Origin: a virus
IMG/VR virus record: IMGVR_UViG_3300033984_000473
Location: 91,393-155,392 of that record
Direction: 5' to 3' (one strand)
DNA length: 64,000 bases
In this document: piece by piece, positions 1 through 64,000 of the stretch
How the letters are laid out: each line of letters starts with the position of its first letter
How positions within the stretch are numbered: position 1 is the stretch's first letter
The notes under the pieces: model-generated
Database searches by the model: none
What the model was told of the DNA's origin: nothing
What the model saw: only the letters and a program-made list of their open reading frames with translations
Translations under genes and position numbers: made by a program

Positions 1-15
1 TTCTATCTACTCCCA

Positions 16-366
16 TTATTCTTTTTCTTTTATAAGTTTTAATCCTTCTTGCAGTCCAATTTCCAATGCTTCTTCCCAAGTTGGGAATCTATTAATAGGA
101 AGCTTTGGGTTATTATGTGAAACGTAAATATCATTTACGGTACATACATATTCTAGTGTTTTATCAAACGCATAACTTTCTCTGGGTGTTACGTGAATAT
201 GATATTTTTCTCTAAGCCATTTTTGAAGTATAGCTTGTGTTGGCACATAGGTATATTCAACATTTTTAATGGTCATATCGTTATTATAATGTATCATTCT
301 ACCTATTGGGTAATTTTTCCCAAAAGCTAAAATAGTAGTTTCAACATTAATTTTTTCTTCTTTCAT
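16..366 (-). CDS. hypothetical protein (116 aa)
   Basis: Intact ORF in minus-strand gene train; no recognisable motif. Confidence 0.5.
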   Translation of the reverse strand: MKEEKINVETTILAFGKNYPIGRMIHYNNDMTIKNVEYTYVPTQAILQKWLREKYHIHVTPRESYAFDKTLEYVCTVNDIYVSHNNPKLPINRFPTWEEALEIGLQEGLKLIKEKE

Positions 367-444
367 AGCATTATTTAATTTTCTTTATCCACCTTAACCA
401 GATGAATGTTGTTTGTGTCAGCACCCATGTGATTATTCTCTGTT

Positions 445-642
445 TCATACTAGGTCAGTGGTTATTATTTGTTCTTCTGGTGTTAGTGGTATATTGCTAG
501 GTGATGTAGAGTGTTGTCCACATACTACGCACCATGTTATACCCAACTTGTTATCTCTAAACTTATGTTTACCGTTAGAACATTGTTGTCTTAGTTTCCA
601 ATAGTGTTCAAGTGTTTGAACCACCTTAACTATTTTACCCAT
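445..642 (-). CDS. small hypothetical protein (65 aa, Cys-containing)
   Basis: Short ORF co-oriented with neighbours; CxxC motif. Confidence 0.35.
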   Translation of the reverse strand: MGKIVKVVQTLEHYWKLRQQCSNGKHKFRDNKLGITWCVVCGQHSTSPSNIPLTPEEQIITTDLV

Positions 643-654
643 AGCCTATATATG

Positions 655-1050
655 TTAAATTGATATGTCGTACTCTTTGATGAATTGAATGATTGCTCTT
701 ACGCATTCAAGTTCGGCTTCCATAAATGTATCATAGATACCTACGCTAGTTCCTTCTGTTGGTGTTCTTCCACCGTACCAAAACTTGGCTTCACATTTTC
801 TAGGTTCTGGTGATAGGTATGGTTGTACCCATCCTTCGATTCTAAACTTCTCTCTAAAGAAATCGAATGCTTGTCCGTATGTCAGACCTAGTATGGTATC
901 TAGTGTACAGTGTGTAGAATGGAAGAAACCTAGTGCAAGTTTTTCGTTTATGTAGTTACCATGGCAAGTTACTTGTTCATTGTTAACACCGAAGTTTTTT
1001 AGTTCAAGTGCTTCTGGGTATGGTACGTAGTTTTCGTTAATATTTCTCAT
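655..1050 (-). CDS. hypothetical protein (131 aa)
   Basis: ORF in gene train. Confidence 0.5.
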   Translation of the reverse strand: MRNINENYVPYPEALELKNFGVNNEQVTCHGNYINEKLALGFFHSTHCTLDTILGLTYGQAFDFFREKFRIEGWVQPYLSPEPRKCEAKFWYGGRTPTEGTSVGIYDTFMEAELECVRAIIQFIKEYDISI

Positions 1051-1328
1051 TTGATTTGTTTTAATTTACAACCTCTAAATGTTTTCTGTCCTTTGATATA
1101 TGGGAATAGGTTATAGAAGTTTCTCCATACCTTATCGGAACGTTTCAATGATGGCACTCTAACAGATATTTGACCGTAACCACCATCACCACTTTTGACA
1201 TTGTAGGCTTTTTGGTTATCTCTGGTAACTTGCTTTGGCATATAGTTATAGTCTGGTCTTCCATTCCATCTAAGTCCCCAGTGTCCGTTATAGGATTTGA
1301 CTAGTCTGTATATTGGTTTTTCTTCCAT
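1047..1328 (-). CDS. hypothetical protein (93 aa)
   Basis: ORF with 4-nt overlap with upstream gene (ATGA-type coupling). Confidence 0.5.
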   Translation of the reverse strand: MEEKPIYRLVKSYNGHWGLRWNGRPDYNYMPKQVTRDNQKAYNVKSGDGGYGQISVRVPSLKRSDKVWRNFYNLFPYIKGQKTFRGCKLKQIK

Positions 1329-2077
1329 TAGTATCTTTCGTTAAATCGTTTAAGGATATCTAGTAGATAAGGGTCTAGTTTACTTTCTACGTAGTCTATA
1401 TCTGCTTGTGTTAGGTCTTGAAGGTGATAGTTTAGTAGTTCACCAACTATTGATGCGTTTGTATCGGTATCACCGCCACAGCTAACAACGTTTTTGATAG
1501 CATCTTGGGTGTTCTTATCTGAATGATAGATAAATGCACTTTTACAGAATCTAAAAGTATCTTTGGCTTTCACTTCAAACTTTTTAAATGGAAATAATTT
1601 AAACTTAATAAAGTAGTCATACTCCTTAACGTTTGCATAGTACAGTTCAGCCAGTTCCAACGAATATACAATGCTTTCAGCGTTCACGTGTGATGTTAGG
1701 CAAGATTCAGCGATAAGTTCTTTGGTTGTTAACAAAGCATTTGATAGATACATAAACGGTGCTATTCTCATAAGACAGCCGTTACCCCAAGATTTATTAA
1801 TGGTACCCATTGGTGAGTTAAGCCATTCTTTGAAGTCTTTCCCATAGTGGTCGCCTTGGTATCTCATACCAACTTCTTTGTATGCTTCCTCGAATGATTG
1901 GTTATCTAGGATTGCTTTGGCAGTTGCCAGTGTCATTAGCGTATCATCGCTAAATACTGAATCTGGGTTATGTAGGTTGATTGTATCTTCTGGTGGGAAG
2001 TTTGCCATAATGGGAAACTCGTAGGGTTGTCCTACGAGGTCACCAAGTATTGCTCCGTATAGTTTATCTTTTTTCAT
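1328..2077 (-). CDS. ADP-ribosylglycohydrolase family protein
   Basis: N-terminal GAILGDLVGQPYE, central GNGCLMRIAP, C-terminal GGDTDTNASIVGEL, the three hallmark ARH/DraG motifs. Start moved to MKKDK because the ORF-track start reads through the promoter -7 box. Confidence 0.8.
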   Translation of the reverse strand: MKKDKLYGAILGDLVGQPYEFPIMANFPPEDTINLHNPDSVFSDDTLMTLATAKAILDNQSFEEAYKEVGMRYQGDHYGKDFKEWLNSPMGTINKSWGNGCLMRIAPFMYLSNALLTTKELIAESCLTSHVNAESIVYSLELAELYYANVKEYDYFIKFKLFPFKKFEVKAKDTFRFCKSAFIYHSDKNTQDAIKNVVSCGGDTDTNASIVGELLNYHLQDLTQADIDYVESKLDPYLLDILKRFNERY

Positions 2078-2081
2078 AGTA

Positions 2082-2114
2082 CAAAGGTACATATAATATT
2101 TCATATATGCAAAT
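2082..2114 (-). promoter_or_regulatory. promoter (-33 TTTG / -7 TACCTTTG), leaderless type (ATG 4 nt after the -7 box)
   Basis: gtacaaaggtacatataatatttcatatatgcaaa. Confidence 0.6.
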
Positions 2115-2127
2115 TTAATATTAGAAA

Positions 2128-2535
2128 TTAGTCAACCAGAGCGTAGTAATGTACATTCCACAATTCATCAGCATCAATTTCTTTTAGCAATTGTAGTGCA
2201 TCTTCATCAGACGTTGGTTCTCTATCAACTTTGATAGCACCTTCGTCACCCGATTCTGTTCTGTATTGTATGTACCAACCTTTTTCTGTTGGGGTAAATG
2301 ACTTGTCGGTGTTTGACGAATAGAACACTGGGTTATTCTTTTTGACATTATTTTGCCAGAATAAGGTTTCCAATTCTTCATCGATTAACGGTTTGTAATC
2401 GGCTGTATTATCTTCGTTAAGATGCCAAGTGATTGTTATTTCACCATCAACCCATTGGATTTCTTCTCTGACGTATGAGTGACCTTCGGCTTCGCATAGC
2501 CATTTTCTTCTTGATTCTAGTTTTCTGATATTCAT
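2128..2535 (-). CDS. hypothetical protein (135 aa)
   Basis: ORF in gene train. Confidence 0.5.
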   Translation of the reverse strand: MNIRKLESRRKWLCEAEGHSYVREEIQWVDGEITITWHLNEDNTADYKPLIDEELETLFWQNNVKKNNPVFYSSNTDKSFTPTEKGWYIQYRTESGDEGAIKVDREPTSDEDALQLLKEIDADELWNVHYYALVD

Positions 2536-2696
2536 AGTATTAGTATTTACTGCTAAGATATTGGATTTCCTTTAAGGTGTAGCAACCATCAAAAACACTA
2601 TTTGCTTTTGAAAGTAATTCCATATATCTTTTATGTGATATTTTATTGAATAGATTTCTTTTACCCTTTAGGTAAACTCGTAGTAGTCTAAACATA

Positions 2697-2981
2697 TTAC
2701 TTCTTTTTAAATTGTTCTTTTAACTCCCTTTTGATATCTCGATATGAGTCTGGGTTTATACCATTAATCAAAAATGCCAATGGTATATAAAACAACAACA
2801 TGATGTAAGTCAGTGGGTTATAGATGTTTATTCTAATTTCACTATAATAATCATTATTGTTTTTCCAAACATTCTGGTCGGTTATGATAAGTTTGAACAA
2901 TTTTATTTGCACCATGAATCGCATAAAACCACTTAGTCTACGCATTTCAAATTTTCGATATTCTTTTAAGGTCATTTTCAT
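2697..2981 (-). CDS. hypothetical membrane protein (94 aa)
   Basis: Hydrophobic segment LTYIMLLFYIPLAFLI; promoter -7 box 3 nt upstream of ATG. Confidence 0.45.
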   Translation of the reverse strand: MKMTLKEYRKFEMRRLSGFMRFMVQIKLFKLIITDQNVWKNNNDYYSEIRINIYNPLTYIMLLFYIPLAFLINGINPDSYRDIKRELKEQFKKK

Positions 2982-3021
2982 ACTACAAAGGTACGAATAC
3001 TATTTCAAAAAAGCAAGTAAA

Positions 3022-3360
3022 TTACAGAATATTTAGAAACTCTGCCAATTTATCTTCAATCATTTCACCCACGTCCAAATCGGTTCCTTTGGCTGACGTT
3101 CTAACAAGACAGCTCATTAACCCTAAAGCTTCTGCTTTGGTTAATTCTAGTGTAAACTTAGGTTCTACATATAGAATTGAGTCTGATTCATCATCCAAGC
3201 AACTTATCCAGTAATCACCAAGACTTTCGTCATTGGCAAACGATGCACATTTAGCTTCTAATTTAAGTTCACAAGACTTTTCACCACCATTATTGGTGTT
3301 ATGTAAATTGCAAGTAGCACAGCTTCTATTTGAGTAATCTCTTACACGAGTTTCTGGCAT
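3022..3360 (-). CDS. hypothetical Cys-rich protein (112 aa)
   Basis: ORF; multiple Cys (CATCNLH, SCELKLEAKC). Confidence 0.5.
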   Translation of the reverse strand: MPETRVRDYSNRSCATCNLHNTNNGGEKSCELKLEAKCASFANDESLGDYWISCLDDESDSILYVEPKFTLELTKAEALGLMSCLVRTSAKGTDLDVGEMIEDKLAEFLNIL

Positions 3361-3361
3361 C

Positions 3362-3550
3362 TTATTTCTTTTTAAGGATTTCTTTTAGCTTCGCCACGAT
3401 TTCTCTGTAAGCATATTCCTCACCTACTTCAACGCCATACTCATAGCTATCGTCAAAGTTTCCATTGTCCCAGTGTTCCACTTCAAAATCAAAATCTGGG
3501 TCAATCTTTGATTCCATTTCGTTCAATAATCCTTCTAATTCTTCTTGCAT
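3362..3550 (-). CDS. small acidic hypothetical protein (62 aa)
   Basis: Short ORF tightly packed between neighbours. Confidence 0.4.
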   Translation of the reverse strand: MQEELEGLLNEMESKIDPDFDFEVEHWDNGNFDDSYEYGVEVGEEYAYREIVAKLKEILKKK

Positions 3551-3552
3551 AG

Positions 3553-4161
3553 TTATTGTTTTTTAAATTGTTTAAACCATTGTTTTAAATCTACCTTAAC
3601 TAAAGCAGATTGTAATGCTTCTGAAATTATAATTTTAACTTCTTCCTCATTATAAAGACTTTTCATCTTAGCATCCAAATCGTTAATGATTGATTTGAGT
3701 GCTGATATTTCAAAGTTAAGTGCGTTGATATTCATGTTTTCTCTTTCCCATTTAACACCTTCCTCAAAGCTTTTAGGGCATTGCCAAACTCCGCTGTTTG
3801 CAAAATCTTTGGTTGCTTTCTCTAGCATTGCTTTTTTGATATCTTTCGTACCGTGATAGATTTCTTCAAGTTCTTCTGGCATGATACCAAATAGTGTATT
3901 GATACCTTTTGAATTACCGCCAATAAAGTAGTTTGTTATTAGGACACGTCTTTCAGTTTCTTGTTTGGCTAACCACCATGTTCTGACAATCTTATCGGTA
4001 TATCGGTCTTCAACTTCTCTCTCCCACATTGTTTCAATTTCGCTACCAGTAAGGCTACCAGTTTGTCTATCTGGAAAATATAATCTTGTAGCATCGGCTT
4101 GACATTTAGCCATTCTACCGCTATTCCACCAACCCATTGCGTTTTCTCTCGTTGTAGTCAT
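3553..4161 (-). CDS. hypothetical protein (202 aa)
   Basis: ORF in gene train. Confidence 0.55.
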   Translation of the reverse strand: MTTTRENAMGWWNSGRMAKCQADATRLYFPDRQTGSLTGSEIETMWEREVEDRYTDKIVRTWWLAKQETERRVLITNYFIGGNSKGINTLFGIMPEELEEIYHGTKDIKKAMLEKATKDFANSGVWQCPKSFEEGVKWERENMNINALNFEISALKSIINDLDAKMKSLYNEEEVKIIISEALQSALVKVDLKQWFKQFKKQ

Positions 4162-4976
4162 TATCTTTTTAATTTATCAATGATTTCTTTAAATTTAATC
4201 ATGTAATCATAGTGTACATTTTCATTATGAACAATACTAAGTCTGTCAAAAATAAATGTTAAGTGTTTGATATCATCTTCGGATATATTTTCAGATATGT
4301 TTTCATCAAAGCCATCGATAAATCCAATACATTCCTCTTGTGTATGTTTTTCTTTCACATATTTATCCAAGGCTTTTGCAAGTCTATCTTTGTGAGTTAC
4401 TTTAGATTGTTCTCTTATCTTAAACCTTTGCATTGGTGATAACCATTCACCATCGCCACCGAAATACTTTTTAGGTATCTTAAATATATTAAGAAAATCA
4501 TCTATGTTTAATGTTTTTTCACTAGGTAGCTCAATGTAGTACATGAGTTTTTCGTAGTCACCTTCTTGACAGATTAAACTAACACAGAAACCATGTTTAT
4601 CGTAAAATTTAATTTCGGATTCAATCTTGACAAAATCATGCGTTGGGTTTTTGGCGTACCATTCCAGAACTTCCATGGATATTTCTTGAACACCCGCTCT
4701 GATAAGTTCTTGGTCGGTGGTCATAATGATTTTCTTACAGTATAGTTTACCGTATTCATCAGAGGTAAATCCTTTGTCTTTAAAGATAATATTATTATCA
4801 ATGTTGATTCCCCATTCATCAAGCTTCGGTTCTTCATTGATTGTGATGTGCATATCCAAGGCATCCATTCTAAGTGATGGTTCACCGAATATTGGTGTAT
4901 AATCAAAACGAACCCTACCATTCATGACGGTAAGGTAAGCTTTTTCTTGTGTTATTGTTAGGTGTATGTTTTTCAT
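4161..4976 (-). CDS. hypothetical protein (271 aa)
   Basis: ORF; consensus promoter immediately upstream (leaderless arrangement). Confidence 0.55.
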   Translation of the reverse strand: MKNIHLTITQEKAYLTVMNGRVRFDYTPIFGEPSLRMDALDMHITINEEPKLDEWGINIDNNIIFKDKGFTSDEYGKLYCKKIIMTTDQELIRAGVQEISMEVLEWYAKNPTHDFVKIESEIKFYDKHGFCVSLICQEGDYEKLMYYIELPSEKTLNIDDFLNIFKIPKKYFGGDGEWLSPMQRFKIREQSKVTHKDRLAKALDKYVKEKHTQEECIGFIDGFDENISENISEDDIKHLTFIFDRLSIVHNENVHYDYMIKFKEIIDKLKR

Positions 4977-5012
4977 AGTACAAAGGTATGTAAAGTTTTT
5001 GGAATATCCTAA

Positions 5013-5303
5013 TTAATCTGTAACAAAATGACAACTTGCAAGTCCTTGAATTGAAATCATGCGATAGAAATCATCTAAGTTAATCATTCTAGGTGTTTTA
5101 TCAGCATAAGAATGTGCATAATACATAATGGTAAAGTCATGGATATATTCTGTGATATGCCAACATGGTGACTTACTTGAATAGTAGGTATTGAATATTC
5201 CAGTAGGTTTATGTAGTATCATCAAATCAACAAATTCATCCATTGATAATTTTTCAGTTTTTACACTTACTACTTCGACTAACCTATATAATTTTATTTC
5301 CAT
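5013..5303 (-). CDS. hypothetical protein (96 aa)
   Basis: ORF in gene train. Confidence 0.45.
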   Translation of the reverse strand: MEIKLYRLVEVVSVKTEKLSMDEFVDLMILHKPTGIFNTYYSSKSPCWHITEYIHDFTIMYYAHSYADKTPRMINLDDFYRMISIQGLASCHFVTD

Positions 5304-5472
5304 CTACGAGTTTTAATATACGAGAAGACTTAGGGCAAAGCACCATATCTTCTCCAATGCGTTCATATTGAACACCATTTATTTCTAGTGTCTTTCCGTT
5401 TCTCTTTGAGTTTCTGATTTCTTTCAGACTGGTTGAATCGTCTTCGCACCAGAATCTTTTTGATTTACTCAT
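5284..5472 (-). CDS. small basic hypothetical protein (62 aa)
   Basis: Short ORF overlapping neighbours by a few nt. Confidence 0.4.
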   Translation of the reverse strand: MSKSKRFWCEDDSTSLKEIRNSKRNGKTLEINGVQYERIGEDMVLCPKSSRILKLVDGNKII

Positions 5473-5830
5473 GGTATTGTTCAGCCAATTCGATTACTCT
5501 AATTACCTTAGAGGTTTCTTGTTTGATGATAAGGTGTTGGAATCTCTCATAGAACTTCACATCGGTAGCTTCAAACTCATGGATAAACCAACCTTGTTCT
5601 TGTAGTTGTAGGATATCTTCGTTAGTAAACCAATTGTATAATGTTTCTAAGCTTTCGGTAGCTGAAAGCCAACCAACAATCTCTGGGTCGAAATCCATTT
5701 CAAGTTTGTTGTTCAAACAAAAGCTAAATTCCTCATGGATAAGTCCTGTAAATTGACCTTTCCAATCGTACCACAATCCTTGTAGGGTATCTTTGTGGCA
5801 TACTCTGTAATATATTTTTTTATTGCTCAT
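5465..5830 (-). CDS. hypothetical protein (121 aa)
   Basis: ORF in gene train. Confidence 0.5.
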   Translation of the reverse strand: MSNKKIYYRVCHKDTLQGLWYDWKGQFTGLIHEEFSFCLNNKLEMDFDPEIVGWLSATESLETLYNWFTNEDILQLQEQGWFIHEFEATDVKFYERFQHLIIKQETSKVIRVIELAEQYHE

Positions 5831-6014
5831 TTTTCAATGTTTTTCTGCCCACACATTTTGTTTCTTCTTTGCAATCCCATAACCCACCTCTTTTCTCTGA
5901 TGGTATCATATGACAGTTATGTGGTTTGTTATGTTTTTTTGAATGTTCGATAATTATATCGTTATGCTGTGTTCTAACAACCCATGGACATTCCTTGCAT
6001 GGTTTCTTACTCAT
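5820..6014 (-). CDS. small Cys/His-rich protein (64 aa), possible zinc-binding
   Basis: CKECPW...HNCH...CKEETKC pattern. Confidence 0.4.
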   Translation of the reverse strand: MSKKPCKECPWVVRTQHNDIIIEHSKKHNKPHNCHMIPSEKRGGLWDCKEETKCVGRKTLKNEQ

Positions 6015-6390
6015 TTTTCAATGTTTTTAACTTGGCTTCCAACGCTTCAATATCACGTTGTTTTTTGGCATCCGCTTTCACTTTCAATGCGTTGTGGTAC
6101 GCTTCGATTTCTACTTGTTTAGCAAGACGATATTCAACACCGTACAAATCCAACTCGCCATGGTCACAGTGCCAGTCACAACTAACGTGTGTTGCACCAT
6201 GCGACCTCATTTGAGTTAGGTTATTGATAAGAGTTTCAATATCTACAAGACCAACATCGGTCAATGCACCATCACCTAATTCAATATAGTTATCGTGTTT
6301 GTCGTAATCGTAACCCATTTCCTCATATGGTCTTGAGTCCATTGAGATTTCTTGAATATTTTTCTGATGTAAATAGATAGCGTTTTTCAT
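6007..6390 (-). CDS. hypothetical protein (127 aa)
   Basis: ORF in gene train. Confidence 0.5.
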   Translation of the reverse strand: MKNAIYLHQKNIQEISMDSRPYEEMGYDYDKHDNYIELGDGALTDVGLVDIETLINNLTQMRSHGATHVSCDWHCDHGELDLYGVEYRLAKQVEIEAYHNALKVKADAKKQRDIEALEAKLKTLKNE

Positions 6391-6394
6391 TGTT

Positions 6395-6751
6395 TTAAGA
6401 TTTGATTGTTGATACTTTAGTTATTCTTCCACCGCCACCCCAAGAGTAGAAATCTGGGTGTTCCACTGCGTAGCTTAGTGCTTCTTTAAGAGTTCCCTCG
6501 AAGATACCTAAGTCTGGTTCGTGGTGATATCCACCCATATCACAGTTAGGGTCTTCACCTTTGATTTTCCATAAGCCAAAATCATCAAGGTTATTCTTAG
6601 CCATTAGTTCTTTGGCAGAGTAAGCACCATCTAAGTATTTTTGAATCTTGCGTTCAACCAGTGGTATTCTCTCTATGGCTTCTAGCTTTTCTTTTTCAAG
6701 GTTTAGCTTTTGAATTTCTTTTTCGATTTCGTTGATGCGGTTTTGACTCAT
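6395..6751 (-). CDS. hypothetical protein (118 aa), N-terminal coiled coil
   Basis: ORF; heptad-like N-terminus. Confidence 0.5.
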   Translation of the reverse strand: MSQNRINEIEKEIQKLNLEKEKLEAIERIPLVERKIQKYLDGAYSAKELMAKNNLDDFGLWKIKGEDPNCDMGGYHHEPDLGIFEGTLKEALSYAVEHPDFYSWGGGGRITKVSTIKS

Positions 6752-6803
6752 AGTATTTCGATATTAGATTACAAAGGTATGAATAATATTTCAGACTACC
6801 AAA

Positions 6804-7388
6804 TTAAAATGTAAATTTTAATTTATAATTGTTTGATTCCCAGATTTCACTCGTAATGTCTAGTTTATCTTTAAGAATTTCTAACATTTTCTCGTGATTC
6901 CTAGACCGATACAATGTCATTTTACCAGTACAAGTTTCAATAACCCATGGATAATTTTCCTCATTTTTCCTACACTTCAATTTAAAATCGTTCAAACCAT
7001 GGTCTTGGTTTATAATCGTAACCACCAACTGATAATAAACCAAATGATACATATAACCACCTTCACCACAATGTCTATTTTCACATTTAATAATTCTAAA
7101 CTCCATAGTTTCTCTAGGGAAATAAAAACACTCATAGTAAACACCTTCGGTATCTTTATAATAATCTAAAATATCATCATTTATTAATTTAGCACCATAA
7201 TCACTAATGTTGGCTTTGAACCTTTTTTCCATGGTAAAACCCTTACCATCTGCGAAAAATATTTGATTGCGTCTTTCATCGTATCTTTCGAATGTAGTAA
7301 GGGTGTTATCGTAATACTCTTTAAACTCTTTCAAGTCAAAGTTATCGTAATAGGTAGTTTCTTGTCTAACTAACTTCTTCATTGACAT
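6804..7388 (-). CDS. hypothetical protein (194 aa), paralog family A
   Basis: N-terminal RQETTYYDNF motif shared with the 11968..12333 product (RQESTYYEDF). Confidence 0.55.
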   Translation of the reverse strand: MSMKKLVRQETTYYDNFDLKEFKEYYDNTLTTFERYDERRNQIFFADGKGFTMEKRFKANISDYGAKLINDDILDYYKDTEGVYYECFYFPRETMEFRIIKCENRHCGEGGYMYHLVYYQLVVTIINQDHGLNDFKLKCRKNEENYPWVIETCTGKMTLYRSRNHEKMLEILKDKLDITSEIWESNNYKLKFTF

Positions 7389-7848
7389 CTTCCACTACTT
7401 CAAAATAAAAAGTTTCGTCATTATATTTAAGTGAAAACTTTAATTGGTTGTTAATAACCAATGAACTAGAAATCATAAACCCAACAGCATCTTTGTAGTA
7501 TTCAGAACCTTTAGGTATTGTACACTCATAAATCTTGTGAATTTCGTTACCTTCAACTAAAACCTTCTTTGCACTTTCCAGATTATCAATCGAATGGAAC
7601 CCTTGTCCTAGACAAATCAAATCTGGTTCTCTTTTCCACCCATTAGGATAATTTGATTGTAACCATTCAACATCGAGAATACCTAGACAACACCATTCAT
7701 CTGAATGTTCTATCTTTTCTGTATAAACCTTACCTATTTCATAGGTGAATAACTGATAAACAGCACTCTCATTTTCGGTTAATACTTTGAAAACAGTAAT
7801 GTCTTCATTAGCAATCAATGCTATTTTTTGTGTTGTAATTAAGCACAT
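7366..7848 (-). CDS. hypothetical protein (160 aa)
   Basis: ORF in gene train. Confidence 0.5.
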   Translation of the reverse strand: MCLITTQKIALIANEDITVFKVLTENESAVYQLFTYEIGKVYTEKIEHSDEWCCLGILDVEWLQSNYPNGWKREPDLICLGQGFHSIDNLESAKKVLVEGNEIHKIYECTIPKGSEYYKDAVGFMISSSLVINNQLKFSLKYNDETFYFEVVEDVNEEVS

Positions 7849-7866
7849 AATATTTTTGTTTTTAGA

Positions 7867-8940
7867 TTAATCTTCGTCTTCTTCGTATTCATCAACATAC
7901 GATTTGTTGATTTCAGCAAATGCTTCAAGCAACTTTTGGTGGTGTGCGTGTTCGCCACATTGTGGTGTTAAGTACAAAACGTGTGGGTAAAATCTACTAG
8001 ACATTGGGTGCATATTACCTCTAATGTTGATAAGGTCAACAATTCTATCACCATAAGCATCCAAGTCCTTGAAATACTTATTGACAATTGTTGCTGATTT
8101 TTCAGCTTTGGCTAATATTTTCTTAACGCTTTCTTCGTTTTTAACATCACCATCACTTGCCAACTCTAACATCATTGCTTTCAAGTCCAACTCTCGTTCC
8201 ATATTTCCAAATCTGTCACCAAAGATGTAATTTAGCGTTGACATTTGTTTTCTTTCTGACATCAATCTCCATGCTTCGCTTTTGGTTTTACCTTTAAGGT
8301 ATTGCAATTCTTCTGGAACATCAATGTACGTTTCAATGCTACTCTCGTTTCCTTTACCCATGTGGTAAACATATCGCCTACTTTGACTTAACAAAGTGCT
8401 TCCATCGGAGTACAAGATAGTATCACCTTTTTTGTATGCAGTCTTAAATCTTGTTGGGTCGTAGTTGTTAATCTCAAATCCTTCAACTATTTCTAAACCT
8501 AATAGCTTTGTCATTTCTGGTGTGCCATAGTCCATATACCCTTGGTCGTGAATGTTTAAGTTTTGAATCATTACTTCATATACTTGTTTGTCAACCCACA
8601 TAAAACGCCAGTTAGCAACTTCTTCCAGTCTATCGTTAGCTTCCAGTTTTGCTTTGGTAGCTTTAGCTTCATCTCTATCGTAGGTAAATTTACCATCGAC
8701 CAAGAACTCAACAAATTCATCAATCGTGATACCTAAGTGGTCTTCGATTAATTTGGTGTTGTCGTCATGAATGATGTCTTCCATTCCACCGTAGTCATTG
8801 TATCTACCGAAGATAGGCAACGTAGATGGTAAGTAACCGCCATACTCACTGCTATCACCTTTGATAGGTATAATTACACATTCATTTCCAGATGTAATAG
8901 CGATATTACTTATTCCACAGCTTACTGACCAACTTCCCAT
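7867..8940 (-). CDS. hypothetical protein (357 aa)
   Basis: Long ORF. ORF-track start (8967) is a TTG inside the -7 box; the ATG at 8940 (MGSWSVSCG...) is the likely start. Confidence 0.55.
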   Translation of the reverse strand: MGSWSVSCGISNIAITSGNECVIIPIKGDSSEYGGYLPSTLPIFGRYNDYGGMEDIIHDDNTKLIEDHLGITIDEFVEFLVDGKFTYDRDEAKATKAKLEANDRLEEVANWRFMWVDKQVYEVMIQNLNIHDQGYMDYGTPEMTKLLGLEIVEGFEINNYDPTRFKTAYKKGDTILYSDGSTLLSQSRRYVYHMGKGNESSIETYIDVPEELQYLKGKTKSEAWRLMSERKQMSTLNYIFGDRFGNMERELDLKAMMLELASDGDVKNEESVKKILAKAEKSATIVNKYFKDLDAYGDRIVDLINIRGNMHPMSSRFYPHVLYLTPQCGEHAHHQKLLEAFAEINKSYVDEYEEDED

Positions 8941-8964
8941 AATAGTTTCTTTTAGATTAGAGTA

Positions 8965-8996
8965 CAAAGGTATGTATAATATTTTAGATATGCAAA
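8965..8996 (-). promoter_or_regulatory. promoter (-33 TTTG / -7 TACCTTTG), 24-nt leader
   Basis: agtacaaaggtatgtataatattttagatatgcaaa. Confidence 0.6.
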
Positions 8997-8999
8997 TTT

Positions 9000-9239
9000 T
9001 TAATCAAAAAAATCAGTATCAAATGTCCAATTAAAAAATGCAAAGAGAATAGCTTGGCAAATCCCTACAAAACCAAACATTAAAACAACACCAAGACCTA
9101 TTAGTGTGAACATACCAATCATTAATGGTATTACTAACCAATTTGATGTATTGTTACTCATAAAGACTACACTATACACAGAAAATAACCAGAATAATAA
9201 AAGTAAAATTCTGGTTATTAGTTTTAATTTATTTTCCAT
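9000..9239 (-). CDS. small membrane protein
   Basis: Two hydrophobic helices; start trimmed to the internal Met MENKL to avoid a 31-nt overlap. Confidence 0.4.
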   Translation of the reverse strand: MENKLKLITRILLLLFWLFSVYSVVFMSNNTSNWLVIPLMIGMFTLIGLGVVLMFGFVGICQAILFAFFNWTFDTDFFD

Positions 9240-9496
9240 TATCGATTTGGATTTGTTCCACACCCACAACCCTTAGACCCAACATATTGAGCTTTGTTAT
9301 AGACTGAACTGGATAAATAATAATGTCCGTTGGTACCAATTGGTGGTGTAACAGATAGTCCACCGCCAGATGATTCAACACTCCAAGCCTTAACGACTTG
9401 ACCATCATTCATGTAGATAAGGTATTGATAAGCACCTTTCTTTTGACAACTGACTACCATTAACATAATGGCTAGTAATAATAAGATTTTTTTCAT
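9239..9496 (-). CDS. putative lipoprotein (85 aa)
   Basis: Signal peptide with lipobox-like LMVVSC. Confidence 0.45.
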   Translation of the reverse strand: MKKILLLLAIMLMVVSCQKKGAYQYLIYMNDGQVVKAWSVESSGGGLSVTPPIGTNGHYYLSSSVYNKAQYVGSKGCGCGTNPNR

Positions 9497-9499
9497 AAT

Positions 9500-9754
9500 T
9501 TAAGGCATTACCCAATATAGCTTTCCATGTTTGTAGCATACTGGTATGTTTGTTAATGGTTGTTCCAATGGTACTCGGTGTATAACTACTTCACCGTTAG
9601 GTGTTTGTATCACTACCATTCTTGTTTTGTTCGGTGTTGGTATTGCGTAGGTTACTTCACCGTTTATACGGATTGATTCTTTACAGATATTTTCAAGGTT
9701 CACACAAGATATGGTGAAAATAAAAAAGATTACGAAAGCATAAAGATATTTCAT
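9500..9754 (-). CDS. secreted small protein (84 aa)
   Basis: N-terminal signal-peptide-like segment. Confidence 0.45.
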   Translation of the reverse strand: MKYLYAFVIFFIFTISCVNLENICKESIRINGEVTYAIPTPNKTRMVVIQTPNGEVVIHRVPLEQPLTNIPVCYKHGKLYWVMP

Positions 9755-9999
9755 TATTGTTTGATTTGTTTTACGCTATTCATTACAGTATCAACAGCTA
9801 GTTGTAAGGCATCTTCTTTGATTACGTAGATTACGCTACCTTTGATATCGTAGTGATGTAGTTTGTTATCAACTGCCCACAGTACTCGGACAACATCAGC
9901 CATTTTGATACACATCACTTCGATTGCAGTAATCTTAGTGATATGTTTCTCCATTGCTTTGGCAGACTTGATTTTAAATTTGTCGTCTATGTATTCCAT
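9754..9999 (-). CDS. hypothetical protein (81 aa)
   Basis: ORF in gene train. Confidence 0.45.
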   Translation of the reverse strand: MEYIDDKFKIKSAKAMEKHITKITAIEVMCIKMADVVRVLWAVDNKLHHYDIKGSVIYVIKEDALQLAVDTVMNSVKQIKQ

Positions 10000-10559
10000 T
10001 AGTTCTGTCTACCATCATTCCATTCAATCCTAGGACAGTATTCACCATATTTAGCTTTGATAAACTCAATTGCCATGTTAGGTGTTTTTTCTTTAGGTTT
10101 TTCCCAAATTCTGTACCCATTTTCATCGTATTTTATTCTACTATTAATGATGTATTCACGCCATGCTTTGATTCCTTGATAACCACCTATTATGATAGTA
10201 GCAATCCATAATAAAATACCAATAGGTACAACTTTAGTACAGAAACCATACTTGGCATACGTTATAAAAAACGCCCCCACTGCTATAACCATAAAACTAG
10301 CCAATAAAACTGCTACATACATAAGGAAACTCAAACCAAGTCTTTCACCAGTTTTATTGTCACCGTTGGAATAGTTTTTATCCAACAATTCAGTAAAAAC
10401 TATCATTGGTAACGAGAAAATAGCATAAGGGATAAACAATATGTAAGCCAACACCAACTTCCAGAAATATGGACATAAGTTGTTAGGTAATTGTTTCACA
10501 CGTTTAGCATAAAACCAACAATATAATTTTGCACTAATAGAATTTGTATTCGCTTTCAT
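9999..10559 (-). CDS. integral membrane protein (186 aa)
   Basis: Several hydrophobic spans; promoter element 24 nt upstream of ATG. Confidence 0.5.
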   Translation of the reverse strand: MKANTNSISAKLYCWFYAKRVKQLPNNLCPYFWKLVLAYILFIPYAIFSLPMIVFTELLDKNYSNGDNKTGERLGLSFLMYVAVLLASFMVIAVGAFFITYAKYGFCTKVVPIGILLWIATIIIGGYQGIKAWREYIINSRIKYDENGYRIWEKPKEKTPNMAIEFIKAKYGEYCPRIEWNDGRQN

Positions 10560-10583
10560 AATTATTATTTTTAGATTAGATTA

Positions 10584-10616
10584 CAAAGGTATGTATAATA
10601 TTTGGAACTACCTAAT
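10584..10616 (-). promoter_or_regulatory. promoter (-33 TTAG / -7 TACCTTTG)
   Basis: ttacaaaggtatgtataatatttggaactacctaatt. Confidence 0.55.
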
Positions 10617-10884
10617 TTTTTAACTTATTTTCTTTATCATAAAGTTCTGAACTTATATAATTACCATCTTTATCATAGTAATTCTTACCCCAGTCGCCAG
10701 TGTGTGGGTTGTCTATACCTCTATTTATCTCTGAATAGTAGGCAACATTGGTTGAGCAACCCGCAATGTCTAGGTTTGAGTGTTCAATCCCTTCTTCAAT
10801 CCAATTATCATCAGACCAAAGCGTGTGCCAACCATGTGTTCGTAGGTATTGGCTTTTTTCTTCGTAAGTCGGTTCGTTAGTCAT
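10612..10884 (-). CDS. hypothetical protein (90 aa)
   Basis: ORF in gene train. Confidence 0.45.
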   Translation of the reverse strand: MTNEPTYEEKSQYLRTHGWHTLWSDDNWIEEGIEHSNLDIAGCSTNVAYYSEINRGIDNPHTGDWGKNYYDKDGNYISSELYDKENKLKN

Positions 10885-11287
10885 GGTATAATTTATCTGT
10901 TATTTTTTTTTTGATTTTATCAAACCATTCTTTACCAGATTCAGTTATACCATTTTCATCCCAATAATGGCTTGTATCGTGAAATTCTTGCAAATCAGTC
11001 CAGAAATCAAATTCGTGTCCTCTATATCTAGGTGACAACATTGGGTCAATATTACCAAATTGATAATTTTCATACAAAACAACAACACCCCAATCATTTT
11101 TTTGTAGTTTGTTACCTAACTTGAGGTATTTTGTCATAAGGCATCTACCCACAGCACAATGTGTTCCATCAGCACCATTATACACACAGTTGCTATCGGC
11201 ATCCATTGAACGTCTTTTAGGGTCGGCAGTGTAAAACGCCAACGTTTCTTCAAGTATTTCTAACTTGGTTAATTTTTTATATCCCAT
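10877..11287 (-). CDS. hypothetical protein, tandem paralog 1 (CxnHCAVGRCLMTKY family)
   Basis: Shares CVYNGADGTHCAVGRCLMTKY and PRYRGH motifs with the adjacent gene. Confidence 0.55.
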   Translation of the reverse strand: MGYKKLTKLEILEETLAFYTADPKRRSMDADSNCVYNGADGTHCAVGRCLMTKYLKLGNKLQKNDWGVVVLYENYQFGNIDPMLSPRYRGHEFDFWTDLQEFHDTSHYWDENGITESGKEWFDKIKKKITDKLYHD

Positions 11288-11684
11288 TGTAAGCTTCTTT
11301 TAATTCGTTAAGATTTTTAAGTCCTTCTTCGGTAAAACCTTCTTCATTCCAGAACTTACTACCATCATGAACACGTTGCATAGAACTCCAAAATTGTTTT
11401 GAGTGTCCTCTATAACGAGGAACCAACATTTCATCAAGCATATCGACTTTATTCATTTCAAGCAAATCGCTAATAACGTTTTGGTTTCCTTCCAAATTAG
11501 CACCCATTTTTTTGTATTTTGTCATAAGGCATCTACCAACAGCACAGTGTCTTCCACCACCACCATTATACATACAAGTATCTGGATTACCTTTAGGGTT
11601 CTTACCTCTCAATAAAGGATTTGCGATAAAAAAATCGAATGTTTCATTGATGATTTGCGTTTTGGTCATTTTAGTTTCTGACAT
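11277..11684 (-). CDS. hypothetical protein, tandem paralog 2 (CxnHCAVGRCLMTKY family)
   Basis: CMYNGGGGRHCAVGRCLMTKY and PRYRGH motifs. Confidence 0.55.
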   Translation of the reverse strand: MSETKMTKTQIINETFDFFIANPLLRGKNPKGNPDTCMYNGGGGRHCAVGRCLMTKYKKMGANLEGNQNVISDLLEMNKVDMLDEMLVPRYRGHSKQFWSSMQRVHDGSKFWNEEGFTEEGLKNLNELKEAYNGI

Positions 11685-11743
11685 AATAGTTTTTATTTAT
11701 TGATTAGATTACAAAGGTAATAATAATATTTGACACTACCAAA

Positions 11744-11971
11744 TTATTTCTTAAAAAGAATTTTAAATTCTATCTGTAACATTTTATTCATAATCGAAAT
11801 TGTAAATCTAGTCATGTTTTCACTAAGATAGCTTTCATACATTCCCATTGATAAAATATGAACCAATACATCAATGAATAACAATAACCAAACAATCGGA
11901 TATGTGATTATAAAGAACAACCCTTTTATGATTGTCATTAACGCTAATTTAACTGTATCTCTTTTTCTCAT
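11744..11971 (-). CDS. small membrane protein (75 aa)
   Basis: Hydrophobic core. Confidence 0.4.
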   Translation of the reverse strand: MRKRDTVKLALMTIIKGLFFIITYPIVWLLLFIDVLVHILSMGMYESYLSENMTRFTISIMNKMLQIEFKILFKK

Positions 11972-12333
11972 TTTTTTGTTTTTTTATCTAATAAACGACT
12001 ATCAATGCAGACATCTGTTTCTGCGTTAAAAATGCCAATCCAGATAGATTTTTCAGCGGGTCGGTTTACCATTAACCGATAGGTATTATTGGTTTTTGAA
12101 TACGAATATTTATCCCATTGACCGTCTGAATAATGCTTACTTATCAATTTTTTACCTCGATACTTTGATATTCGAGAAAGAATAACAATACCCGAAACAT
12201 CATCCATTACTTCTTGATGTGTTTCTTGCCCCAACTTATTGTATTGAATGTATCTAGTTAAAACACCACCAGTAAATTCACTGAATGTCTTGATTGTAAA
12301 GTCCTCATAGTAAGTGCTTTCTTGCCTAATCAT
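11968..12333 (-). CDS. hypothetical protein (121 aa), paralog family A
   Basis: N-terminus similar to the 6804..7388 product. Confidence 0.5.
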   Translation of the reverse strand: MIRQESTYYEDFTIKTFSEFTGGVLTRYIQYNKLGQETHQEVMDDVSGIVILSRISKYRGKKLISKHYSDGQWDKYSYSKTNNTYRLMVNRPAEKSIWIGIFNAETDVCIDSRLLDKKTKK

Positions 12334-12461
12334 TAAAAAATCTTTTGGCTAATGGAAACCACTTCAATATTCGGCATCGATTCTTGGCTCTCTTGAAACC
12401 TTCTGCTCTCACCTTATCTTTTACCTCTTGTGGTGTTTCCTGTAAGATACGCTGTGCTGTT

Positions 12462-12956
12462 TTACTTCTCATTGGTTTTCTTGTTAGGAATCTCATAGTT
12501 CTTATCCAACCATTCAAACAATTCGTTTGGTAAGATACAAGGATAAAAATCAATAAAATCGAATAGAATTTCTTCCCAATCATTCTCAACTGGTTCTGGC
12601 TCTGGCAAACTTATCATGTTTGACAACGCATCTCTTGCGTGGTCGTTAAGTCTTTTGAATAATTCTTGACCTTCAAGTTTTTTAGCGACTTCTTTGATTC
12701 TCTCGTAGCTACCATCCAAAACAATTGCCATGTCTTCAAACTCACCGCCATTGTGTAGGTTAGGACAACTTTTAATATAGAACTCACATTCTTTATCAAC
12801 CTTAGCCAAAGAGTATTGGTTTGGGTGTAATGATAATCTCTTGGTTATAATGATATCATTTTCAGTAGTTTGATACACTACATCCCATGTTAGTTCTGAT
12901 ATATCCCAGTTTGTATTAGGCAAATCGAATTTACCTTTTAATTTTGTTTGTTCCAT
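12462..12956 (-). CDS. hypothetical protein (164 aa)
   Basis: ORF with promoter element 16 nt upstream. Confidence 0.55.
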   Translation of the reverse strand: MEQTKLKGKFDLPNTNWDISELTWDVVYQTTENDIIITKRLSLHPNQYSLAKVDKECEFYIKSCPNLHNGGEFEDMAIVLDGSYERIKEVAKKLEGQELFKRLNDHARDALSNMISLPEPEPVENDWEEILFDFIDFYPCILPNELFEWLDKNYEIPNKKTNEK

Positions 12957-13034
12957 TTTGTTTTATTTGATACAAAGGTACTAATTAAAATCCATATAAA
13001 CAAAAAAAGAGAGTAAAATTTACCCTCTTTATTT

Positions 13035-13346
13035 TTATTCTATTTTCCAGTTAATATTTTTAGGATTGACAAACTTAGGAACGCTAGATGTTATCAAGTC
13101 GATAACACAGTCACTAGCTGAATCAGAGATTACAACACTAATAACTTCGATTTCAACGAGGTTCTGGTAAACTTCCACAACTCTTACCTTTACGAAGATA
13201 TTGTGCTTTAAACCATCCGTTGTGTCGTTTGAACTAAAGAATGTCAGAATGTCTTGAAGTACTCCTTCATCACCCTTGTTTGGTATTCTAATTTTTTTAA
13301 AAAAATCTATGAATCTATCATAGAATGTTGTTTCTTTATTACCCAT
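13035..13346 (-). CDS. hypothetical protein
   Basis: ORF-track start is a TTG in the -7 box; the ATG (MGNKETT) is the likely start. Confidence 0.5.
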   Translation of the reverse strand: MGNKETTFYDRFIDFFKKIRIPNKGDEGVLQDILTFFSSNDTTDGLKHNIFVKVRVVEVYQNLVEIEVISVVISDSASDCVIDLITSSVPKFVNPKNINWKIE

Positions 13347-13409
13347 AGTTTTATTTTGTAGGTTAGAGTACAAAGGTAGGAAAAAGATTTCAATCTACCA
13401 AATATTTTG

Positions 13410-13709
13410 CTAAATTATTTCACCTCTTTTTATTTCGTCTTTTCTATCCAATAGTTCTACTTCACGTTCAAGCCATTTTCTAATTTCAGCTTTGGTATAG
13501 GTTTCACTTTCAATGTTTTTCCAAAGGTTAAAAGCAAACCTAGGTTCTATCTTAACAAGTTCTTCACCAAATAACCAATACTTTTTGTAAATGGTAGTTG
13601 TTGTCCCTTGATAAAACTTCGTCCATTCAAAAGAACCATCTTCACCATTATCAATTATTACTTGATATTGAAATTCTTTTCCGTTTATTTTCAGTGGTTT
13701 TAGTATCAT
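13410..13709 (-). CDS. hypothetical protein (99 aa)
   Basis: ORF in gene train. Confidence 0.5.
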   Translation of the reverse strand: MILKPLKINGKEFQYQVIIDNGEDGSFEWTKFYQGTTTTIYKKYWLFGEELVKIEPRFAFNLWKNIESETYTKAEIRKWLEREVELLDRKDEIKRGEII

Positions 13710-13957
13710 ACGTAATAGGTATATTCGTGGTAATGGTATTCGTTGGGTCTAGGTTGGGTGATTTCACCATGTCGGTTGCAATACACTTTGATTATTCGAT
13801 GTTCTGCTTCAACATAAGAACCAAATTCCAACTCAACTAAATCACGATTTTCACCACCTTTAACGGTTTTCCAACCCCAGAAGGTTTTATATTGGATTTT
13901 CCATTTAATCTTGGTTAAATCGTTTGCAGATACGGTAATTATTCTATACTTTGCCAT
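13706..13957 (-). CDS. hypothetical protein (83 aa)
   Basis: ORF, 4-nt overlap with upstream gene. Confidence 0.5.
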   Translation of the reverse strand: MAKYRIITVSANDLTKIKWKIQYKTFWGWKTVKGGENRDLVELEFGSYVEAEHRIIKVYCNRHGEITQPRPNEYHYHEYTYYV

Positions 13958-14124
13958 TAGTTCCTATCTTCTATGTCTTCTTTTAAATCATCAATAAAAT
14001 CAGAAATTACGTCAATATAAAACACACATTGAAGATTATGCCAAAACCCTTGTCTAGGTTGTGCAATAATTCTAACTATTCCGAAGAATATTATGATTCC
14101 TAATATGATTAAAGCTATAACCAT
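13957..14124 (-). CDS. small hydrophobic peptide (~55 aa), not in ORF track
   Basis: My translation: MVIALIILGIIIFFGIVRIIAQPRQGFWHNLQC...; start overlaps the stop of the next small ORF (ATGGTTATAG). Coordinates +/-3. Confidence 0.35.
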   Translation of the reverse strand: MVIALIILGIIIFFGIVRIIAQPRQGFWHNLQCVFYIDVISDFIDDLKEDIEDRN

Positions 14125-14285
14125 TTTTTAAAATCCAAATCAATTGGTCTTAAATAAGCCAATAATACTGCCATAACAACTCTCATTGGTATGAAACCAC
14201 CAATACCTGTTAGTAATGCGAAAAATCCAACTACAAGTGATAGTAATACGTAGTAGATTGCGAATGTTATAAAGAATTTTTTCAT
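14115..14285 (-). CDS. small hydrophobic peptide (~56 aa), not in ORF track
   Basis: My translation: MKKFFITFAIYYVLLSLVVGFFALLTGIGGFIPMRVVMAVLLAYL...; coordinates +/-3. Confidence 0.35.
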   Translation of the reverse strand: MKKFFITFAIYYVLLSLVVGFFALLTGIGGFIPMRVVMAVLLAYLRPIDLDFKKWL

Positions 14286-14295
14286 AAGTTTTTTT

Positions 14296-14598
14296 TTAGT
14301 TTTCCCAGTCTTTGATTAAATAATATTTGACGATTGTTAGAATAAGATTTAACGGTGCAAATGTGACACCAAAAAGACAATGCGTGACAGCATCATCATC
14401 TTCGTTTTTATACCAGTTTCTTTTTTTACAGATGAATAAACCTAAGTTTATCCAAACAATTATAATAAGTATGATTTCAAGTGTGGTCATTTTTATTTTT
14501 TTAAGTATCGATGTCGAAGGCAACCAAAATGCAAAAAAAGATTGCCTTCTAACCGATTGTGATTCGTTGTCTTTCCAACTGTCTGTCTTCACCGCCAA
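14296..14598 (-). CDS. membrane protein (100 aa)
   Basis: Hydrophobic span LEIILIIIVWINLGLFI. Confidence 0.45.
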   Translation of the reverse strand: MAVKTDSWKDNESQSVRRQSFFAFWLPSTSILKKIKMTTLEIILIIIVWINLGLFICKKRNWYKNEDDDAVTHCLFGVTFAPLNLILTIVKYYLIKDWEN

Positions 14599-14810
14599 AC
14601 GCTAATCTAGTACTAGCACGTATGTAAGTCACCAAAACCCAAATTATGTCTAAGGAGTCGAGGGGGGTTTTTGGAGCCGATGGCGAGTGATTTCATTATC
14701 CGACAAGATAAATCCCTAGCTAGTATTTCCCTCTATCCTATATATTGTTAGGGCTACCTACATCCCTTGTAGGTACTTTCCTCTCCCGTGTATAAGAGAA
14801 CCCGATTATC

Positions 14811-15800
14811 CTATGCTATGATTTTAGTGTCATGTGTAACTGTATTGAAGAAGTTTAAAGCTTTTTCATTTAAGTCACCACTAAATTGAACGTTGATAAG
14901 ATTTGAACCATTTGGTCTACCAACCAATTTTTTTCTTGGTTTCATTTCAACATTTTTCATGAATTTGTTTGAAGCATCAATCATCAAACCTAACAAGTCT
15001 TTCGTCTTGAATTTAAGACCAAACTTTTTCATTGCGTTTTCTTGTAACACATCTCTCAATTTGGTTGCGGGACAAGTTGTTGGATTTTGAGCAACTTCAT
15101 TACCACACACAATATTAATAAATTGAGTTATACGTCTTTTGTTAAAGAATTTGTGCATTTGGTACACAAAGAATAAATGTGTATCTTGTGCATATTTACA
15201 ATTCTTACTCAAACCAGTAACGTATAAAACTGATTCCATCAATTCATCTTCATTTTTTTGAACGAAGTCAACAATTTCATCATTTGTAATTATATTACCA
15301 AATGCTTGAATGTTATTGAAACGATTTGTTTGGTGTAAAATGATGTAAGCCGATACAGATGCCAACAATTTTGAGTAATCTCTTTTCTTACCTTTTGCTT
15401 CTTTTAAACCTAAGTTCATCATTTGAAGCGAATTAGCATGACTTCTTTTACGACCAGTATCTACTACTAACCTAGCTTTTGGGTCTAAGTTTCTGGCAAC
15501 AATCATTTCAACAGGTACGTTTGATTTGACAATTGCACTCAATCTTTGCTGACCATCAGTCAATACATTGTTTGTGTCGATACCGACACCAACGTTTGTG
15601 GTAACGAACGAACCGTTCACCATGCTTTGAGCAATACGATTAACCGTTGAATGACAAATCTTACGGTTTTGTGTATTTAAGCTTAATAACTCTGTTGCTC
15701 TTTGAGGTGTAATAAGCTCAAAAGCTACTGTACGAACTTTTTGTTTCGTGTACTTTCTTTTTGGTTTTTCAACTAATAATTTTTTTGTTGACATAGTCAT
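14811..15800 (-). CDS. ParB-like nuclease domain protein
   Basis: GVGIDTNNVLTDGQQRLSAI resembles the ParB/Srx-fold catalytic motif; basic N-terminus. Confidence 0.55.
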   Translation of the reverse strand: MTMSTKKLLVEKPKRKYTKQKVRTVAFELITPQRATELLSLNTQNRKICHSTVNRIAQSMVNGSFVTTNVGVGIDTNNVLTDGQQRLSAIVKSNVPVEMIVARNLDPKARLVVDTGRKRSHANSLQMMNLGLKEAKGKKRDYSKLLASVSAYIILHQTNRFNNIQAFGNIITNDEIVDFVQKNEDELMESVLYVTGLSKNCKYAQDTHLFFVYQMHKFFNKRRITQFINIVCGNEVAQNPTTCPATKLRDVLQENAMKKFGLKFKTKDLLGLMIDASNKFMKNVEMKPRKKLVGRPNGSNLINVQFSGDLNEKALNFFNTVTHDTKIIA

Positions 15801-15822
15801 AACAGTTTTAAATTTAACATTA

Positions 15823-15855
15823 CAAAGGTAGTCATAATTTTTTAAACTACCAAAT
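15823..15855 (-). promoter_or_regulatory. promoter (-33 TTTG / -7 TACCTTTG) for the ParB-like gene
   Basis: ttacaaaggtagtcataattttttaaactaccaaa. Confidence 0.6.
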
Positions 15856-15877
15856 TTCTTTCTCTTTTTTTTTCTTT

Positions 15878-16168
15878 TTATTTCAATTGATATTTTTCTT
15901 TCAATATCGAATCAACTTCACTAACTAATGTTTCAAACAAAGTTTGTATTTTTTTACAATCATGTGGTTTAATTAAATCATCAAACCCACGATTATTAAC
16001 TCTTTGTAAAACATTTTTAACTTTCAACCCAGATAACATTAAATTCTCGTTGTCAGTTAAATGACCTCTCAAACGACCTTGTTTTAAAATCTTTGCTTTG
16101 TTTGGTCTTTTTCTAGTAGATGTTGTTAACTCATTTCGATTAACAACATTAGATACTTCTACATTCAT
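15878..16168 (-). CDS. hypothetical basic protein (96 aa)
   Basis: ORF with upstream promoter element. Confidence 0.45.
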   Translation of the reverse strand: MNVEVSNVVNRNELTTSTRKRPNKAKILKQGRLRGHLTDNENLMLSGLKVKNVLQRVNNRGFDDLIKPHDCKKIQTLFETLVSEVDSILKEKYQLK

Positions 16169-16244
16169 AATAATTAGTATTTTAGGATTAGATTACAAAG
16201 GTATGAAATGTTTTTGACATACACAAGTTTTCCTTGTTTTTTTT

Positions 16245-16682
16245 TTAATTATTTCTAATTTCATTGATAACACTAGGAAGGATTGCTTTTAGATTAATTC
16301 TAAATCTAACATTACTTGCATACTCACCCATGGATAATCTGTACGATGCACCCAATAATTCTTTTTCCTTATTTTTGATAAGGGTTTCATCGTTTTGTCC
16401 CAGAATTTTTTCTACTTCAAGGATTAATTCTAATTCTTGACGAGAATTAATTATCTTTTCTTTTTTACGGTCATTGACACCTATAAATAAGTTAAGTTCT
16501 TGTTTCGATAATTCTTCAACAATCAACATACCAATAGCGTGAATTTTTTCAGAAGTAATTTCTACTTCGTTATGTGAAACAAAATATCTTTGAACAATAA
16601 CGTGCCTATCTTTATTATAGATAGTTAAATTATGTGTCTGATTTTTTTCTTTTTTTAACTTTTCCTCTAATGTCGATTTCAT
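16245..16682 (-). CDS. hypothetical protein (145 aa)
   Basis: ORF in gene train. Confidence 0.5.
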   Translation of the reverse strand: MKSTLEEKLKKEKNQTHNLTIYNKDRHVIVQRYFVSHNEVEITSEKIHAIGMLIVEELSKQELNLFIGVNDRKKEKIINSRQELELILEVEKILGQNDETLIKNKEKELLGASYRLSMGEYASNVRFRINLKAILPSVINEIRNN

Positions 16683-16692
16683 TTTTTTATTT

Positions 16693-17157
16693 TTAATTAA
16701 ACCATTCTGGTATTTCTCTGTTTTTCCAAACTGCTATGCTACGTTTCTCAACCATATAATAAGTTCTATATGCTTGAACTATATCATCATTTTTACATTC
16801 ATCTGGCATAGCTACTGCGAACTCGGTAATGTCACCATTGTCACGTAAATCGGGTTGGTTCATCAAACACCATTCAATGATGTCTTCCGACTTATGTCGT
16901 TTACCATAACGATACGTGTATTCGGCACATAGTTCAAGACCCAAGTCACATAACCAAATGTAATTCTCAATACATTCACGTGTCCAAATGGCACATGGAT
17001 GATTCTTGTGTGAAAGTTTATATGGTGCTTCACCACCCAACACCCAGTGTACACCACAAAGAAGTTGTGCAGTTTCAAGTATCATTTTTACGCAGTGCTT
17101 ATCATTATGATATTCAGCACATTTTTTCGGATTGGAATCTAATACAAATATATTCAT
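16693..17157 (-). CDS. conserved phage protein (154 aa), function unknown
   Basis: N-terminus MNIFVLDSNPKKCAEYHNDKHCVKMILETAQLL looks like a widely conserved family that I cannot place; leaderless promoter. Confidence 0.5.
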   Translation of the reverse strand: MNIFVLDSNPKKCAEYHNDKHCVKMILETAQLLCGVHWVLGGEAPYKLSHKNHPCAIWTRECIENYIWLCDLGLELCAEYTYRYGKRHKSEDIIEWCLMNQPDLRDNGDITEFAVAMPDECKNDDIVQAYRTYYMVEKRSIAVWKNREIPEWFN

Positions 17158-17176
17158 AGGGCAAAGGTAGTAAAAA

Positions 17177-17446
17177 TTAATCTTCTTTCCAAATTTCTTT
17201 TGAAGAATTATTCTCCTTTCCGTTAATTGTCCGTGTAATACCTAAGTTATTACCAAAAAGTAAACAGAAAATAGCGAAAACAACCCAACCATTGGTGTTG
17301 TACCATAAGAAACCATAACCCAAGGAACTTACAAATAGTTCAAACCATAATCGTTTTCTTTGTATCCTACGTTTCTTTGAAGCCATTCTTTGACTTAATT
17401 CATTTAATTCGCCAAGCAATTCGTTTTTATCTTTTAAAGTACTCAT
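17177..17446 (-). CDS. small membrane protein (89 aa)
   Basis: Hydrophobic segments. Confidence 0.4.
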   Translation of the reverse strand: MSTLKDKNELLGELNELSQRMASKKRRIQRKRLWFELFVSSLGYGFLWYNTNGWVVFAIFCLLFGNNLGITRTINGKENNSSKEIWKED

Positions 17447-17844
17447 ATCTCTATTGGTTTTGTATTGGTATCATTCATAGAAGTATAAACATGAAGCTTT
17501 AATCTATTGTACTCATTGGTATCAGTAGCTTGTTCAAAGTTCATAAGCATTCTCATTTGTGCCAATTCGCCATAGTCTAACGATTTAGCGTTCTTACTAA
17601 ATCTAACACCATTGCCAGTGATAGTCATTTTCATAGCCAACTTACCTCTAATTCGAGAAGACCAGAAATCAGCCTCAGAATAGTGCAACGATAAGGTTCT
17701 ACCATTCTTTCTTTCTCGCTCTATGATATTGTACTCGTGTTGTCCATTGTCCAAGACAACGTAGGTTTTATTCTCCATCTTTGATAAGTCTTTGAAGTTC
17801 GTTAAAGTCTGAATCACGTAATGCTTCATCTTCGTAATAAACAT
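17443..17844 (-). CDS. hypothetical protein (133 aa)
   Basis: ORF in gene train. Confidence 0.5.
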   Translation of the reverse strand: MFITKMKHYVIQTLTNFKDLSKMENKTYVVLDNGQHEYNIIERERKNGRTLSLHYSEADFWSSRIRGKLAMKMTITGNGVRFSKNAKSLDYGELAQMRMLMNFEQATDTNEYNRLKLHVYTSMNDTNTKPIEI

Positions 17845-17992
17845 AGCTACTATAAGCCATTTCCTCTTTGAAGTCCACTTCTATTGAGAAGCCACTTACA
17901 GTACCCTTTTCAACTCTTGATACATTTCCTGGATTTTCCAAGATAAGCTTTAAGTCGTTTTTAAGTCCGATATTTAGTATTTTATTTTTCAT
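17768..17992 (-). CDS. small hypothetical protein (74 aa)
   Basis: Promoter -7 box immediately upstream; overlaps the next gene by 77 nt in another frame. Confidence 0.35.
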   Translation of the reverse strand: MKNKILNIGLKNDLKLILENPGNVSRVEKGTVSGFSIEVDFKEEMAYSSYVYYEDEALRDSDFNELQRLIKDGE

Positions 17993-18029
17993 AGTACAAA
18001 GGTATGGAATTAATTTAGATATTCCTAAT

Positions 18030-18335
18030 TTATTCGTATTTTATTTTCCCAATCCAAAATCCCTTATCGATGATGTCAGCGTTAGGTTCGCCAGTGGTGT
18101 AACCTTTACTAATCAAAGCATCAATTTCGTATCTGAAAGAGATAAGTGGGTGATAAGGCAGTCTAAGACAACCAAAACGGTTAGCCAATTCTTCAATGAT
18201 AACCATTGGTGGTTTTGTTTCCAACACTATATTGAAATAGTACCATATATTTGACAAGTGTTGGTGAGATAGCTTAGATATCTCCATTGTCGTTCCGTAG
18301 TGGGTTCCCCACATTGTTGGTTTTTTTTCAGCCAT
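18030..18335 (-). CDS. hypothetical protein (101 aa)
   Basis: ORF in gene train. Confidence 0.45.
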   Translation of the reverse strand: MAEKKPTMWGTHYGTTMEISKLSHQHLSNIWYYFNIVLETKPPMVIIEELANRFGCLRLPYHPLISFRYEIDALISKGYTTGEPNADIIDKGFWIGKIKYE

Positions 18336-18685
18336 TAGTAATCTAATTTACATTCAAATTCTTCGGTAATAGGTTCTTCGGTTACAAAATACCCAATTCG
18401 ATTGACAAGGTGATATCCACTAACGTAGTAGATTGTAGAACCACATTGACAAGCTTCACACTCACCAGAACAAGATTCATCATCACCTTCAAGTATAGTG
18501 ATAACTCGGTTCTGTTTAGCCATTTCTATTACGAAATCAACTTCTTCACCAAAGGTTTCAAACATATGTCCGTTGAATGAACAAATGTCTTCGTTAGCAA
18601 CCGTGTCTGGTTGTTTGGCTCTCTCAAAATGGTTGAATGCCAATTTGTATTTTTCGTCAAATTCTGTTTCGTCTATCTGTTTCAT
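18335..18685 (-). CDS. hypothetical Cys-rich protein (116 aa)
   Basis: CSGECEACQCGS cluster. Confidence 0.5.
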   Translation of the reverse strand: MKQIDETEFDEKYKLAFNHFERAKQPDTVANEDICSFNGHMFETFGEEVDFVIEMAKQNRVITILEGDDESCSGECEACQCGSTIYYVSGYHLVNRIGYFVTEEPITEEFECKLDY

Positions 18686-18695
18686 AGTTCTAATA

Positions 18696-19046
18696 TTAAA
18701 TGAATCCTAAATATCTACTTGGTTTATCAAAACCTTCCAACGCCATGTACTCTTTCGCTCTAACCTCGGAAGTTCCTTCGGCAACGTATTGAGCCGTTTG
18801 AGCTTCTTTAAATCCTTTCATAAGGGTTTGTGCCACTTTCTTGGAATCAGCGTTTCTGGCATCGGTATGATACTCGTCAGAAGCCATGTGTTCCATCAAT
18901 TGAAGTACCAACCCAAATGCTGATTGTTGTAGTGTTCGGTGTTGGTTGCTGAATGATTGAATAAACTCTTGATACTTCTCTTTGTTGCTAGAGTTAACGA
19001 AGTCTGCTAACTCTGATGCTAATTCTTTACCTGTAAGTCTTGACAT
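18696..19046 (-). CDS. hypothetical protein (116 aa)
   Basis: ORF with upstream promoter element. Confidence 0.5.
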   Translation of the reverse strand: MSRLTGKELASELADFVNSSNKEKYQEFIQSFSNQHRTLQQSAFGLVLQLMEHMASDEYHTDARNADSKKVAQTLMKGFKEAQTAQYVAEGTSEVRAKEYMALEGFDKPSRYLGFI

Positions 19047-19096
19047 GATAATTTGTTTTATTGATTAGAGTACAAAGGTAGATATAATAATTTAAA

Positions 19097-19528
19097 CTAC
19101 CTAATAATAATTGAGTTATTTTTAGTTGTTACCATTTTATTATTGTCAGTCGTTATCGTAACGGTTAAAATATATTCACCTTTTTCAACATTTTCAAATA
19201 AAAAATTATAATTCTGTTTTAACCATTTGCAATTTTTGATGTTCTCATAAAATTCTTCACTATGGTTAGGTCTTGTAAACCCACTAAACGCAAAATAGTT
19301 ATCACCAACACTATATTGGACACCATCTATTTCCATAACCAAATCGTATTCTCTGGTTATCCTTACATTAAAATTTTTGTCATTGGTTGAGAACACCAAA
19401 CACTTAGGCGGTATTACAATAAGCATTGACTTGGTTTTTTGTTCATAGGTAAGTGTAACGTTTTCAACCGTAATTGATTGTCCGAAACACATGGTAGATA
19501 CCAGTAAAAAGAATAATAGCTTTTTCAT
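19097..19528 (-). CDS. secreted protein
   Basis: MKKLLFFLLVSTMCFGQ signal peptide; start trimmed to this Met. Confidence 0.5.
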   Translation of the reverse strand: MKKLLFFLLVSTMCFGQSITVENVTLTYEQKTKSMLIVIPPKCLVFSTNDKNFNVRITREYDLVMEIDGVQYSVGDNYFAFSGFTRPNHSEEFYENIKNCKWLKQNYNFLFENVEKGEYILTVTITTDNNKMVTTKNNSIIIR

Positions 19529-19529
19529 A

Positions 19530-20027
19530 TTAGATTTTTTTAGTTGCACCGTTAGCATCTGTAGCTATCATATAGCTATTCAACCTTGTTAACCATTTAT
19601 GGTTAGTTATGAAGTCACTTGCTCTGTTAAGACTTTTTGTTTTGAATAACAAATTATCTGTTTGGTCGTAAACTCTAAAGGTAAGACTTGATGTTGCATC
19701 AAATCTGTATTTGAAACGGTCTTCTTTGAAGTAATCATCACGATTACCTATTGCTTTCACTTTGATTGATGTGTAATCATCCCAGTTGGTTGATTGGTAG
19801 CCATCTTCGTTTGGTTCTTCCAAAGCATAGATACTAAGATAAGGTTTTTCACCTTTGGTATCTTCCCATGTAAAGTTGATATCCCATACTACATCGTTTT
19901 GGTCTTGGATTGAGTTCCAATTATCGTGTAAGTCACCCTCTCTTAGGTCAACTACGTGTTCTTCTCCGTTGAAGATAATTGTAAGTGTTTTAGTTTTGCA
20001 ATTTACAATGGCTGAATTCTTTTTCAT
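19530..20027 (-). CDS. hypothetical protein (165 aa)
   Basis: ORF in gene train. Confidence 0.5.
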   Translation of the reverse strand: MKKNSAIVNCKTKTLTIIFNGEEHVVDLREGDLHDNWNSIQDQNDVVWDINFTWEDTKGEKPYLSIYALEEPNEDGYQSTNWDDYTSIKVKAIGNRDDYFKEDRFKYRFDATSSLTFRVYDQTDNLLFKTKSLNRASDFITNHKWLTRLNSYMIATDANGATKKI

Positions 20028-20086
20028 AATTATTGGTTTATGTTAATGATGATACAAAGGTAAGAATAATATTTTAGATAACCTAA

Positions 20087-20395
20087 TTAATTCTTAGAAA
20101 TATTTAACTCAATACCCATTGAAGTCATTAGGGTTTCAAAAGAGTTGATTTCAAAATAATCTAAAGCATCTTTAAATGTTAGTATATTTAAAGCCAAATA
20201 CCGTAATTGTCTATCAATTGATGCTTTGATTGTTCTTTCTGGAACACTGGTTAAGTTAGATAGTGCATATTTTTCATATGTTAATTCACTTGAAACTTCT
20301 TCCAAGTTGATTATCATTTCTAATGTTTTAGAATAATTTAGTTTAGTAATAACTTCTTCGAGTGTGAAAAGTTTAGTATTAACGTTGATTGCCAT
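20087..20395 (-). CDS. hypothetical protein (102 aa)
   Basis: ORF with upstream promoter element. Confidence 0.5.
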   Translation of the reverse strand: MAINVNTKLFTLEEVITKLNYSKTLEMIINLEEVSSELTYEKYALSNLTSVPERTIKASIDRQLRYLALNILTFKDALDYFEINSFETLMTSMGIELNISKN

Positions 20396-20452
20396 AATTT
20401 ATATTGATTAGAATACAAAGGTACATATAAATATTGATATATCCTAATTTTA

Positions 20453-20478
20453 TATAAAAAAAGGGTAGACTAGCTACC
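20453..20478 (-). terminator. rho-independent terminator
   Basis: Hairpin GGGTAG-ACTAG-CTACCC followed on the minus strand by T7. Confidence 0.6.
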
Positions 20479-20660
20479 CATTTCTCCAATATACAAGAAC
20501 CACCAAGTATATTTATCACTAACATAAAACTAATACCATACTAGTATAGTTATTATAGTTAGTTATTTATATATTATTTATTATATTTTATTATTATAAT
20601 ACAAAGGTACGGATTTTTTAGGACAATTTCAAGTAAATTTACTTTTATTTTTATTAAATT

Positions 20661-21281
20661 TTAGATATTATCGTAATTAAGTGGTTCATCAAGTCTTAAA
20701 CGGTTAGGTGAATCGTTATAATCACCCAACTTTAGTACTTTATTTACCCAATCTTTGTCTTTATTAACGATAGAATTACCTTTTATACACCCAAATACGA
20801 AAAGTAGTAGTACAAATCCAAATAAATATGCTAACTTGCTATGATAATTTTCAATTTTTTCATTTATCCAATAAAATAATGGTCTTCCAAACAACATCAA
20901 CCCACTAATTGTAATCAAAACACCTAGATTTATAGATACCAATAGGTTAATGAACCAATAACACCCTGTTCCAGTGTCACCATTACAGATAAAACTTAAT
21001 AATAGTAGTATTAACCACCCATGGTAACAATCATATAGGAAGTACCCACTAAATATGATACCTAATACATATAGCATATTAAACCTACCATTGAAAGATA
21101 GTATTGATACCAATAAAACAATAGGTGCTACAAATCCAGAGAACAACGCACCGAACAATAGATATACAAAGAAATTAGCAGAAGCTATATTTGCATACGT
21201 TGAGAAATCATATTCGTTGGCAGTAAACTTACTACCATCAGCGTTCGTGCCTTTAAAGACACTCTTTGGAAATATATTCAT
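20661..21281 (-). CDS. integral membrane protein (206 aa)
   Basis: Multiple hydrophobic helices. Confidence 0.5.
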   Translation of the reverse strand: MNIFPKSVFKGTNADGSKFTANEYDFSTYANIASANFFVYLLFGALFSGFVAPIVLLVSILSFNGRFNMLYVLGIIFSGYFLYDCYHGWLILLLLSFICNGDTGTGCYWFINLLVSINLGVLITISGLMLFGRPLFYWINEKIENYHSKLAYLFGFVLLLFVFGCIKGNSIVNKDKDWVNKVLKLGDYNDSPNRLRLDEPLNYDNI

Positions 21282-21291
21282 AGTTTTGTTT

Positions 21292-21510
21292 TTATAGTTC
21301 GTCTATCGAATCCAAATAAATGATTGTATCATTCACTGTAATGTACTCTCTATCTTCCATTTCGGAATCATACCATACTTGAAACCAACCCAACGTACAT
21401 GGTTCACTTAAATCATCATAAAGACAAACAACATCACCCTTATGCTCGAAGAATAAGTTTTCTTCGCTTGAAAAATCTGCGTACTCGATTACTTTTATTG
21501 TGTTTGACAT
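21292..21510 (-). CDS. hypothetical protein (72 aa)
   Basis: ORF in gene train. Confidence 0.4.
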   Translation of the reverse strand: MSNTIKVIEYADFSSEENLFFEHKGDVVCLYDDLSEPCTLGWFQVWYDSEMEDREYITVNDTIIYLDSIDEL

Positions 21511-21522
21511 GGCTTTTGGTTT

Positions 21523-21861
21523 TTAGTTATAGTTAAAGGTATTTGCAACTTCATTCATTCTGGCGTAAGCACGTTCAAGGTTTCCAAATGAACCCACACT
21601 AGCAGTTTCATCTTTCAAGTCTTTGTAGACTTCCGTACCATCAGCAAATTCAGTACATTCTTCAACTACAAGCCAAACCTTGTATGTTTTTTTAACCACT
21701 AGGGTTGATAAATGGTCACGTAGTGCTTGGAAGCAAAGAGTTCCACCAGTACATTCACCAGTTTTGATATTGATTTTACCGTAAGATTTCGTGTTGTCTT
21801 CGGCATCAAAGGCTACAATGTTGTTACCTTTCTTTTTAAATTTAAACTTTAATTCTGACAT
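21523..21861 (-). CDS. hypothetical protein (112 aa)
   Basis: ORF with upstream promoter element. Confidence 0.5.
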   Translation of the reverse strand: MSELKFKFKKKGNNIVAFDAEDNTKSYGKINIKTGECTGGTLCFQALRDHLSTLVVKKTYKVWLVVEECTEFADGTEVYKDLKDETASVGSFGNLERAYARMNEVANTFNYN

Positions 21862-21939
21862 GACTTTTGGTTTTTATTAATGATTAGAGTACAAAGGTAA
21901 GGAATGTTTTTGACATATCCTAATTTTATTAAATATTTT

Positions 21940-22335
21940 TTATTCAGTTTCAAATCCTTCGTAGTATTCGATTTCTTCTAAAAATTCTTCACAAGTGAAT
22001 GTATTAGATACCTTATCCCAAACGATTATCCCATCAACCCAATCAACATACGCATCTTGGTCTTCGTGGTTAACAACGGCTCTAACAGCTTCAACAACTT
22101 CTTCGTCAGTATCTAACTCGCAAAGTAAATGACGTACTCTGGTGATTACATTCTGTTTTTCAGTTGGCACCACACCCATTCCAGATTGTGCGATTTCATC
22201 AACGTGGTCTTCTTCGACATACATCAAAGCATTGGCTTTCATTGTGTCACGTTCATCATCGTTGGTAGTAAAATTATCGATATAGTTTTCGATAATCATC
22301 AATTTAATCTCTTGTGTTTTTGTTAATTTTGACAT
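21940..22335 (-). CDS. acidic hypothetical protein (131 aa)
   Basis: ORF with upstream promoter element. Confidence 0.5.
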   Translation of the reverse strand: MSKLTKTQEIKLMIIENYIDNFTTNDDERDTMKANALMYVEEDHVDEIAQSGMGVVPTEKQNVITRVRHLLCELDTDEEVVEAVRAVVNHEDQDAYVDWVDGIIVWDKVSNTFTCEEFLEEIEYYEGFETE

Positions 22336-22425
22336 AGCTTTTGGTATTTGTTATTGATTAGAGTACAAAGGTAAGTAAAATCCTGGACACTTGCAAATTT
22401 TTGCCCAGGTTTTTTTAAATTATTT

Positions 22426-23058
22426 TTAGATGCACTTGATAATCCAGTGTTTATCACCTCTTTCCAATTCAAAAGTTTCTGGTGAATCATCCCAATCCAA
22501 GAATGTTTGAACACCCTCTCTTACATCACCTTCGCTAAATTTTAAGCTTAATGTAGTTGAATAAATCATTTCACCACTCGTTACATCAGAATGCAAGTAT
22601 TCATCACACAAGATATCGTAAACTTCGTCTGACTTATCATCATCAACTTCAACAGTTTCAAAATAGTTACAAAACTTTTCAAGACTAGCATAATCTTCTC
22701 TATGGATTCTTAGGTTGATATTCCAGTCGTCTTCGTGAGTCATTCTGGACTCGTTATCGTGATGATTTATACCATCGATAGAGAAAGACATGATTTCTTC
22801 TTTACAACGCAACCACGTGTCTAATTCAACACTAGCGTAAACATCAATATAGTTTTCGATGTCTTCATCTTCTGATTCTTCGTAAGGACATTCGGTATCA
22901 TCAACGATTTCATCAATGCTATCAAATGGAGAATCCATAAGATTTTCAGATAACTTTGGAACTGCAAGTTCCATTATCTCTTGTTCTGTTGCATCGATAT
23001 CAACAATTACTCTTGTTACCAACGATACTCTTACTAATTTTGCTACTTTTTTTGACAT
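22426..23058 (-). CDS. acidic hypothetical protein (210 aa)
   Basis: ORF with upstream promoter element. Confidence 0.5.
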   Translation of the reverse strand: MSKKVAKLVRVSLVTRVIVDIDATEQEIMELAVPKLSENLMDSPFDSIDEIVDDTECPYEESEDEDIENYIDVYASVELDTWLRCKEEIMSFSIDGINHHDNESRMTHEDDWNINLRIHREDYASLEKFCNYFETVEVDDDKSDEVYDILCDEYLHSDVTSGEMIYSTTLSLKFSEGDVREGVQTFLDWDDSPETFELERGDKHWIIKCI

Positions 23059-23133
23059 GACTTTTGGTTTTTGTTAGTGTTACTATTTTAATACCCGACA
23101 AAGGTAAAACAAATTTTTGATTTGTGCAAATTT

Positions 23134-23415
23134 TTATAGAACTTTTTTTGGTTGACCTGTTGGTTTACTATAACCATCTTTGGATTCAACAGCGTATATA
23201 CAAGGTTCTGTAATTTCAATACCTTCCATAACTTCAGTACCATCGTTGCCCCATGATTGGTAAAAGTAATCTCTAACATAACTTATAGATATTCTTTTAC
23301 CTATGGTATCAAATAATTCAACTACTTGCTTTTGAGAAGAAGCCATAATATAATATCGAGTTCCTTTATCTGACCCAAATTGACTCCAGTAACTAAATTG
23401 TTTTAATTTTTTCAT
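23134..23415 (-). CDS. hypothetical protein (~94 aa)
   Basis: Start moved to MKKLKQF; the ORF-track N-terminus reads through the promoter. Confidence 0.45.
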   Translation of the reverse strand: MKKLKQFSYWSQFGSDKGTRYYIMASSQKQVVELFDTIGKRISISYVRDYFYQSWGNDGTEVMEGIEITEPCIYAVESKDGYSKPTGQPKKVL

Positions 23416-23443
23416 AGTACAAAGGTAAACAAAAAAAATGACA

Positions 23444-23650
23444 CTACCTAACGATAATGTCATTATTTTTTCTATTTTCTTCTATTTGTTTCTTTTCCAA
23501 GCTTTTACGATAGCGTAACATTTTCTTACCATATTCATTTGCGAACACTGGGTCACCCATCCTTATAGGGTTATAGGTCGGAATCTTCATATCTGTCTTT
23601 TTTGTTCTTATAGTATTTCTTAGTCCCAATGTGGATACTAGGAAAACCAT
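23444..23650 (-). CDS. small basic protein (68 aa)
   Basis: ORF co-transcribed with the upstream gene (no promoter between). Confidence 0.4.
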   Translation of the reverse strand: MVFLVSTLGLRNTIRTKKTDMKIPTYNPIRMGDPVFANEYGKKMLRYRKSLEKKQIEENRKNNDIIVR

Positions 23651-23703
23651 TCATAAGAAATGCAAATGCTAAGATACATAATGGTATTGCGAATACTTCC
23701 ATA

Positions 23704-24330
23704 TTACTTTTTCTTTTTTAAAATTTCACTCAACTGTCTTTCAGCAATCGTAATCACCGATACTATCTTTCTACAATCTTCATCGGATAATAGATTTGTA
23801 CCACCAACCATGTCTTTTATACCTCTAGCAGATAAATTGACATAGATATTTTTCAAGTCGTTTACCTTTAACATAGCACGTTGAACTGGCTTTGCGTTTC
23901 CACCTTGTGCCAATATGTCTGCGTTAATCTTTTCCTTTCCGTATCTACGAGGAATATCACTTTCTTTCTTCACGGACACTTTGTCCTTGATAATGTCCTT
24001 GATAGGTTCTTCAACCACTTCTTCGATAACTTCAACGACTTCTGGTGTTACCATAGAAACATTGATAACCTTTCCATCTTCACTAGCCAAACGCAAGTAC
24101 TTATCGATTAATTCTTTCTTGGTAAGAATAATCATCTGGAAGATACTAGAAATCAAGTCTTTGGTTTCATCATTAAGTTTACCTTCTTTCTGTAGTTTAT
24201 ATAACATAGAGAAAGGTATGTTGATTTCACCGCTGAATATGTCACGTAAATCATCATCTTGTTCAATGATAGCCAGTGTGATTAGTTCATCATAATCTAA
24301 ATCACGTATTTTTTCTACTGTTGTTGCCAT
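23704..24330 (-). CDS. hypothetical protein (208 aa)
   Basis: ORF in gene train. Confidence 0.55.
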   Translation of the reverse strand: MATTVEKIRDLDYDELITLAIIEQDDDLRDIFSGEINIPFSMLYKLQKEGKLNDETKDLISSIFQMIILTKKELIDKYLRLASEDGKVINVSMVTPEVVEVIEEVVEEPIKDIIKDKVSVKKESDIPRRYGKEKINADILAQGGNAKPVQRAMLKVNDLKNIYVNLSARGIKDMVGGTNLLSDEDCRKIVSVITIAERQLSEILKKKK

Positions 24331-24332
24331 AC

Positions 24333-24686
24333 TTATACTTTTACTGCTCTTTCTTTAATCTCAATTAAAATTTCGTCATGCTTCGCCAATCGTTTATCGT
24401 TAGCCACCTTCAACGTTTTGATTGAGTTTCTAAGAGTATCACAAGTAGATGATAATATGATTACGTCTAACTTGTTAATTCTACGCTTTTCTAACAACGC
24501 TTGTAAGTATTTCAACTTCTCGTGTGACTTATAGGTAGCACCCAATTTCGTTCCTTCTAAGTTATGGTAAAATTCAGAGAGTTCGCAGTCAATTTTGCTT
24601 TGGTCTACTCTGGAAGCTTCTAATAATGCTTCAATGTTTTCGTACTCTTTAATAAAGTTGGTAACGATGGTAATTTGATTGCTCAT
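24333..24686 (-). CDS. hypothetical protein (117 aa)
   Basis: ORF with upstream promoter element. Confidence 0.5.
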   Translation of the reverse strand: MSNQITIVTNFIKEYENIEALLEASRVDQSKIDCELSEFYHNLEGTKLGATYKSHEKLKYLQALLEKRRINKLDVIILSSTCDTLRNSIKTLKVANDKRLAKHDEILIEIKERAVKV

Positions 24687-24750
24687 AATGGTAAGTGTTA
24701 ATGATTAGAATGCAAAGGTAAGAATAATATTTGAATATACCAAATAAATC

Positions 24751-25179
24751 CTAGAAAAAATCTTCGTCAAATGGTTGATTTAATAAACGTTCTCTTTCTG
24801 TTATAAATTCTTCTTTGGTAATTTCAACAAAATATCGGTCTTTACCAAGCATTATCTCTAACGCTGTTCGTCTAATATCGTTGGTATCTGAAAGCCAGTA
24901 ATCTTGTCTACAATCTTTAGTAGGTACAAAATCAGTATAGAATTGCTTTCCTCTCTCAACTTCAAAGAGTAAAAAAGTGGTTGAGTATTTTACAAGAATA
25001 CCAAATAGAATAACACCTCTAGCGAAAAAAGCACCATCATCATTTCTTTTGTAAAACTTATCTTGTGTTGGATATTTTAAGTTGATTGTTTCTCTAACTT
25101 CTTCAACAATTGTTTTTTTAGCTCTTGTAAGTAATTGAATTTCTTTTACCATTTTATTGTGTATTAAATTAAAAGACAA
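24751..25179 (-). CDS. hypothetical protein (142 aa)
   Basis: ORF with upstream promoter element. Confidence 0.5.
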   Translation of the reverse strand: MSFNLIHNKMVKEIQLLTRAKKTIVEEVRETINLKYPTQDKFYKRNDDGAFFARGVILFGILVKYSTTFLLFEVERGKQFYTDFVPTKDCRQDYWLSDTNDIRRTALEIMLGKDRYFVEITKEEFITERERLLNQPFDEDFF

Positions 25180-25225
25180 AGGTACATATAATATTTGAAC
25201 CTACCAAATAAAAAATGGTAAATTT

Positions 25226-25261
25226 TACTTGCATATTAAAAAAGTTTGTTATACCTTTGCA
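25226..25261 (+). promoter_or_regulatory. plus-strand Bacteroidetes-type promoter (cTTG-20nt-TACCTTTG)
   Basis: The only plus-oriented copy of the -7 TAnnTTTG element in the window; lies upstream of the HNH gene. Confidence 0.5.
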
Positions 25262-25345
25262 GAACTTACATAAAACTTGTAGTCTAACCAACTACAACCA
25301 AAGCCATGCGACCCAACACCAAATACGGTGATTGGGTTTACGTGT

Positions 25346-25373
25346 TGACTATTTTATTTTTTTAACTATATTT
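25346..25373 (+). promoter_or_regulatory. second plus-strand promoter (TTGAC-19nt-TATATTTG) abutting the HNH start
   Basis: -33 and -7 spacing fits; ATG 3-4 nt downstream (leaderless-type). Confidence 0.45.
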
Positions 25374-25377
25374 GTAT

Positions 25378-25827
25378 ATGACAAAAGAAGAAAAGTGTAA
25401 AATAGTTATAGATAAAGGTTTTACCTACAACCCAGAAACTGGAATTATTTATGGTGTTAGAGGTGGTGTTTTAAAAAATATGGACGGTAGAGGATATTTC
25501 GAAATAAACTTCAATTATGAAAAAAAGAGATATTATTTAAAAGGTCATATCTTTGCATGGTATTGGGTTAATAAGGAATGTGTTGAAGAAATAGACCATA
25601 TAAATAGAATACGTTCAGATAATAGAATCGATAATTTAAGAAGTGTGACTCGTGGTCAAAATATGTGGAACACTAAAGGTAAAGGTTTTTATTATCATAA
25701 AAATATAAAAAAATGGCACGTACAAATAACCGTAAATAATGTTAAAAAACACATTGGTTATTTTGATACTGAAGAAGAAGCTAATAAAATTTATAAACTA
25801 AATAAAAATCTATATCATTTAATTTAA
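25378..25827 (+). mobile_element. HNH homing endonuclease with AP2-like DNA-binding domain (free-standing)
   Basis: EIDHINRIRSDNRIDNLRSVTRGQNMWN (HNH) followed by GFYYHKNIKKWHVQITVNNVKKHIGYFDTEEEANKIY (AP2-like). Only plus-strand gene; own promoters and terminator. Confidence 0.8.
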
Positions 25828-25906
25828 GAAAATCGTTTATATCGGCAGTAATCACCGTTAACTAATAAAATGTTAAACTATGATAGAAAAAAAGATTCAG
25901 AAATAA

Positions 25907-25932
25907 AAAACCCCGAACAGTGTCGGGGTTAG
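25907..25932. terminator. bidirectional rho-independent terminator
   Basis: CCCCGA-ACAGTG-TCGGGG hairpin flanked by an A-run upstream and T-rich downstream. Confidence 0.65.
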
Positions 25933-25938
25933 TGTGTA

Positions 25939-26304
25939 TTAGTTATAAGCACCAGGATTCTTAGTTACCTTACTAAGAGCGGCTGCTTCTTTGGGTGAAA
26001 GATGTCTATCATTTCTACCGAAGATTTTCTGTGTGAATTTACCTCTCGCACTGGCATCTGTTGCTGAACCTAAGTTAGCGTCTTCAATGGCTTGAGAAAT
26101 CTTAAGGGATTTACCAGGACCAACTGCTTGTCTTATCTCAATGGTTTGAGTATCCACTTTCTTTTGTTCTTTTGGTGAAAGCTCACCATATTCTTTGCTA
26201 GTTTCCTCATCTTCAGATTTAGGCTCTTGCGTATTTTTACTTTTCTCTGCCAAGCGTTTGAATAAGTTCTCTCTCAAAGCTTGTTTTATAAATGTTTTTA
26301 TCAT
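25939..26304 (-). CDS. hypothetical protein (121 aa)
   Basis: ORF in gene train. Confidence 0.5.
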   Translation of the reverse strand: MIKTFIKQALRENLFKRLAEKSKNTQEPKSEDEETSKEYGELSPKEQKKVDTQTIEIRQAVGPGKSLKISQAIEDANLGSATDASARGKFTQKIFGRNDRHLSPKEAAALSKVTKNPGAYN

Positions 26305-26379
26305 GACGTATTTCTTTTAATATAAATATCTAGTTTTTCAATAAAAGACAACCTCTATGTACACAATTGTGTACATGAC

Positions 26380-26724
26380 TTATTCATTCATCCTTATTAT
26401 TTGCTCTAAGTCGTCCTTACTTAAAACCGCATTTATTTCATTGATACCCACTTCAACATCTTGTCCAGTTATTTCAAAAATCTTATATCGAATATCAGTA
26501 ATTCGGTTATTCAATTCAATTATCTTTTTATCGGCCCAGAAATCCCAAATATCTTGAAGTTCGTCATCCTCAATACCAAAAATAACTTTAAGGTTTTCGA
26601 ATACAGTTCTAAGATACACGTCTTTTTTCGTATATCTATCTTGTAACATGTAAGATGAGTACGTTGATAACGTAAAACGATATTGGTCGTCTAAGAATTT
26701 AGATACTATCTCCTTCATAATCAA
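26380..26724 (-). CDS. hypothetical protein (114 aa)
   Basis: ORF in gene train. Confidence 0.5.
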   Translation of the reverse strand: MIMKEIVSKFLDDQYRFTLSTYSSYMLQDRYTKKDVYLRTVFENLKVIFGIEDDELQDIWDFWADKKIIELNNRITDIRYKIFEITGQDVEVGINEINAVLSKDDLEQIIRMNE

Positions 26725-26995
26725 ATTTTAATTGTTTGGATTGTAATTTTAAGATTTCTTCGTTACATATTTCTTTGAAGGCTGCCGCTACTATTGTATC
26801 TTCAACACCAAATAATTTGTTCAATAAATTGTACACGTTGTAGTTATTAACTTCACACTTTTCCTCATAACTAAAAATACTAAAGCTTCTATATCCATTG
26901 GAAATGTCATCAGTAAATGGATATATCCTATAAACTTTATAATGCTTGCGAATATAAACCTTCACAAGCATTACGTTATGTTTTACAATGTCCAT
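26699..26995 (-). CDS. hypothetical protein (98 aa)
   Basis: ORF in gene train. Confidence 0.45.
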   Translation of the reverse strand: MDIVKHNVMLVKVYIRKHYKVYRIYPFTDDISNGYRSFSIFSYEEKCEVNNYNVYNLLNKLFGVEDTIVAAAFKEICNEEILKLQSKQLKFDYEGDSI

Positions 26996-27879
26996 TAGTT
27001 CATCTCATTGTATGCTAAATTTACTCTAGCATTTTGTCTTAATTTCTTAAGTGATTTTTCTTTGATTTGACGAGCCATCTCACGTGTGATGCCAACTTCA
27101 TCACCAATCTCTTTCAAGGTCATTGGTATCGCCCCATTCAACCCAAACAACGCTTCCATTACACGTTTATCTCTTGGTTTCAATATATCTAGACTAGCCG
27201 CAATCTCTGATTGGACATCTTGTTGATATAATAAATGGTCAGTAGCCTTATATGTTGAATCATCAGAGATTAAATCTGATAACATAGACCCAGAACCACC
27301 ATCATCAGTTCCAATAGTACGGTCCATTGAGTCCATGTTGTATGTATTCAAGACATCCAAGAACATAAAGTCCTCACTAGATATCTCGTTTCCAAACTCA
27401 CTTATCACTTCGTTGATGTCAACACTACGACCAGCTTTTTGTTCCAATTCTTGGATGTACTTATCCAACTTAGACAAGTTATTAACCTTGTTTGCTGGAA
27501 TACGAACCAACTTACCATATTTGGTAATGTGTTCCATAATGATTTTTCTAACCCACCATACAGCATATGAAATGAATTTGTAGCCCATGTCTGGTGTGAA
27601 CTTTTCAGCCGCCAATACCAACCCAATGTTACCTTCGTTAACCAAGTCTTCCAAGTGAACATTTTCTGTAGCATATTGCTTAGCAACCGATACTACGAAA
27701 CGTAGATTTCTACGTACCAATTCATCGATAGCCTTTCTATCGCCTTTACTAGCCTTTTCAGTACATATCTTTTCTTCTTCTGGTGTGAACATAGGAATAC
27801 ATGAAATGTCTTTCAAATACTGTTTAAACGATTCATTTTCCGTGTTCGTGTACTTCTGTGCAATTTTAAATTGTCTCAT
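26995..27879 (-). CDS. sigma-70 family RNA polymerase sigma factor
   Basis: Region 2 (NLRFVVSVAKQY...GNIGLVLAAEKF...YAVWWVRKII) and region 4 HTH (TLKEIGDEVGITREMARQIKEKSLKKLR). Confidence 0.85.
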   Translation of the reverse strand: MRQFKIAQKYTNTENESFKQYLKDISCIPMFTPEEEKICTEKASKGDRKAIDELVRRNLRFVVSVAKQYATENVHLEDLVNEGNIGLVLAAEKFTPDMGYKFISYAVWWVRKIIMEHITKYGKLVRIPANKVNNLSKLDKYIQELEQKAGRSVDINEVISEFGNEISSEDFMFLDVLNTYNMDSMDRTIGTDDGGSGSMLSDLISDDSTYKATDHLLYQQDVQSEIAASLDILKPRDKRVMEALFGLNGAIPMTLKEIGDEVGITREMARQIKEKSLKKLRQNARVNLAYNEMN

Positions 27880-27914
27880 AAAAAATTTTGGGGTTTAGTT
27901 GTTTATTGTTAAGT

Positions 27915-27949
27915 GCAAAGGTAGGAATAATATTACATATATCCTAATT
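27915..27949 (-). promoter_or_regulatory. promoter (-33 TTAG / -7 TACCTTTG) for the sigma factor gene
   Basis: Conserved element agtgcaaaggtaggaataatattacatatatcctaatt. Confidence 0.6.
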
Positions 27950-28391
27950 AATCTAAGTTTCTTTCAACTTCTCTTTTTAAGTCTTTCTCTTTCAAACTGT
28001 TGCGTTTGTCGTATAGGTGCTTACCTTTGGCAAGACCAATTTCCACTTTAATGAATCCAGTGTTCGATAGTATAATCTCTAAAGGTACAATAGTCAAGCC
28101 TTTTTGTGAAATACTTTCACGTAATTTGATTATTTCTTTCTTCTTCATAAGAAGTTTTCTATCCCTTAGTGGTTGATGGTTATAGTATTTACCACCTTCT
28201 TTGTGTTCAGTTACGTGCATTCCTTTGATGAAGATTTCATCATTGGTAATAAAACAATAGGCTTCTACTATAGAAACCTTGCTTGATTTTATTGATTTAA
28301 CCTCGGAACCTTGTAATTGAATACCAGCTATGTGCTTTTCGAGTATAATGTATTCAAAATATGCTCGTTTGTTTTTAGTTATTGATTTCAT
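27948..28391 (-). CDS. smpB: SsrA-binding protein SmpB
   Basis: RAYFEYIILEKHIAGIQLQGSEVKSIK...VEAYCFI...KLLMKKKEI...KGLTIVPLEI, typical SmpB sequence. Confidence 0.8.
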   Translation of the reverse strand: MKSITKNKRAYFEYIILEKHIAGIQLQGSEVKSIKSSKVSIVEAYCFITNDEIFIKGMHVTEHKEGGKYYNHQPLRDRKLLMKKKEIIKLRESISQKGLTIVPLEIILSNTGFIKVEIGLAKGKHLYDKRNSLKEKDLKREVERNLD

Positions 28392-28395
28392 TGTA

Positions 28396-28428
28396 CAAAG
28401 GTACGATTAAATTAGTTAATATCCTAGA
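28396..28428 (-). promoter_or_regulatory. promoter for smpB, leaderless type
   Basis: tgtacaaaggtacgattaaattagttaatatcctag; ATG 3 nt after the -7 box. Confidence 0.55.
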
Positions 28429-29119
28429 GTTTTTTCGCTATCGGTATGTTTTTTTCTATTACTAGATACTCACCACTAGTACCTATGGTATCTATAGCAA
28501 TGATTTTATCAGTGATTACTATGTTTTCTTGTGTAGTATGCCCTATTACATATGTAATATCATCAATAGTATCAGCAAATAGCGATGGAATACGTACCCA
28601 TATAGGTGATTGGGTAACATCGTTACCTGTTTGACTCATATTTGGACCGTATGCAAAGCAAAATGAGTCTAAATCAGTAGTAAATTTATCATTTATTTCC
28701 TTTTCTAGGTCATTTGTTTTGATTCCATTGCGTAAACACCATGTTTTTGTTACTCCAGCATGTGTAAAAACATATTTATCATGTTGAAAACACATTTGGA
28801 CTAGTCCAGAATCTATTGCTGGTTGTAAAACTGTGTTAATATCTAATGCTCTGTATGTATTATGACCAGAATATTTCTCTCCAGCACCTTTTAAATAGTG
28901 AAAATCATGGTTACCAAGAAGTAAAACTACTTGTTCCATGTTATTTTTCTTAAATTCTAAGATTTTTGTGAAGTTTTCTATCTGTTGGTCAGTAGTAATA
29001 TCATAATGAGTATCAAAATAGTCACCTATGAAGATAATTTTATCAGCATCCTTATTTTTTTTCACGATTTCTTCCCATAATACACGACCATGTGTATCAC
29101 CTAGTGCTACTATCTTCAT
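28424..29119 (-). CDS. Ser/Thr protein phosphatase-like metallophosphatase (lambda PPase-like)
   Basis: GDTHGR, GDYFD, GNHDFH metal-binding motifs. Confidence 0.8.
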   Translation of the reverse strand: MKIVALGDTHGRVLWEEIVKKNKDADKIIFIGDYFDTHYDITTDQQIENFTKILEFKKNNMEQVVLLLGNHDFHYLKGAGEKYSGHNTYRALDINTVLQPAIDSGLVQMCFQHDKYVFTHAGVTKTWCLRNGIKTNDLEKEINDKFTTDLDSFCFAYGPNMSQTGNDVTQSPIWVRIPSLFADTIDDITYVIGHTTQENIVITDKIIAIDTIGTSGEYLVIEKNIPIAKKL

Positions 29120-29136
29120 ATTCTATTCTTTTTATG

Positions 29137-29235
29137 TACATAGCGAGGGAATCGAACCCCCATCTCCGCAAGCGATTGGTACTGCATCTCACGATGTGCT
29201 CCCATTTCGGCACTCTACCACTGAGCTAGCTACAT
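29137..29235 (-). tRNA. tRNA-like gene, 99 nt, with an expanded central region
   Basis: Minus-strand read: acceptor ATGTAGC/GCTATGT (2 G-U pairs), D-arm GCTC-AGTGGTA-GAGT, T-arm GGGGG-TTCGATT-CCCTC. There are 50 nt between the D- and T-arms, containing GTGC..GCAC and CATC-GTGA-GATG hairpins. No canonical anticodon arm found by eye. Confidence 0.5.
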
Positions 29236-29342
29236 ATTCGGTTATACTATATGGTGGTCTATCACCTTAGCCTTTCGCTAAAACTGTTAATGTGTGCCTC
29301 ACTGGACTACTCAACCAATGTCGCTTTAATAGTATAACCTAG

Positions 29343-29413
29343 AAACTCATACTGGATTCGAACCAGTGTCTGCGGGCTCCACGCCCCCCGTGGTTCCACT
29401 CCACTAATGAATC
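29343..29413 (-). tRNA. tRNA, 71 nt, possibly Pro (UGG)
   Basis: Acceptor GATTCAT/ATGAGTT, D-arm GTGG-AGTGGAA-CCAC, T-arm ACTGG-TTCGAAT-CCAGT. Anticodon stem GGGGG/CCCGC has one mismatch; loop CGTGGAG. Confidence 0.6.
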
Positions 29414-29510
29414 AACTATCACCATGTCGCTCGGCAAAGCTAAACGTAATAGAAAGGATTATAACCGTCTGAAAGTTTGCCGACCTTCATGTTGCTATTC
29501 CCCAATTTTG

Positions 29511-29610
29511 TGCGAGAGGGTGGATTCGAACCACCGACACCTAGTCCCTAGTTGTTCCCTTGTACTTTGGGCTAAAGACCTTAGCGTTTACCAACTTCGC
29601 CACTCTCGCA
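29511..29610 (-). tRNA. tRNA-like gene, ~100 nt (type-II-like length)
   Basis: Perfect acceptor GCGAGAG/CTCTCGC, T-arm GGTGG-TTCGAAT-CCACC, 3-bp D-stem. The ~48-nt central region has no obvious 5-7-5 anticodon arm. Confidence 0.5.
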
Positions 29611-29722
29611 GTTTCTAGTCTTTCCCAGTGTCAACCATTGCAGTATGAAGAGTGCACATCGTCATTGCCAATTACCATAGTTTGTATACAGTGACCATAG
29701 GGCTTAACCGTTGGATTTCTTG

Positions 29723-29796
29723 TGGAAGTAACGGGACTCTAACCCGTGTTCTCGCAGCTACAGCCGCTTTATACTATACTATTGTACTATACTCCC
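29723..29796 (-). tRNA. tRNA-like gene, 74 nt, G3-U70 acceptor, anticodon arm replaced by a 5-bp stem plus tetraloop
   Basis: Acceptor GGGAGTA/TACTTCC (G3.U70), D-arm GTAC-AATAGTATA-GTAT, T-arm ACGGG-TTAGAGT-CCCGT. Central region GCGGC-TGTA-GCTGC; no 7-nt anticodon loop possible. Confidence 0.5.
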
Positions 29797-30034
29797 ATTT
29801 GATTACTACCAGCAACGAGTAACATATATCCGAATCATTAGCATCACGGAGCGTCTTTCTTTGTTACCCTACTCTCGGTGTCGCTAACGCCTCATGTCAA
29901 GTAGTAATCTTCGTCTTTCCGAATTGTCAAGATATTTTCAGACACATTGTCCAAGACTGCTTCTCAATCAGCTAAGCACCTTATACGTCAGAGGATTACG
30001 CTTAGATTTACCTCTCGAACAGGCTTCGTGGTTA

Positions 30035-30232
30035 GAACAGGAATCGAACCTGTGTGTAATTATAGTCGCTTAGTCGACACCATTTGACTGGGACATAAGG
30101 TTTTATTATTATTACGACTTTTATTGGGTTGATGAATGTTACACCTGTTTACACGACTTGTCCACTAACTCATCTCATCGGCAACCCATTACTTAACCTT
30201 GTTAATTAGCAATTCCATTCTGCCATCTAACC
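30035..30232 (-). ncRNA. candidate structured RNA with tRNA-like termini (~200 nt)
   Basis: 3' end has T-arm ACAGG-TTCGATT-CCTGT plus TCTAACC. The complementary GGTTAGA, followed by a D-arm-like GCAG-AATGGAA-TTGC, lies ~180 nt upstream. Could be an intron-containing or otherwise atypical tRNA. Confidence 0.3.
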
Positions 30233-30421
30233 ATTTGGGTGCTACCTTTAGCATCGGTCAACACACCCTCATGTTATTTTTGTTTCTGTATTAGGCTAGG
30301 AAACTCCTTTCTTTGGAAATAAGCCGTACTTTAATATGGTTTAACTTTTAACACCTCTATTTTGCAACCAGTTTCATAACTATCCAAACTGTTCTCCATA
30401 GTGGAGTACCAAAGCGACTTG

Positions 30422-30575
30422 TGGTAAGGATGGGACTCGAACCCACAATCTCTGGCTTATGACCACCAGCGAATACTTTTCTTTCTAATGCTAGGAACCT
30501 TGTTATCGGGTTACGTACCCCTCAAATTAAAAACTAAAATTTCAAACAAAAGAACTTCCAATCATTCTTCCTTAC
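30422..30575 (-). ncRNA. candidate structured RNA with tRNA-like termini (~150 nt)
   Basis: T-arm GTGGG-TTCGAGT-CCCAT plus CCTTACC at the 3' end; 6/7 complementary 5' strand with a D-arm-like AGAA..TTCT hairpin near 30540-30575; hairpin CTGG-N10-CCAG precedes the T-arm. Confidence 0.3.
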
Positions 30576-30749
30576 GAACGGTTTTGTTTAAGAACTTTTC
30601 CTCATAGCACCATGACAATTCATGGGTATTAAAACCGCCAAACTGGGGGTTAGCTATAAGTAAAAGCCATGTGATTAATTAGGACACCATTTCTGGGATA
30701 TCATTCTACTTTCTTTCAACCACATATTTAACTTAGTAGATAAGGCAAG

Positions 30750-30840
30750 ATTTGAACTTGCACCGCCAAGCTAGCCACGCTCGGATTGAGTGTTTAACGA
30801 GCTATCCCCAATTGCTCCAAGCCGTTATGTGTCTACTAAT
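30750..30840 (-). ncRNA. tRNA-like T-arm element; termini unresolved
   Basis: Perfect T-arm GCAAG-TTCAAAT-CTTGC on the minus strand; adjacent GCTCG-N14-CGAGC hairpin; acceptor pairing imperfect. Confidence 0.3.
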
Positions 30841-31235
30841 TTAAGATTCTCCCAGAACCACCACTTCTAATGAAGTCAGCTTAGCTTTTCCACCACTTAT
30901 CTAATTCTTGTCACCTATACAAATCGGTGAGTAGCGTACATGCACGAGAATGGAAGCATCTGCTCATCTCTTTAGGAACTTGTACTCCCTACTATTTACG
31001 GCATAGTTGCCAGTGCTACCTCTTAATTAACATACGTCATTTGTATTTGACTAATAGTGGATAGACATACCAAGTCTAATTGGTTTTGATTACACTCTCA
31101 GCCGCTAAGCTTTGTGTCACTTGCCAGACCTTACTGGCATTATTAGTGGTCCCACTATCTGTTAACCTCGAACAAAAAAAATCATCATGTGCAGAATCCC
31201 ACTGCAAGTGCCAGTTCATAAACTGACTAAATTAG

Positions 31236-31329
31236 CGTGGAGAAGAGAGGATTCGAACCTCTACAAGCCGCTAAGCTATCAGCCATGACCTTCCTTGGGA
31301 CTCGAACCCAACTTCCATCCAAAGCTTCT
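31236..31329 (-). tRNA. tRNA-like gene, 94 nt, with two T-arm-like hairpins
   Basis: Perfect acceptor GGAGAAG/CTTCTCC and T-arm AGAGG-TTCGAAT-CCTCT; an internal second hairpin TTGGG-TTCGAGT-CCCAA. Shares the motif agccgctaagct with a copy near 31100. Confidence 0.5.
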
Positions 31330-31517
31330 CCAGTAATTACACATCCATCAAGATTGGGATTCCGAAGTAAGTAACTTAATCCTACCAGTTAATCATACTC
31401 AACAACCATATTACTTCTTGTAGTAAACGCAATTTCTATACTAGCTTGCACAAAATCTAGTTATTTAACGTGCTTTATAGAATCTACTTGTTTGTCTTTC
31501 TATGCGTAATTATAATA

Positions 31518-31550
31518 CAAAGGTACTACCTTTTTATTTGATATGCAAGT
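31518..31550 (-). promoter_or_regulatory. promoter (-33 CTTG / -7 TACCTTTG) for the SPFH gene
   Basis: Conserved element aatacaaaggtactacctttttatttgatatgcaag. Confidence 0.55.
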
Positions 31551-31559
31551 TTTTTGCAA

Positions 31560-32411
31560 TTAATTTCTATTCAAAAGAATATTTGATGAAGAACCGAATA
31601 CGTTGTTTGAACCGTATGGTGATTTACCCTTTTCTGCCCAAATTCTTTCAGTTTCTGCTCTATATAATTCTAACAACTTAGGTTGTGATAAAATCTCTTT
31701 CGTTTTAGCATCGTAGATAGCCGCTTCATAGTTACCTTTAGCCAAAGCTACTTTCTTCAAAGCTGTTTGTTCTGCTTGTACAGTTTGTGATTTAATCGTA
31801 GCCGTTTCTTGCAATACCGCAATCTTTCTTTCAATCGCTTGTTTATAAGATGGTGGCAATGCCATTTTCAAGATAGCAATATTGGTCAAGGTGAAACCTT
31901 CTTTCTCCAAAGATGCTGATAATGTTTTAGTTACATTTGCTTCATAAACATTTCTATGTTGTAATAAGCTATCAGATGCAAACATAGTAGCGTTGTCTAA
32001 TAATTCTTTTCTAACAATTGTTCTAACTCTCGTATTAATTAAATCTTCCATCCCAACTCTATACTTGATGAATAAATCAGATGCTTTTGCTCTCTGTAAT
32101 TGTAAGTTAACCGCTACATCTAATCCGAATGTTGCTCCATCTGCTGATGTTACATCAATATGTTCATCTGTTGGTGAATCTTCATCTACTGCTGATGTCC
32201 AAACCTTGTGTTGAACTGATGTTGGATACATAAACACGTCTTGTGTTGGTGGGAAATAAAAGATAAAACCAGAAGCCATTTCAATATTCGGAACCCCTTT
32301 GTCATTCCCAATCTGGTCAACGACCAATGCAACTTCTGCTGAGTCTGCTGTTGTACACGATGTAACACTCATTAATAATACCAACGATAATAATCCTAAT
32401 AGTTTTTTCAT
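31560..32411 (-). CDS. SPFH/band-7 domain lipoprotein
   Basis: Signal peptide with lipobox (LLMSVTSC); SPFH-like IAILKMALPPSYKQAIERKIAVLQETA...ALKKVALAKGNYEAAIYDAKTKE. Confidence 0.65.
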   Translation of the reverse strand: MKKLLGLLSLVLLMSVTSCTTADSAEVALVVDQIGNDKGVPNIEMASGFIFYFPPTQDVFMYPTSVQHKVWTSAVDEDSPTDEHIDVTSADGATFGLDVAVNLQLQRAKASDLFIKYRVGMEDLINTRVRTIVRKELLDNATMFASDSLLQHRNVYEANVTKTLSASLEKEGFTLTNIAILKMALPPSYKQAIERKIAVLQETATIKSQTVQAEQTALKKVALAKGNYEAAIYDAKTKEILSQPKLLELYRAETERIWAEKGKSPYGSNNVFGSSSNILLNRN

Positions 32412-32412
32412 T

Positions 32413-32652
32413 TTACTTTTTTGTTTTTGTTTTTGTTTTTAAATTTAGTTTGAAATTTGTGAATACTTTTGTTTTAATGATAACAATCACTAACGTTACC
32501 AATCCGATAATTCCAGTAATGTTTAGTAATGTATTTGCTTTGCTTATTAATGGTAGCAAATTCATAATAGCGATTAAGCTTAGAAATATACCTAACGGTA
32601 TCGTGTAATAGTTTTTCATATTGTTTGTTTTTATTATAATACAAAGGTACAA
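32413..32652 (-). CDS. small membrane protein (79 aa)
   Basis: Two hydrophobic helices; KTKTKTKK tail. Confidence 0.4.
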   Translation of the reverse strand: MYLCIIIKTNNMKNYYTIPLGIFLSLIAIMNLLPLISKANTLLNITGIIGLVTLVIVIIKTKVFTNFKLNLKTKTKTKK

Positions 32653-32664
32653 CCTTTTTTTTTA

Positions 32665-33711
32665 TTATGCAAGTATTTTTTCTAAAATTTCTTCTTTTTT
32701 ATAATCTTTTTCTAAAGACTTGGCAAAGAATACTTTATCAGTAGTCATACCTTCTGTTAATTCAGCTAATTCTATGTTACCATCTAGTATTTCTAGACGT
32801 TTTGCGTAGGATGGGCCAGTTATTTCCCTAACGAACTTCATTCTAGACGGTCTATTCTTGATTGAATCATCGATTTTTTCGATATCATTACATGACATAA
32901 CGAACAAAACCTTGTTATACTCATTGTAAACTCCATCTAAGATACTTAATATAACGTCAAACGTAAATTTTACTTCATTATTCTTCATCAAACATGTTCT
33001 TTTATCGAAATAGTTATCAAAATCTTCAAATAATACGATACAATTCTCTGGTACATCGTTAAACATCACCAATATATCCAAGTTATTATACTCTGGGTTA
33101 AGATAAATCGAATATATCGGTAAATTATACTTAAGAGAGAAGTATTTTACTAGTCTAGTCTTACCAGTTCCAGGAACACCATGTAATAAAGCACTTGTTT
33201 TACCACCGTTTTTTAGCATATTGACAACATCATTCTCTATATCACTATATTGTTCGTTATCTATATACACTTTAGGTACTTCTCTAGTATATATCTGCCC
33301 TAACTTATCTGACCCCCATGGTGTCAACGCCATAACATTGACATGTTCCTCGTTGTTGACTATAGAGTGTATGAATTTCTCTACCTTATCTCTATGCCAT
33401 CTTAAAAAATATAGCTCAGATATGATTTCTTTGGACTGCCAACCAGCTGTAAGCAAACGCTCACTTCTAGAAAACAAAACTGGAATACCATTTACGATAG
33501 CAAAAGCCGAATAAGTAGATGGGTATTTTTTGTTAACAGTAATCTCGTTAACCAACTCAAACTTATATTTCGCACCTTTAACCAATGGTATTATCAACTT
33601 GCTCAAATTGTTATCAAGTCTTGTATTTTGTGACACAAGATATTTCATTGCAGCCCAAATAGAAACCAATACACTTAATAAAACTCCAAATATTCCTAAT
33701 AATCCTGTCAT
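32665..33711 (-). CDS. membrane-anchored AAA+ ATPase
   Basis: N-terminal TM helix; Walker A LHGVPGTGKT; Walker B VLFEDFD; NRPSR sensor-like. Confidence 0.75.
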   Translation of the reverse strand: MTGLLGIFGVLLSVLVSIWAAMKYLVSQNTRLDNNLSKLIIPLVKGAKYKFELVNEITVNKKYPSTYSAFAIVNGIPVLFSRSERLLTAGWQSKEIISELYFLRWHRDKVEKFIHSIVNNEEHVNVMALTPWGSDKLGQIYTREVPKVYIDNEQYSDIENDVVNMLKNGGKTSALLHGVPGTGKTRLVKYFSLKYNLPIYSIYLNPEYNNLDILVMFNDVPENCIVLFEDFDNYFDKRTCLMKNNEVKFTFDVILSILDGVYNEYNKVLFVMSCNDIEKIDDSIKNRPSRMKFVREITGPSYAKRLEILDGNIELAELTEGMTTDKVFFAKSLEKDYKKEEILEKILA

Positions 33712-33712
33712 A

Positions 33713-33943
33713 TTAGCATCTTAATGTTACTCCATCACTATCTTTACTCGGAAACGATGGTGCTGAATGTGTTTGGTTTAATTCTAATTGATGTTCTGGA
33801 CCACCCATGCTTGGGTCAATCTCATGCTTGAATACAAGATTCAAGTGTCTTTTAATCATTTCGGTTTCCACCTTCCCAATTTGAACTGGGTCTGAAACTT
33901 CGAAGTATCCTTGAAGCCAGAATGCAAAATCTCTGCTTGTCAT
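33713..33943 (-). CDS. hypothetical protein (76 aa)
   Basis: ORF in gene train. Confidence 0.45.
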   Translation of the reverse strand: MTSRDFAFWLQGYFEVSDPVQIGKVETEMIKRHLNLVFKHEIDPSMGGPEHQLELNQTHSAPSFPSKDSDGVTLRC

Positions 33944-34056
33944 AGTTATTGTTTTATATAGTTTTCATTTGAATCCAACACATACTCAATTAGAGTACCG
34001 CTATTTTTAATAATAAAGTTGGTTTTCTAGCGTATGGTCCTAAGTTATGTGCAAGG

Positions 34057-34239
34057 CTACTCCCCGACATAAGTCCACTTGAAATATAGGTTTACATAAT
34101 CAAGTCCTGGTGCTACCGTAACATTATCTAAATACATATCCGATACGTCTCCAGCGTTCTTTTCAGTTTCTTGCGTAAACACTATATCATAATGCTCTGG
34201 AAACTCTTCTAAAATTGCTAATAATTCTTTCTTTGTCAT
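34057..34239 (-). CDS. small hypothetical protein (60 aa)
   Basis: Short ORF. Confidence 0.35.
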   Translation of the reverse strand: MTKKELLAILEEFPEHYDIVFTQETEKNAGDVSDMYLDNVTVAPGLDYVNLYFKWTYVGE

Positions 34240-34369
34240 TTTGTTTTTAAATTTAATTCAGTGCTGATAATCCGCCCAGCACATAACAGCGGTTTTGCGT
34301 CAGTCTTTCTATTATAGTCATTCCAGAATGTATCATCTGGATTATAACTTGGATATTTATTACTCATTG

Positions 34370-34675
34370 TTAACCAAATTTAGGTTCTTGATGAACCACG
34401 TTAATATTTGGTTTTGTTTTTTTGACTGGCTTCTCGTAGTTTGGTAAGTAATCACCAAATTCTCTAAGCATATTTACCTTAGCTATGTAATGATATTTTA
34501 TTTCAACATCAAAGTCTTTAGCTAGGATATTCCAAGCTGTACCTTTTGTCATACCTTTATTAACCTTGCTAACTTTGGTCCAATCAGTAATATTACATTT
34601 AGCGTTGTTAAACATTAAAAGTAATTCTTGATTTGATACCATCATCCCAAGTCTTATCGCTTCAGACTTATTCAT
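34370..34675 (-). CDS. hypothetical protein (101 aa)
   Basis: ORF in gene train. Confidence 0.45.
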   Translation of the reverse strand: MNKSEAIRLGMMVSNQELLLMFNNAKCNITDWTKVSKVNKGMTKGTAWNILAKDFDVEIKYHYIAKVNMLREFGDYLPNYEKPVKKTKPNINVVHQEPKFG

Positions 34676-34678
34676 TAT

Positions 34679-35182
34679 TTAACTATTTAATATTTTAACA
34701 ATATTTTTAGCTTTTGCGAAGTCATCAATACCCAATTCTTTAAGAACCAAATAAGCTTTGAAGTCTTCATCAGAGTAATTTTCAATACCTTGAGTTTCCA
34801 TAAATTCAAGTTTTGTTTTCAACAAATTATTCTTGATGTTTAAATCAGAAATTTCTTCTTCGTTTTCAATGATTTGATTTTTCAAGTCTTCCGAAGTTGA
34901 TAATTGTGCCTTTAATTCGTACTCATACACCCAACCATCACCATTATAATCTTTACCATCTCTATGAGTCATAGATACTCGGTAAGAAGTTGTGTGTGAG
35001 TTATCAACACCAGTAACCTTAACTATAAATTTACTCATAGAAGTTCTTTCCGTACCACTAAAGTTAGACGTTGCGTATCCTTCTGGTGTTTTTAGAATCT
35101 CATAAGATTCACCAATTTTAATTTTGTTTTTTCCCATTTTTTGTTTGATTATAAACGTTATTATTTTTATTAATTCCCTCAT
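34679..35182 (-). CDS. hypothetical protein (167 aa)
   Basis: ORF in gene train. Confidence 0.5.
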   Translation of the reverse strand: MRELIKIITFIIKQKMGKNKIKIGESYEILKTPEGYATSNFSGTERTSMSKFIVKVTGVDNSHTTSYRVSMTHRDGKDYNGDGWVYEYELKAQLSTSEDLKNQIIENEEEISDLNIKNNLLKTKLEFMETQGIENYSDEDFKAYLVLKELGIDDFAKAKNIVKILNS

Positions 35183-35184
35183 TG

Positions 35185-35511
35185 TTATTCTACTTTATTT
35201 TTGTTATCTAAGATAAAGATTGCTGTGTCTTCCCAACTTTCATCATCATGAGCCATTATATATGAAATACCATCTTTCTCACCCATAAAGAATTCTTTAC
35301 CACTAGCACCCAAAGAAGATATTTGAAACGAGAAATAGTTATCCTCTAAATCTTCATCTTCTATTTGAATGTGCAATTCATCACCAACAATTTCCCATTT
35401 TTTATCTAATAAAAGCTCTAATGGTGATTCATCACAATAACCCATTATTGTTTTTAATTCTTCAATGATAGCATCTCTTTCAGCTACGTGTTTTAAAATT
35501 CTGTCTTTCAT
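35185..35511 (-). CDS. acidic hypothetical protein (108 aa)
   Basis: ORF in gene train. Confidence 0.5.
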   Translation of the reverse strand: MKDRILKHVAERDAIIEELKTIMGYCDESPLELLLDKKWEIVGDELHIQIEDEDLEDNYFSFQISSLGASGKEFFMGEKDGISYIMAHDDESWEDTAIFILDNKNKVE

Positions 35512-35512
35512 A

Positions 35513-36169
35513 TTATTCTGTTTTAGTTAATTCGATTTCTAAAGGCAAATTGCTCATTACATAGTCTAAGTTCAATACACTAGCATTCATAAACACACCG
35601 CCATCTGGGAAATCAACTCTACCATAAGCTTCATGTATGTGTCCGTGAACAAACAAAGCAAGGTTTGTCATTTCTGTTATTTTTTCTAACAAATAAGGAC
35701 AACCTGTTGATGTTCCTCTTTTGGTTAAGTCCAAATAACCTTTGGCTGGACCATGTGTAATAAGAATATTGGTATCCAATGGAATCATATCCCAGTGAGC
35801 ACAAATTTCAGTACCCTTACGATTAAATGCCCATGAATAGAACCATGGCTGAACTGGACTTCCCCAAATCTTAAACCCTTCAATCTCAACACCACTATCA
35901 TTCAAGTAGATGATGTTAGGGTATTTCGCTAACATAGCTTCTATCTCATACTCTGGTGCTTGCTCAAAGAAGAAATCGTGATTACCAGCAATAAGAATCT
36001 TGTACTTATATGGTAACTCATTATACCATGCTAAGAAAACTTCTATCTCTTGTTTGGTACCTCTACCAGAAACATCACCCGCATGGATTATACAATCACC
36101 CCCAGTCAAATACTTACTAGGGATGTGTTCGTGTTTTGAATGCGTATCGCTGATACATGTAATATTCAT
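35513..36169 (-). CDS. metallophosphoesterase (calcineurin-like, YfcE-type)
   Basis: ISDTHSKH, HAGDVSGRG, AGNHD motifs. Confidence 0.8.
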   Translation of the reverse strand: MNITCISDTHSKHEHIPSKYLTGGDCIIHAGDVSGRGTKQEIEVFLAWYNELPYKYKILIAGNHDFFFEQAPEYEIEAMLAKYPNIIYLNDSGVEIEGFKIWGSPVQPWFYSWAFNRKGTEICAHWDMIPLDTNILITHGPAKGYLDLTKRGTSTGCPYLLEKITEMTNLALFVHGHIHEAYGRVDFPDGGVFMNASVLNLDYVMSNLPLEIELTKTE

Positions 36170-37581
36170 TATGAAAAGTTTTCACTATTAGTGTTATCTT
36201 CCCATGAACCACCAGCACCGCCACCACTGAATCCACCACCACCAAATCCATCAGTAAATCTTGGGTCTTGACCCTCATTAAACCCTTGGTCATCGTTATT
36301 TAACATATCACCCAAAGCAGCACCTAAAACATCACCACCTATAGCTGTTCCTATAAGGCTTGAATCTGTGATGTAACCAATCACCATTGATTCAATGAAA
36401 GAATCATCTTGAGTTGGGTATTGTCTTCTCAAATCTCTACGTGCTTTATCCTTAAGTTCGTTGTCAAGTTTTTCTCTACGTTTAAATTCAGCTTCTCTTA
36501 AAGCCATACGTTGATTGGTATCTGGAACAATGTTGTGTTTATGTTGCACCTCTGGGTACAACTCAGTGTAACTCATATCAACTGCCTTATAGTTTTTCGT
36601 ACTACCAGTATCTTCTCTATGGTTCATGTATTGTTTAACATACTCATCATTATCAGTCACATATAAACCATTGGCATCTTTCTCAGTGATTCCTTTAGCA
36701 ATCGGTGTGAAGTCTTGAATACGTTTCAAGTATTGACGCTTAGTGACATCACCATGCCAAATGTGATATAAGTCACCTTTAACATAACCTAATCTTTGTC
36801 CAACAACTCGTCTGAATTGTTCTGACCATTCGTTAACAGCATCAATATCATCGGTAAATGATTTTGTAATACATGAGTGACCGATTTGTCCAGCAGCAGC
36901 ATGTGCCATGATATGGTCTGCACCACCGATAAGAGCTTTGTCATATAATGGCATAGCATCTACAACACTTCGTCTAGCACCCCATGCAAATCCTACGTGA
37001 CCATGACGGTCATAGTTAGAATCACTAGAGTAATCGGTTGTTGCGTAGTTGGCACCAAAGCTTCTCCACAACTTAGGATTTCTAAGTGATGGTGTTGCAA
37101 CATCTCGTCTTTCAAACTCAACGTCAAAGTCTGGTTCAGTTTGGTCTTGGTCCAAGTGAACACAATATTCAAACAATTGAACCATTCTATTGTTTTTTGG
37201 TTGCAATTGCTCAACAGCATCAACCATCCAATTAAAGTTTGTGAATTTTACATCGGCATCAATCCAAAATACATATTTGAATTCTCTAGGTAAGTTTTTC
37301 ATTACACCATTTAACAAAGCTTCTTTATGCCAAAGAGTTGTATTTGTAGATACTCTTGTAATAAACTCAGTCAAAGGTAATTGTGGTTCTGAATCACCAA
37401 TAACACATTCCACGATTCTGTGGTTAAGGTGTTTGATTGATTCATAGAAGGTATTGAAGGCTGATAACCTATAAGGATTGTTTGTTGGGTTGTAGTAACA
37501 CGCAACGATTACAGCTTCTGGATGCGATTTGTATCTGTTAGGATAGAAAAAAAGATTGTAGAGTTTCTCTAAAAATTTCAT
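36169..37581 (-). CDS. putative nucleotide-sugar glycosyltransferase (GT-A-like), Gly-rich C-terminal tail
   Basis: Rossmann-like N-terminus VIVACYYNP..., DxD-like FWIDADVKF; start moved to MKFLEKL past the promoter. Confidence 0.4.
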   Translation of the reverse strand: MKFLEKLYNLFFYPNRYKSHPEAVIVACYYNPTNNPYRLSAFNTFYESIKHLNHRIVECVIGDSEPQLPLTEFITRVSTNTTLWHKEALLNGVMKNLPREFKYVFWIDADVKFTNFNWMVDAVEQLQPKNNRMVQLFEYCVHLDQDQTEPDFDVEFERRDVATPSLRNPKLWRSFGANYATTDYSSDSNYDRHGHVGFAWGARRSVVDAMPLYDKALIGGADHIMAHAAAGQIGHSCITKSFTDDIDAVNEWSEQFRRVVGQRLGYVKGDLYHIWHGDVTKRQYLKRIQDFTPIAKGITEKDANGLYVTDNDEYVKQYMNHREDTGSTKNYKAVDMSYTELYPEVQHKHNIVPDTNQRMALREAEFKRREKLDNELKDKARRDLRRQYPTQDDSFIESMVIGYITDSSLIGTAIGGDVLGAALGDMLNNDDQGFNEGQDPRFTDGFGGGGFSGGGAGGSWEDNTNSENFS

Positions 37582-37634
37582 TTGTTTTATTTTAAGTTCA
37601 TACAAAGGTACTACTAATATTTTAAATAAACAAA

Positions 37635-38411
37635 TTATCCCCAACCTTTTTTTACTAATCTTTCAGAAGCTTCAATTACAGCTTCCTCATACCATTTATC
37701 ATAAGAAGATAAGATATATTTTGTGTGAAAATCACTTTCACCAGCAAAATTAGAAAGCATTTTTGTTTGACTCAAAGGCCCATGACCAATCCATGTTACA
37801 ACCCAATTCTTGCTACCTAGTGTGACAATAAGTTGTGAGAAGAAATCGTTTAATTTATCACCAATTACAGTATTTGAATACCATTCATTCAACCAATTGG
37901 TTGCAAATTTTTGTTGGTAATCGGTTTCGTAATCAATCCTTGATTGTAATGACTCAATCAAGGATTTACTACTATCGCCTTCTTTGTATAAACTAATCAA
38001 TTCATTCAAGGTTGGTATAATGTATTTTTCTTTATAGAAATCATTAAAGAAGTTGGTTATAAATTCTTCATGGTACAATTGTTTTCTGGCACTGGTAAAA
38101 TGATTAAGAGTTTCATTTAACATAATCATACTTCCATCAGAACCAGACGCTTTTTCCAAATAATCTGTAAGAACGTGTGTTAAGATTCTTTTCTTAGCGT
38201 TAAACCAACGTTGGAAGTATTCGATTGAATTAACAGTTCCATCAATATCTGGACTCACAAACTCACCAAATATTTTTCTGTATACCAATACAAAATCTCT
38301 TGGACTTATCTCTTTATAGCTATCTACTTCTGTAATAACAAAACTACTCTTTGAAGTTTTCACAGTATAGTTTTTTTCTAAAAACTCGGTAATTAATTTT
38401 TCATCTGTCAT
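37635..38411 (-). CDS. hypothetical protein (258 aa)
   Basis: ORF in gene train. Confidence 0.55.
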   Translation of the reverse strand: MTDEKLITEFLEKNYTVKTSKSSFVITEVDSYKEISPRDFVLVYRKIFGEFVSPDIDGTVNSIEYFQRWFNAKKRILTHVLTDYLEKASGSDGSMIMLNETLNHFTSARKQLYHEEFITNFFNDFYKEKYIIPTLNELISLYKEGDSSKSLIESLQSRIDYETDYQQKFATNWLNEWYSNTVIGDKLNDFFSQLIVTLGSKNWVVTWIGHGPLSQTKMLSNFAGESDFHTKYILSSYDKWYEEAVIEASERLVKKGWG

Positions 38412-38459
38412 TGGTTAAATCTTTTCACCAATATAACTCATACTAAAATAAAATAAAGA

Positions 38460-40379
38460 TTATAGATTGATTAATGATAAATTAATGTTCTTTTTCTCAA
38501 TATCTACACTAGATACAACCACATGAACCATATCACCAAGTCTTAATTTAGAACCAGTATTGTATCCTTTTACACAGTAATTAGCCATGTCAGCCGAATA
38601 AACATCACCACCAATATCAGACAATTTGATAAGTCCTTCACACTTGTTTTCCAGGATTTCAACAAACACACCATACTCAGTAACCGAACTAATGATACCT
38701 TCAAACACTTTACCAATGTTATCACTCATGTAAATACATTGCATGTACTTGATTGAATCTCTTTCAGCTTTTTGTGCTTTCTTTTCTCTCTCAGATAAGT
38801 GAAGACATCTAGTTTCAAGCTTCTCTAACTTAGGCATAGTTGTTTTGTTCTCATCCAAATACAAACCTAACAACCTATGAACGATTACATCTGGGTAACG
38901 TCTGATTGGACTTGTAAAGTGTGAGTAGTCTTTAAACCCAAGACCATAGTGACCAATGTTTTTGGTTGTATAGTTTGCTTTCTGCATAGTTCTAACTACC
39001 AGATTATCAATCATATCCGACTCAGCAGTACCTCTTGAATCAACTAGCAACTGGTTAAGTGTTTTTGTTGTTTCTTCTGGGCTAGTTGTTCTAATCTCAT
39101 AACCGAATTGTTTAATGAACTCTTTAAGACTATCTAACTTAGTTTCGTTAGGTTTGTCGTGAGCTCTGTTAACATTTGGCAGTGCTCTTTTGTTAATGTA
39201 TTGAGCAACGTGTCTGTTAGCCAATAACATATATTCCTCGATAAGCTTGTTAGCATCTTTGGCAACCTTGAAGATGATACCTGTTGGTTTGTTGTTCTCG
39301 TCTAACTTGAACTTAACTTCTTGTTTATCAAAAGATATAGAACCCTTAGACAAACGAACCTTACGCATTTTTTGTGCTACTCTATTCAAATGTAAAACAG
39401 CGTACTCCAATTTACTAACTACTTTATCAGTACCACCTTTTGTTTCAATTATTGTTTGAGCTTCTTCATAAGTAAGTCTACAATCAGAGTTGATTACAGT
39501 TCTACCAAACCATTCTTCTAACACATGTCCATTATGGTCCATTTTAAAGACAGCTGAGAAGCAAAGCTTATCTTCGTTAGGTCTTAACGAACATAGTCCG
39601 TTAGATAAGTTCTCTGGAAGCATAGGGACACATCTATCTACTAGGTAGACACTTGTTCCTCTAGCATACGCTTCTTTGTCTAATTCGGTATCTGGTCGTA
39701 AGTAATGTGATACATCGGCAATGTGAACACCCAAAAACAATTCACCGTTTACCCATTCAACACTCAAAGCATCATCAAAATCTTTTGCATCAGCTGGGTC
39801 GATGGTAAATGTAAGTACATCACGCATATCTCTACGCTTATCAATTTCAGCTTGTGTAATCTCCGTTGATATTGCTCTGGCTTCTGCCAACACATCTTCT
39901 TCAAAGTCGTATGGTAAACCATATTCTTCAAGGATGCTATGGATTTCAGTTTCATGTTCACCAGAATTACCTAGAATTCTAATTACTTCACCATTAGGGT
40001 TCTTTGCGTTGTCTTTCCATTCAGTTAACTTAACAATAACCTTTTGACCTTCAGTCGCATTCATTGTTTTATTTAAAGGAACAAAGAAATCAATTGGAAG
40101 CTTGCTGCTATCTGGTACAAAGAAAGCAAACTTTTCACTCAATTGGAGTACACCAACGAATTCGGTTCTGAATCTCTCTACGATTTCAACAACTTCACCT
40201 TCTAAAGCTCTACCATTTCCAGTAATAACTTTTATTTTTACAGTATCTAAGTGTAACGCTTTGTTGGTGTTACTTTTGCTTAGATAAATGTCTTTTGGTA
40301 AATCTTGACTTACCAAGTAAGCGGAGCCGCTAGCATTCATGCTAACTTTTCCTTCTAATATATCATCTATTTTAATCAT
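38460..40379 (-). CDS. rnr: RNase R / RNase II family 3'-5' exoribonuclease
   Basis: RNB-domain signatures GTSVYLVDRCVPMLPE, LCSLRPNEDKLCFS, HYGLGFKDYSHFTSPIRRYPDVIVHR; C-terminal S1-like domain. Confidence 0.85.
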   Translation of the reverse strand: MIKIDDILEGKVSMNASGSAYLVSQDLPKDIYLSKSNTNKALHLDTVKIKVITGNGRALEGEVVEIVERFRTEFVGVLQLSEKFAFFVPDSSKLPIDFFVPLNKTMNATEGQKVIVKLTEWKDNAKNPNGEVIRILGNSGEHETEIHSILEEYGLPYDFEEDVLAEARAISTEITQAEIDKRRDMRDVLTFTIDPADAKDFDDALSVEWVNGELFLGVHIADVSHYLRPDTELDKEAYARGTSVYLVDRCVPMLPENLSNGLCSLRPNEDKLCFSAVFKMDHNGHVLEEWFGRTVINSDCRLTYEEAQTIIETKGGTDKVVSKLEYAVLHLNRVAQKMRKVRLSKGSISFDKQEVKFKLDENNKPTGIIFKVAKDANKLIEEYMLLANRHVAQYINKRALPNVNRAHDKPNETKLDSLKEFIKQFGYEIRTTSPEETTKTLNQLLVDSRGTAESDMIDNLVVRTMQKANYTTKNIGHYGLGFKDYSHFTSPIRRYPDVIVHRLLGLYLDENKTTMPKLEKLETRCLHLSEREKKAQKAERDSIKYMQCIYMSDNIGKVFEGIISSVTEYGVFVEILENKCEGLIKLSDIGGDVYSADMANYCVKGYNTGSKLRLGDMVHVVVSSVDIEKKNINLSLINL

Positions 40380-40386
40380 TCAATTT

Positions 40387-40908
40387 TTAGTATTTTATGA
40401 ACTGTTCAATCAGTTCATTATATTTTTTTTCATCATTTTGTATCTTACCATAATACAACTTTGTCATCGGTTCGTATTCTTTTTGTTTCACTTTCAGATT
40501 TAATTGTTGTGTTTGCCACCATGGATAAATATCTCGATTAAAGTGATAAAACATCATACACGCATATCTATCTGCAATTATTTCTTCCTCGAAAATGTGT
40601 TCAGTAAACTCTGTAAAGTCTTCAAAAGACAATTTTCGTAATATCTCACTTCTACCAAACTTAGTAATCCTTTTAAAATGAGCAACTTCGTGAACTATTA
40701 TAAAGAAAACCAGCTTATCACTATATTTGTCAATCAATTCAATATTCAAATATATACAATCCAGAGTGGCAATACCCAAAGGACCATTTAAACATCTGTC
40801 TTTAAAAGTTATACCACTATTTTCAATAAAGGTTACTAAATCGTTAAAATTTAATTTCCCATGCCTTGCTTTCAACGCTGTTATTATTGTTTCATCTATC
40901 ATACACAA
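40387..40908 (-). CDS. putative zinc metallopeptidase-like protein (HExxH)
   Basis: IIVHEVAHFKR motif. Confidence 0.45.
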   Translation of the reverse strand: MCMIDETIITALKARHGKLNFNDLVTFIENSGITFKDRCLNGPLGIATLDCIYLNIELIDKYSDKLVFFIIVHEVAHFKRITKFGRSEILRKLSFEDFTEFTEHIFEEEIIADRYACMMFYHFNRDIYPWWQTQQLNLKVKQKEYEPMTKLYYGKIQNDEKKYNELIEQFIKY

Positions 40909-40970
40909 AGATACTACAATTATTTGTTTATTGCAATAAAAAAACCCACTAAATTTAGCGGGCCTCTATC

Positions 40971-41486
40971 TTAATGCCTATCAGCTGGCACTACATTTAT
41001 CTTGAAAGTTTTAATTCTTCCGCTTGAAATTAGCTTATCACCAAATGCTTTGAATATTGGAATATGTTCCAATCTATCATCCCATAGTTCAATCTCAGTA
41101 ACCTGTGGGTACTTATGTAGTAAAGATTCAATTGTTTTCATCTTAGCCACTTCTGTTGCACCACCTCTGTTGAAATGGTATTCATCAAACTCTAGGTTTT
41201 TGCTATCTAAGATTTCTTTAACTAGGTCAGTAAGTAGAACCATACGACCAGTAAGCATAACCATAACAGTTGATTGGTCTTGTTTTTCTACATTGTAAGC
41301 ATCAATGACCATTGGTACACTTGGCATGTCAAATATTTTCATATCTAAGCTTAGTGGTCTACCCCACCATCCTGGAAAAGGCCAATCTCTACCTGTCTGT
41401 TCTTTGTAATGTTTCTTACCAAATTCTGGTAATGGTGTATCAACCAGTGTTCCGTCAAAATCGAATATCGATAATTTTGTTTTCAT
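40971..41486 (-). CDS. HAD-superfamily hydrolase
   Basis: Motif I SIFDFDGTLVD. Confidence 0.6.
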   Translation of the reverse strand: MKTKLSIFDFDGTLVDTPLPEFGKKHYKEQTGRDWPFPGWWGRPLSLDMKIFDMPSVPMVIDAYNVEKQDQSTVMVMLTGRMVLLTDLVKEILDSKNLEFDEYHFNRGGATEVAKMKTIESLLHKYPQVTEIELWDDRLEHIPIFKAFGDKLISSGRIKTFKINVVPADRH

Positions 41487-41491
41487 AGTTT

Positions 41492-41872
41492 TTAATTTAT
41501 GACCAACAATCCGATTGTGATTACTATAAAAATCATTCCTAGTATGAATGACCCTTTATTTATTTTCACATAATCCTGTTGGTCTGTGGTTCCATTGGCC
41601 AATAGTGACCCGTGTATTCTTTTTGTTGCTGAACCAATCAGTACTGCTGTTATCGGTCCATGTGCGTTAATAGTTTGTTTTAAAGCACCGTTTATTCTTT
41701 TCGTTTCATATATCTTTTCCTTTCTCAATTTCTCGATTGAATCCAAGTTATTTTTCTCATAGTCATCTACTAACGTAAGAATGGTTTCTAGATTTGGTTT
41801 GGTTTTATCTAATTCAATTTGAATCTTGCTACCTAATTTTCCTCGTCTAGTTTTTAATATGTTAAATTTCAT
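41492..41872 (-). CDS. hypothetical protein with C-terminal TM helix (126 aa)
   Basis: ORF in gene train. Confidence 0.45.
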   Translation of the reverse strand: MKFNILKTRRGKLGSKIQIELDKTKPNLETILTLVDDYEKNNLDSIEKLRKEKIYETKRINGALKQTINAHGPITAVLIGSATKRIHGSLLANGTTDQQDYVKINKGSFILGMIFIVITIGLLVIN

Positions 41873-41895
41873 TTTTCATTTCGTTTACAAAGGTA

Positions 41896-42375
41896 TTAAT
41901 TATTTTTGAATAATCCTAATATTCTATAATAAATATTCTCTATAACTTCAATAATTTTATTTTTTATCTTTTCATACATAGTTTCTTGTTTGTATTGAAA
42001 ATCCATATAAAACAATTGACCAACTGGTGCTGACATAGGCTGAACTGGTACCAAATCCATGGCTATGGTTTGTGCGAACACTCTTCGAACCATTGGAAAC
42101 GCTACGTTTTCAAATAAATTTTCAAGGGTTTGCCAGAAGAATTCTAAATCAATATCTGGTTTTATTTTGGTAGACCAAAGATGTATATAAAGCTTAGCTT
42201 CTTCTTCTTCAATGTTAAATACAGTGATTAACTCATTGGTTAGCTTGGTGCCGCAATGTGGTGTTTTAAATTTCCTATCATCGGAAAATGAGTATATTCC
42301 ATCGTTACCAACTTCGCTAGTATCAACGTAATAATTTTTTGACAAATAATCGTATATGAGTTTTTCCATATACAA
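41896..42375 (-). CDS. hypothetical protein (159 aa)
   Basis: ORF in gene train. Confidence 0.5.
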   Translation of the reverse strand: MYMEKLIYDYLSKNYYVDTSEVGNDGIYSFSDDRKFKTPHCGTKLTNELITVFNIEEEEAKLYIHLWSTKIKPDIDLEFFWQTLENLFENVAFPMVRRVFAQTIAMDLVPVQPMSAPVGQLFYMDFQYKQETMYEKIKNKIIEVIENIYYRILGLFKNN

Positions 42376-42405
42376 TTATAGTCATAATAAAAATAAGTGT
42401 CAAGG

Positions 42406-42900
42406 TTATTTAACAACTTTCGGCTTGATTACCGCAAACATTTTTTTACCTTCTAACTTAGGCATAGCTTCTGCTGACCCAAATTCTTCAACAGCAACAA
42501 TCATTTTAAGTATTTGTTGTTGACCAATATCAATATGTTGCATTTGACGACCTCTAAACTGAAGGCTAATCTTAACCCTGTGACCTTTTTTAAGGAACTC
42601 AACCATGTGTTTGATTCGGTATTCCAAATCATTATCGGTTGTGTTTGGTCCAAGCTTGATTTCTTTTACATCTAATCCTTTGTTCTTAGGCTTTTTGCTT
42701 AATTCGTATATGAACTTTTCATAGTTCATTATCTTACAAATTACTGGAACTGTCTTATCGTTGATAAGAACCAAATCCATGTTTCTAGACTCAGCGATTT
42801 GTAAGGCTGCTGATAACGCCATAACACCACCTTCTTCAGCGACACGCACTTCTTTTGCGATGATTTCTGAATTAAGCTTATGCTGTTTCTTTTTGTTCAT
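42406..42900 (-). CDS. infC: translation initiation factor IF-3
   Basis: N-domain IAKEVRVAEEGGVMALSAALQIAESRNMDLVLI; C-domain KEIKLGPNTTDNDLEYRIKHMVEFLKKGHRVKISLQFRGRQMQHIDIGQQQL. Confidence 0.8.
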   Translation of the reverse strand: MNKKKQHKLNSEIIAKEVRVAEEGGVMALSAALQIAESRNMDLVLINDKTVPVICKIMNYEKFIYELSKKPKNKGLDVKEIKLGPNTTDNDLEYRIKHMVEFLKKGHRVKISLQFRGRQMQHIDIGQQQILKMIVAVEEFGSAEAMPKLEGKKMFAVIKPKVVK

Positions 42901-43429
42901 TTACTATTTTTTTAATCAATTCTAATTCTAATTGTTTTATGAAATTTTCATCGGTAATTCTACTTAAGTTGTTTGACCAACCTATTTTATGTTTAAGGTT
43001 TTCATTATAGGTAACTGGTTGAAACCATACAACATGCTTGCCTTGAAATTCGCCTGGGTTATCTCGTTCTGATTCATTTGGATTGTATAATTTGTATTTA
43101 TAATATCTTATAGAATCTAACATTACATGGTCAAGTGCATCAATGATATAGATGGGCCCTACTGAAACATCAACATAAGCATATCTAGCCATCAAAAAAG
43201 ATTGTGTACCATCCAGACTTAAACTTAACTTACCATTAAACACATTCTCAATGCTATAAAAAACTACATCGATTTCAGAATCTGGGTTATTGGCTTTGAT
43301 TTTTCTTACATGAGTTTCAATATTAGTATCCAAGTCAGCAAAGTTTTTAAGACCTCTTGAATTAACGTACTTAAGTTCATCATTTTGAAAAAAAATTGGA
43401 AACGTACTATTGTGAATCTTTGTTAACAT
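42878..43429 (-). CDS. hypothetical protein (183 aa)
   Basis: ORF in gene train. Confidence 0.5.
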   Translation of the reverse strand: MLTKIHNSTFPIFFQNDELKYVNSRGLKNFADLDTNIETHVRKIKANNPDSEIDVVFYSIENVFNGKLSLSLDGTQSFLMARYAYVDVSVGPIYIIDALDHVMLDSIRYYKYKLYNPNESERDNPGEFQGKHVVWFQPVTYNENLKHKIGWSNNLSRITDENFIKQLELELIKKIVNEQKETA

Positions 43430-43890
43430 AAATCTTCTAAGATAAATTGAATCAATTCTTCTATAGATTCAACCATTGGTATGTCATATGTATTACAAAC
43501 AATATCAACATTACCTTTTCGCCAGAAACCTTCTGGACACATAACAACTAACTTACCACTTTTTGAATGCAATCCTAATTCCAATAAAGAAATTGGTGAC
43601 ATAGTGTTAGGGTCAAATACCATGACGATGATGTCGGCACGTTCCATAGAATCTAATTCCCATTCTACTTGTGTTCTAAACTGCTCATCGTTAATGTTTT
43701 GTATCAATGATGAATCCCAATCATCTCTACGAGGATTTAAGAATAAGATTGGTTTATCGGCCAATGCTTCGATAAGTGTTTTTTGCCAATTTATGGCTTT
43801 ACCCATTTCAATTGAACCACCTAAGAAGACTTTTAAATCGTGGGTTAGGGGTATTGAGTTAGGTGCTTGTATTTCTATTGCTTTTCCCAT
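43423..43890 (-). CDS. nucleoside 2-deoxyribosyltransferase-like (NDT-fold) protein
   Basis: KVFLGGSI near N-terminus; ADIIVMVFD...SPISLLELGLHSKSGK resembling the NDT catalytic region. Confidence 0.55.
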   Translation of the reverse strand: MGKAIEIQAPNSIPLTHDLKVFLGGSIEMGKAINWQKTLIEALADKPILFLNPRRDDWDSSLIQNINDEQFRTQVEWELDSMERADIIVMVFDPNTMSPISLLELGLHSKSGKLVVMCPEGFWRKGNVDIVCNTYDIPMVESIEELIQFILEDLC

Positions 43891-44153
43891 TTTGCTTGCT
43901 CTTTTAATAATTCTTCTAATTCTTTTTCAGCATCAATGTGATGATAACAGTGAAGCTCATCCATCTCTACTTTATATGTAACTGGTGTATCTAGGTAAGC
44001 TCTAAATGAGATACCTCTTTTGTAAAAAACCCAAACTAGTATTGTTTTAATTTTACCAATAAAACCCACATAGAACATATTTCTAACGGTCATCTTAATG
44101 ATTTTACCACCAGTAATTGTTCTACACTCTAATTTTAAATCTAATTCTTCCAT
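43875..44153 (-). CDS. hypothetical protein (92 aa)
   Basis: ORF in gene train. Confidence 0.45.
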   Translation of the reverse strand: MEELDLKLECRTITGGKIIKMTVRNMFYVGFIGKIKTILVWVFYKRGISFRAYLDTPVTYKVEMDELHCYHHIDAEKELEELLKEQAKWEKQ

Positions 44154-44160
44154 AAAACTT

Positions 44161-44361
44161 TTAATTTAAACCAATGTCCAAATTAGCAAGACCTTCATTG
44201 TCTTCATCTATATTCTTGTTAGGTTCAGCGTTGGTTATTGAAATATATTCAATAATTCCTTCTAGCTCATCCAACACGCTAACATCAATTGCTCCTGTAG
44301 CGTCTTCATATTCAATCTCAACAATGTATTCTCCTAAATCGATTCTTCTTGTAATTAACAT
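44161..44361 (-). CDS. small acidic protein (66 aa)
   Basis: Short ORF. Confidence 0.4.
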   Translation of the reverse strand: MLITRRIDLGEYIVEIEYEDATGAIDVSVLDELEGIIEYISITNAEPNKNIDEDNEGLANLDIGLN

Positions 44362-44366
44362 TTTTT

Positions 44367-44606
44367 TTAATAGTTCATAGTATTCGGGGTTATGTTACCA
44401 GCAATGATGTCTGGAAGTACCTTTTCTTGGTAATCGTTCAGTAAAACTTCTCGATTAACAGTCCAATCCAAAGGTGGAAGCGTATAATCTTCAAAGTATG
44501 TATAACGAATTATCCCACGAAGTGTTGGTCCAACTTCCTTTACGGAACCATCAGCCATCAAAGCTTCAAACTTACCTTCACCCACATGTTTTATTTCGCT
44601 ATACAT
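44367..44606 (-). CDS. hypothetical protein (79 aa)
   Basis: Short ORF. Confidence 0.45.
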   Translation of the reverse strand: MYSEIKHVGEGKFEALMADGSVKEVGPTLRGIIRYTYFEDYTLPPLDWTVNREVLLNDYQEKVLPDIIAGNITPNTMNY

Positions 44607-44627
44607 ACTCTATTAGATTATTATTTA

Positions 44628-45884
44628 TTATCCACCACTTACTTCATCATTAATATCATCCCATGGAAATGGTTCTGATTCCATTACACTCCCTACTGAT
44701 ATTGGTCTTGAAACTGATTTTTCTTTCGTTTCAAAGATATTTTCACTACCATCTTCATCATCTTCATCAACAGCTTTCATGATGTTTTTAGCAAACTTAG
44801 AAATGCTTTTGCTAGGTTTATCAATCATTGAACTACCGTACCCATCATAAGCGTATGAATAGTTAACAACATCAGCATCAGAAACCTTTAAGATAATTGG
44901 TTTATCGAAACCTAATTTCTTACCCTTCTCACCATCAAATGGTGAAACTTCAACTGTAGTCCAGTCGATTACTCTAGTAATCATACCAATTGATTGACCA
45001 TCAATTTCAAATCTATAGTTCACATTGTTATCACCATAGGTTGGTCTAGGATAAACCTTAACGCTGTTAGCCAATTGAGCCATTGTTCCATCTTCTTCTT
45101 TGATAGAAATATTGTACGACCCTTTCAATTTTTTAACATTGAAAATGCTTTCAAATGCTGATGGTCCTTCTTCGTGGATGTTTACTTCATTGATAACTGC
45201 TTTCACAATATCAACAGTAATTGTTTCCAAGTTAGAGATGAATTGAACGCATTCTTGTTTGAATTGTTTGTGCACCAATACATCGTCAACGATTTCCTCA
45301 ACAATTTCTGGTTTAAGGTCTTCAAATTTCTTAAGATAACGAATTCTTCCAGGTCTTTGGATAAGATTTCTATCAACATACAACTCATTTGTAGTTAATA
45401 AAAATACTCGTCTGTGGTCTGAATTCATCGCACCATCCATGATTGTTAGCATTGACGCTGACTCACCGAATACCTTCTCATACTCATCAATAAATATCGT
45501 AATATTTTGAGAAATACCATTTAAAAACACATGAATTCCCTTGATTGCGACATCCACTAGGATAATTGGTTGGTTTAATCTACTGGCGATAATTTTCGAA
45601 CTAACAGTTTTACCAGTTCCTTTCAACCCATTCAATAGAATACCTAAGTTTCCATTGGTTGTGGCGTTGTAAGTTTTTACAACTCTGTTAACCAATTCAG
45701 TTTCTAAACCATAAATCTTATAGTCAAAAACAAACCCATCACTACTCTTTGTTAAGAAGAAACGACCATACTCATCTATACCTACGTTATAGATTGCATT
45801 CTCTAAATTGTCAAACTCCCTAGATGGATATGCTGGGTATAATCTGTTGCTATCCTCATTCCACACTTTTTTCACTTCTGCCAT
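44628..45884 (-). CDS. AAA+ ATPase
   Basis: Walker A GLKGTGKT; Walker B IFIDEYE. Confidence 0.7.
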   Translation of the reverse strand: MAEVKKVWNEDSNRLYPAYPSREFDNLENAIYNVGIDEYGRFFLTKSSDGFVFDYKIYGLETELVNRVVKTYNATTNGNLGILLNGLKGTGKTVSSKIIASRLNQPIILVDVAIKGIHVFLNGISQNITIFIDEYEKVFGESASMLTIMDGAMNSDHRRVFLLTTNELYVDRNLIQRPGRIRYLKKFEDLKPEIVEEIVDDVLVHKQFKQECVQFISNLETITVDIVKAVINEVNIHEEGPSAFESIFNVKKLKGSYNISIKEEDGTMAQLANSVKVYPRPTYGDNNVNYRFEIDGQSIGMITRVIDWTTVEVSPFDGEKGKKLGFDKPIILKVSDADVVNYSYAYDGYGSSMIDKPSKSISKFAKNIMKAVDEDDEDGSENIFETKEKSVSRPISVGSVMESEPFPWDDINDEVSGG

Positions 45885-46135
45885 TATTTGTTGTTTAATT
45901 TGTTTATAAATTCTAATTTTTCTTTCCTAGAAAGTTGTTTGATTCTGTATTCTTCTTTGCATGCGTTGCTTCTATCTACAGCTTCAAATGAGGCTCTTAG
46001 AGCAACTGGTAATCTAGTCTTGGTATATTTTGCACCTTTACCTTTATTGTGTGTTAAAATGCGTTTCTGTATGTCTGTTGTTATCCCAGTGTACAATGTA
46101 CCATCGGCACACTCTAAGATATAAACATACCACAT
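45884..46135 (-). CDS. GIY-YIG domain protein (UPF0213-like)
   Basis: MWYVYILECADGTLYTGITTDIQKRILTHN... Confidence 0.7.
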   Translation of the reverse strand: MWYVYILECADGTLYTGITTDIQKRILTHNKGKGAKYTKTRLPVALRASFEAVDRSNACKEEYRIKQLSRKEKLEFINKLNNK

Positions 46136-46356
46136 TATAAATCAAAGGTAACGCTACCTGTGTTGTTGTTTGTCAATAAATTGTTAGGTGTTAACCCATG
46201 TTCAGCTAAGCAACTAGTAACTATTTGTTTCATAATCTGAGAATTCCCAGTAATTATCTTTCCTTGAGGGGTATTGTTTTGAATGCACTCCCATATAAAC
46301 ATGTCAATCTTTCGTATTACATCTTCATGTTTAGTCCCATGTAAATCTATTTGCAT
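46135..46356 (-). CDS. hypothetical protein (73 aa)
   Basis: Short ORF. Confidence 0.4.
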   Translation of the reverse strand: MQIDLHGTKHEDVIRKIDMFIWECIQNNTPQGKIITGNSQIMKQIVTSCLAEHGLTPNNLLTNNNTGSVTFDL

Positions 46357-46358
46357 GA

Positions 46359-46811
46359 TTACCCAATTATTTCTAAAATTTTATCGATACATGCTGCTTG
46401 TGTGTTGTGCAAAAGAGGTCTAGCTTCTTCTAGTGTTACCCATTTGTAACCATCCATTTCTGGAAAATTACCACGGGCATCTTCCACATCAGAATTACAC
46501 TTCAACTCAACAGCATCCCATTCAATCTTTGAATCAAAGTTTTCTAAACACACAAACGGATATAGTATCTTTCTTTTATGTGTATAGTTTACCGATTGCA
46601 AAGGGTAAACAGTAAACTTATTACTATCTTTTAAATTTAGATTGGTTTCTTCATAGGTTTCCCTAAAAGCACCTTCTAAAAAAGTCTCATTTTCTTCTAC
46701 CTTACCCTTTGGAATGCTGTAAAAATCTTCGGCATGATTTGTTGGATGACAAATCAACAGTTTTTTATCTTTTCTTATGATAAATAAACCAGCTGCTATT
46801 ACCTTTGCCAT
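46359..46811 (-). CDS. Nudix hydrolase
   Basis: Nudix box GKVEENETFLEGAFRETYEETNL. Confidence 0.75.
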   Translation of the reverse strand: MAKVIAAGLFIIRKDKKLLICHPTNHAEDFYSIPKGKVEENETFLEGAFRETYEETNLNLKDSNKFTVYPLQSVNYTHKRKILYPFVCLENFDSKIEWDAVELKCNSDVEDARGNFPEMDGYKWVTLEEARPLLHNTQAACIDKILEIIG

Positions 46812-47149
46812 TATAATAATGTTGCACCAACACTGTAATTGGTTAATTGCGTAGAACCGTTAGCATCAGCAACCATAATCATTGCTTCGCTAGTTATACC
46901 CATCATTTTAGATGGTTTAAGATTCATAACAAAAGGAAAGTTAAGTCCAACAAACGCATCTGGTTCAAAAATTGACCCTAAATTGGTTACGACTGTGTAT
47001 TCATCTTGTTCATTGATTCCAAATATAACGTTTAACTTCAAAAGCTTATCACTTTTTTCTACACGCTCAGCAGCAACTACATGACCGATACGTATTTCTA
47101 GTTTTGATTCTATCTCTAAAAATTCAGAGAATTCAATTTGTGGTTTCAT
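46811..47149 (-). CDS. hypothetical protein (112 aa)
   Basis: ORF in gene train. Confidence 0.5.
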   Translation of the reverse strand: MKPQIEFSEFLEIESKLEIRIGHVVAAERVEKSDKLLKLNVIFGINEQDEYTVVTNLGSIFEPDAFVGLNFPFVMNLKPSKMMGITSEAMIMVADANGSTQLTNYSVGATLL

Positions 47150-47315
47150 TGATATAATATTGTTCTGTTAATATTCTAATTTGTTCCTCGTTTTTTTTGA
47201 TTGCACTATATATCCATGGTGAATCATTTGTTTCTCTCAATTCAGTTAGTACTTCATTTGAGTTTACCAAAGCTGCTTTTAACGCTTTAAGTGTAGTAAT
47301 CGATAATTTGTACAT
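47133..47315 (-). CDS. small hypothetical protein (60 aa)
   Basis: Short ORF. Confidence 0.35.
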   Translation of the reverse strand: MYKLSITTLKALKAALVNSNEVLTELRETNDSPWIYSAIKKNEEQIRILTEQYYINETTN

Positions 47316-47326
47316 TCTTTTTATTT

Positions 47327-47752
47327 TTAAATTAAACCTCTACTTTCTAACCATTCCTCTACCTTACCCCAGTCAACAAAAGGTCTCCTTGAGATACTTA
47401 AATCATATTTCAAAGGACAACCCAAAGCACTATCATCAATCATCAACGGAGCGTAGCTTTTAGGGCTTTCAGTCCATGTGTGTTGAGTCGGATTCGTTTG
47501 AATACCATAAACTGGTATGTCATTGTCTGCGAACCATTTAACCACATCATTCAAACCATTATGGTCAACCGTACCATCATACTTTGTAAATGGTCGGTTG
47601 CTTCTCATGGTGAAGATAATCAGTCTATGACCTTTATCTGTCAGTCTTTTCAATACTGGCACAGAACCTATATCTGACCCCACATCTGGGAAGCTATGTG
47701 AAACACATGTCCCATCAAAATCAATATTAATCTCAATCGTATTATCTTCCAT
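47327..47752 (-). CDS. HAD-like phosphatase
   Basis: Motif I NIDFDGTCVS. Confidence 0.5.
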   Translation of the reverse strand: MEDNTIEINIDFDGTCVSHSFPDVGSDIGSVPVLKRLTDKGHRLIIFTMRSNRPFTKYDGTVDHNGLNDVVKWFADNDIPVYGIQTNPTQHTWTESPKSYAPLMIDDSALGCPLKYDLSISRRPFVDWGKVEEWLESRGLI

Positions 47753-47753
47753 C

Positions 47754-49349
47754 TTAAAATGTTGTAAACTCTCCGTTAATGAAGTTTATGTGTTGTGACC
47801 TTCCATCGTTATGGATAATCACATGTGATTGTAACCATGTGCTGGCCCCTTTATTATACCCAACTCTTAATTTGGTTGATGTTCCAACTGCCAGTGCTCC
47901 GTCTTTTCTTCCTGGACTATGGTAGTGACCTACGATAATCTTTGTGTTTAATTTACGGAACTGTAACAATGAACCACGACTTCCATTCGAACCAATATCG
48001 CCATGTTGTCCTAACTCCCAATCTTTAACCCTATATGTGGCACTTCTACCAAGAGTAATGAACTTAGGGAATTTCTCGTTGATGATACATGGGATAACAC
48101 CTTTTACATTGTAAGGGTCATTACCATATTGTTCTAACAACATATCAGACATTTTCATGTAAAGTCTTGAGTTCTTGTATGTTGGTTGTTTTTTCCAATC
48201 TTCATTCTTTAACCAACGGTCTAAGAAATCATCATGATTACTTCTAACAATCACAACGTTATCGAACTTAGCAAATGCATCCAATCCATCTAACATCAAA
48301 TCAATCTCTTTACCTAAGTCATTGGTTCCAGCAACCTCTTTACCATATTGGATAAAAGGGTCTTTCATTTCATGGTGGCTAATAGAATTTCCATCAAAAA
48401 CGTCATGAAGAATCACGTGTTTTGGTTTTAACGAATCTAACAATCCCATTGTTGAATCCAAAACTTCTTGGTCATGGTGTCCGTAGTGAATATCACCTAG
48501 AACAGCAGCAGCGATAGTGTTTAAACCACTAATACTTCCACCTTCAACTCTATAATATAAATCACTAAAGTTACCAGTTTTATCATCGGCAGTTACCTGT
48601 CTAACAAAGAATGTTTCATCATCTTTTATTTCAACAATAACAAAACCAAACGTGTGGTGAAACTCACCAGTCTTACCAGACTTAGAATCAGTATAGTTTT
48701 TCTTGGTTACTGAACCTGTGGTAAGCATAATCTTAGGTTTGTTACCCTCTAGTACTGGTATCATTTCCATTTGTACCTTTGGACTACCAAAAATAGATGA
48801 ATTAACACCACTTAATGCTTGTAATCCAGTCATAGGGTTAACCGCAGTAGCTTGTATCTTGATATCTGATAGTATAGAAACGTACTTATGTATGTCATGT
48901 CTATTGGCATCTAGGTATTTTACCACTTCATCAGCCCAAAACTCTTCATTTTCTTGTTCATTTGACCATATACTAGTCGGATTCTTATACCTACCAGCAA
49001 TTACATGGACATCTGCATTGATATATTCAGCATAGGCTTCAATATTCTTAAGGAAACCCTTATGTACTGGTGTGTTATTCTGTGCCCAAGTGATGATAAA
49101 TCGTTTTTTAGTACCATCATGTACCTTAGCTTTAGCTTTTACGTACTGTTCTGGTTCGATTTCAGTCTTTTCTTTGAAATTTAATTTTTTAAACCATTTT
49201 CTTACAGTTCTTTCTGAAAGATTAAACTCATTACCTAATTTTATTGCTAATCGTTCAACAGTTAAATTATTTTCTAACCTATTATCATATTCTAATTTAA
49301 AACGTGAAATTATTTCATCGGTTAAATCTTTAAATTTAAATTTACTCAT
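47754..49349 (-). CDS. calcineurin-like metallophosphoesterase with N-terminal HTH-like domain
   Basis: GDIHYGHHD, HDVFDGN, IVRSNHDDF metal-binding motifs; N-terminal LSERTVRKWFKK. Confidence 0.7.
   Translation of the reverse strand: MSKFKFKDLTDEIISRFKLEYDNRLENNLTVERLAIKLGNEFNLSERTVRKWFKKLNFKEKTEIEPEQYVKAKAKVHDGTKKRFIITWAQNNTPVHKGFLKNIEAYAEYINADVHVIAGRYKNPTSIWSNEQENEEFWADEVVKYLDANRHDIHKYVSILSDIKIQATAVNPMTGLQALSGVNSSIFGSPKVQMEMIPVLEGNKPKIMLTTGSVTKKNYTDSKSGKTGEFHHTFGFVIVEIKDDETFFVRQVTADDKTGNFSDLYYRVEGGSISGLNTIAAAVLGDIHYGHHDQEVLDSTMGLLDSLKPKHVILHDVFDGNSISHHEMKDPFIQYGKEVAGTNDLGKEIDLMLDGLDAFAKFDNVVIVRSNHDDFLDRWLKNEDWKKQPTYKNSRLYMKMSDMLLEQYGNDPYNVKGVIPCIINEKFPKFITLGRSATYRVKDWELGQHGDIGSNGSRGSLLQFRKLNTKIIVGHYHSPGRKDGALAVGTSTKLRVGYNKGASTWLQSHVIIHNDGRSQHINFINGEFTTF
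49190..49222. repeat. direct repeat copy 1 (ttaaaccattttcttacNgttctttctga)
   Basis: 31/32 identical to the copy at ~50288-50320; the two copies bracket the endonuclease-like gene. Confidence 0.6.
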
Positions 49350-50241
49350 TCATTTTGATTTTTAGTATTTTCGTTATTTTATCTATTTTTTCATTATATT
49401 TAATAATAATTAATTTTATTTTATTATTTTTACAATATTCTTTTTTAATTATATCTGTTTTATTTTGTTCTTTAAAACGTTTTTCACCGCCAAAGTATTC
49501 AATAGCTTTATAATGTTGAATACCGTTAAATTCAATACATGTATTATAATCTGGTAAATAAAAATCAAATGGTAAAACATTTTTATTTTTACAGTCATCA
49601 AATTTATGTTGAGCTATGAATTTAATAGAATATTTGTTTAATAAATCTCTAATTTTATTTTCACCTTTAGATTCTTTACAAAAAGGACAATTTTGGCCCT
49701 TTAAATGATTTTGTGGTGTTTGTTTAAATTCACTATGAATTGGACAAATAACCACTACCTTTTTATCAAAACCTAAATAATCAACTAATGAATAATCAAA
49801 TTTATCCCCATGAACTAATTTAGCTTTTTGAATAAATTCTAATGTTTTTGTTTTTCTTTTTACAAAACTACATAATTCACAATCAGAACCTTTTAAATGA
49901 TTCGATGGTGTTTGTTCAAACCCACCATGAGTTGGACAAATTATTTTAACTTTAGTATCATAATTAACATAATCAACCAAAGAATAATCAAATTTATCTC
50001 CATGAATTAATTTACTTTTTTTAATAAATTCATTAATAGATAACTTTTGTTTATTTTGTGAACATTTAGAACATCCATTACCACTTAAATGCCCACTAGC
50101 CCTTTGTTCAAACTCACCATGAGCTGGACAAATTATTTTTACTTTAAACTTACTTTCAATATAATCAATCAATGAATAATCATATGTATCACCATGAACT
50201 AATTTAGCTTTTTCAATAAATTTTAAATTTTTATCTATCAT
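49342..50241 (-). mobile_element. putative homing endonuclease: three zinc-ribbon repeats plus C-terminal Vsr/DUF559-like PD-(D/E)xK nuclease
   Basis: Threefold repeat KAKLVHGDKFDYSLVDY...KVKIICPxHGxFEQxPxNHLKGxxCxxC; C-terminal LPFDFYLPDYNTCIEFNGIQHY...IKLIIIKY; flanked by a duplicated 32-nt segment. Confidence 0.55.
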
Positions 50242-50263
50242 AATATTATTTTATAATAAATAT

Positions 50264-50431
50264 CTAGATAAAACTAAAAAGACAAACTTTAAACCATTTT
50301 CTTACTGTTCTTTCTGATTTACCAAAGAATTTAACCAAAATATTCATTCTATCATCCCATGATAAAGTTTTATCTTGATAAACACCCCTAGCATAGTCAA
50401 TTTGTTCTGTAGTTAATTCTTTAAAATCCAT
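50264..50431 (-). CDS. small ORF (~55 aa) homologous to the N-terminal HTH-like domain of the 47754..49349 product; possible gene remnant
   Basis: My translation: MDFKELTTEQIDYARGVYQDKTLSWDDRMNILVKFFGKSERTVRKWFKVCLF...; compare LSERTVRKWFKK in the large gene. Coordinates +/-3. Confidence 0.4.
   Translation of the reverse strand: MDFKELTTEQIDYARGVYQDKTLSWDDRMNILVKFFGKSERTVRKWFKVCLFSFI
50288..50320. repeat. direct repeat copy 2
   Basis: See copy 1. Confidence 0.6.
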
Positions 50432-50508
50432 TTTATTATTTTAAAACTTGTTATTTTATACAAAAATACGAATTTAATTGTATATTTGCAACATTCATAC
50501 CTAATTAT

Positions 50509-51279
50509 TTACAATTTAGGTATAAGATTTATTAAAAAATCTCTATCACTAGTGAATATAGGTGTTTCTAAGGCTACCCAGTTACGTCTAACAGCAGCTG
50601 CTTCACCACTATAGTCAATATCTGCTACTCTTTTGATAACTACCCCACGTTTATACTTGGTTTTATAGTCATTCCAATTGATACCCTTCTCATTAAACAA
50701 CATTTCCTGTTTATCACTACCAGATTTACCCTCTAATAGTTTGTGTGAAAAGTTAGCAGATGCGGCCATACTAATACTATTTCTAGTACAGTCTTGCTGT
50801 CTGAATATCATAGCGTTAACCATTTCATCAACCGTAGGTACTTGGAATACACGAGCATCAAAGAAAGCTAATTTGTTTAAGCTTTCAGCTAACCCTTCCA
50901 TACCTTGCATCGTTGACCTTAGATGCCTTAACTGGTTGAACTTAGCAGTTGCCAAAGAGGCAGCAATACTTGTCATCTTTTGTACGCTGTAATCAAACCA
51001 CGCACTAGTTTCAAGTGTGTCATAATCGCACAACACCACGCTGATTTCGTCAGATTGTGTGTAAGCAAACTTTGCACCTTGAATGTTCTCACATAAGAAG
51101 ATTGCGGTTGCATCCATGTCATCGCTAAACCCATCATCGAATGGTTTGTTTAAGTTTTTAGTGAATTTAGAAAATCCTTTACCATCAAGTCTAATGATTG
51201 TAATTGTTCTTCTATTCAAAAAAGTTTTGGTTCTGTTTTCGTAGAATTCTTTCATTCTATCACCTAAAGATAAAGTCAT
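50509..51279 (-). CDS. Thg1-like protein (tRNA-His guanylyltransferase family, 3'-5' nucleotidyl transferase)
   Basis: TIIRLDGKGFSKFTK, FAYTQSDEISVVL and GINWNDYKTKYKRGVV align with Thg1 VVRIDGKKFHEFSK, AFGESDEYSF and GINYNN..FKKGS. Confidence 0.7.
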   Translation of the reverse strand: MTLSLGDRMKEFYENRTKTFLNRRTITIIRLDGKGFSKFTKNLNKPFDDGFSDDMDATAIFLCENIQGAKFAYTQSDEISVVLCDYDTLETSAWFDYSVQKMTSIAASLATAKFNQLRHLRSTMQGMEGLAESLNKLAFFDARVFQVPTVDEMVNAMIFRQQDCTRNSISMAASANFSHKLLEGKSGSDKQEMLFNEKGINWNDYKTKYKRGVVIKRVADIDYSGEAAAVRRNWVALETPIFTSDRDFLINLIPKL

Positions 51280-51280
51280 T

Positions 51281-51904
51281 TTATTTTTTGTTTAGTTTAA
51301 GAATGCAAGTAATTGCTATTCTTGGTTTTGTTGTTGAATTTTCGTTTGAATAATGAACCGAGAACTGATTATGTACAACGCAATCACCATACTTCAACTC
51401 TACTGGTGTAAAGTCTTCCATTGGAATTTCTGATGTGTATTGTGACATACCAGTCTTACCAGTTCTTGTTCTTAGATTTGACCCACAATTTTCGTGATTG
51501 ATTATTTCTCGTTTACCATCCCAATCAGCATAAAACATCGTTGAAGTCGAAACATCAACGTCATGCAATGGAATCCAGAAGGTTAGAATGTCATCATCAT
51601 TGTTATCAAAGTAAGCACCATCTTGATGTGGTGCTGTAATCTTGTAATCTGGATGTTTGATAAAATACTGCATGTTAATAACTTCACCATCATAACCCAA
51701 TACATTTTTTATGTATTTGGCTAACTCCATAAACAGGTGATAACCATGGCAGTTCTGGATTTGTTTTACGTCACCATTCTTGGTTCTGAAAACATTTTCG
51801 TCTTTACATTGCAAAGCAATTGTTTCAAAATCTCGACTGAAAAGGTCTAACAATTCTGTATTAAAAGCTTTTTTTAGTATTTCATATCCTTTTTCCATTA
51901 CCAT
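51281..51904 (-). CDS. PhyH-like 2OG-Fe(II) oxygenase
   Basis: APHQDGAYF (HxD) plus downstream His; fold-typical spacing. Confidence 0.6.
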   Translation of the reverse strand: MVMEKGYEILKKAFNTELLDLFSRDFETIALQCKDENVFRTKNGDVKQIQNCHGYHLFMELAKYIKNVLGYDGEVINMQYFIKHPDYKITAPHQDGAYFDNNDDDILTFWIPLHDVDVSTSTMFYADWDGKREIINHENCGSNLRTRTGKTGMSQYTSEIPMEDFTPVELKYGDCVVHNQFSVHYSNENSTTKPRIAITCILKLNKK

Positions 51905-52089
51905 GAGTCATAATCGGTTATATCCTTTTCAATTCCATAGTCTTCAAATCTTACCTTTACGTTAAGACCGATACCAGTATAAGAAATTAGATAAGAAACC
52001 TTACCAAGCTTTCCATGTAAAAAATTTACACTTTCTTCTAGCTTTGCAAGTGTTTCCACTTCTTTTTCGTTTAAGTTAAAGTCAGCCAT
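51898..52089 (-). CDS. small hypothetical protein (63 aa)
   Basis: Short ORF tightly coupled to neighbours. Confidence 0.4.
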   Translation of the reverse strand: MADFNLNEKEVETLAKLEESVNFLHGKLGKVSYLISYTGIGLNVKVRFEDYGIEKDITDYDSW

Positions 52090-53081
52090 TAAAATCTTTC
52101 TTTTTTAAGCCCTTCGTAGCTTGTTTTACTATTGATTGCACTAACAGCTAAACCGATTTGTTTTGCCATGCTAATAACATTTAGTTTATCATTACCAAAG
52201 ATACCATTGTAATCTGTTGGTTTTCTTAATGAATCACTAATAACCAATTCAGTTAGTACTGAATTTTCAATACGAGCCAAAGCTGGTCCAGAACAGATAC
52301 CATGACTGATGATTGCTCTTACACTCTTGGCACCAGCTTCCATAATAACTTCAGCGGCTTTGCAAAGTGTTCCAGCAGTATCAACCATATCATCTAAGAT
52401 GATTACGTTCTTACCACTAACATCACCAATGATAACCATATCATCAATAACGTTGGCTTGTTTACGAGTTTTATCCAACATAACATAATTGATTGAAATG
52501 TCATGGTAGTTAGCCAATTGGTCTTTCATACGTTTAACACGTTTACCAGAACCAGCATCTGGGCCACACAAGATTGTATCTTCATCATATATCGAAGCGA
52601 TGTACGAATCAAAAACATTTTTACCTTCTAAGTGTGTAACTGGGATATTGAAAAACCCTTGAATTTGGTCAGCATGTAAATCAAATGTGATAACACCTGT
52701 TGCTCCACGATGCTCAATCATTTCAACCATAACCTTGGCACCGATAGGTCCACGTGATTGGTCTTTCTTGTCTTGACGAGCGTATGGGAAGTAAGGTAAG
52801 ATTGGAATAATCTCTCTAGCGGCTGCACGTTTGGCGGCATCTATCGCTAGATTTAACTTTATGATTTCATCTGAATTATTAGGGCTAGACAAGATATAAA
52901 CTCGCTTGCCTCTAATTGATGATTCAAAATCCACACATAACTCACCATCAGAAAATTTCTGACTGTTGATTATGTCTAGCTTTACTTTCTCTTTTATCTT
53001 TGAATTGTTATTGATAAAATCAATAACACTATTGGCTAAATCTTCTCTACCATCTAACGCCACTAATACTGAATCATTCAT
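52089..53081 (-). CDS. prs: ribose-phosphate pyrophosphokinase (PRPP synthetase)
   Basis: HADQIQGFF, PYARQDKK and PRPP-binding DDMVDTAGT motifs; start moved to MNDSVLV past the promoter. Confidence 0.9.
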   Translation of the reverse strand: MNDSVLVALDGREDLANSVIDFINNNSKIKEKVKLDIINSQKFSDGELCVDFESSIRGKRVYILSSPNNSDEIIKLNLAIDAAKRAAAREIIPILPYFPYARQDKKDQSRGPIGAKVMVEMIEHRGATGVITFDLHADQIQGFFNIPVTHLEGKNVFDSYIASIYDEDTILCGPDAGSGKRVKRMKDQLANYHDISINYVMLDKTRKQANVIDDMVIIGDVSGKNVIILDDMVDTAGTLCKAAEVIMEAGAKSVRAIISHGICSGPALARIENSVLTELVISDSLRKPTDYNGIFGNDKLNVISMAKQIGLAVSAINSKTSYEGLKKERF

Positions 53082-53098
53082 AGTTATATATTTTTTAA

Positions 53099-53130
53099 CA
53101 AAGGTACATAAAAATTTTTGAATAAACAAA
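53099..53130 (-). promoter_or_regulatory. promoter (-33 TTTG / -7 TACCTTTG) for prs
   Basis: taacaaaggtacataaaaatttttgaataaacaaatg. Confidence 0.6.
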
Positions 53131-53136
53131 TGTTTA

Positions 53137-53310
53137 TTATTCTTTATTACTTTTTCTATTAAATAAATAAATAACACCAGCAATCAAAGATGCCGTTGCC
53201 AAGTATTTCAATACACTAACGAATAAAAATATTCCAAAGAAAATACCTTGTAAGACGAACAATACTAGTAATACTGCTATAAAAATTCCGATTAATTTTA
53301 CTGTTTTCAT
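53137..53310 (-). CDS. small membrane protein
   Basis: Hydrophobic; start trimmed to MKTVK. Confidence 0.4.
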   Translation of the reverse strand: MKTVKLIGIFIAVLLVLFVLQGIFFGIFLFVSVLKYLATASLIAGVIYLFNRKSNKE

Positions 53311-53314
53311 AATT

Positions 53315-53677
53315 TTATTTTGTTTTTTTCCATTCTCTATCATGGAATTTTGTTTTATAAGTACCTAATTCAAAACTTCCACGATACAATATTATATCCA
53401 AAGCCATTGGCAATTCCAAGTATAATTTATCCCATTCAGCTTTTTGTTCATCCGAATACTCTGGCATTTCTTCGGTGTTAAAAGGGTCGAAACCTTCTGG
53501 AACACCATTAAGAATAAGGTCAATCGCCTCATATATGTTATTCTCACCAAATGGTGGAATATTTTCCACACCATCATGACCGACAGCAACAATTTGGTTT
53601 TCGGTGTTTAGCGACCAACGTAAATGCTTGATTAGTTTTACGTGTTCTTCTTTTATTTCTAATTTTAATATACTCAT
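53315..53677 (-). CDS. hypothetical protein (120 aa)
   Basis: ORF in gene train. Confidence 0.5.
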   Translation of the reverse strand: MSILKLEIKEEHVKLIKHLRWSLNTENQIVAVGHDGVENIPPFGENNIYEAIDLILNGVPEGFDPFNTEEMPEYSDEQKAEWDKLYLELPMALDIILYRGSFELGTYKTKFHDREWKKTK

Positions 53678-53955
53678 TACTCTATGATATTTTTTCTTTC
53701 GAAATTAATAATATCACCTAACTTAAATTTGTTGATTGAATCTGTAAATCTAAATGATAAGTTACTACCATCTCTACTTGAAAAGTAATTACCGTCAATT
53801 ACTTCGACAGTATAGATTGACATTTGAGGTAGACTATCATCACCTTGCATTCCAGTGATAACAAATCGTGTTGGAGAATCAACATAATCATTATTTTGAG
53901 TTTTATTACATGATATAAACAAACCTAAAATTAGTATTGCTATTATTTTTTTCAT
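53677..53955 (-). CDS. putative lipoprotein (92 aa)
   Basis: Signal peptide plus ISC lipobox-like. Confidence 0.45.
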   Translation of the reverse strand: MKKIIAILILGLFISCNKTQNNDYVDSPTRFVITGMQGDDSLPQMSIYTVEVIDGNYFSSRDGSNLSFRFTDSINKFKLGDIINFERKNIIE

Positions 53956-54308
53956 TATTTTTTTACTTTAACAGAGTCAAGCAATTGCTGAACTCTTTTG
54001 TTATCTTTTTTCGCTTTAGCAAATTCTTTTGCCGCTCTTTCGTCAATAACTTCACAAATCGCTATTGCTCTTAGATTTACATAGTGCTTACCTTGATATT
54101 CACTTCCTTTCACTACAAACGCAACTGTAACAACTTCGTTTACCATAAAGGTATCCAAGGCATCTACATTGTCGTTAATGAAATCTAATTTTAATTTTTC
54201 TGGGTAAGCTTCATCAGTTTCAATGATAAATTCTATTTTTTTAAATTTATCACCAAATGTTTGTACTTCACCAATGTGTCTAATTGTTCCTTCTACAAAA
54301 TAATGCAT
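53955..54308 (-). CDS. hypothetical protein
   Basis: Start trimmed to MHYFVEG to reduce overlap with the Sir2 gene. Confidence 0.45.
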   Translation of the reverse strand: MHYFVEGTIRHIGEVQTFGDKFKKIEFIIETDEAYPEKLKLDFINDNVDALDTFMVNEVVTVAFVVKGSEYQGKHYVNLRAIAICEVIDERAAKEFAKAKKDNKRVQQLLDSVKVKK

Positions 54309-54309
54309 C

Positions 54310-55062
54310 TTATTTGTCGTTTTTATCGTCTCCGATTGCATGCGTTAATAATCTATTTACTACTTCTGTTACACCTTCAACTGCTGATTTCTTTACGTAC
54401 TCAACCTTAAGCCCATAATTATCTAAATAATGCATCGGCTCTGGGTCGATGTAAATTATTTGACAATCGGTTCTCACATTTTGTAACATATCCAAAGTAT
54501 AACCAATTTGTAAGCTTGTACCAATTATTAATAATATATTGGCATTACGAACTGCTTGATATGCTCTGTCAACATGTTTTGGATATTCACCAAACCATAC
54601 AATATCTGGTCTAAGTTGTGAATCAAATTTATCATCTTTATCACCAATGTTGATGTCGTTGTATCCTATGTCTATTGATTCGCAAACATCAGAAAAAGGA
54701 CCTCGACTACCACCATAACAACCTTTGGCTTTGGTTAATTCACCATGCAAGTGTAATATATTGGTTGAGCCACCTCTTTCATGTAAATCATCAACGTTTT
54801 GAGTTGTGATAGTTACATCATATTCTTCTTCCAAGGAAGCCAACGCTGTGTGAGCAGCATTCGGGTGAACATCTGGTAATTGTCGTCTTCTCTCGTTGTA
54901 GAAGTCCAATACCATAGCTCTATCTTTTTTCCAACCTTCGATAGTTGCTACGTCCTCAACCTTATGGTTATTCCATAGGCCATCTTTGACATCTCTAAAG
55001 GTGAGGATTCCAGATTCTTTGCTGATACCAGCACCACTAAAAATTACAATTTTCTTTTTCAT
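54310..55062 (-). CDS. Sir2-family NAD-dependent deacylase / ADP-ribosyltransferase
   Basis: GAGISKESGILTFRD, QNVDDLHERGGS, IIGTSLQ sirtuin motifs. Confidence 0.85.
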   Translation of the reverse strand: MKKKIVIFSGAGISKESGILTFRDVKDGLWNNHKVEDVATIEGWKKDRAMVLDFYNERRRQLPDVHPNAAHTALASLEEEYDVTITTQNVDDLHERGGSTNILHLHGELTKAKGCYGGSRGPFSDVCESIDIGYNDINIGDKDDKFDSQLRPDIVWFGEYPKHVDRAYQAVRNANILLIIGTSLQIGYTLDMLQNVRTDCQIIYIDPEPMHYLDNYGLKVEYVKKSAVEGVTEVVNRLLTHAIGDDKNDK

Positions 55063-55361
55063 TATCTATTGTTTAATGTTCTTAAACCAGCAAAAAAGAT
55101 TTTGATACCCTTGATTATAATACCTAACCCACCAACATAACCGAAGTTATACCAGAAACCGTTATTGTTTATAGCGTAGATAGCAATGTTATCTGAGAAA
55201 AGACTACAAATGAATGCTGGGAACATAATCATACCATGCCAAACTCCACCCCAAAATCCATAAACTTCTTGATTTGGGTCAAGGAATTGTATATGTGCAA
55301 CATCGGCACATCCAGTTAATAACAACAGCACAAATGCTGCTAAGAATATTTTTGTTTTCAT
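55062..55361 (-). CDS. membrane protein (99 aa)
   Basis: Signal and TM segments. Confidence 0.45.
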   Translation of the reverse strand: MKTKIFLAAFVLLLLTGCADVAHIQFLDPNQEVYGFWGGVWHGMIMFPAFICSLFSDNIAIYAINNNGFWYNFGYVGGLGIIIKGIKIFFAGLRTLNNR

Positions 55362-55567
55362 ATTTTTTTGTTTTTTATTATATCAAATGTTAAGTTATTA
55401 TGTATCTTGATTTGGTCTGACCTATAATGTTTAATATCGCCACCGTCACATAAAACAATGCACCATATATCATTTTCAAATGTTCCACCATTTGTAACAT
55501 AAATAGCATAACCTTCTTTATCTTCTTCAACAATCACAGGTATTGGAGTTTTAAATTCTAACATCAT
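55358..55567 (-). CDS. small hypothetical protein (69 aa)
   Basis: Short ORF. Confidence 0.4.
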   Translation of the reverse strand: MMLEFKTPIPVIVEEDKEGYAIYVTNGGTFENDIWCIVLCDGGDIKHYRSDQIKIHNNLTFDIIKNKKI

Positions 55568-55926
55568 AGTGAATCTTTTATTTTTTTCAAACGAGCTTCA
55601 ACCCGTCTGTTTACTTCTTCTTCAATAACTCTACTAGTACTTAAAGAAACAATCTTTTCCGTGATACCGTTGATTTTATCATCAACATGTCTAATCATGC
55701 TACTTTCAATTTGTTTTAGTCTGAAGTTAACCCTTTCAGTCAACGCTGATTTTGTTTCTTTTGTTATACCTTCTGCGAAGAAATCTAATTCATCGTTTAG
55801 ATACTTGGTTAATATCTCTTTGACTTCACTATTAGATAATAAAACTGTTTCATCTGAAGTAGTTTTAATCTTCATGTTATCAAATTTATTTGAGTTGTAC
55901 GTTAATAAATCACTAATCCTTGCCAT
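55564..55926 (-). CDS. hypothetical protein (120 aa)
   Basis: ORF in gene train. Confidence 0.5.
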   Translation of the reverse strand: MARISDLLTYNSNKFDNMKIKTTSDETVLLSNSEVKEILTKYLNDELDFFAEGITKETKSALTERVNFRLKQIESSMIRHVDDKINGITEKIVSLSTSRVIEEEVNRRVEARLKKIKDSL

Positions 55927-56356
55927 TATAGTTAGCAGTTAATAAATTTAAAACCAAACCCCAATCATTCTCTGGGTCAAATCCAGCTTTGTCCTCAAAC
56001 AAAACGTTCATGTAAGGTTTTTTATCATAACATCCATATCCGTTGGTTTGTGTCGGAACCTCTGGGTTCTCATTCACATACTTGAAATGAATATCATTCT
56101 TTTTGAATAATTCCAAATACTCATCAACCTCGTTAGGGTGTGAACACGTATAAAGGAACATTACAATATCTGGTCGTTTGCTGATAAATTGTAACGTTTC
56201 TATAGCCAAAGGATAAAATTCATCGGGTGTACTACCAACAGTGTAATTAGGTTTAAGAATTGTACCATGAATATCAAAGGCCCAAAATGTTCGGTCCCAG
56301 TTTCTAGTAATTTTGTACTCGAAGTGATTCGTTAGAATCGATTTAGTTATACTCAT
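55913..56356 (-). CDS. hypothetical protein, possibly a degenerate HAD-like fold
   Basis: AFDIHGTI resembles HAD motif I with the second Asp replaced by His. Confidence 0.4.
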   Translation of the reverse strand: MSITKSILTNHFEYKITRNWDRTFWAFDIHGTILKPNYTVGSTPDEFYPLAIETLQFISKRPDIVMFLYTCSHPNEVDEYLELFKKNDIHFKYVNENPEVPTQTNGYGCYDKKPYMNVLFEDKAGFDPENDWGLVLNLLTANYNGKD

Positions 56357-56358
56357 AG

Positions 56359-56538
56359 TTATGTTTCAAAAATGTTTCTAAAATCTAAAATGTTCATTGA
56401 GAAATATGTGTCTTCTACTTTGAAGAACACAGCACTTCCAATATATGTTAGGTTAGTTGGTTGCCATTCTTTGACTACGTTGAGTGGGAACGTTTGTTCA
56501 CCTTCGTTGGCAACGCCTACTTTAACAAGGTCATTCAT
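56359..56538 (-). CDS. small ORF (~59 aa), not in ORF track
   Basis: My translation: MNDLVKVGVANEGEQTFPLNVVKEWQPTNLTYIGSAVFF...; the promoter element at 56569-56602 lies ~30 nt upstream. Confidence 0.4.
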   Translation of the reverse strand: MNDLVKVGVANEGEQTFPLNVVKEWQPTNLTYIGSAVFFKVEDTYFSMNILDFRNIFET

Positions 56539-56568
56539 TAATGCTAAATTTAAAAATTGTTATTTAAC

Positions 56569-56602
56569 AAAGGTACTAATACTTTTGTTAAAAAGCAAGA
56601 GA
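56569..56602 (-). promoter_or_regulatory. promoter (-33 CTTG / -7 TACCTTTG)
   Basis: taacaaaggtactaatacttttgttaaaaagcaag. Confidence 0.55.
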
Positions 56603-56627
56603 AACCTAAAAATTATAGTAAACTGTA

Positions 56628-57077
56628 TTACGGTACATAGTTTACAATCGTAACATACTCACCACGAAGTTCTTCGTCAATGATTGCTTCAATTGTAGCC
56701 CAATCACCACCAGCTAACCCAGCACCAATCTTTGGTAAACCAAATGTTTTACCAGAAAATTTAGCTTTCATCAACTTCAACGCAGAACGCAAAGCATCAT
56801 AGTCTAAATCCATCTGACCACTTCGTCTTCCAGTATAGTCATATTGACCATACAAGTTAACAACTATTGGTTTTGTAGCTTCACTATATGAAATAGTACC
56901 TAGCTTGTTAATATCCCCTTGAACTGTCTTGCAGTCAGCAGCGTAAGCATCTGGGAATTTATGTTTGATTTGCGGGGCAATACCAGCACCCATAGTGTTG
57001 AAACAATTACAACAGTGCCCAATTACTTCGTAGTTTTCGGCATCCTTAACAAGGTCACCATCGATATATCTAATCAT
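56628..57077 (-). CDS. macro-domain protein (ADP-ribose binding or hydrolysing)
   Basis: VIGHCCNCFNTMGAGIA and FGLPKIGAGLAGGDW macro signatures; start trimmed to MIRYIDGD. Confidence 0.8.
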   Translation of the reverse strand: MIRYIDGDLVKDAENYEVIGHCCNCFNTMGAGIAPQIKHKFPDAYAADCKTVQGDINKLGTISYSEATKPIVVNLYGQYDYTGRRSGQMDLDYDALRSALKLMKAKFSGKTFGLPKIGAGLAGGDWATIEAIIDEELRGEYVTIVNYVP

Positions 57078-57591
57078 TTTGTTTAAATTTTTTGTTTGCC
57101 ATTTCAATACTAGCAGCGATTGTGTCAACTAAAGTATTATAAATGATTGGGTTATATAATTCGTTTTCTTTGGCAACAGCTTCCCACATGATGTCTAAAT
57201 AACCCATACGATAAGCATCGTCTGGTCTACCATAAATCATTTTTTGTGGTTCTCTACCTTGCCAGTAACCAAACTCCATATTGGTTGTTAGAGCAATAAG
57301 TTCTCTAGTTCTTGGTATCCAAAATAAGACACAATCAGCTTTTTTAAGACCATTATATTCCCACATAGGAATCCAAGCCTTGTCTTTATCTGATTCAGTC
57401 TTAGAAGTAAATTCTGGGATGATTAAATCACCTTCAAATCCTTGACGTTTAAATTCTTCAATAGCCTCAAAACGCCATGATGTTAAATGAGGTTGATTTC
57501 CTCTTACAGTTGGTCCAGCTAAGAAAACTGAAGGTCTGTTTATCGACCTTACAGTATCTTCTGATTCTTCATATCTATGTACTTGTACCAT
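57070..57591 (-). CDS. nucleoside 2-deoxyribosyltransferase-like (NDT-fold) protein
   Basis: SVFLAGPTVRG and ADCVLFWIP...ALTTNMEFGYWQG. Confidence 0.5.
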   Translation of the reverse strand: MVQVHRYEESEDTVRSINRPSVFLAGPTVRGNQPHLTSWRFEAIEEFKRQGFEGDLIIPEFTSKTESDKDKAWIPMWEYNGLKKADCVLFWIPRTRELIALTTNMEFGYWQGREPQKMIYGRPDDAYRMGYLDIMWEAVAKENELYNPIIYNTLVDTIAASIEMANKKFKQND

Positions 57592-58088
57592 TATGAATTT
57601 TTGTTAAATGTTTCTCTTACTCGCATAATGGCTTCACCTAACCAGTTTTTGCCTTGCCATTTGCTTTTGTCTTCGATGTTTCTGTGGTCAACACCCATTC
57701 CAATACCCCAAATCTTGTCGTATGGACTAGCCTCAACAATTTCTTTGTCATCAGTTTTCATTAACTCAACCTTTAGACTAGGATTTTGTGTGAATTTAGC
57801 CAAGTTACCTTGATAAACAAATTCTCTACACACTTCATTCCATCTGTCTGTGTTAAAGTTTTTAACTGTACGACCCAAAGATTTTTGGTCAACTGGTCTA
57901 GAGGCAGCCATGATAGCATCGTGACTCTCTTGGTCGTTGAATGTCAATGCTTTCATCGCCATCATGTATTGCTCACAGCAATTATATTCGATTCCAGCAA
58001 TGCTGAATTTAGACGAATACCACTGACTGTAGATTCCATTCCAAAAGAATACGAATTCATCAGTTGTTTTTTCGTTTGTATTTTTCAT
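57591..58088 (-). CDS. NADAR (DUF1768 / YbiA-like) family protein
   Basis: FVFFWNG, YNCCEQYMMAMKALTFND, VMYQGNLAKFTQNPSLKVELMKT and DKIWGIG match the NADAR signature. Confidence 0.85.
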   Translation of the reverse strand: MKNTNEKTTDEFVFFWNGIYSQWYSSKFSIAGIEYNCCEQYMMAMKALTFNDQESHDAIMAASRPVDQKSLGRTVKNFNTDRWNEVCREFVYQGNLAKFTQNPSLKVELMKTDDKEIVEASPYDKIWGIGMGVDHRNIEDKSKWQGKNWLGEAIMRVRETFNKNS

Positions 58089-58089
58089 T

Positions 58090-58479
58090 TTAAATAGTTT
58101 TTTTAGTCGTGCTTCTATGAAATTCAATCAATTCCACACTTTTTATTTCTAACCCTTTGGTATATGTGAAAGTTTCAAGTCTTTCTTTTATCATATCCAA
58201 GTGTTCCTGTGTTGGTTCTTCATCAAAGAAAATCACAACACCTTTATTGGTACCACCATCTATATCGTTACCCAACGCTACTGGTCTATACGTACCATTA
58301 TCATCAGCTTCATTTCCGATAACATCATCGAAAAATTCTGCAACAGTTTCATCGATTAATTCGTCACCAACTTCACAATCACCAACGTGACCAGTTAGGT
58401 GTGCACACATTTCTCTTTCAAAGTTTCCAGCGTACTGATTAGTTTCAATCAATACAGCAAATTTAGCTCTCATTCCCAT
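58090..58479 (-). CDS. hypothetical protein (129 aa)
   Basis: ORF in gene train. Confidence 0.5.
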   Translation of the reverse strand: MGMRAKFAVLIETNQYAGNFEREMCAHLTGHVGDCEVGDELIDETVAEFFDDVIGNEADDNGTYRPVALGNDIDGGTNKGVVIFFDEEPTQEHLDMIKERLETFTYTKGLEIKSVELIEFHRSTTKKTI

Positions 58480-59084
58480 TATTCTAAGTTTTTAAGTGCG
58501 TTAGCTTTATGGTTTGCACTAATTTTGTCATACAAACCAGATACAAGACTATAAGTGTATTCAAATAATCTTCGGAATGGGTTATTTAACAACGTACCCA
58601 ACAATGATAAAGGCCAGTATGAAATCCAAGCTACAATCGAAGCTTTATTATCCAATCCTTTCGGCATGATTTTATTTGCGATATCTGATGTAGTTTTAAC
58701 ATCACTACTATAAACACTAATACCAACAAGTCTTAATTTTTCACACAAATTAACGATATAGTTTGGTGCTTTTAATTCATCAACTTTATTAGCCACAGTT
58801 TTAAATTTTCGATATACTGATTTTACAAACTCATTCCATTTTAAGAATGACCATATAACCCCACATATCAAATACCCTACGATAAATAAAACGGTTACGA
58901 GTATGTTGGCGGTCATAAAGGTCCATGCAATACCACCGTAGTTCCAAATTAATAATGCGATAGCTAAACTAAAAGCTGTTGTCGCAGTTCCTTCTGATTG
59001 TAATTCTAGTGATATAATAATCACCAACGCTGCGATAATACTAAACCATAGTATGAATGTCGCACTTGCTAATAATGTTAACAT
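58479..59084 (-). CDS. integral membrane protein (201 aa)
   Basis: Several TM helices. Confidence 0.5.
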   Translation of the reverse strand: MLTLLASATFILWFSIIAALVIIISLELQSEGTATTAFSLAIALLIWNYGGIAWTFMTANILVTVLFIVGYLICGVIWSFLKWNEFVKSVYRKFKTVANKVDELKAPNYIVNLCEKLRLVGISVYSSDVKTTSDIANKIMPKGLDNKASIVAWISYWPLSLLGTLLNNPFRRLFEYTYSLVSGLYDKISANHKANALKNLE

Positions 59085-59096
59085 GTTTTTCTTTTT

Positions 59097-60662
59097 TTAA
59101 ATTGTTATTTTTGCTCTTTCTCTAATTTCTTCGAATGTGTAATCAACAAGGATTTCACCATTTCTAAATACTTCAACCAATTCATCTGTTACTGAATCAA
59201 AGTCAGCATCCATTGATGTAACGGTTCTGTATGTACCATCATCATTCTTAACTAATTTAAGCTTTCCTTGCTTAGATTTTTTGAATGATTTTGTAATGTT
59301 ACCATCAGCATCCATTTCAGTTGGTGACTTAACAATATTTCTTTCTTCACCATTAACAATTGCATAACATGCTTTGGTTGCGAAGTTTTGCGTATCTCTG
59401 TTGATATCTGCTTGTAGCAATTTACCACCCATACCCAACGCTAAGTTCTCTGGAGAGATTTTCAATTCATCTAACATTGCGTAGATTTCTCTGATTGAAT
59501 CCAAATTTACACCATCACCTTGAATAACACGTACTTGTGGTGGCAATACCTTGTAACCTTTTTCATTGGTTGTGTAACCAAATTTATCGAATAAGATGTT
59601 GAAGATTTCTTTTAAAGTCATCAATACATCACCAGAATCTGGGCGTATAACCAATTGATTCCCTGGAGTTGCTGGTCTTGATAAAACCAATTCTTTCAAC
59701 TCAGTTCCCCAATACTCAGAACATGCTCTGAAAATGTTAAATGAATCTGATACACACGCAACCAATCCAGTAGGATAAGTTTTCAATACACGCATCATAA
59801 GTGCTAACTCACCTTCTTCACCGTTTAGGGTCATGATTGAGTGCTCTGTTGCTGGGATTGATAAACCATACACAGTTTCTGTGTTATAAAGGTCACGGAT
59901 TAATTTTGATGCTACTACGGTGTCTGAACCTCTAAAGTTCACCAAGTGAGCAGAACCACCAATCTTAGCTGATTGTACACTTGATACACCACGGAAACCG
60001 AAGTCATTCAATACGAAATCAACAAGGAAGTCGATAAGGCCAGCATCATACGCTGTTCCTTTTACGAATGCGGCAGTAACGATTTTTCTTACTTCTCTAG
60101 AAAGTGAAGCAACGGTAATCGGATACCAAACTTGAAGCAATATTGACTCTAAGAAGTTGGTCAACCATGCACATTCTGGGTCAAGACTTTCAATTACGAA
60201 TAACACATTTTTAGTGTTAACGATAGTTCCTTCTGGAACCGCCTTGATGCTGATAGGTAATTTCCCATCATATTTGTCAACGATGTAATCAAACTTGCTT
60301 CTATCGAATACACCATCACGACCAAAGATACCTAATTCATTACCTAACATATCGTTAGCTTCATCAACTTCTTCTTTTGTAATAGCAATACCCTCTAAGT
60401 ATTGTTTAAGTACAATCTGTAAACCATAGAATACGGTTTCTGAAAATTTACCACCTCTTGATTCCATGTATGAAACCATCTTGGTCATTTCAGAACCATA
60501 GAATTTGTGGTGTGAATATTTGTAACCATCGGAACATAAGACCAAGTTATCTGGCTTAGTGATGATTTTAGTAAGGTATTTTTGCATACCTTCAATACTA
60601 GACCAGTCTTTATTTTGAATGGCTGTCGCTAAATTCGTAGCTAATTGTGTTTGTAAACTCAT
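59097..60662 (-). CDS. nadV: nicotinamide phosphoribosyltransferase (NAMPT / NadV)
   Basis: CSDGYKYSHHKFY, FGFRG, GSDT, SIPATEHS, VIRPDSGD, QGDGV conserved NAMPT motifs; start moved to MSLQT past the promoter. Confidence 0.9.
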   Translation of the reverse strand: MSLQTQLATNLATAIQNKDWSSIEGMQKYLTKIITKPDNLVLCSDGYKYSHHKFYGSEMTKMVSYMESRGGKFSETVFYGLQIVLKQYLEGIAITKEEVDEANDMLGNELGIFGRDGVFDRSKFDYIVDKYDGKLPISIKAVPEGTIVNTKNVLFVIESLDPECAWLTNFLESILLQVWYPITVASLSREVRKIVTAAFVKGTAYDAGLIDFLVDFVLNDFGFRGVSSVQSAKIGGSAHLVNFRGSDTVVASKLIRDLYNTETVYGLSIPATEHSIMTLNGEEGELALMMRVLKTYPTGLVACVSDSFNIFRACSEYWGTELKELVLSRPATPGNQLVIRPDSGDVLMTLKEIFNILFDKFGYTTNEKGYKVLPPQVRVIQGDGVNLDSIREIYAMLDELKISPENLALGMGGKLLQADINRDTQNFATKACYAIVNGEERNIVKSPTEMDADGNITKSFKKSKQGKLKLVKNDDGTYRTVTSMDADFDSVTDELVEVFRNGEILVDYTFEEIRERAKITI

Positions 60663-60691
60663 ATTGTTAAATTTTTTGTTCTTATTTGATA

Positions 60692-60723
60692 CAAAGGTAC
60701 TAAAAGTTTTTTGGATAACCAAA
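60692..60723 (-). promoter_or_regulatory. promoter (-33 TTTG / -7 TACCTTTG) for nadV
   Basis: gatacaaaggtactaaaagttttttggataaccaaat. Confidence 0.6.
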
Positions 60724-60738
60724 TATTATATCGATTAT

Positions 60739-61080
60739 TTATTCATTCGTATTCACGATTAAAACTTTTTTACCTAATTTGTTTGCTTTATTGATACTAT
60801 CTTTAGTACCCTTAGATTCCATATCCCAAAAAGCTACTACTAATTCAGAAGCTTCCACTATCTGGGTATTCCTTAAAAAACCAGCAATTTTGCCATAGGC
60901 TTTCCAATCTGGTTTAAATATAAGAGTTTCAATACCATTTTCTTTGGCATAATCCTCACCCAACGTATCAGCACCAGCGGCACCACCACTTATTATCAAT
61001 GTTATACCTAATGGTTGTAGTGTTTTCTTTACTAATTCATAATCAGTAAAGCCTCGACTACCTATAATAGCTACTTTCAT
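60739..61080 (-). CDS. SLOG-superfamily protein (DUF2493 / YspA-like)
   Basis: IIGSRGF...ISGGAAGADTLGEDYAKENGI...FLRNTQIVEASELVVAFWD. Confidence 0.65.
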   Translation of the reverse strand: MKVAIIGSRGFTDYELVKKTLQPLGITLIISGGAAGADTLGEDYAKENGIETLIFKPDWKAYGKIAGFLRNTQIVEASELVVAFWDMESKGTKDSINKANKLGKKVLIVNTNE

Positions 61081-62576
61081 TAGTAATTACTTAATGTACC
61101 CTTGTTATTTCTAACAATAACACTAGTAGGTTTTAATTCTTTTGGGCTAGTTAACCCCATAGCACCCAAAACTTCACGAATTTCATGAATTACAGCTGTA
61201 TGATAGTTAAAAACACGTACTTTTTTCTCTTCTGGGTTCAACGCACTGATTAAATGCTTGTTTTGAGTAGCAATTCCTACTGGACATGTGTTCATATTAC
61301 ACTCTCTAGCTTGAATACATCCTAAACTAAGCATAAATGCACGTGCTGCGTTAACAATATCAGCACCCAACGCCAATAATTTGATAATATCGAATGAGTT
61401 GCTAGCTTTTCCAGATGCAATAAGAGTAATTTTGTCTCTCAAGTCGTATTGTTTAAGTGTTTTATTAACAAAAATCAACGCATCTACTAGTGGCATACCA
61501 ACATTATTGGTAAAAACTATCGGTGCAGCACCTGTTCCACCCTCTCCACCATCAATTGTGATGAAATCTGGGTATATTTTTAGTTCTTTCATAGTATACA
61601 CCAACGATATGAACTCACTTTCATCACCTAGACATAGTTTTATACCTATAGGTAACCCATCAGATAGGTCTCTAAGCTCACTTATGAACTCTAATAACTC
61701 TTTATGGTTAGTAAATGCACTATGGTATGGGGGACTCATTACATCTACATGTGGTTCTACCCCACGTATGTCAGCAATTTCTTGAGTATTCTTAGATGCT
61801 GGGAGAATACCACCATGACCAGGCTTGGCCCCTTGTGATAATTTTATCTCTACCATCTTGATACTCTTATTATTTAATATAGTATCAAAAAATCTAGGTG
61901 TTGAAAATACACGTCTACCATCAACTGTTCTGCCAGCACCAAAGTAACCAGTTCCAATTTGGAAACATAAATCCCCACCATTCTCTACATGATAAGGACT
62001 AACACCACCTTCACCTGTATTGTGATAGAAGTTACCTAGCTTGGCACCACCATTCAATGCTCGAACAGCAGCATCTGACAAAGCTCCGTAACTCATTGCA
62101 CTAATGTTAAAGATACTAGCCGAATAAGGATGGCGACAGTTTTCACCACCAATCGTTACACGAGGCTCAGCAATCAATGAAATGTCTTTAGGGAACATAG
62201 AATGACCTAAGAACTCGTAACCTTCCTTATACACGTCTAATTGCGTTCCGAAGGGTGTTGTGTTGATTTCACCTTTGGCTTTTTGATAGACATCAGAACG
62301 TTTCTCACGATTGTATGGTGTTCCGTTGGTATCGTGCTCAATAAAGTATTGTTGTATCTTTGAACGTTCCGACTCAAAAACCCATCTAAGTCTTGCAACT
62401 AATGGGTAGTTTTTAAGTAGAGCATGTTTTGTTTGGAATATGTCGTGAATCACAACAATTAACGCAACTAAAAACAAGGTTGCTAATATCCATAAACCTA
62501 AGCTTTGAACTATGTAAGAAATTACACCCAAGGCTATTGTCCAATAAACAAAAAAGATTACGATTTTATCTCTCAT
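61080..62576 (-). CDS. glutamate-synthase-domain (GltS FMN-binding, PF01645-like) oxidoreductase with N-terminal TM anchor
   Basis: GLGCIQARECNMNTCPVGIATQN and GGEGGTGAAP signatures. Confidence 0.75.
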   Translation of the reverse strand: MRDKIVIFFVYWTIALGVISYIVQSLGLWILATLFLVALIVVIHDIFQTKHALLKNYPLVARLRWVFESERSKIQQYFIEHDTNGTPYNREKRSDVYQKAKGEINTTPFGTQLDVYKEGYEFLGHSMFPKDISLIAEPRVTIGGENCRHPYSASIFNISAMSYGALSDAAVRALNGGAKLGNFYHNTGEGGVSPYHVENGGDLCFQIGTGYFGAGRTVDGRRVFSTPRFFDTILNNKSIKMVEIKLSQGAKPGHGGILPASKNTQEIADIRGVEPHVDVMSPPYHSAFTNHKELLEFISELRDLSDGLPIGIKLCLGDESEFISLVYTMKELKIYPDFITIDGGEGGTGAAPIVFTNNVGMPLVDALIFVNKTLKQYDLRDKITLIASGKASNSFDIIKLLALGADIVNAARAFMLSLGCIQARECNMNTCPVGIATQNKHLISALNPEEKKVRVFNYHTAVIHEIREVLGAMGLTSPKELKPTSVIVRNNKGTLSNY

Positions 62577-63580
62577 TAGTATTTGATTAATTTATCAGTC
62601 ACCACTTTTTTCAAGAATGTTTTCATCAACTCAACGTGTTCTGGAACAATCTTATCTTCAACCTTAAAGCCATAGTCAACCTTTGGAATGTGCCCATCAC
62701 CTTGACTTGGTTCTGTTATTACATTTAAGAAATCTTTTAAGTCGAACCAACGAACTTCAGCGATATCGTCAGAAGCTTCTGGACGACCCATTTGGTCCCA
62801 TTCGTATGTCATAAACAATGTTGTCATGATACCAGATTCCTCTTTGGCGTATCTCCAATCTTCAACAGCTTGACTGCAAATATAAGTCATACCCAATGCT
62901 GATAACTTGGTTTCTTCCATCAACTCTCTACGAGCAGCCATTTCCCAGTTTACATCGTCACGGTCAACAAAACCACCAACAAATCTAAAAAGAGTTTCTG
63001 CTGGTTTTCTAGCCAAAAGGATTTGTCCTTCTCTAGCTACAACAACATCAACGGTTGCATAGGTTACTGGTCTTTGTTTTGAGATACCATAGATTATACC
63101 AGCTCTAAAATCTTCACTTTCTTCAACAGTTTGTGCTGCTAAACCTCTGATTTCAGTAGCGTTGTGAGATTCGATTGGTGTAAATTCTTCTACATGGTGT
63201 CTACCATGATAGTGAGGGATAAAAGAATCACGACTACCGTAAATGATAGCTTGTTTCTCTGGAAATATAGTTCTGATAGTGTTATCAAGGTTTGTTGACC
63301 ATTTTTCGTCACTTCTATTATCTTCTAAAGGTAGAACTATAACATTAGGATACGTATTTTGTATCATTTTCTTTCTGGTAGGAAAATCCAAAGGATTTCT
63401 TTTTGTATTCTGGATTCTAGCGATACCTAGAAATACAATAACATTTGAGTGTTTGTTGGTTACATGGTTAAGTAACCCTTTATGACCATCATGTAGATAA
63501 GGCGTTTCAAATCTACCAATAATAATCCCAATTGCTTCCGCTTCGTTTAATTTTTTCATGTTTCTAATTTTATAATACAA
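62576..63580 (-). CDS. nadM: bifunctional NMN adenylyltransferase / Nudix hydrolase (NadM-Nudix, NatV-like)
   Basis: Nucleotidyltransferase GIIIGRFETPYLHDGH (HxGH); C-terminal Nudix box GGFVDRDDVNWEMAARRELMEETKL. Confidence 0.85.
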   Translation of the reverse strand: MYYKIRNMKKLNEAEAIGIIIGRFETPYLHDGHKGLLNHVTNKHSNVIVFLGIARIQNTKRNPLDFPTRKKMIQNTYPNVIVLPLEDNRSDEKWSTNLDNTIRTIFPEKQAIIYGSRDSFIPHYHGRHHVEEFTPIESHNATEIRGLAAQTVEESEDFRAGIIYGISKQRPVTYATVDVVVAREGQILLARKPAETLFRFVGGFVDRDDVNWEMAARRELMEETKLSALGMTYICSQAVEDWRYAKEESGIMTTLFMTYEWDQMGRPEASDDIAEVRWFDLKDFLNVITEPSQGDGHIPKVDYGFKVEDKIVPEHVELMKTFLKKVVTDKLIKY

Positions 63581-63612
63581 AGGTACAAAAAAAATCCCGA
63601 TAAAACAAATTA
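63578..63612 (-). promoter_or_regulatory. promoter for nadM; its -33 lies inside the upstream terminator hairpin
   Basis: aatacaaaggtacaaaaaaaatcccgataaaacaaatt. Confidence 0.55.
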
Positions 63613-63618
63613 TCGGGA
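63588..63618 (-). terminator. rho-independent terminator
   Basis: CCCGATAA-AACAAA-TTATCGGG perfect 8-bp hairpin followed on the minus strand by T8. Confidence 0.65.
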
Positions 63619-63628
63619 AATATTTTTA

Positions 63629-64000
63629 TTAAACTTTGAAACCCATTGATTGTTTCTCTTTTTCAACTTGACTTGAGTAGAATCCTTTGTAAGATTCATT
63701 TATAAGACTCACAGTATCTTCAATACTCCAGTTTTCATCATCCTCAGACATTTCTTTGATGTTGTCAGCCAAGTTGGCAATGAACGCACCAGTAATGTTA
63801 ACCTTCTTTCCATTTATCTTACCATTCAAGGCAGCATAAACTTCTTCTGTTTGCCATTTCTCTGGTAAGTGGATATTACATACCTTGATGATTTGGTTTT
63901 CATCTAAGAAACTGTAATCTAACGTGAAGTTAAATCTTCCAGGTCTTTCAGCCGCTTTATCAACAAGTCCTTTATCATTGGTAGAGGCCAAAAGGCTAAT
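63629..64000 (-). CDS. AAA+ ATPase, C-terminal part (gene continues beyond window)
   Basis: Sensor-2 AAERPGRF motif; no in-window start. Confidence 0.55.
   Translation of the reverse strand: MSLLASTNDKGLVDKAAERPGRFNFTLDYSFLDENQIIKVCNIHLPEKWQTEEVYAALNGKINGKKVNITGAFIANLADNIKEMSEDDENWSIEDTVSLINESYKGFYSSQVEKEKQSMGFKV

Follow-up and report, generated by a model that had tools for sequence, protein, structure and literature searches.

What kind of operon carries tRNA acceptor stems and T-arms in eight modules and, in nearly all of them, something other than a standard anticodon arm? The T-arm pattern (a 5-bp stem with the loop TT[CA][GA]ANN) was searched for in the window, that is, the whole 64-kb stretch of viral DNA that was analysed. 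Nine matches were obtained, all on the minus strand at 29161–31311; shuffled windows gave 0.7 matches with both strands summed (maximum 4). A T-arm followed by 7-bp acceptor pairing was, within the window, confined to 29137–31331, and the same test on 1 Mb of shuffled related loci gave 0 matches. This interval holds eight acceptor/T-arm modules (E1–E8) and nine T-arm hairpins, all on the minus strand, and no T-arm hairpin was present in the rest of the 64 kb. There was no long ORF in the block, where stop-free runs extended to at most 54 codons (minus strand) and 91 codons (plus strand); the GC content was 39–44%, as compared with 29–37% in the flanks. The original prediction of at least eight minus-strand tRNA-like elements in an ORF-free block was thus borne out. 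The 2.4-kb operon is made up of a single tRNA that is close to normal, seven tRNA-like elements in which the decoding half has been rebuilt, and a 270-nt structured RNA (U7). Such an operon of rebuilt tRNA-like RNAs and U7 is previously undescribed. The elements named beforehand were found again to within 1–2 nt, and two modules had not been itemised: 29511–29609 (99 nt, Rfam 42.4 bits) and 30736–30903.

In all eight modules an acceptor stem of 7 bp is stacked on a T stem of 5 bp that carries a T-loop (E6 has six of the seven acceptor pairs because of a 1:72 mismatch), and the D-arm is kept in 6/8. The decoding half has been rebuilt differently in each. Canonical anticodon geometry (5-bp stem, 7-nt loop, U33 and a purine at position 37) was looked for: only E2, with the anticodon UGG, has the right geometry, yet it carries G33 and one stem mismatch. 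No standard anticodon arm is found in E4, which has a tetraloop, in E1, E3 and E5, which have domains of 38–150 nt, or in E6, whose loop has G or A at position 33. The Rfam tRNA scores (threshold 29) were 40–42 bits for E1–E4, 25.8 for E8 and 17.1 for E6; E5 and E7 were unmatched. Three of the four elements above the threshold reach it only by skipping or absorbing the non-standard anticodon region, E1 and E3 with 39–41 nt where the model has 11–17. ARAGORN at default settings called E2 and no other module. Covariance models do not call ordinary tRNAs throughout, in line with the earlier claim that most elements lack a canonical anticodon arm. Related phages also have ordinary tRNAs with canonical loops, and the oddities are therefore specific to these modules.

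E1 (29137–29235, minus strand, 99 nt) has normal acceptor, D and T arms and a 45-nt central domain. Both features proposed for it were recovered, namely the 50 nt between the D and T arms and the GNRA-capped hairpin CAUC-GUGA-GAUG. The Rfam tRNA score was 41.5 bits, and the intron mode of ARAGORN returned tRNA(GGG) with a 28-nt insert after position 37. In an alignment of 8 sequences (A13), 6 pairs had changed on both sides, and every one of them belongs to the acceptor, D or T stem; the central helices and the sequence of the 45-nt domain were invariant; the covariation score was 0.246 versus 0.140 (0/500 reach it). E2 (29343–29413, minus strand, 71 nt), the sole near-canonical tRNA, was expected to be a normal-looking tRNA with UGG and was indeed called tRNA-Pro(UGG) by ARAGORN (Rfam 40.4 bits). 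Its loop reads CGUGGAG, AUUUUAG, CGUUGAG or CG-GGAG among the orthologues and differs even between near-identical ones. E3 (29511–29609, minus strand) has a Leu-type chassis, in which a 38-nt irregular rod takes the place of the anticodon and variable arms; the rod is predicted to fold as a 9-bp helix with an inner hairpin, and the Rfam match has 41 nt where the model has 17. The folds drawn for the invariant central domains of E1 and E3 are predicted ones. The Leu-type D-arm GCG-AARUUGGUARA-CGC is common to E3, the long E5 orthologues and many long modules of related phages.

E4 (29723–29796, minus strand, 74 nt) is an alanine-type tRNA-like RNA with G3:U70 and A73. The predicted G3:U70 acceptor and central 5-bp stem with a UGUA loop were confirmed; in the Rfam alignment (40 bits) the 17-nt anticodon region of the model is skipped as a local end. 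Among the orthologues (A4) G3:U70 is retained, one stem pair changes from G-C to A-U, and the loop is UGUA, AGUU or UGUU, always a tetraloop. The tertiary pair G19:C56 has become U19:A56 in the window, and E4 thereby keeps a D-loop/T-loop contact by a double change. E4 was found in only 4 of about 9 arrays and is therefore dispensable; the other 5 still have SmpB.

For two 3' halves, near 30050 and 30440, 5' strands had been proposed far upstream. They lie upstream at distances of 205 and 156 nt, a D-arm comes after each of them, and the paired strands define E5 and E6. E5 (30028–30232, minus strand, 205 nt) combines a chassis of the Leu type (class II D-arm) with a structured central domain of 150 nt; its D-arm in the window has diverged from the Leu-type consensus. 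Long-form orthologues with covarying stems occur in the related contigs L065, L069 and L078, and in L065 and L069 the discriminator is U. The same acceptor and T-arm chassis bears central parts of 21, 26 (with a UUCG tetraloop), 63 and 105 nt in relatives, and L078 has three paralogues within one array. The 76-nt short form consists of the chassis and an 8-bp stem with a UUCG loop.

E6 (30421–30576, minus strand, 155 nt) is initiator-tRNA-like, with an unpaired 1:72, the anticodon CAU, a purine11:pyrimidine24 pair and A73. The 1:72 mismatch is present in 6/6 orthologues (CxC, AxC or CxA) and the other six acceptor pairs covary; CAU is invariant, and A11:U24 is kept in 6/6, as against Y11:R24 in E1, E2 and E4 (read from the printed sequences). 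The set of three G:C pairs at 29–31:39–41 is incomplete: two are G:C and the third is G-U or U-G. E6 is not a standard 76–77-nt cloverleaf: about 80 extra nt, which form a long hairpin, separate its D stem from its anticodon stem, and position 33 is G or A in 5/6 orthologues.

E7 (30736–30903, minus strand, 167 nt) combines an acceptor stem and T-arm with a 65-nt three-way-junction domain that replaces the D-arm. An invariant hairpin (6-bp stem, 7-nt loop GUGGCUA, 30766–30784) stands 4 nt before the T-arm. Its acceptor and T stems show compensatory changes, as do internal helices 17, 18 and 20; no recognisable identity set was found in E7. It is preceded by U7 (30907–31176, minus strand), a multi-helix RNA that is closed by a terminal helix and is not tRNA-like. 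In an alignment of 9 sequences covering U7 and E7 (A12), 98.9% of the cells were paired, and 23 pairs had changed on both sides compared with 8.4±2.0 in shuffles (0/500 reach it) and 0–4 in slid controls. These compensatory changes establish U7 as a separate structured RNA of 270 nt. U7 gave no match to Rfam at E≤10.

The 94-nt element with two T-arm-like hairpins was confirmed and placed at 31238–31331 (E8, minus strand). Its acceptor stem measures 7 bp and its D-like stem 3 bp, and a true T-arm is present. The first hairpin has a 5-bp stem, a 7-nt T-loop-like loop (UUCGAGU) and U33; position 37 is a pyrimidine in 5/7 orthologues, and the loop reads as a T-loop. This hairpin is followed by a 32-nt variable region with the hairpin AGCU-UAGC-GGCU. 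In the alignment (A8, 7 sequences), 5 pairs showed compensatory changes, and the loop triplet was CGA in 6 and GGA in 1. Exactly two copies of the 12-mer AGCCGCTAAGCT are present, at 31100 and 31266, with 0.04 expected. The recurrence that had been pointed out is thus real; it does not point to a large internal duplication and corresponds to the small hairpin AGCU-UAGC-GGCU, shared by U7 and the E8 variable region.

Homologous arrays were found in about nine phage contigs via the phosphoesterase and SmpB genes; some are partial, two are nearly identical, and element content varies between them. Identity to relatives was 96–99% for E3 (five relatives), 88–91% for E4, 81–83% for E7, 77–81% for E1 and 70–75% for U7, versus 45–64% at third codon positions of the neighbouring MPP, SmpB and sigma genes. 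By this measure the array elements are more conserved than silent sites, and compensatory substitution, as judged from the alignments, is strong. The alignments hold 4–9 fairly close sequences, so that conservation is inflated by phylogenetic inertia. Taken together, the aligned arrays identify the eight E elements as tRNA-derived RNAs under purifying selection. In the E6–E5 spacer, nhmmer detected a conserved spacer RNA (S56, 30233–30420, minus strand) in L065, L069, L071, L072 and L078 with E-values of 1e-14 to 4e-16. The E2–E1 spacer, another example of a structured and conserved spacer, has a small hairpin (29267–29281, minus strand; UUAGC-GAAAG-GCUAA) that reads CAAUG-AAAAC-AUUG in L051/L052, and pairing is preserved despite the sequence change. 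In an Rfam search of 28900–31700 at E≤10, only tRNA and tmRNA models matched, apart from chance-level snoRNA and plastid matches; the covariance models for GOLLD, ROOL, Y RNA/YrlA, RNase P RNA and 6S RNA were unmatched in the block. No similarity to any INPHARED phage was found at the sequence level.

A predicted phage promoter lies upstream of the array at 31518–31549 on the minus strand, with a −7 box TACCTTTG (31518–31525) and a −33-like CTTG (31546–31549). There are 35 minus-strand and 5 plus-strand copies of TACCTTTG, nearly always shortly 5' of gene starts, with ATT[T/A]G located 21–25 nt upstream of them. The promoters appear to be of the Bacteroidota type, and the virus a jumbo phage of Bacteroidota-type bacteria. 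The copy at the array is kept in L051 and L052. No further copy was present on the minus strand from 31518 to 28403, and no internal terminator was found on the minus strand of the array. A single phage promoter would thus drive the full array together with the downstream gene, the predicted transcript running from the promoter through E8, U7, E7, E6, S56, E5, E4, E3, E2 and E1 to a phosphoesterase mRNA. The gene at its end (MPP, 28424–29119, minus strand) encodes a calcineurin-like phosphoesterase (Pfam Metallophos), starts 17 nt after E1 and is predicted to be co-transcribed with the array; the adjacency is retained in L052, L064, L065, L069, L071 and L078. Its PHROG matches are NinI/lambda-phosphatase-like proteins and the phosphoesterase part of an 'RNA ligase' family. 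Neighbouring genes encode IF3, SmpB, RNase R, a Thg1-like enzyme, HAD_SAK_1 and three phosphoesterases. The 270-nt RNA, the initiator signature of E6, the single promoter and the phosphoesterase co-transcription were all absent from the original prediction.

Several explanations can be given for tRNA-like modules that lack a normal decoding half. Most elements have lost their decoding features and element content is unequal between relatives, as would be expected for the decaying pseudogenes of a once-normal phage tRNA cluster. However, the elements are far more conserved than silent sites, old and new helices are both maintained by compensatory changes, and the promoter is conserved, which leaves this reading with hardly any probability and close to refuted. 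A tmRNA-like RNA had been among the first suggestions; it would belong to a diverged or pared-down tmRNA system that partners the phage SmpB, with either U7 and E7 together as the tmRNA or E4 as a tag-less mini-tmRNA such as those known in jakobid mitochondria. The window does encode RNase R and a full-length SmpB with its C-terminal tail (its gene 1.3 kb from E4), in one related phage a canonical tmRNA follows the same SPFH gene, E7 has no D stem, and E4, with G3:U70 and A73, has alanine identity and no anticodon. The tRNA-like domain of tmRNA, including the tag-less mitochondrial ones, likewise combines an acceptor stem and a T-arm with another helix in place of the anticodon arm. Against this, neither ARAGORN nor Rfam called a tmRNA in the window (best block score 10.7 bits, threshold 47), and there is neither a pseudoknot ring nor a conserved tag frame. 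A tag frame that ARAGORN reported in E7 at a low threshold is not kept in L051 (by eye), and tag frames ending in AA lie within no module, the sole instance in the block being in the E6–E5 spacer. G3:U70 is present in E4 in all orthologues and absent from E5, E6, E7 and E8 (E7 has A3-U70); E4 itself has a D stem of the normal 4 bp, and 5 of about 9 arrays lack E4 yet retain SmpB. We therefore regard a tmRNA as very improbable. Intron-containing tRNA genes, from which an endonuclease and ligase or self-splicing would remove the inserts to yield ordinary decoding tRNAs, had been proposed as well. In intron mode at default stringency, ARAGORN reads E1 as tRNA(GGG) and E3 as tRNA(UUA), placing the inserts at the classical 37/38 site; E6 and E7 have an anticodon-arm-like hairpin 4–5 nt before the T-arm, and end-healing-type RNA phosphoesterases and a Thg1-like enzyme are encoded nearby. 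But E4 has neither an insert nor an anticodon loop, and the short E5 allele (76 nt), far from being a tRNA, ends in an 8-bp stem with a UUCG tetraloop, which makes simple intron-containing tRNAs unlikely. The E1 insert is at least as conserved as its 'exons' and the spliced stem would retain a bulged G; the E3 'splice sites' fall within an uninterrupted helix of 9 bp and would leave a stem of just 4 bp. A bulge-helix-bulge (3-nt bulges and a 4-bp helix) was looked for by eye: the E3 sites are inside a helix, and in E1 the bulge and the 5x5 loop are separated by no more than a 3-bp helix, so that E1 counts weakly and not decisively against such a motif. Group I introns gave no Intron_gpI match (E≤10), and the inserts of 23–150 nt are too short for one; a scan of approximately 58 window proteins revealed neither an RNA ligase nor a splicing endonuclease. 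The conserved E1 insert, the insert-free E4 and the short E5 allele thus leave splicing an improbable explanation.

The modules could also be pure processing punctuation or a scaffold, that is, RNase P/RNase Z sites and stabilising handles for a cargo of U7, S56, the central domains and the phosphoesterase mRNA. Such a handle role is known for plant mitochondrial t-elements and mascRNA, and these, like the tRNA-miRNA units of gammaherpesvirus 68, are non-decoding tRNA-like structures that cut or stabilise neighbouring RNAs. They are single handles from eukaryotic systems, whereas the present array is an eight-member one in a bacterial virus and has synthetase and initiator marks. The single promoter, the absence of an internal terminator, the end of E1 17 nt before the phosphoesterase start codon in all relatives, the structured and conserved U7 and spacers, and the interchangeable central parts on one chassis all fit such a role. 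A bare handle, however, needs no G3:U70, no conserved 1:72 mismatch with an invariant CAU and no R11:Y24, and conservation is strong even in the 'empty' chassis (E4 and the 76-nt form of E5). As the whole explanation punctuation is unlikely; tRNA-like decoys or processing handles, as put forward at the outset, are compatible with the evidence.

The reading to which we give about an even chance is that the modules are processed tRNA mimics that keep charging identity and not normal decoding, and that they belong to a module for the takeover of translation and RNA repair. Each tRNA-like element would be cut by host RNase P together with a 3' endonuclease, freeing the individual RNAs, U7, the spacers and the phosphoesterase mRNA, after which CCA would be added. 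The chassis look as if picked such that charging identity survives without normal decoding. Ala, Leu and Ser synthetases ignore the anticodon, and the modules without an anticodon loop appear to be built on Ala (E4, G3:U70), Leu-like (E3, E5) and possibly Ser-like (E8) frames, the assignments of E3/E5 as Leu and of E8 as Ser being by resemblance only. Met and Pro synthetases read the anticodon, and the modules with a fixed triplet would be the Met/initiator-like E6 (CAU) and the Pro-like E1 (GGG) and E2 (UGG). With charging identity kept in this way, the likeliest role is therefore that of tRNA mimics acting with the neighbouring genes, and they may cooperate with IF3, SmpB, RNase R, the Thg1-like enzyme and the RNA-repair phosphoesterases. 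They might be stand-ins that host anticodon nucleases are unable to cut, with E6 as a phage initiator used with the phage IF3, or they might be decoys for tRNA-directed defence proteins. This argument from identity rests on eight modules, and every functional step in it is one that we infer; the U discriminator of E5 in L065 and L069, the want of an identity set in E7 and the dispensability of E4 weigh against it; G or A at position 33 and the large extra arms could mean loss of translational function and a different role. More tentatively, the array might supply a 'shadow' pool of RNAs that are chargeable and do not decode normally, comprising an anticodon-less Ala-accepting tRNA, Leu-type chassis whose domains can be exchanged, and an initiator tRNA, bearing an extra arm of 80 nt, that would work with the phage's own IF3; U7, released from the same precursor, would then be a new functional RNA class. 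If true, such a pool would provide partly orthogonal initiation, or decoys that neutralise tRNA-directed host immunity.

The tRNA cluster of phage T4 also has small stable RNAs (rnaC and rnaD, species 1 and 2) co-oriented among tRNAs, and it is presumably processed by RNase P. In rnaC a T-arm (CCGGG-UUCGAAU-CCCGG) precedes a 3' strand that is acceptor-like. The T4 cluster consists of eight canonical tRNAs with two odd RNAs, whereas the present array has one near-canonical tRNA and seven rebuilt ones with the 270-nt RNA; to our knowledge, initiator-like or Ala-like identity marks are undescribed for T4. Because there is no sequence homology, the common layout is one of analogy and not of shared ancestry. 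GOLLD and ROOL are large structured phage or prophage RNAs that often adjoin tRNA genes, some of them from lake metagenomes; they measure 580–800 nt compared with the 270 nt of U7, which matched neither of them in Rfam (E≤10). The modules can also be compared with the allo-tRNAs, irregular tRNAs in polycistrons with variable anticodons, a Ser/Ala-type chassis, anticodon-independent charging and possible five-stem junctions (Mukai et al. 2017, PMC5389517; review PMC7609411). The likeness lies in the polycistronic arrangement of irregular tRNAs, the highly variable anticodons on Ser/Ala-type chassis and the possible five-stem junctions; allo-tRNAs have 8/4 or 9/3 acceptor/T stems and keep their anticodon loops, whereas the array modules are all 7/5, several are loop-less, and all are phage-borne. 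Phage tRNAs with mutated anticodon loops resist tRNA cleavage (van den Berg et al. 2023, PMC10264068). The array resembles these in its altered anticodon loops and in the RNA-repair-type enzymes encoded in the window; the cases in that study are point changes in otherwise normal tRNAs, whereas here the changes are tetraloops, domains of 28–150 nt and extra arms.

The block of tRNA-like elements on the minus strand (29137–31331) was searched with tRNA finders, covariance models and a plain T-arm pattern. The only gene that ARAGORN called in the window with default settings was tRNA-Pro(UGG), located at 29342–29413 (minus strand), and three tRNA matches passed the curated thresholds of Rfam (29511–29609, 29137–29235 and 29723–29796). 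A permissive Rfam search of the block added 29343–29413 (40.4 bits), 31238–31331 (25.8 bits) and 30422–30482 (17.1 bits); no family but tRNA matched the block. Both 99-nt matches passed the threshold with 39–41 nt in place of the model's 11–17 nt, and the 74-nt match was reached with the 17-nt anticodon region of the model bypassed as a local end. Ordinary tRNAs were thus not called throughout, in line with the original prediction of atypical elements, the positions and descriptions of which hold to 1–2 nt. The T-arm pattern gave nine matches, all on the minus strand (29161–31311), compared with 0.7 in shuffled sequence. The combination of a T-arm with a 7-bp acceptor pairing occurred nowhere outside the block in 128 kb of both strands and 0 times in 1 Mb of shuffled related DNA. 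The G+C content of the block is raised, and the ORF-free character ascribed to it was borne out, with no ORF of note. The observation is real and statistically clear, and the array is conserved and has structural support; most of the content of such arrays escapes standard tRNA finders (one call for eight modules).

On the minus strand the order is E8, U7, E7, E6, S56, E5, E4, E3, E2 and E1, where E1–E8 are the tRNA-like modules, U7 is a structured RNA and S56 is the spacer RNA between E6 and E5. E2 (29343–29413) is a 71-nt cloverleaf, nearly identical outside the loop among the window and four loci from other viral contigs (L064, L051, L052 and L078); the loop is CGUGGAG (window and L064), AUUUUAG (L051), CGUUGAG (L052) or CG-GGAG (L078), the last of which forms a 6-bp stem with a tetraloop. 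E4 (29723–29796, 74 nt) combines G3:U70 and A73 with D and T arms of normal form; in every orthologue its anticodon arm consists of a 5-bp stem and a loop of 4 nt. E3 (29511–29609) and E5 (30028–30232) have the 3-bp D stem and loop typical for bacterial tRNA-Leu. A 38-nt rod takes the place of both the anticodon and the variable arm of E3, and in E1 (29137–29235) a bulged 5-bp stem leads to UGG/CCA, followed by a 5x5 loop and a hairpin with a GNRA cap, either GUGA or GGAA; these two predicted central folds are invariant in the present sample. The centre of E5 is a 150-nt domain with covarying stems, and the same chassis (acceptor GAUUAGA, T-arm ACAGG) also occurs with centres of 21, 26, 63 and 105 nt, the 26-nt centre being an 8-bp stem capped by UUCG. 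Three paralogues of this chassis in the one array of L078 (6182–6383, 6544–6619 and 6981–7093; centres of 152, 26 and 63 nt) have an identical T-arm and a nearly identical acceptor stem, which suggests duplication followed by replacement of the centre.

In E6 (30421–30576), position 1:72 is unpaired in all six orthologues (CxC, AxC, CxA) and the remaining six acceptor pairs covary; the module has A11:U24, an invariant CAU and A73, and its D stem and anticodon stem are separated by a long hairpin of ∼80 nt. Five of the six have G or A at position 33; non-U33 is otherwise known only from some eukaryotic initiator tRNAs. The acceptor stem of E7 (30736–30903) is 8 bp long; a closed three-way junction of 65 nt stands in for the D stem, and there is an invariant hairpin (CCGAGC-GUGGCUA-GCUUGG) 4 nt before the T-arm. 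In E8 (31238–31331) the loops of two hairpins are T-loop-like and the variable region is long, and U7 is a separate 270-nt domain with its own closing helix. The 12-mer repeat that had been taken to suggest internal duplication is exact at 31100 and 31266, and is explained by a small hairpin (loop UAGC) of the E8 variable region that recurs in U7. Predicted loops of E3 (29560–29568), U7 (∼30990–30996) and E1 (∼29180–29187) contain AGUAC(AA), including the self-complementary GUAC. Contacts between these loops are conceivable, but the count of this repeat is not above chance and kissing loops were dropped as a candidate, as was a CsrA-type GGA sponge, with a motif count likewise not above chance. 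MITE-like mobile inserts were rejected as the source of the long hairpins, since nhmmer found no repeated insert copies within the loci, to which the search was confined.

Comparison of the window with five relatives gave identities of 96–99% for E3, 88–91% for E4, 81–83% for E7, 77–81% for E1, 70–75% for U7, 65–78% for E6, 66–67% for E5 and 59–64% for S56; for the genes of the phosphoesterase, SmpB and the sigma factor, identity at third codon positions was 45–64%. In an alignment of U7+E7 (9 sequences, 114 pairs in 22 helices), pairing was present in 98.9% of the cells. Both sides had changed at 23 pairs, compared with 8.4±2.0 after shuffling (0 of 500 shuffles reached 23) and 0–4 pairs in a control with slid partners. 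For E1 (8 sequences), six out of six double changes lie in the acceptor, D and T stems, and the 45-nt centre is invariant. A stem pair of E4 changes from G-C to A-U, and its tertiary pair G19:C56 has become U19:A56 in the window, a double change that would be hard to explain unless the L-shape matters. We are confident that the structures are real and selected. Decaying tRNA pseudogenes are ruled out by the element anatomy, the covariation and the conservation of the elements above third codon positions.

At the DNA level no catalogued phage is alike: a blastn search with the block gave no match among 50,697 phage records. Homologous arrays were found via the SmpB gene (IMG/VR loci L051 and L052) and via phosphoesterase homologues traced to contigs (L064–L066, L069–L072, L078–L080, L082 and L083). 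The phosphoesterase protein alone as query found nothing in IMG/VR; scans for exact DNA patterns in collections of viruses, metagenomes and genomes yielded nothing beyond these contigs, and the genome scan gave no host or prophage lead. In nearly all arrays U7-E7 comes first and E1 stands directly before the phosphoesterase gene; in L082 and L083 an ORF lies between the array and this gene, and an E1 homologue was not detected. The middles vary between phages (E2 in four phages, E4 in four arrays), the position of E8 shifts, and some arrays have additional modules.

The motif TACCTTTG is present in 35 copies on the minus (coding) strand of the window versus 5 on the plus strand (minus-strand examples at 2082–2089, 8965–8972, 27916–27923, 28396–28403, 31518–31525 and 32642–32649). 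Nearly all copies of the promoter motif TACCTTTG(TA) are directly upstream of gene starts, with ATT[T/A]G 21–25 nt further upstream. Promoters of Bacteroidota have TTTG at −33 and TAnnTTTG at −7; because the motif and its spacing match this layout, the phage host is probably a member of that phylum. A consensus scan of the window for sigma-70 promoters gave no more than chance, the actual motif being phage- and Bacteroidota-specific. The copy at 31518–31525 heads the block and the next ones precede SmpB (28396–28403) and the sigma factor (27916–27923); between the head copy and that of SmpB there is no further TACCTTTG and no minus-strand terminator. Since, in addition, the end of E1 is 17 nt from the start codon of a calcineurin-like phosphoesterase gene (28424–29119), array and phosphoesterase gene probably form one transcription unit.

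The block is a conserved, promoter-driven array of tRNA-derived or tRNA-like RNAs. It contributes at least one large structured RNA that is wholly new, U7, the fold of which is strongly supported by covariation. Dissection of transcripts at tRNAs is known for T4 and as mitochondrial tRNA punctuation, and each module may likewise be a substrate of RNase P and a 3' nuclease, so that the transcript would be cut at the modules. A role as pure processing punctuation or scaffold is very likely part of the truth, but leaves the identity marks and the conserved 'empty' chassis unexplained. Introns that are spliced to leave ordinary tRNAs can be modelled by ARAGORN for E1 and E3; however, E4 has no insert, the short allele of the E5 chassis is not a tRNA, the putative splice sites of E3 fall within a helix and the E1 insert is invariant. 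Moreover, no group I match was obtained, and no ligase or splicing endonuclease was present among ∼58 proteins scanned. The tmRNA-like RNA considered in the original prediction does not fit U7+E7, which has A3-U70, no conserved tag and a score of 10.7 bits. E4 could conceivably be a tag-less mini-tmRNA, but it retains a D stem and is missing from most SmpB-carrying arrays.

The modules that have lost the anticodon loop have an alanine-type or leucine-like frame; the invariant triplets are CAU, present on an initiator-type frame, and GGG/UGG. Synthetases of the AlaRS and LeuRS type ignore the anticodon, whereas those for CAU-initiator and GGG/UGG tRNAs read it. Because the anticodon is lost on frames where it is ignored and kept where it is read, the modules may be tRNA mimics that no longer decode in the normal way but can still undergo processing and probably charging, a reading that we favour at about even odds. 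Such mimics could act with the neighbouring translation and RNA-repair genes in a conflict over tRNAs, as uncleavable stand-ins or decoys, and E6 may serve as phage initiator together with the phage IF3.

Codon supply is the usual explanation for phage tRNA genes, joined more recently by escape from anticodon nucleases. The array would represent a third state: tRNA genes are rebuilt systematically, with the half for processing and charging retained and that for decoding replaced, and a clade of jumbo phages from lakes has conserved the result. If charged, the RNAs would be natural anticodon-free aminoacyl carriers, along with an initiator tRNA with a large extra arm; they would inform on the tolerance of the ribosome, IF3, synthetases and defence nucleases for tRNA remodelling, and provide natural tRNA scaffolds that are ready for use. 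Among classical cases the T4 tRNA cluster comes nearest; its stable RNAs rnaC and rnaD are not known to have been assigned a function in decades. T4 rnaC (species 1 RNA; L084, 1409–1547) ends in a perfect T-arm and an acceptor-like strand; this strand can pair with 7 nt further inside the RNA, which gives a tRNA-like module of 92 nt. Allo-tRNAs and irregular tRNA polycistrons (Mukai et al. 2017, PMC5389517; review PMC7609411) resemble the array in their variable anticodons and anticodon-independent frames, but allo-tRNAs are defined by 8/4 or 9/3 stems, which the modules do not have. Phage tRNAs that evade nucleases by point changes in the anticodon loop (van den Berg et al. 2023, PMC10264068) are a milder form of the same theme. 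No description of such arrays was found by literature searches.

The array phosphoesterase has no relative of solved structure detectable by sequence, and only weak ApaH/YfcE-type matches in NCBIfam. The window is also dense in genes for translation and RNA repair, which encode SmpB (27948–28391), RNase R (38460–40379), a HAD domain of the 'Swiss-army-knife' RNA-repair type (HAD_SAK_1, 40971–41486), IF3 (42406–42900), a Thg1-like 3'-5' polymerase (50509–51279) and two further phosphoesterases (calcineurin-like, including 35513–36169). NAD-salvage enzymes and related proteins are also encoded (PRPP synthetase, 52089–53183; Sir2, 54310–55062; NAMPT, 59097–60722; NMNAT/Nudix, 62576–63580; ADP-ribosylglycohydrolase, 1328–2104); they look like an NAD+ reconstitution pathway, possibly directed against NAD-depleting defences.

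The SPFH/band-7 lipoprotein gene (31560–32411) is unusually conserved and mobile: its protein is 70–90% identical across 41 viral contigs (L001–L041). Seven further proteins of the window were tested (AAA ATPase, sigma factor, SmpB, phosphoesterase and three small ORFs), and in those contigs no relative of any of them lies within 10 kb of the SPFH gene. These 41 loci have only this gene in common with the window and were unusable for alignment. In such jumbo phages tRNA-like modules with centres of 40–110 nt are common beside ordinary tRNAs with canonical loops; in L041 a canonical tmRNA (11973–12303, tag ending GLAA) is directly followed by a 111-nt Leu-type module with a 60-nt centre (12324–12434). 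All window genes but one are on the minus strand. The sole convincing plus-strand gene (25372–25827), opposed to all its neighbours, encodes what by eye looks like an inserted HNH/AP2-type homing endonuclease, and a second endonuclease-like protein (DUF4379/DUF723) is encoded at 49342–50241. The match of a 159-residue ORF at 41896–42375 to the T4 gp23 major capsid profile (E 4e-12) is confined to the first ∼50 profile positions; the ORF may encode a small protein with a targeting segment borrowed from the capsid N terminus.

Follow-up and report, generated by a model that had tools for sequence, protein, structure and literature searches.

The NARP2 pathway of Vibrio phage KVP40 consists of Nampt and Nmnat, and its consumption of PRPP has been named as a cost (Osterman et al, 2024). 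In NARP1, Adps pyrophosphorylates ADP-ribose (ADPR) and Namat couples the ADPR-PP to nicotinamide, giving NAD+ in two steps for one ATP, and a Macro phosphatase, Adpp, is known to extend this pathway (NARP1-AP); phage genes annotated as Prs and NAMPT are mostly Adps and Namat (Osterman et al, 2024). In bacteria, the prs-nadV(-nadM) modules of the NrtR regulon link a dedicated prs to nadV, and recycling from ADPR through Rib-P and PRPP to NAD was explicitly proposed for them in 2008; such prs-nadV modules also occur in the Bacteroidota, in Cytophaga hutchinsonii (Rodionov et al, 2008, PMC2330246). For Flavobacterium jumbophages, "NAD-salvage islands" of a similar kind were described in 2026.

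The window analysed here, a stretch of 64,000 nucleotides of viral DNA, probably carries an expanded NARP2-type NAD+ salvage/reconstitution island from a Bacteroidota jumbo phage, with a true Prs. The island is a more complete version of an already known counter-defence pathway, and not a system of a new type. An earlier note on this DNA had described a single-strand cluster holding Prs, NAMPT and an NMNAT-Nudix protein. The open reading frames agree with the coordinates it gave, and every island gene between 50.5 and 63.6 kb lies on the minus strand. The predicted features are as follows.

50509-51279, minus strand: Thg1-like protein, tRNA 5'-end repair type
52089-53081, minus strand: Prs, class I ribose-phosphate diphosphokinase
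53315-53677, minus strand: conserved 120-residue protein
54310-55062, minus strand: sirtuin, CobB-like Sir2
55913-56356, minus strand: small capless HAD-fold phosphatase-like protein, BT0820 family
56628-57077, minus strand: Macro domain protein, TARG1/DarG/Poa1p-like group
57070-57591, minus strand: nucleoside 2-deoxyribosyltransferase-like (Nuc_deoxyri_tr2) Rossmannoid protein, accessory
57591-58088, minus strand: NADAR domain protein
59097-60662, minus strand: nicotinamide phosphoribosyltransferase, Nampt type
60739-61080, minus strand: YAcAr-family SLOG domain protein
61080-62576, minus strand: membrane-anchored GltS-type FMN-domain protein
62576-63559, minus strand: bifunctional NMN adenylyltransferase/Nudix (NadM-Nudix)
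63577-63586, minus strand: promoter-like motif GTACCTTTGT, upstream of NadM
63595-63618, minus strand: terminator-like hairpin and T-run

The Prs matches Pribosyltran_N (3.9e-29), Pribosyl_synth (1e-15) and Pribosyltran (1.9e-13) in Pfam and exceeds the NCBIfam cut-offs of NF002320 (300.8 vs 297) and TIGR01251 (264.9 vs 113); the NAMPT matches NAMPT_N (2.7e-27) and NAPRTase (2.4e-40) and scores 512.9 with NF006629, against a cut-off of 405. Matches of this kind, the check that had been proposed earlier, support the families but cannot separate Prs and NAMPT from Adps and Namat, because the bona fide NARP1 pair of Shigella phage Sf13 passes the same cut-offs (TIGR01251 133.5 vs 113; NF006629 464.6 vs 405). 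Comparisons of motif, length and score were therefore needed, and these favour a true Prs and Nampt.

The distinguishing signatures of Adps and Namat are defined in PMC13586617 and PMC12774641. With 330 residues, the Prs of the window is 42-43% identical to human PRPS1 and B. subtilis Prs but only 27% identical to the Sf13 Adps, and it retains FSDGE, YARQDKKD, DLHAxQIQGFF, DKTRK, DDMVDTAGT and the C-terminal helix. The C-terminal alpha11-alpha12 module, lost in Adps by definition, is present, whereas the Sf13 Adps has 293 residues and lacks it; the R5P loop reads DDMVDTAGT, as in canonical enzymes, in place of DDICDGGRT, and the canonical ARQD stands in place of ARYD. The assignment has thus survived tests stricter than an HMM search, and the predicted reaction is ribose-5-P + ATP to PRPP + AMP. 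The NAMPT scores 404 bits against solved NAMPT structures and 215 bits against the SpbetaL1 Namat (9W5W). Aligned end to end with the solved NAMPT 2E5B, it keeps DFGxRG, SAHLVNF(K/R)G(T/S)DT, IRPDSG and QGDGV. Its selectivity-helix region is GMGGKLLQADINRD, where the Sf13 Namat has GSYTYQYLTRD, and neither this protein nor any of the 56 related NAMPT genes contains the Namat motif GSx(phi)x(phi)x(phi)TRD. The NAMPT assignment is consequently upheld, and the enzyme is predicted to convert nicotinamide and PRPP to NMN. Since the Prs keeps canonical signatures and the NAMPT has the Nampt-type motif, the locus is read as NARP2-type (Nampt plus Nmnat) with a true Prs.

The NadM-Nudix protein matches NUDIX (4.9e-15), with CTP_transf_like (0.0025) under the Pfam cut-off. 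Its best PDB sequence matches, 2QJO and 2QJT, are NadM-Nudix structures and extend over both domains, and the top six Foldseek matches to its AF2 model (pLDDT 82.9) are all NadM-Nudix (320-330 columns, E 4e-19 to 5e-16). The motifs H24-x-G-H27, T136..R139 and R212-E213..E216-E217 are invariant in 37 homologues. The top NCBIfam matches are likewise all bifunctional NadM-Nudix models, at 60 bits and so far under the cut-offs of about 400. The assignment holds on the PDB, Foldseek and motif evidence, though the NMNAT domain is divergent, with Pfam and NCBIfam equivalog models under their cut-offs, which counts against the preferred reading. The predicted reactions are NMN + ATP to NAD+ and ADPR to AMP + ribose-5-P. 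The gene had been placed at 62576-63580; its start is likely the ATG at 63559 rather than the TTG at 63580, because translation from the TTG would begin inside the promoter motif (63577-63586) and because the gene call gives 327 residues. A canonical Prs, a Nampt-type phosphoribosyltransferase and a NadM-Nudix-type enzyme, as judged from motifs and models, are all phage-encoded.

The trio lies inside a conserved ADP-ribose/NAD gene island, as had been proposed, and Pfam matches confirm the surrounding Sir2, Macro, NADAR, SLOG and GltS-type genes. Among these accessory genes, that of the HAD protein (NF046079 3.8e-5; phrog_1238 2.4e-9) has the tightest linkage to Prs, being present at 31 of 32 Prs loci and adjoining Prs in a second phage clade. 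Its AF2 model (pLDDT 87.7) matches 2OBB best in Foldseek (E 5e-6), and all four motif positions, D28, S72, K113 and E121-D122, are invariant, with His at Asp+2. The sirtuin (SIR2 PF02146 2.7e-40), found at 27 of the 32 loci, scores only 0.0065 with the SIR2_2 model, which Aravind-lab surveys tie to immune NADases, and 175-182 bits with CobB-type NCBIfam models, under their cut-offs; it would be an NAD+ consumer, yielding nicotinamide and O-acyl-ADPR. The Macro domain (Macro 3.4e-8; DarG macro model 4.9e-10) has PDB matches to BT1257 (1.6e-12), the SCO6735 type (2.5e-10), DarG (1.2e-6), OARD1/TARG1 (1.6e-5) and, across its first ~50 residues only, Poa1p (2.7e-6); it may act on ADPR-1''-P, O-acetyl-ADPR or ADP-ribosylated targets to set ADPR free. 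The NADAR protein (PF08719 2.6e-51; TIGR02464 155 bits vs a cut-off of 73.7) belongs, by sequence, to an ADP-ribose-derivative N-glycosidase/de-ADP-ribosylase family and is fused to Nuc_deoxyri_tr2 in the relative GCA_902726325.1. Only one of the two NDT-fold proteins claimed for the cluster is detectable within 50509-63580 (PF15891 5.2e-9), and its gene is found in only some relatives; a second Nuc_deoxyri_tr2 gene lies outside this range, at 43423-43890. The SLOG protein (PF10686 1.2e-14), encoded in roughly half the related islands, is predicted to bind or process nucleotides or ADPR derivatives. The GltS-type protein (Glu_synthase PF01645 1e-88, residues 153-475) has a hydrophobic N-terminus and is accessory; its reading frame overlaps those of NadM and SLOG at the start and stop codons, and few related islands carry it (L009, L027, L037, L038 and L103). 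The 120-residue protein is encoded at all 32 Prs loci of the clade and gave no match in Pfam and PHROG searches. The Thg1-like gene (Thg1 2.5e-30; Thg1C 3e-6), which shares a promoter unit with Prs and is kept in most related islands, is a conserved neighbour outside the NAD chemistry.

From these assignments we infer a loop from ADPR through R5P, PRPP and NMN to NAD+, with a role in counter-defence. NAMPT would join nicotinamide to PRPP provided by the phage Prs, and the NMNAT domain would adenylate the NMN to NAD+; with PRPP supplied in this way, the drain on PRPP that burdens the two-gene NARP2 would be removed. The Nudix domain would split ADPR into AMP and ribose-5-P, which Prs would turn back into PRPP, so that both products of NAD+ cleavage, whether by host NADases or the phage sirtuin, would be recycled. 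Macro and NADAR, perhaps together with the HAD phosphatase, may channel ADPR-1''-P, O-acyl-ADPR and ADP-ribosylated targets to free ADPR. Each NAD+ rebuilt would cost a net two to three ATP. Lee, Li and Miller reportedly found in 2017 that KVP40-type Nudix domains hydrolyse NAD+ as well as ADPR; if this Nudix did so too, a futile cycle would be possible, which counts against the loop.

Like NARP2, the window combines a Nampt-type phosphoribosyltransferase with a bifunctional NMNAT-Nudix in a single phage genome, would run from nicotinamide and PRPP through NMN to NAD+, and would be expected to function whichever way NAD+ is cleaved. It differs in adding a canonical Prs, so that PRPP need not be host-derived, and a conserved HAD phosphatase, Macro, NADAR, Sir2, SLOG and other genes; its NAMPT is only ~37-40% identical to that of ~250 kb Vibrio phages, presumed KVP40-like on the basis of their size and host. 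With NARP1 and NARP1-AP it would share the aim of rebuilding NAD+ from ADPR and nicotinamide, the PRPS-like and NAPRTase-like folds and, for NARP1-AP, an associated Macro-domain protein, but its enzymes carry Prs/Nampt rather than Adps/Namat signatures and its route would take four steps. As in the NrtR-regulon modules, a dedicated prs accompanies nadV and NMNAT activity would come from NadM-Nudix; unlike them, the version here is phage-encoded and set among ADPR-processing and RNA-repair genes, no NrtR-type regulator was noticed with it, and the nearest cellular relatives of its Prs are housekeeping Bacteroidota copies without nadV nearby.

The island is conserved throughout a large clade of ~340-376 kb jumbo phages. 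Sufficient upstream flank is available for 32 phage Prs loci; a NAMPT-family gene is present in 31 of these and NadM-Nudix in at least 23, a lower bound since NadM sits where the flank taken ends. A second clade carries NadM, NAMPT, Prs and HAD side by side in a compact operon, without Sir2, NADAR or SLOG, at 41-43% (NAMPT) and 31-36% (Prs) identity to the window. The Prs/NAMPT/NadM-Nudix linkage is thus kept across one clade and recurs in another. Against the preferred reading, 20 of 39 NAMPT + NadM loci with enough flank carry no Prs. Full-length canonical Prs is rare, with only ~35 of 50,697 deposited phage records, many of them unannotated fragments, covering at least 80% of the query (~640 other phage 'Prs' matches are of the Adps type, at 23-33% identity). 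The co-encoding of prs, which had been called unusual, is less so than claimed, because prs-nadV operons and the recycling were described in 2008 (PMC2330246) and because the island is common in the jumbo-phage clade.

Besides the motif before NadM, which is of the Bacteroidota -7 type (TAnnTTTG), identical copies of GTACCTTTGT precede NAMPT (60691-60700), the orf59/HAD block (56567-56576) and Prs (53098-53107), so that Prs, NAMPT and NadM each stand behind their own promoter-like copy, which may point to common regulation and is counted in favour of the NAD+ reading. The motif is, however, general to the 64 kb, with 34 matches against 5.5 expected, 31 of them on the minus strand, and with intergenic positions, and Prs is separated from NAMPT by 6 kb and two promoter units; both count against that reading. 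On its upstream side the island is bounded by the terminator-like hairpin (9-bp stem, 4 GC pairs, tail TTTTTTTT) that separates NadM from the AAA gene before it.

PRPP is a common precursor of nucleotides, and a 340-376 kb phage also needs it in bulk for their synthesis, which counts against the NAD+ loop. Prs might accordingly serve general purine, pyrimidine and salvage supply, its proximity to the NAD genes reflecting a shared early-gene block: DHFR is encoded close by on the same contig, Prs has its own promoter, of a motif found window-wide, with PhyH and Thg1 rather than NAMPT as unit-mates, and its closest cellular relatives are housekeeping genes. We consider this unlikely, given the NAMPT-family gene within ~10 kb at 31 of the 32 loci, the placement of Prs directly after NAMPT and NadM in an unrelated phage clade, the second, dedicated prs of bacteria with prs-nadV operons (PMC2330246), and the annotated parts of the window, which showed no further salvage enzyme that consumes PRPP. 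Somewhat less probable again is an island that mainly supports the NAD+/ADP-ribose biology of the phage itself and erases signals and adducts, in which Sir2 spends NAD+ on target modification, Macro and NADAR strip ADP-ribose from DNA or protein (e.g. that of DarT-type toxins) or break down immune signals derived from ADPR, and salvage tops up the NAD+ spent. NADAR proteins are said, in literature from 2023, to reverse ADP-ribosylation of DNA guanine; the canonical-type sirtuin is conserved in the island, the Macro domain is nearest to the DarG/TARG1/SCO6735 group, and Macro, NADAR, SLOG and Nudix are found together in phages, where action against soluble ADPR derivatives has been proposed (PMC9503650). 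It leaves the dedicated Prs and the second-clade operon unexplained, and is largely compatible with NAD+ reconstitution rather than opposed to it. A split NARP1, suggested by the Adps/Namat identity of such genes in most sequenced phages and by the failure of family HMMs to separate them, was already disfavoured by the signatures above and is highly improbable, as a partner NMNAT is encoded in the window and Prs and NAMPT lie 6 kb apart, whereas namat is in the immediate vicinity (within ten genes) of 97% of adps (Osterman et al, 2024).

By their published description, the ~390 kb flavobacterial jumbophages resemble the phage studied here in having NAMPT and NMNAT-Nudix within a conserved cluster of ~10 kb, in a promoter motif of the Bacteroidota type and in the 33% GC of the window; the main texts make no mention of Prs, PRPP synthesis or an ADPR-recycling loop. 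IF3 and an Acb1-like gene are also mentioned for those phages. In our sequence an IF3 gene lies within the window and an Acb1-like gene on the source contig just beyond it.

The open reading frames of the island were found at the positions given for them in the earlier note, and Pfam searches assigned them as follows.

Genes of the island and their Pfam assignments
50509-51279, minus strand: Thg1
51281-51898, minus strand: PhyH
52089-53081, minus strand: Prs
53955-54308, minus strand: DUF3127
54310-55062, minus strand: SIR2
56628-57077, minus strand: Macro
57070-57591, minus strand: Nuc_deoxyri_tr2
57591-58088, minus strand: NADAR
59097-60662, minus strand: NAMPT_N and NAPRTase
60739-61080, minus strand: YAcAr SLOG
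61080-62576, minus strand: Glu_synthase, with a hydrophobic N-terminus
62576-63559, minus strand: NUDIX with a weak cytidylyltransferase-like match

The last of these genes, NadM, had been started at a TTG at 63580, while the ATG at 63559 is likelier. Two proteins of the NDT fold had also been claimed for this range; one was found there and the second lies outside it, where, like a small NUDIX protein, it is near tRNA_bind, Smr and GIY-YIG genes.

Related proteins outside the island
43423-43890, minus strand: second Nuc_deoxyri_tr2 protein, 155 aa
46359-46811, minus strand: second stand-alone NUDIX protein, 150 aa

According to Osterman et al, the common phage operon annotated as Prs with NAMPT is really NARP1, in which Adps pyrophosphorylates ADP-ribose and Namat couples ADPR-PP with nicotinamide. 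In the same work NARP1 and the PRPP-dependent NARP2, consisting of Nampt and Nmnat, were never found in one phage, and adps and namat, scored within ten genes of each other, were neighbours in 97% of cases. The Prs-like and NAMPT-like pair of Shigella phage Sf13 was used as a NARP1-type control. The HMM searches suggested in the earlier note do recover the window Prs and NAMPT, but the Sf13 pair also passes TIGR01251 and NF006629, so that membership of these families is unable to decide between NARP1 and NARP2. Only NF002320 separates the two Prs-like proteins: the window protein scores 300.8 and the Sf13 Adps 104.2 against a cut-off of 297, whereas with TIGR01251 (cut-off 113) both pass, at 264.9 and 133.5 respectively.

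The published signature of Adps is the loss of the C-terminal alpha11-alpha12 module and a remodelled PP loop. The window protein, of 330 aa, retains the C-terminal helix when aligned to E. coli Prs, together with the motifs FSDGE, YARQDKKD and DLHAxQIQGFF, the flexible-loop DKTRK and the ribose-5-phosphate loop DDMVDTAGT; the Sf13 Adps has 293 aa, with ARYD and the loop DDICDGGRT. The window protein has an identity of 42-43% with human PRPS1 and with the Prs of B. subtilis, as against 27% with the Sf13 Adps, and some 640 Adps-type phage matches are just 23-33% identical to it. On these signatures the window gene is a true Prs. A stretch of 6 kb, with about 15 ORFs, separates the Prs-like gene from that of NAMPT, a promoter motif lies upstream of each, and the identification of the two as NARP1 genes was rejected on the canonical loop and C-terminal module, the lack of a Namat motif and this distance. 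A host origin from a bacterial prs-nadV operon was also considered; among the best 80 bacterial Prs loci listed, nearly all from Bacteroidota, none had a NAMPT or NadM gene within 6 kb.

Over its full length the window NAMPT aligns with human NAMPT (404 bits), compared with 215 bits for the SpbetaL1 Namat structure 9W5W. The published mark of Namat is a motif with aromatic residues in the selectivity helix, GSx(phi)x(phi)x(phi)TRD, and in this region the window protein reads GMGGKLLQADINRD where the Sf13 Namat has GSYTYQYLTRD. Neither the window protein nor any of the 56 related NAMPT genes has the Namat motif; all 56 carry the Nampt-type motif. Judged by sequence the window protein is a true Nampt, which would prefer PRPP over ADPR-PP. 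Within the window no island gene was found to have a paralogue, and the NAPRTase and Prs families each have just one member there. For annotation, the blurring of Prs with Adps and of Nampt with Namat by family HMMs calls for motif-level checks before a locus is called NARP1 or NARP2. Some related islands on viral contigs (L083-L085, L101, L109, L114 and L119; for example L083:2007-3677) have, in the NAMPT position, an NAPRTase-family protein of about 555 aa that is about 25% identical to NAMPT and carries GQGGGLRNxLKRD.

For the predicted NMNAT-Nudix protein the sole strong sequence matches in the PDB are two NadM-Nudix structures, 2QJO and 2QJT, which cover both domains. Its leading NCBIfam matches are all to bifunctional NadM-Nudix models, far below their cut-offs (best 60.5 against 397), and its CTP_transf_like match in Pfam is likewise below cut-off. 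Across 37 homologues there is no variation in the histidines of HxGH, in the T..R of the second NMNAT motif or in the REUxEE residues of the Nudix domain. With an AF2 model of pLDDT 82.9, the best six Foldseek matches are all NadM-Nudix proteins, aligned over 320-330 columns and about ten orders of magnitude beyond the next match; their TM-scores are low, at 0.41-0.45, probably due to a differing relative orientation of the two domains. Sequence and model together indicate that the protein is a divergent member of the family with a clear NadM-Nudix architecture.

The scan of viral contigs started once from NAMPT, covering 57 loci, and once from Prs, covering 80. Linkage was counted for the 32 Prs loci with both a Prs at least 50% identical to that of the window and no less than 9 kb of upstream flank. 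A 120-aa protein with no family match (53315-53677, minus strand, in the window) lies upstream of Prs in all 32. A NAMPT-family gene and a 147-aa HAD-like protein are each present in 31/32, Sir2 in 27/32, Macro in 24/32 and NadM-Nudix, whose gene falls at the limit of the flank that was retrieved, in at least 23/32. GltS, SLOG, NDT and PhyH are patchy among related loci. A tight NadM-NAMPT-Prs-HAD arrangement recurs in another, unrelated set of viral contigs, with NAMPT 41-43% and Prs 31-36% identical to those of the window and no further shared flanking genes; the Prs of this set is canonical too (YARQDRKD, C-terminal ...SVSELF).

The HAD-like protein (55913-56356, minus strand) has, over two phage clades, the tightest linkage to Prs of the accessory proteins. 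It has no Pfam match, and a PDB sequence search with it gave nothing significant; the fold search alone placed it, Foldseek grouping its AF2 model (pLDDT 87.7) with BT0820, a capless HAD protein. None of the four HAD motifs varies, the nucleophile Asp and motifs II-IV included, and the second Asp of motif I is replaced by His (D-x-H-G-T). As a conserved phosphatase-like protein it offers a new lead on NAD+ metabolism in phages. The nearest solved relatives of the Macro domain are BT1257, SCO6735, DarG and TARG1, and Poa1p matches (2.7e-6) over just the first ~50 residues; Adpp, the NARP1-associated Macro ADPR-1''-P phosphatase (NARP1-AP), has been assigned to the same group as these relatives. 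The NADAR protein passes its TIGR model, and Sir2 is a sirtuin of canonical type that does not match SIR2_2, the SIR2 model that is associated with immune NADases. In a 338-kb relative (GCA_902726325.1, L143:2886-3902) NADAR and Nuc_deoxyri_tr2 are fused in one protein of 338 aa, which argues that their window counterparts, neighbours at 57070-58088, act together. The GltS-type FMN-domain protein, found in only a few related islands, has no evident link to NAD chemistry.

From the genes present, their signatures and predicted folds, and the conservation of their linkage, we infer a chain of NAD+ reactions, based on the established enzymology of these families. Free ADPR would come from Macro, NADAR and perhaps the HAD phosphatase, and the Nudix domain would split it to AMP and ribose-5-phosphate; Prs would convert the ribose-5-phosphate with ATP to PRPP, NAMPT would join PRPP and nicotinamide to give NMN, and NMNAT would form NAD+ from NMN and ATP. 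It is possible, and we propose it tentatively, that the island is a recycling, self-sufficient NARP2. Here Prs, Nudix, Macro and the BT0820-type HAD would turn any breakdown product of NAD+ (ADPR, ADPR-1''-P or O-acyl-ADPR) into PRPP and NAMPT and NMNAT would rebuild NAD+ without draining host PRPP, with the HAD and 120-aa proteins as new components. If so, the system would have a NARP1-like economy with a NARP2-like breadth. About half of the loci with NAMPT and NadM have no Prs, which makes Prs an addition to NARP2 rather than a requirement. That Prs is a general nucleotide-supply gene, set beside the NAMPT-family gene present in 31 of the 32 loci, seems unlikely. Large phages are already known to carry a network of Macro, NADAR, SLOG, Nudix and Sir2. 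A role of the island mainly in phage ADP-ribosylation biology and signal erasure, which would not explain a dedicated Prs, seems somewhat less likely still.

The recycling proposal has a bacterial parallel in the scheme ADPR to Rib-P to PRPP to NAD with dedicated prs-nadV operons (Rodionov et al, 2008, PMC2330246), whose logic matches that of the window. NARP2 itself is known already, and at the sequence level the island has its features, a Nampt-type PRTase and an NMNAT-bearing protein. PRPP consumption has been named as a cost of NARP2, which is described as costly and somewhat toxic (Osterman et al); a phage lineage with its own PRPP synthetase beside NARP2 suggests a way to meet it. Neither a canonical Prs or HAD phosphatase as a recurrent partner of phage NARP2 nor the recycling of ADPR in this manner by phages was found in the literature searched. 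A 2026 paper gives the name 'NAD-salvage islands' to stretches of ~10 kb that carry NAMPT and NMNAT-Nudix genes in Flavobacterium jumbophages of ~390 kb. These are probably relatives of the window phage, and with such cultured relatives apparently available the multi-enzyme module can be tested.

The window corresponds, in reverse complement, to about 64 kb of a metagenomic contig of 190,845 bp (ENA ERZ27272089, k141_1147203), and proteins identical to its own are also found on contigs of the 0.2-1 Mb size class. It has a GC content of about 33% and nearly all its genes are on the minus strand. No deposited phage matched the 13 kb island region at the DNA level in a megablast against 50,697 phage records; protein relatives occur on viral contigs and in huge-phage assemblies of ~340-376 kb, such as GCA_902726325.1. 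A jumbo phage would fit the following genes together with the homing endonucleases and one tRNA-Pro also encoded in the window.

Genes elsewhere in the window
38460-40379, minus strand: RNase II/R-like protein (RNB and S1)
41896-42375, minus strand: short Gp23-like protein
42406-42900, minus strand: translation initiation factor IF3 homologue

As a set, these three are RNA-turnover and translation genes uncommon in phages.

Inspection of the intergenic regions revealed a ten-base motif, GTACCTTTGT, with 34 copies in the window against 5.5 expected, 31 of them on the coding (minus) strand and mainly intergenic.

Examples of GTACCTTTGT, all minus strand
2081-2090
12972-12981
28395-28404
53098-53107
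60691-60700
63577-63586

The -7 promoter consensus of Bacteroidota is TAnnTTTG, with which the motif agrees, and it probably represents the class of promoter used in this region, which looks early; a sigma-70 scan of the window was uninformative (81 sites, 77 expected). The agreement with this consensus, and the fact that nearly all of the nearest cellular Prs sequences listed come from Bacteroidota, suggest a Bacteroidota host. The island opens with a terminator-like hairpin (63595-63618) followed by the promoter motif, and further copies lie upstream of NAMPT, of the block of orf59, HAD and Sir2, and of Prs; the start and stop codons of NadM, GltS and SLOG overlap. The spread of the motif over the whole region argues for a common temporal class and not for control specific to the island.

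Prs is flanked by the Thg1-like enzyme, of a tRNA repair type, and by a 531-aa protein (47754-49349, minus strand) with a weak match to calcineurin-like phosphoesterases. Both are kept with the island in most relatives and may be part of the same counter-defence region. Past the high end of the window, the source contig (L002:1-437) has a 2H-phosphoesterase or Acb1-like gene, of anti-CBASS type, ~9-10 kb upstream of NAMPT, accompanied by DHFR and a 450-aa AAA protein whose C-terminus is the partial ORF at 63629-63991.

Follow-up and report, generated by a model that had tools for sequence, protein, structure and literature searches.

A bacterial-type Thg1-like protein gene, a plausible tRNA-repair function, beside a hypervariable gene slot in an uncultured virus genome

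To our knowledge, Thg1-like proteins are the sole polymerases that work in the 3'-5' direction. A gene resembling them lies in the window analysed here (a stretch of 64,000 nucleotides from virus record IMGVR_UViG_3300033984_000473), next to a putative oxygenase gene:

50509..51279, minus strand: Thg1-like protein (TLP), bacterial-type 3'-5' nucleotidyltransferase, 256 aa (PF04446, PF14413, phrog_4717, alignment with BtTLP)
51281..51904, minus strand: compact PhyH-family Fe(II)/2-oxoglutarate (2OG) oxygenase, 207 aa (PF05721, HxD...H...R site, AF2 fold)

The locus raises the question of whether this is a genuine TLP, what it would do for the phage, and whether, as an earlier note on this DNA proposed, the two genes form a functional pair for tRNA repair and modification. 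The identity of the TLP and the gene context described in that note were borne out, but the functional pairing was not, and neither was the notion that TLPs are unusual in phages.

A TLP of the bacterial type

Judged from its sequence, the product of ORF 50509-51279 is a genuine member of the Thg1/TLP superfamily, of the bacterial type and nearer to the bacterial and archaeal TLP clade than to eukaryotic Thg1. The Pfam Thg1 profile PF04446 matches with E=2.5e-30 and 105.5 bits (cutoff 29.2) and is covered at all 130 of its positions; PF14413 (Thg1C) also scores above its cutoff, although marginally (27.9 bits against 26.3), and phrog_4717, the PHROG family named 'tRNA-His guanylyltransferase', matches with E=3.4e-80, while no NCBIfam model does. 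The RLDG, QSDE and GINxN blocks by which the ORF had originally been assigned to the family are present as RLDGKGFSKF from residue 30, QSDE at 75 and GINWN at 199. BtTLP (PDB 4KGK) matches over residues 4-250 with E=3.3e-54 and approximately 50% identity, whereas human THG1 (PDB 3OTB) matches with E=2.2e-9 only, and at the position of the HINNLYN motif of eukaryotic Thg1 the phage protein has TRNSISM.

The residues expected of an active enzyme are in place. TLP residues E14, R30, D32, K45, D77, E78, R143, and R160 align with E12, R28, D30, K43, D75, E76, R131, and R147 of BtTLP, and seven of them (E14, R30, D32, D77, E78, R143, and R160) correspond to positions to which a catalytic or NTP-binding role has been ascribed in BtTLP. 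The carboxylate triad, whose presence the earlier note had made a test of family membership, is found as D32, D77, and E78, corresponding to D30, D75, and E76 in BtTLP and to D29, D76, and E77 in human THG1. S76, D77, E78, K101, R143, R160, and N167 do not vary at all among 70 viral TLP homologs, in which D32 is conserved to at least 90%.

The TLP of the present phage belongs to a type already annotated in many phages. This type has a dedicated PHROG, there are 163 INPHARED records with a TLP and at least 7,934 TLP protein clusters, and a 2021 review of jumbo phages names Thg1 among the RNA-repair genes, as a restorer of tRNA 5' ends; the view that phage TLPs are uncommon thus has to be given up. 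The present protein is 38-50% identical to those of cultured phages, none of which in INPHARED exceeds 60%, and a megablast search with the part of the window from 46 to 56 kb found no near-identical phage in that collection. Because the literature searched holds no experimental or biochemical work on any phage TLP, we infer the substrates of this one, its role in vivo, and any counter-defence function.

The PhyH-family oxygenase

The neighboring ORF was correctly recognized as a PhyH-like Fe/2OG oxygenase, matching PF05721 with E=3.7e-11 and 44.2 bits (cutoff 22). The iron triad is H93-x-D95 with H184, and the 2OG-binding R195 follows about 11 residues past the distal histidine; in an alignment of 33 homologs D95 and H184 never vary, conservation of H93 and R195 is 90% or higher, and the site residues align with those of EvdO2 and PHYHD1. 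An AF2 model (pLDDT 90.8) has the DSBH fold, and Foldseek places it with PhyH-family structures at a probability of 1.00.

The fold had been taken as a pointer to nucleic-acid demethylases and hydroxylases, but the relatives by both sequence and fold are small-molecule oxygenases. The best Foldseek matches in the PDB are proline hydroxylase H11, EvdO2, PHYHD1, MysH, SnoN/K, EctD, and GriE, with E-values of about 1e-11 against PhyH-family small-molecule oxygenases, and the best 50 of the 437 PDB matches (E<=0.001) are all small-molecule or amino-acid oxygenases. The family profile matches EvdO2 with 6e-9 and PHYHD1 with 1.5e-7. We see no likeness to AlkB, TET/JBP, or TYW5 in Pfam, in PDB sequence matches, or in those best 50 of 437 Foldseek matches, and the reading as a nucleic-acid oxygenase is rejected, as neither sequence nor fold supports it. 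A tblastn search of the INPHARED cultured phages found no relatives, and among viral structures (BFVD) the nearest and only relative is a 2OG oxygenase from Hokovirus, 27% identical and carrying no functional assignment. Sequence and model together suggest that the substrate is most likely a small metabolite rather than tRNA.

A hypervariable slot beside the TLP gene

The genes flanking the two ORFs are as follows:

51898..52089, minus strand: 63-aa ORF of the variable slot, on the upstream side of PhyH (listed ORF)
52089..53183, minus strand: PRPP-synthetase-like gene (Prs or Adps), conserved anchor on the upstream side of the slot (Pribosyltran_N, NF002320)
49342..50241, minus strand: HNH-type homing endonuclease, an insertion that parts the TLP block from the A1-like gene (phrog_559, E=1.8e-77)
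47754..49349, minus strand: T5 A1-like 'DNA transfer protein', conserved anchor on the downstream side of the block (phrog_1745, E=1.4e-151)

The PRPP-synthetase-like gene, with a likely ATG at 53081, matches Pribosyltran_N (E=5e-29), Pribosyl_synth, and Pribosyltran, and exceeds the cutoff of the NCBIfam model NF002320 (300.9 bits against 297). The 63-aa ORF has no Pfam or PHROG match and by eye resembles the small slot ORFs of loci L004, L038, and L044. The HNH gene is missing at the matching position in most syntenic loci. The best cultured-phage matches of the A1-like gene are in Maribacter and Flavobacterium phages, at 45% identity, and the host lineage is probably Flavobacteriia.

The arrangement of the two genes could be read as a two-gene module in which the TLP would rebuild tRNA 5' ends and the oxygenase would hydroxylate or demethylate tRNA nucleotides. 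The stop codon of PhyH and the ATG of the TLP are only 1 nt apart on the same strand; members of this lineage that have PhyH carry it without exception in this slot on the upstream side of the TLP, within 0.6-1.9 kb; and L077, a more distant locus, has both genes in a span of 4.4 kb. However, tight spacing is usual throughout this genome, and the slot, bounded by the PRPP-synthetase-like gene and the TLP, is hypervariable. PhyH is present in 7 of 72 TLP loci. It is missing from at least 11 syntenic loci that do carry the TLP, where unrelated small ORFs or a LAGLIDADG gene take up the slot, and from at least 50 further viral TLP loci. In close relatives (L001, L002, L072, L074, and L086) between one and four ORFs separate the two genes, and this is so even in a strain whose TLP is 99% identical, where an additional ORF intervenes. 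In distant PhyH homologs the linkage is lost or rearranged, and those at 42-47% identity, beside DnaB or in other places, lack a Thg1 in the 6 kb around them; there are no PhyH-Thg1 domain fusions, and no PhyH lies near Thg1 in the 12 cultured phages examined. The TLP is kept in every syntenic locus while the slot genes beside it vary, and TLP alleles have been swapped independently of PhyH, with two deeply divergent ones exchanged at the same locus. Taken with the absence of AlkB, TET, JBP, or TYW5 likeness in the oxygenase, these observations make such a module very improbable.

As a conserved module, TLP plus PhyH is rejected on the basis of synteny, of the contexts of the distant homologs, and of the absence of fusions, and the idea of a specific pair should be dropped. 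The gene comparisons indicate that PhyH is most likely an incidental accessory neighbor in a variable slot and no working partner of the TLP. A functional link particular to this lineage may still exist, because PhyH, when present, always occupies the slot upstream of the TLP. We note also that transcription signals dividing the two genes do not rise above shuffled expectation, for a sigma-70 consensus that is probably inapplicable to this host.

tRNA genes and TLP substrates

The window contains several genes and elements connected with translation, RNA repair, and NAD+ metabolism:

27948-28391: SmpB
29137..31331, minus strand: tRNA and tRNA-like elements arrayed beside SmpB over 2.4 kb that are free of ORFs (Rfam RF00005, ARAGORN)
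38460-40379: RNase R-like
40971..41486, minus strand: HAD_SAK_1 phosphatase ('Swiss-army-knife' RNA-repair HAD; PF10307, E=4.7e-15; phrog_415 polynucleotide kinase, E=1.4e-6)
42406-42900: IF-3
46811..47149, minus strand: stand-alone tRNA-binding domain protein, Trbp111 / MetG C-terminal type (PF01588, E=5.4e-17; TIGR00399 metG_C_term, E=1e-20)
59097..60662, minus strand: NAMPT/Namat-type nicotinamide phosphoribosyltransferase, for NAD+ reconstitution (NAPRTase, E=2.4e-40; NAMPT_N, E=2.7e-27)

The tRNA-like array, RNase R, IF-3, and SmpB that the earlier note ascribed to the genome are therefore all inside the window. Among the larger ORFs scanned there is no RNA ligase, Pnk, or CCA-adding enzyme, only the HAD_SAK_1 phosphatase. 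The tRNA-binding protein is conserved 3-4 kb downstream of Thg1 in nine syntenic loci (including L004-L006, L038, L039, L067, L074, and L077).

The array is a candidate source of TLP substrates. It gives four RF00005 matches that score 40-42 bits and a fifth that scores 25.8 bits; ARAGORN finds a tRNA-Pro(UGG) and, in intron mode, a tRNA(UUA) and a tRNA-Pro(GGG) with 23- and 28-nt insertions. The acceptor stems of these elements are fully paired, so they have no need of 5' editing, and phage tRNAs of the window that require it are thereby ruled out. Nor is the TLP physically linked to tRNA genes, which occur within 6 kb of it in only 5 of 54 related loci.

It could be argued that the TLP serves tRNA-His identity, adding G-1 to phage or host tRNA-His, rather than general 5'-end repair. 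Bacterial G-1 is normally genome-encoded, though, and neither the window nor the 6 kb around the TLP in the 54 related loci contains a tRNA-His gene. We thus consider this explanation unlikely, while recognizing that nearly all phage records annotate the family in this way, that, according to a review (PMC6471195), TLPs are able in vitro to place G-1 opposite C73, and that the 2021 jumbo-phage review names histidinyl tRNA specifically in connection with Thg1.

Gene surroundings across phages

The company kept by TLP genes elsewhere provides two leads. The first is that in unrelated phages they accompany classic tRNA-repair enzymes: the TLP of Vibrio phage D69 is amid a CCA-adding enzyme, a nucleotidyltransferase, an RNA ligase, a Pnk, and a phosphoesterase, a CCA-adding enzyme is near the TLP in Aeromonas 4L372D and CcrColossus, and a Pnk is near that of KashFlow. 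The second is that the TLP is in or beside NAD+ reconstitution operons in a large clade of aquatic jumbo phages, as well as in Bacillus phage FADO. It is repeatedly flanked by PRPS-like and NAMPT genes and has Macro, NADAR, and HAD_SAK_2 in its vicinity; of the 72 loci, 33 have a PRPS-like family member no more than 6 kb from Thg1, 22 have Macro near the TLP, and 17 have NAMPT homologs directly downstream of Thg1. In FADO, a genetically tractable TLP phage, the gene is 2.2 kb downstream of the NARP1 operon, which has been experimentally validated, NAD+ reconstitution operons being proven anti-defence systems. These associations, with tRNA-repair enzymes or with NAD+ reconstitution genes, support a tRNA-repair or counter-defence role for the TLP, which we regard as plausible.

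A different reading of the same associations is that the TLP acts on a non-canonical substrate tied to the NAD+/ADP-ribose island or to the odd tRNA-like RNAs of this phage, for example by making good NAD-dependent damage to the 5' ends of RNA or by maturing the insertion-bearing tRNA-like elements. The recurrent position between PRPS-like and NAMPT genes, the proximity to NARP1 in FADO, the unusual array in the window, and the broad RNA recognition of TLPs (PMC6471195) are consistent with it. However, the island association is absent in other TLP clades, and it may reflect no more than clustering of accessory genes in one phage superclade together with one coincidence (FADO), while the acceptor stems in the array are fully paired. 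This leaves a non-canonical substrate quite improbable, and we know of no biochemical link between NAD+ chemistry and Thg1. It is hardly more than a long shot that the TLP is integral to an island for NAD+ reconstitution and ADP-ribose counter-defence in which PhyH neutralizes a small-molecule immune signal or metabolite; if it were so, a host defence that damages the 5' ends of tRNA or RNA, perhaps through NAD-dependent chemistry, would be implied, the TLP would undo that damage, and the exchange of two divergent TLP alleles would be the footprint of an arms race.

The explanation that we favor, and consider reasonably probable, is that this is a predicted-active bacterial-type TLP that keeps the tRNA pool functional, and that PhyH is an independent accessory gene encoding an oxidizer of a small metabolite. 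By homology, the TLP would activate an RNA 5'-monophosphate with ATP or GTP and then add nucleotides in the 3'-5' direction using the 3' strand of the tRNA acceptor stem as template, such that 5'-truncated tRNAs would be rebuilt; it should also be able to add G-1 to tRNA-His. Its gene is a stably retained part of an accessory, probably early-expressed island in a large Flavobacteriia-type jumbo-phage lineage, an island that combines it with NAD+ reconstitution genes (PRPS-like, NAMPT, and NMNAT/Nudix), ADP-ribose-processing genes (Sir2, Macro, and NADAR), and helpers of translation or RNA repair (the tRNA-binding protein, a HAD_SAK phosphatase, IF-3, RNase R, and SmpB). The most likely role in vivo would be to maintain a functional tRNA pool during infection, probably countering host damage to tRNA, although we know of no characterized host defence that specifically trims tRNA 5' ends.

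Comparison with known systems

The oxygenase shares the DSBH, the HxD...H motif, and the 2OG-binding arginine with EvdO2, PHYHD1, proline hydroxylase H11, SnoK/SnoN, EctD, and MysH, but it is shorter (207 aa against 245-310 aa), only 14-19% identical to them, and distinguished by an invariant basic loop, N143-R-T-R-T-G-K-T-G-x-S154.

The closest characterized counterpart of the TLP is BtTLP (PDB 4KGK/4KGM), with which it has in common the carboxylate triad, the NTP-binding arginines, the activation-step lysine, a SKNSISM-type motif, and a similar length (256 aa against 245 aa in the PDB chain); it differs in being phage-encoded and in having a short insertion at about residues 120-135. With eukaryotic Thg1, represented by human THG1 (3OTB), it shares the palm fold family and the catalytic D/D/E, but it does not have the HINNLYN anticodon-recognition motif and is expected to be template-dependent, whereas Thg1 adds a non-templated G-1.

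Among phages, the phrog_4717 proteins of Bacillus phage FADO (gp72), Vibrio phage D69, and Staphylococcus phage PMBT8 form one family with the present TLP. The cultured phages differ in host lineage, which here is probably Flavobacteriia, and the PhyH neighbor is seen only in the present uncultured lineage; FADO resembles it in that its TLP is likewise near PRPS-like and NAMPT genes. The locus described here brings to these a further, well-preserved phage TLP, whose genome carries many genes for translation rescue and anti-defence.

Identity of the Thg1-like protein

The window is AT-rich (~33% GC), with nearly every gene on the minus strand and minimal spacers. The Thg1-like protein (TLP, a 3′-5′ nucleotidyltransferase) and the neighbouring Fe(II)/2-oxoglutarate oxygenase (PhyH) are present exactly where the earlier note had placed them:

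50509–51279, minus strand, TLP (256 aa)
51281–51904, minus strand, PhyH (207 aa)

The Thg1/TLP motif blocks claimed in that note (RLDG.GF..F, QSDE, and GINxN) are found in the TLP as RLDGKGFSKF from residue 30, QSDE at 75, and GINWN at 199, and both Pfam profiles match: PF04446 (Thg1) is covered entirely (E = 2.5e-30), and PF14413 (Thg1C) lies above cutoff by a narrow margin. The TLP also matches phage family phrog_4717, 'tRNA-His guanylyltransferase', with E = 3.4e-80. Among solved structures the top match by a wide margin is the Bacillus thuringiensis TLP (BtTLP; 4KGK, E = 3.3e-54, residues 4–250), with Candida and human Thg1 at 4e-13 and 2e-9, respectively. TLP residues E14, R30, D32, K45, D77, E78, R143, and R160 align to BtTLP E12, R28, D30, K43, D75, E76, R131, and R147 (numbered as in PMC3701042), so that the carboxylate triad D32, D77, and E78 corresponds to BtTLP D30, D75, and E76; S76, D77, E78, K101, R143, R160, and N167 are invariant in 70 viral TLP homologues. 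The TLP has TRNSISM where BtTLP has SKNSISM, whereas eukaryotic Thg1 has HINNLYN at the same place. From the profile matches, the BtTLP alignment, and the matching and conserved residues, ORF 50509–51279 is therefore, as judged by sequence, a bona fide bacterial-type TLP, and by homology it should carry out ATP/GTP-dependent 5′ activation and templated 3′-5′ addition (PMC3701042, PMC4820378, PMC6471195).

Linkage of PhyH to the TLP

PhyH matches PF05721 (E = 3.7e-11), and its AF2 model is confident (pLDDT 90.8). An alignment of 33 homologues shows D95, H137, R145, R147, H178, and H184 to be invariant and H93 and R195 nearly so; the HxD...H triad and an Arg 11 residues past the distal His are arranged as in PhyH-family enzymes. 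A basic loop, NxRTRTGKTGxS (residues 143–154), is invariant in the homologues, is the lowest-confidence part of the model, and may be a substrate lid. The suggestion that PhyH acts on nucleic acids is not borne out: whether by sequence, profile, or fold, the matches listed are oxygenases of small molecules or free amino acids (EvdO2, PHYHD1, proline hydroxylase H11, SnoK/SnoN, MysH, PtlH, EctD, and GriE), and AlkB, TET, JBP, and TYW5 are not among them. The compact family (~205 aa) forms ~100 clusters in metagenomes, several on contigs of 236–376 kb; tblastn against INPHARED detects no homologue in cultured phages. Among viral structures, the closest is that of a 2OG oxygenase encoded by the giant virus Hokovirus HKV1 (BFVD A0A1V0SFH7, 27% identity, TM 0.85).

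PhyH lies upstream, with its stop codon 1 nt from the TLP ATG, a spacing that is uninformative because the genome is so tightly packed. Related loci have a conserved gene block in common: Sir2, (DUF3127), orf53315, a PRPP-synthetase-like (PRPS-like) gene, a variable slot, TLP, a small ORF, a T5 A1-like gene, phrog_1238, and tRNA_bind. The slot ranges from 73 to 1,933 bp; its contents, where it has any, are unrelated small lipoproteins, membrane peptides, or a LAGLIDADG-like ORF. A predicted membrane peptide of 42–46 aa with a conserved 'DGWGWL' motif recurs there (relatives among L004, L039, L044, L047, L062, and L067), as does a ~65–85-aa ORF resembling window 51898–52089 by eye.

The earlier note had proposed that TLP and PhyH form a functional tRNA repair and modification pair, and we consider this very improbable. 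Apart from the window, only loci L001–L003, L069–L075, and L086–L087 have PhyH in the slot; the gene is missing from at least 11 syntenic TLP loci and at least 50 other viral ones. It directly adjoins TLP in the window and L069–L071, but one ORF intervenes in L001, L072/L073, and L086/L087, three in L002, and four in L074/L075; the L086/L087 TLP is 99% identical to that of the window, yet is separated from PhyH. More distant PhyH homologues are unlinked: L076 (42% identity) adjoins DnaB and L078 (47%) is located elsewhere, neither with a Thg1 within 6 kb, and L077 (57%) has its TLP 3.6 kb upstream, with the gene order reversed and 13 ORFs in between. There are no PhyH-Thg1 fusions among the longer homologues, and none of the 12 cultured TLP phages inspected has PhyH near its TLP. 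Inherited synteny, with PhyH as cargo in a variable slot, explains the adjacency better than a functional module would, and the pairing is incidental.

Exchange of divergent TLP alleles

At a single locus, the TLP is present as either of two deeply divergent alleles (~50% identity), with no correlation between allele and flanks. Compared with the window, L069 has PhyH at 82%, A1-like at 91%, and TLP at only 52% identity, and L072 has 76%, 74%, and 86%, respectively; the loci compared for this swapping are the window, L001, L002, L069, L072, and other syntenic ones. Homing endonucleases are abundant in the block, and the slot of L005/L006 is counted among their sites. They include:

49342–50241, HNH homing endonuclease between the TLP block and the A1-like gene

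In the near-identical strain L086 the PRPS-like gene is interrupted by a LAGLIDADG ORF (4246–5196), and a GIY-YIG gene lies nearby. L062 (6001–6382) has a TLP cut short after about residue 105, with an HNH fragment following it. Homing endonucleases may drive the mosaicism of the block.

Genomic context and probable host

Besides an ADP-ribosylglycohydrolase at 1328–2104, the window has an NAD-centred gene neighbourhood around the TLP:

52089–53183, PRPS-like gene, a candidate true Prs or ADPR-pyrophosphorylating Adps (NARP1)
54310–63559, NAD+/ADP-ribose island: Sir2, Macro, nucleoside deoxyribosyltransferase (NDT)-like, NADAR, NAMPT, YAcAr SLOG, and NMNAT/Nudix-like
61080–62576, glutamate-synthase-domain protein within the island

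The top cultured relatives of the A1-like protein are in Maribacter and Flavobacterium phages, and related contigs are 250–376 kb, which suggests that the source is a jumbo phage of Flavobacteriia. The 77-nt spacer 3′ of the TLP (50431–50509, minus strand) contains TATTTTTG, which by eye agrees with the Bacteroidota −7 promoter consensus TAnnTTTG and is consistent with such a host.

The tRNA-like array, RNase R, IF-3, and SmpB to which the earlier note had drawn attention are each located within the window, with other translation-related genes:

27948–28391, SmpB (E = 1.5e-52)
29137–31331, minus strand, tRNA-like element array in a 2.4-kb ORF-free stretch
38460–40379, RNase R-like protein (RNB, E = 1.7e-109)
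40971–41486, HAD_SAK_1 'RNA-repair' phosphatase
42406–42900, IF-3
46811–47149, stand-alone tRNA-binding domain protein

The array lies between SmpB/metallophosphatase (27948–29119) and an SPFH gene (31560). Rfam gives four tRNA matches of 40–42 bits and one of 25.8 bits; ARAGORN by default reports only a tRNA-Pro(UGG), bearing G33 not U33, and in intron mode two 99-nt elements, a tRNA(UUA) with an ochre-suppressor anticodon and a tRNA-Pro(GGG), with insertions of 23 and 28 nt at position 37/38. More GGTTCGA-type T-arm motifs are seen by eye near 30440, 30755, and 31310. No tmRNA was recognised beside SmpB except a 10.7-bit fragment at 30036–30084. Among these genes, a 157-aa ORF (41896–42369) aligns with the T4 Gp23 major capsid protein profile (E = 4e-12) over just its first ~50 profile positions and looks like an N-terminal fragment of such a gene.

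TLP neighbourhoods and function

In 72 loci, every ORF up to 6 kb from the TLP was clustered with no prior bias. The recurrent neighbours are PRPS-like (33 loci), Macro (22), NDT2-like (18), NAMPT (17, directly downstream of TLP), HAD_SAK_2 (13), YqeY (11, between TLP and NAMPT), and NADAR (~10). In many jumbo-phage contigs (L008, L012–L015, L019–L021, L024–L027, L031, L045, L063, and L065) the TLP sits between PRPS-like and NAMPT and is often followed immediately by a YqeY-like gene. The loci with NAD-type neighbours comprise three TLP clades, and because these share flank genes they are probably one phage superclade; such neighbours were not found in the other TLP clades of the 72 loci. Classic tRNA-end repair genes accompany TLPs in other, unrelated phages: CCA-adding enzyme, nucleotidyltransferase, RNA ligase, Pnk, and phosphoesterase in Vibrio phage D69, CCA-adding enzyme in Aeromonas 4L372D and CcrColossus, and Pnk in mycobacteriophage KashFlow. 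Guilt by association thus supports phage TLPs belonging to RNA-repair or anti-defence toolkits; this part of the earlier interpretation is plausible, while the TLP-PhyH pair does not survive the slot variability and the unlinked homologues.

We think it rather probable that, during infection, the TLP would restore tRNA 5′ ends that are damaged or incomplete, PhyH being an unrelated small-molecule oxygenase that would act separately. Addition of G-1 to tRNA-His is the activity named in the annotation of most INPHARED matches, but is unlikely here, tRNA-His being found neither in the window nor near related TLPs. A non-canonical substrate, tied to NAD chemistry or to the odd tRNA-like RNAs of this phage, seems less likely still.

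Comparison with other phage TLPs

The earlier note had supposed TLPs to be uncommon in phages. By tblastn they occur in 163 of 50,697 INPHARED records, each at <60% identity (including Bacillus 46, Prevotella Lak phages 15, Caulobacter 13, Mycobacterium 11, and many jumbo phages), in at least 7,934 clusters at E≤1e-20 in a collection of 5.8 billion proteins, and in 65 loci from IMG/VR; Iyer et al. 2021 (PMC7824862) name Thg1, as a tRNA 5′-end restorer, among the RNA-repair enzymes of jumbo phages. Our literature search turned up no phage TLP that had been studied experimentally. The window TLP thus adds to a known, annotated but uncharacterised phage family and is not a new one.

The more useful leads are that TLPs recurrently lie among NAD+ reconstitution and RNA-repair genes and that deeply divergent alleles are swapped at one locus, both open to testing in Bacillus phage FADO (L079). 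Its TLP lies 2.2 kb and four small ORFs downstream of a PRPS-like and NAMPT-like pair; no mention of the linkage of TLPs to such genes was found in the literature examined. That pair is the anti-defence NARP1 operon, which has been validated by experiment and deletion of which sensitises FADO to DSR2 (bioRxiv 10.1101/2024.02.11.579819), and FADO gives independent support for the placement of TLPs near NAD+ reconstitution genes.
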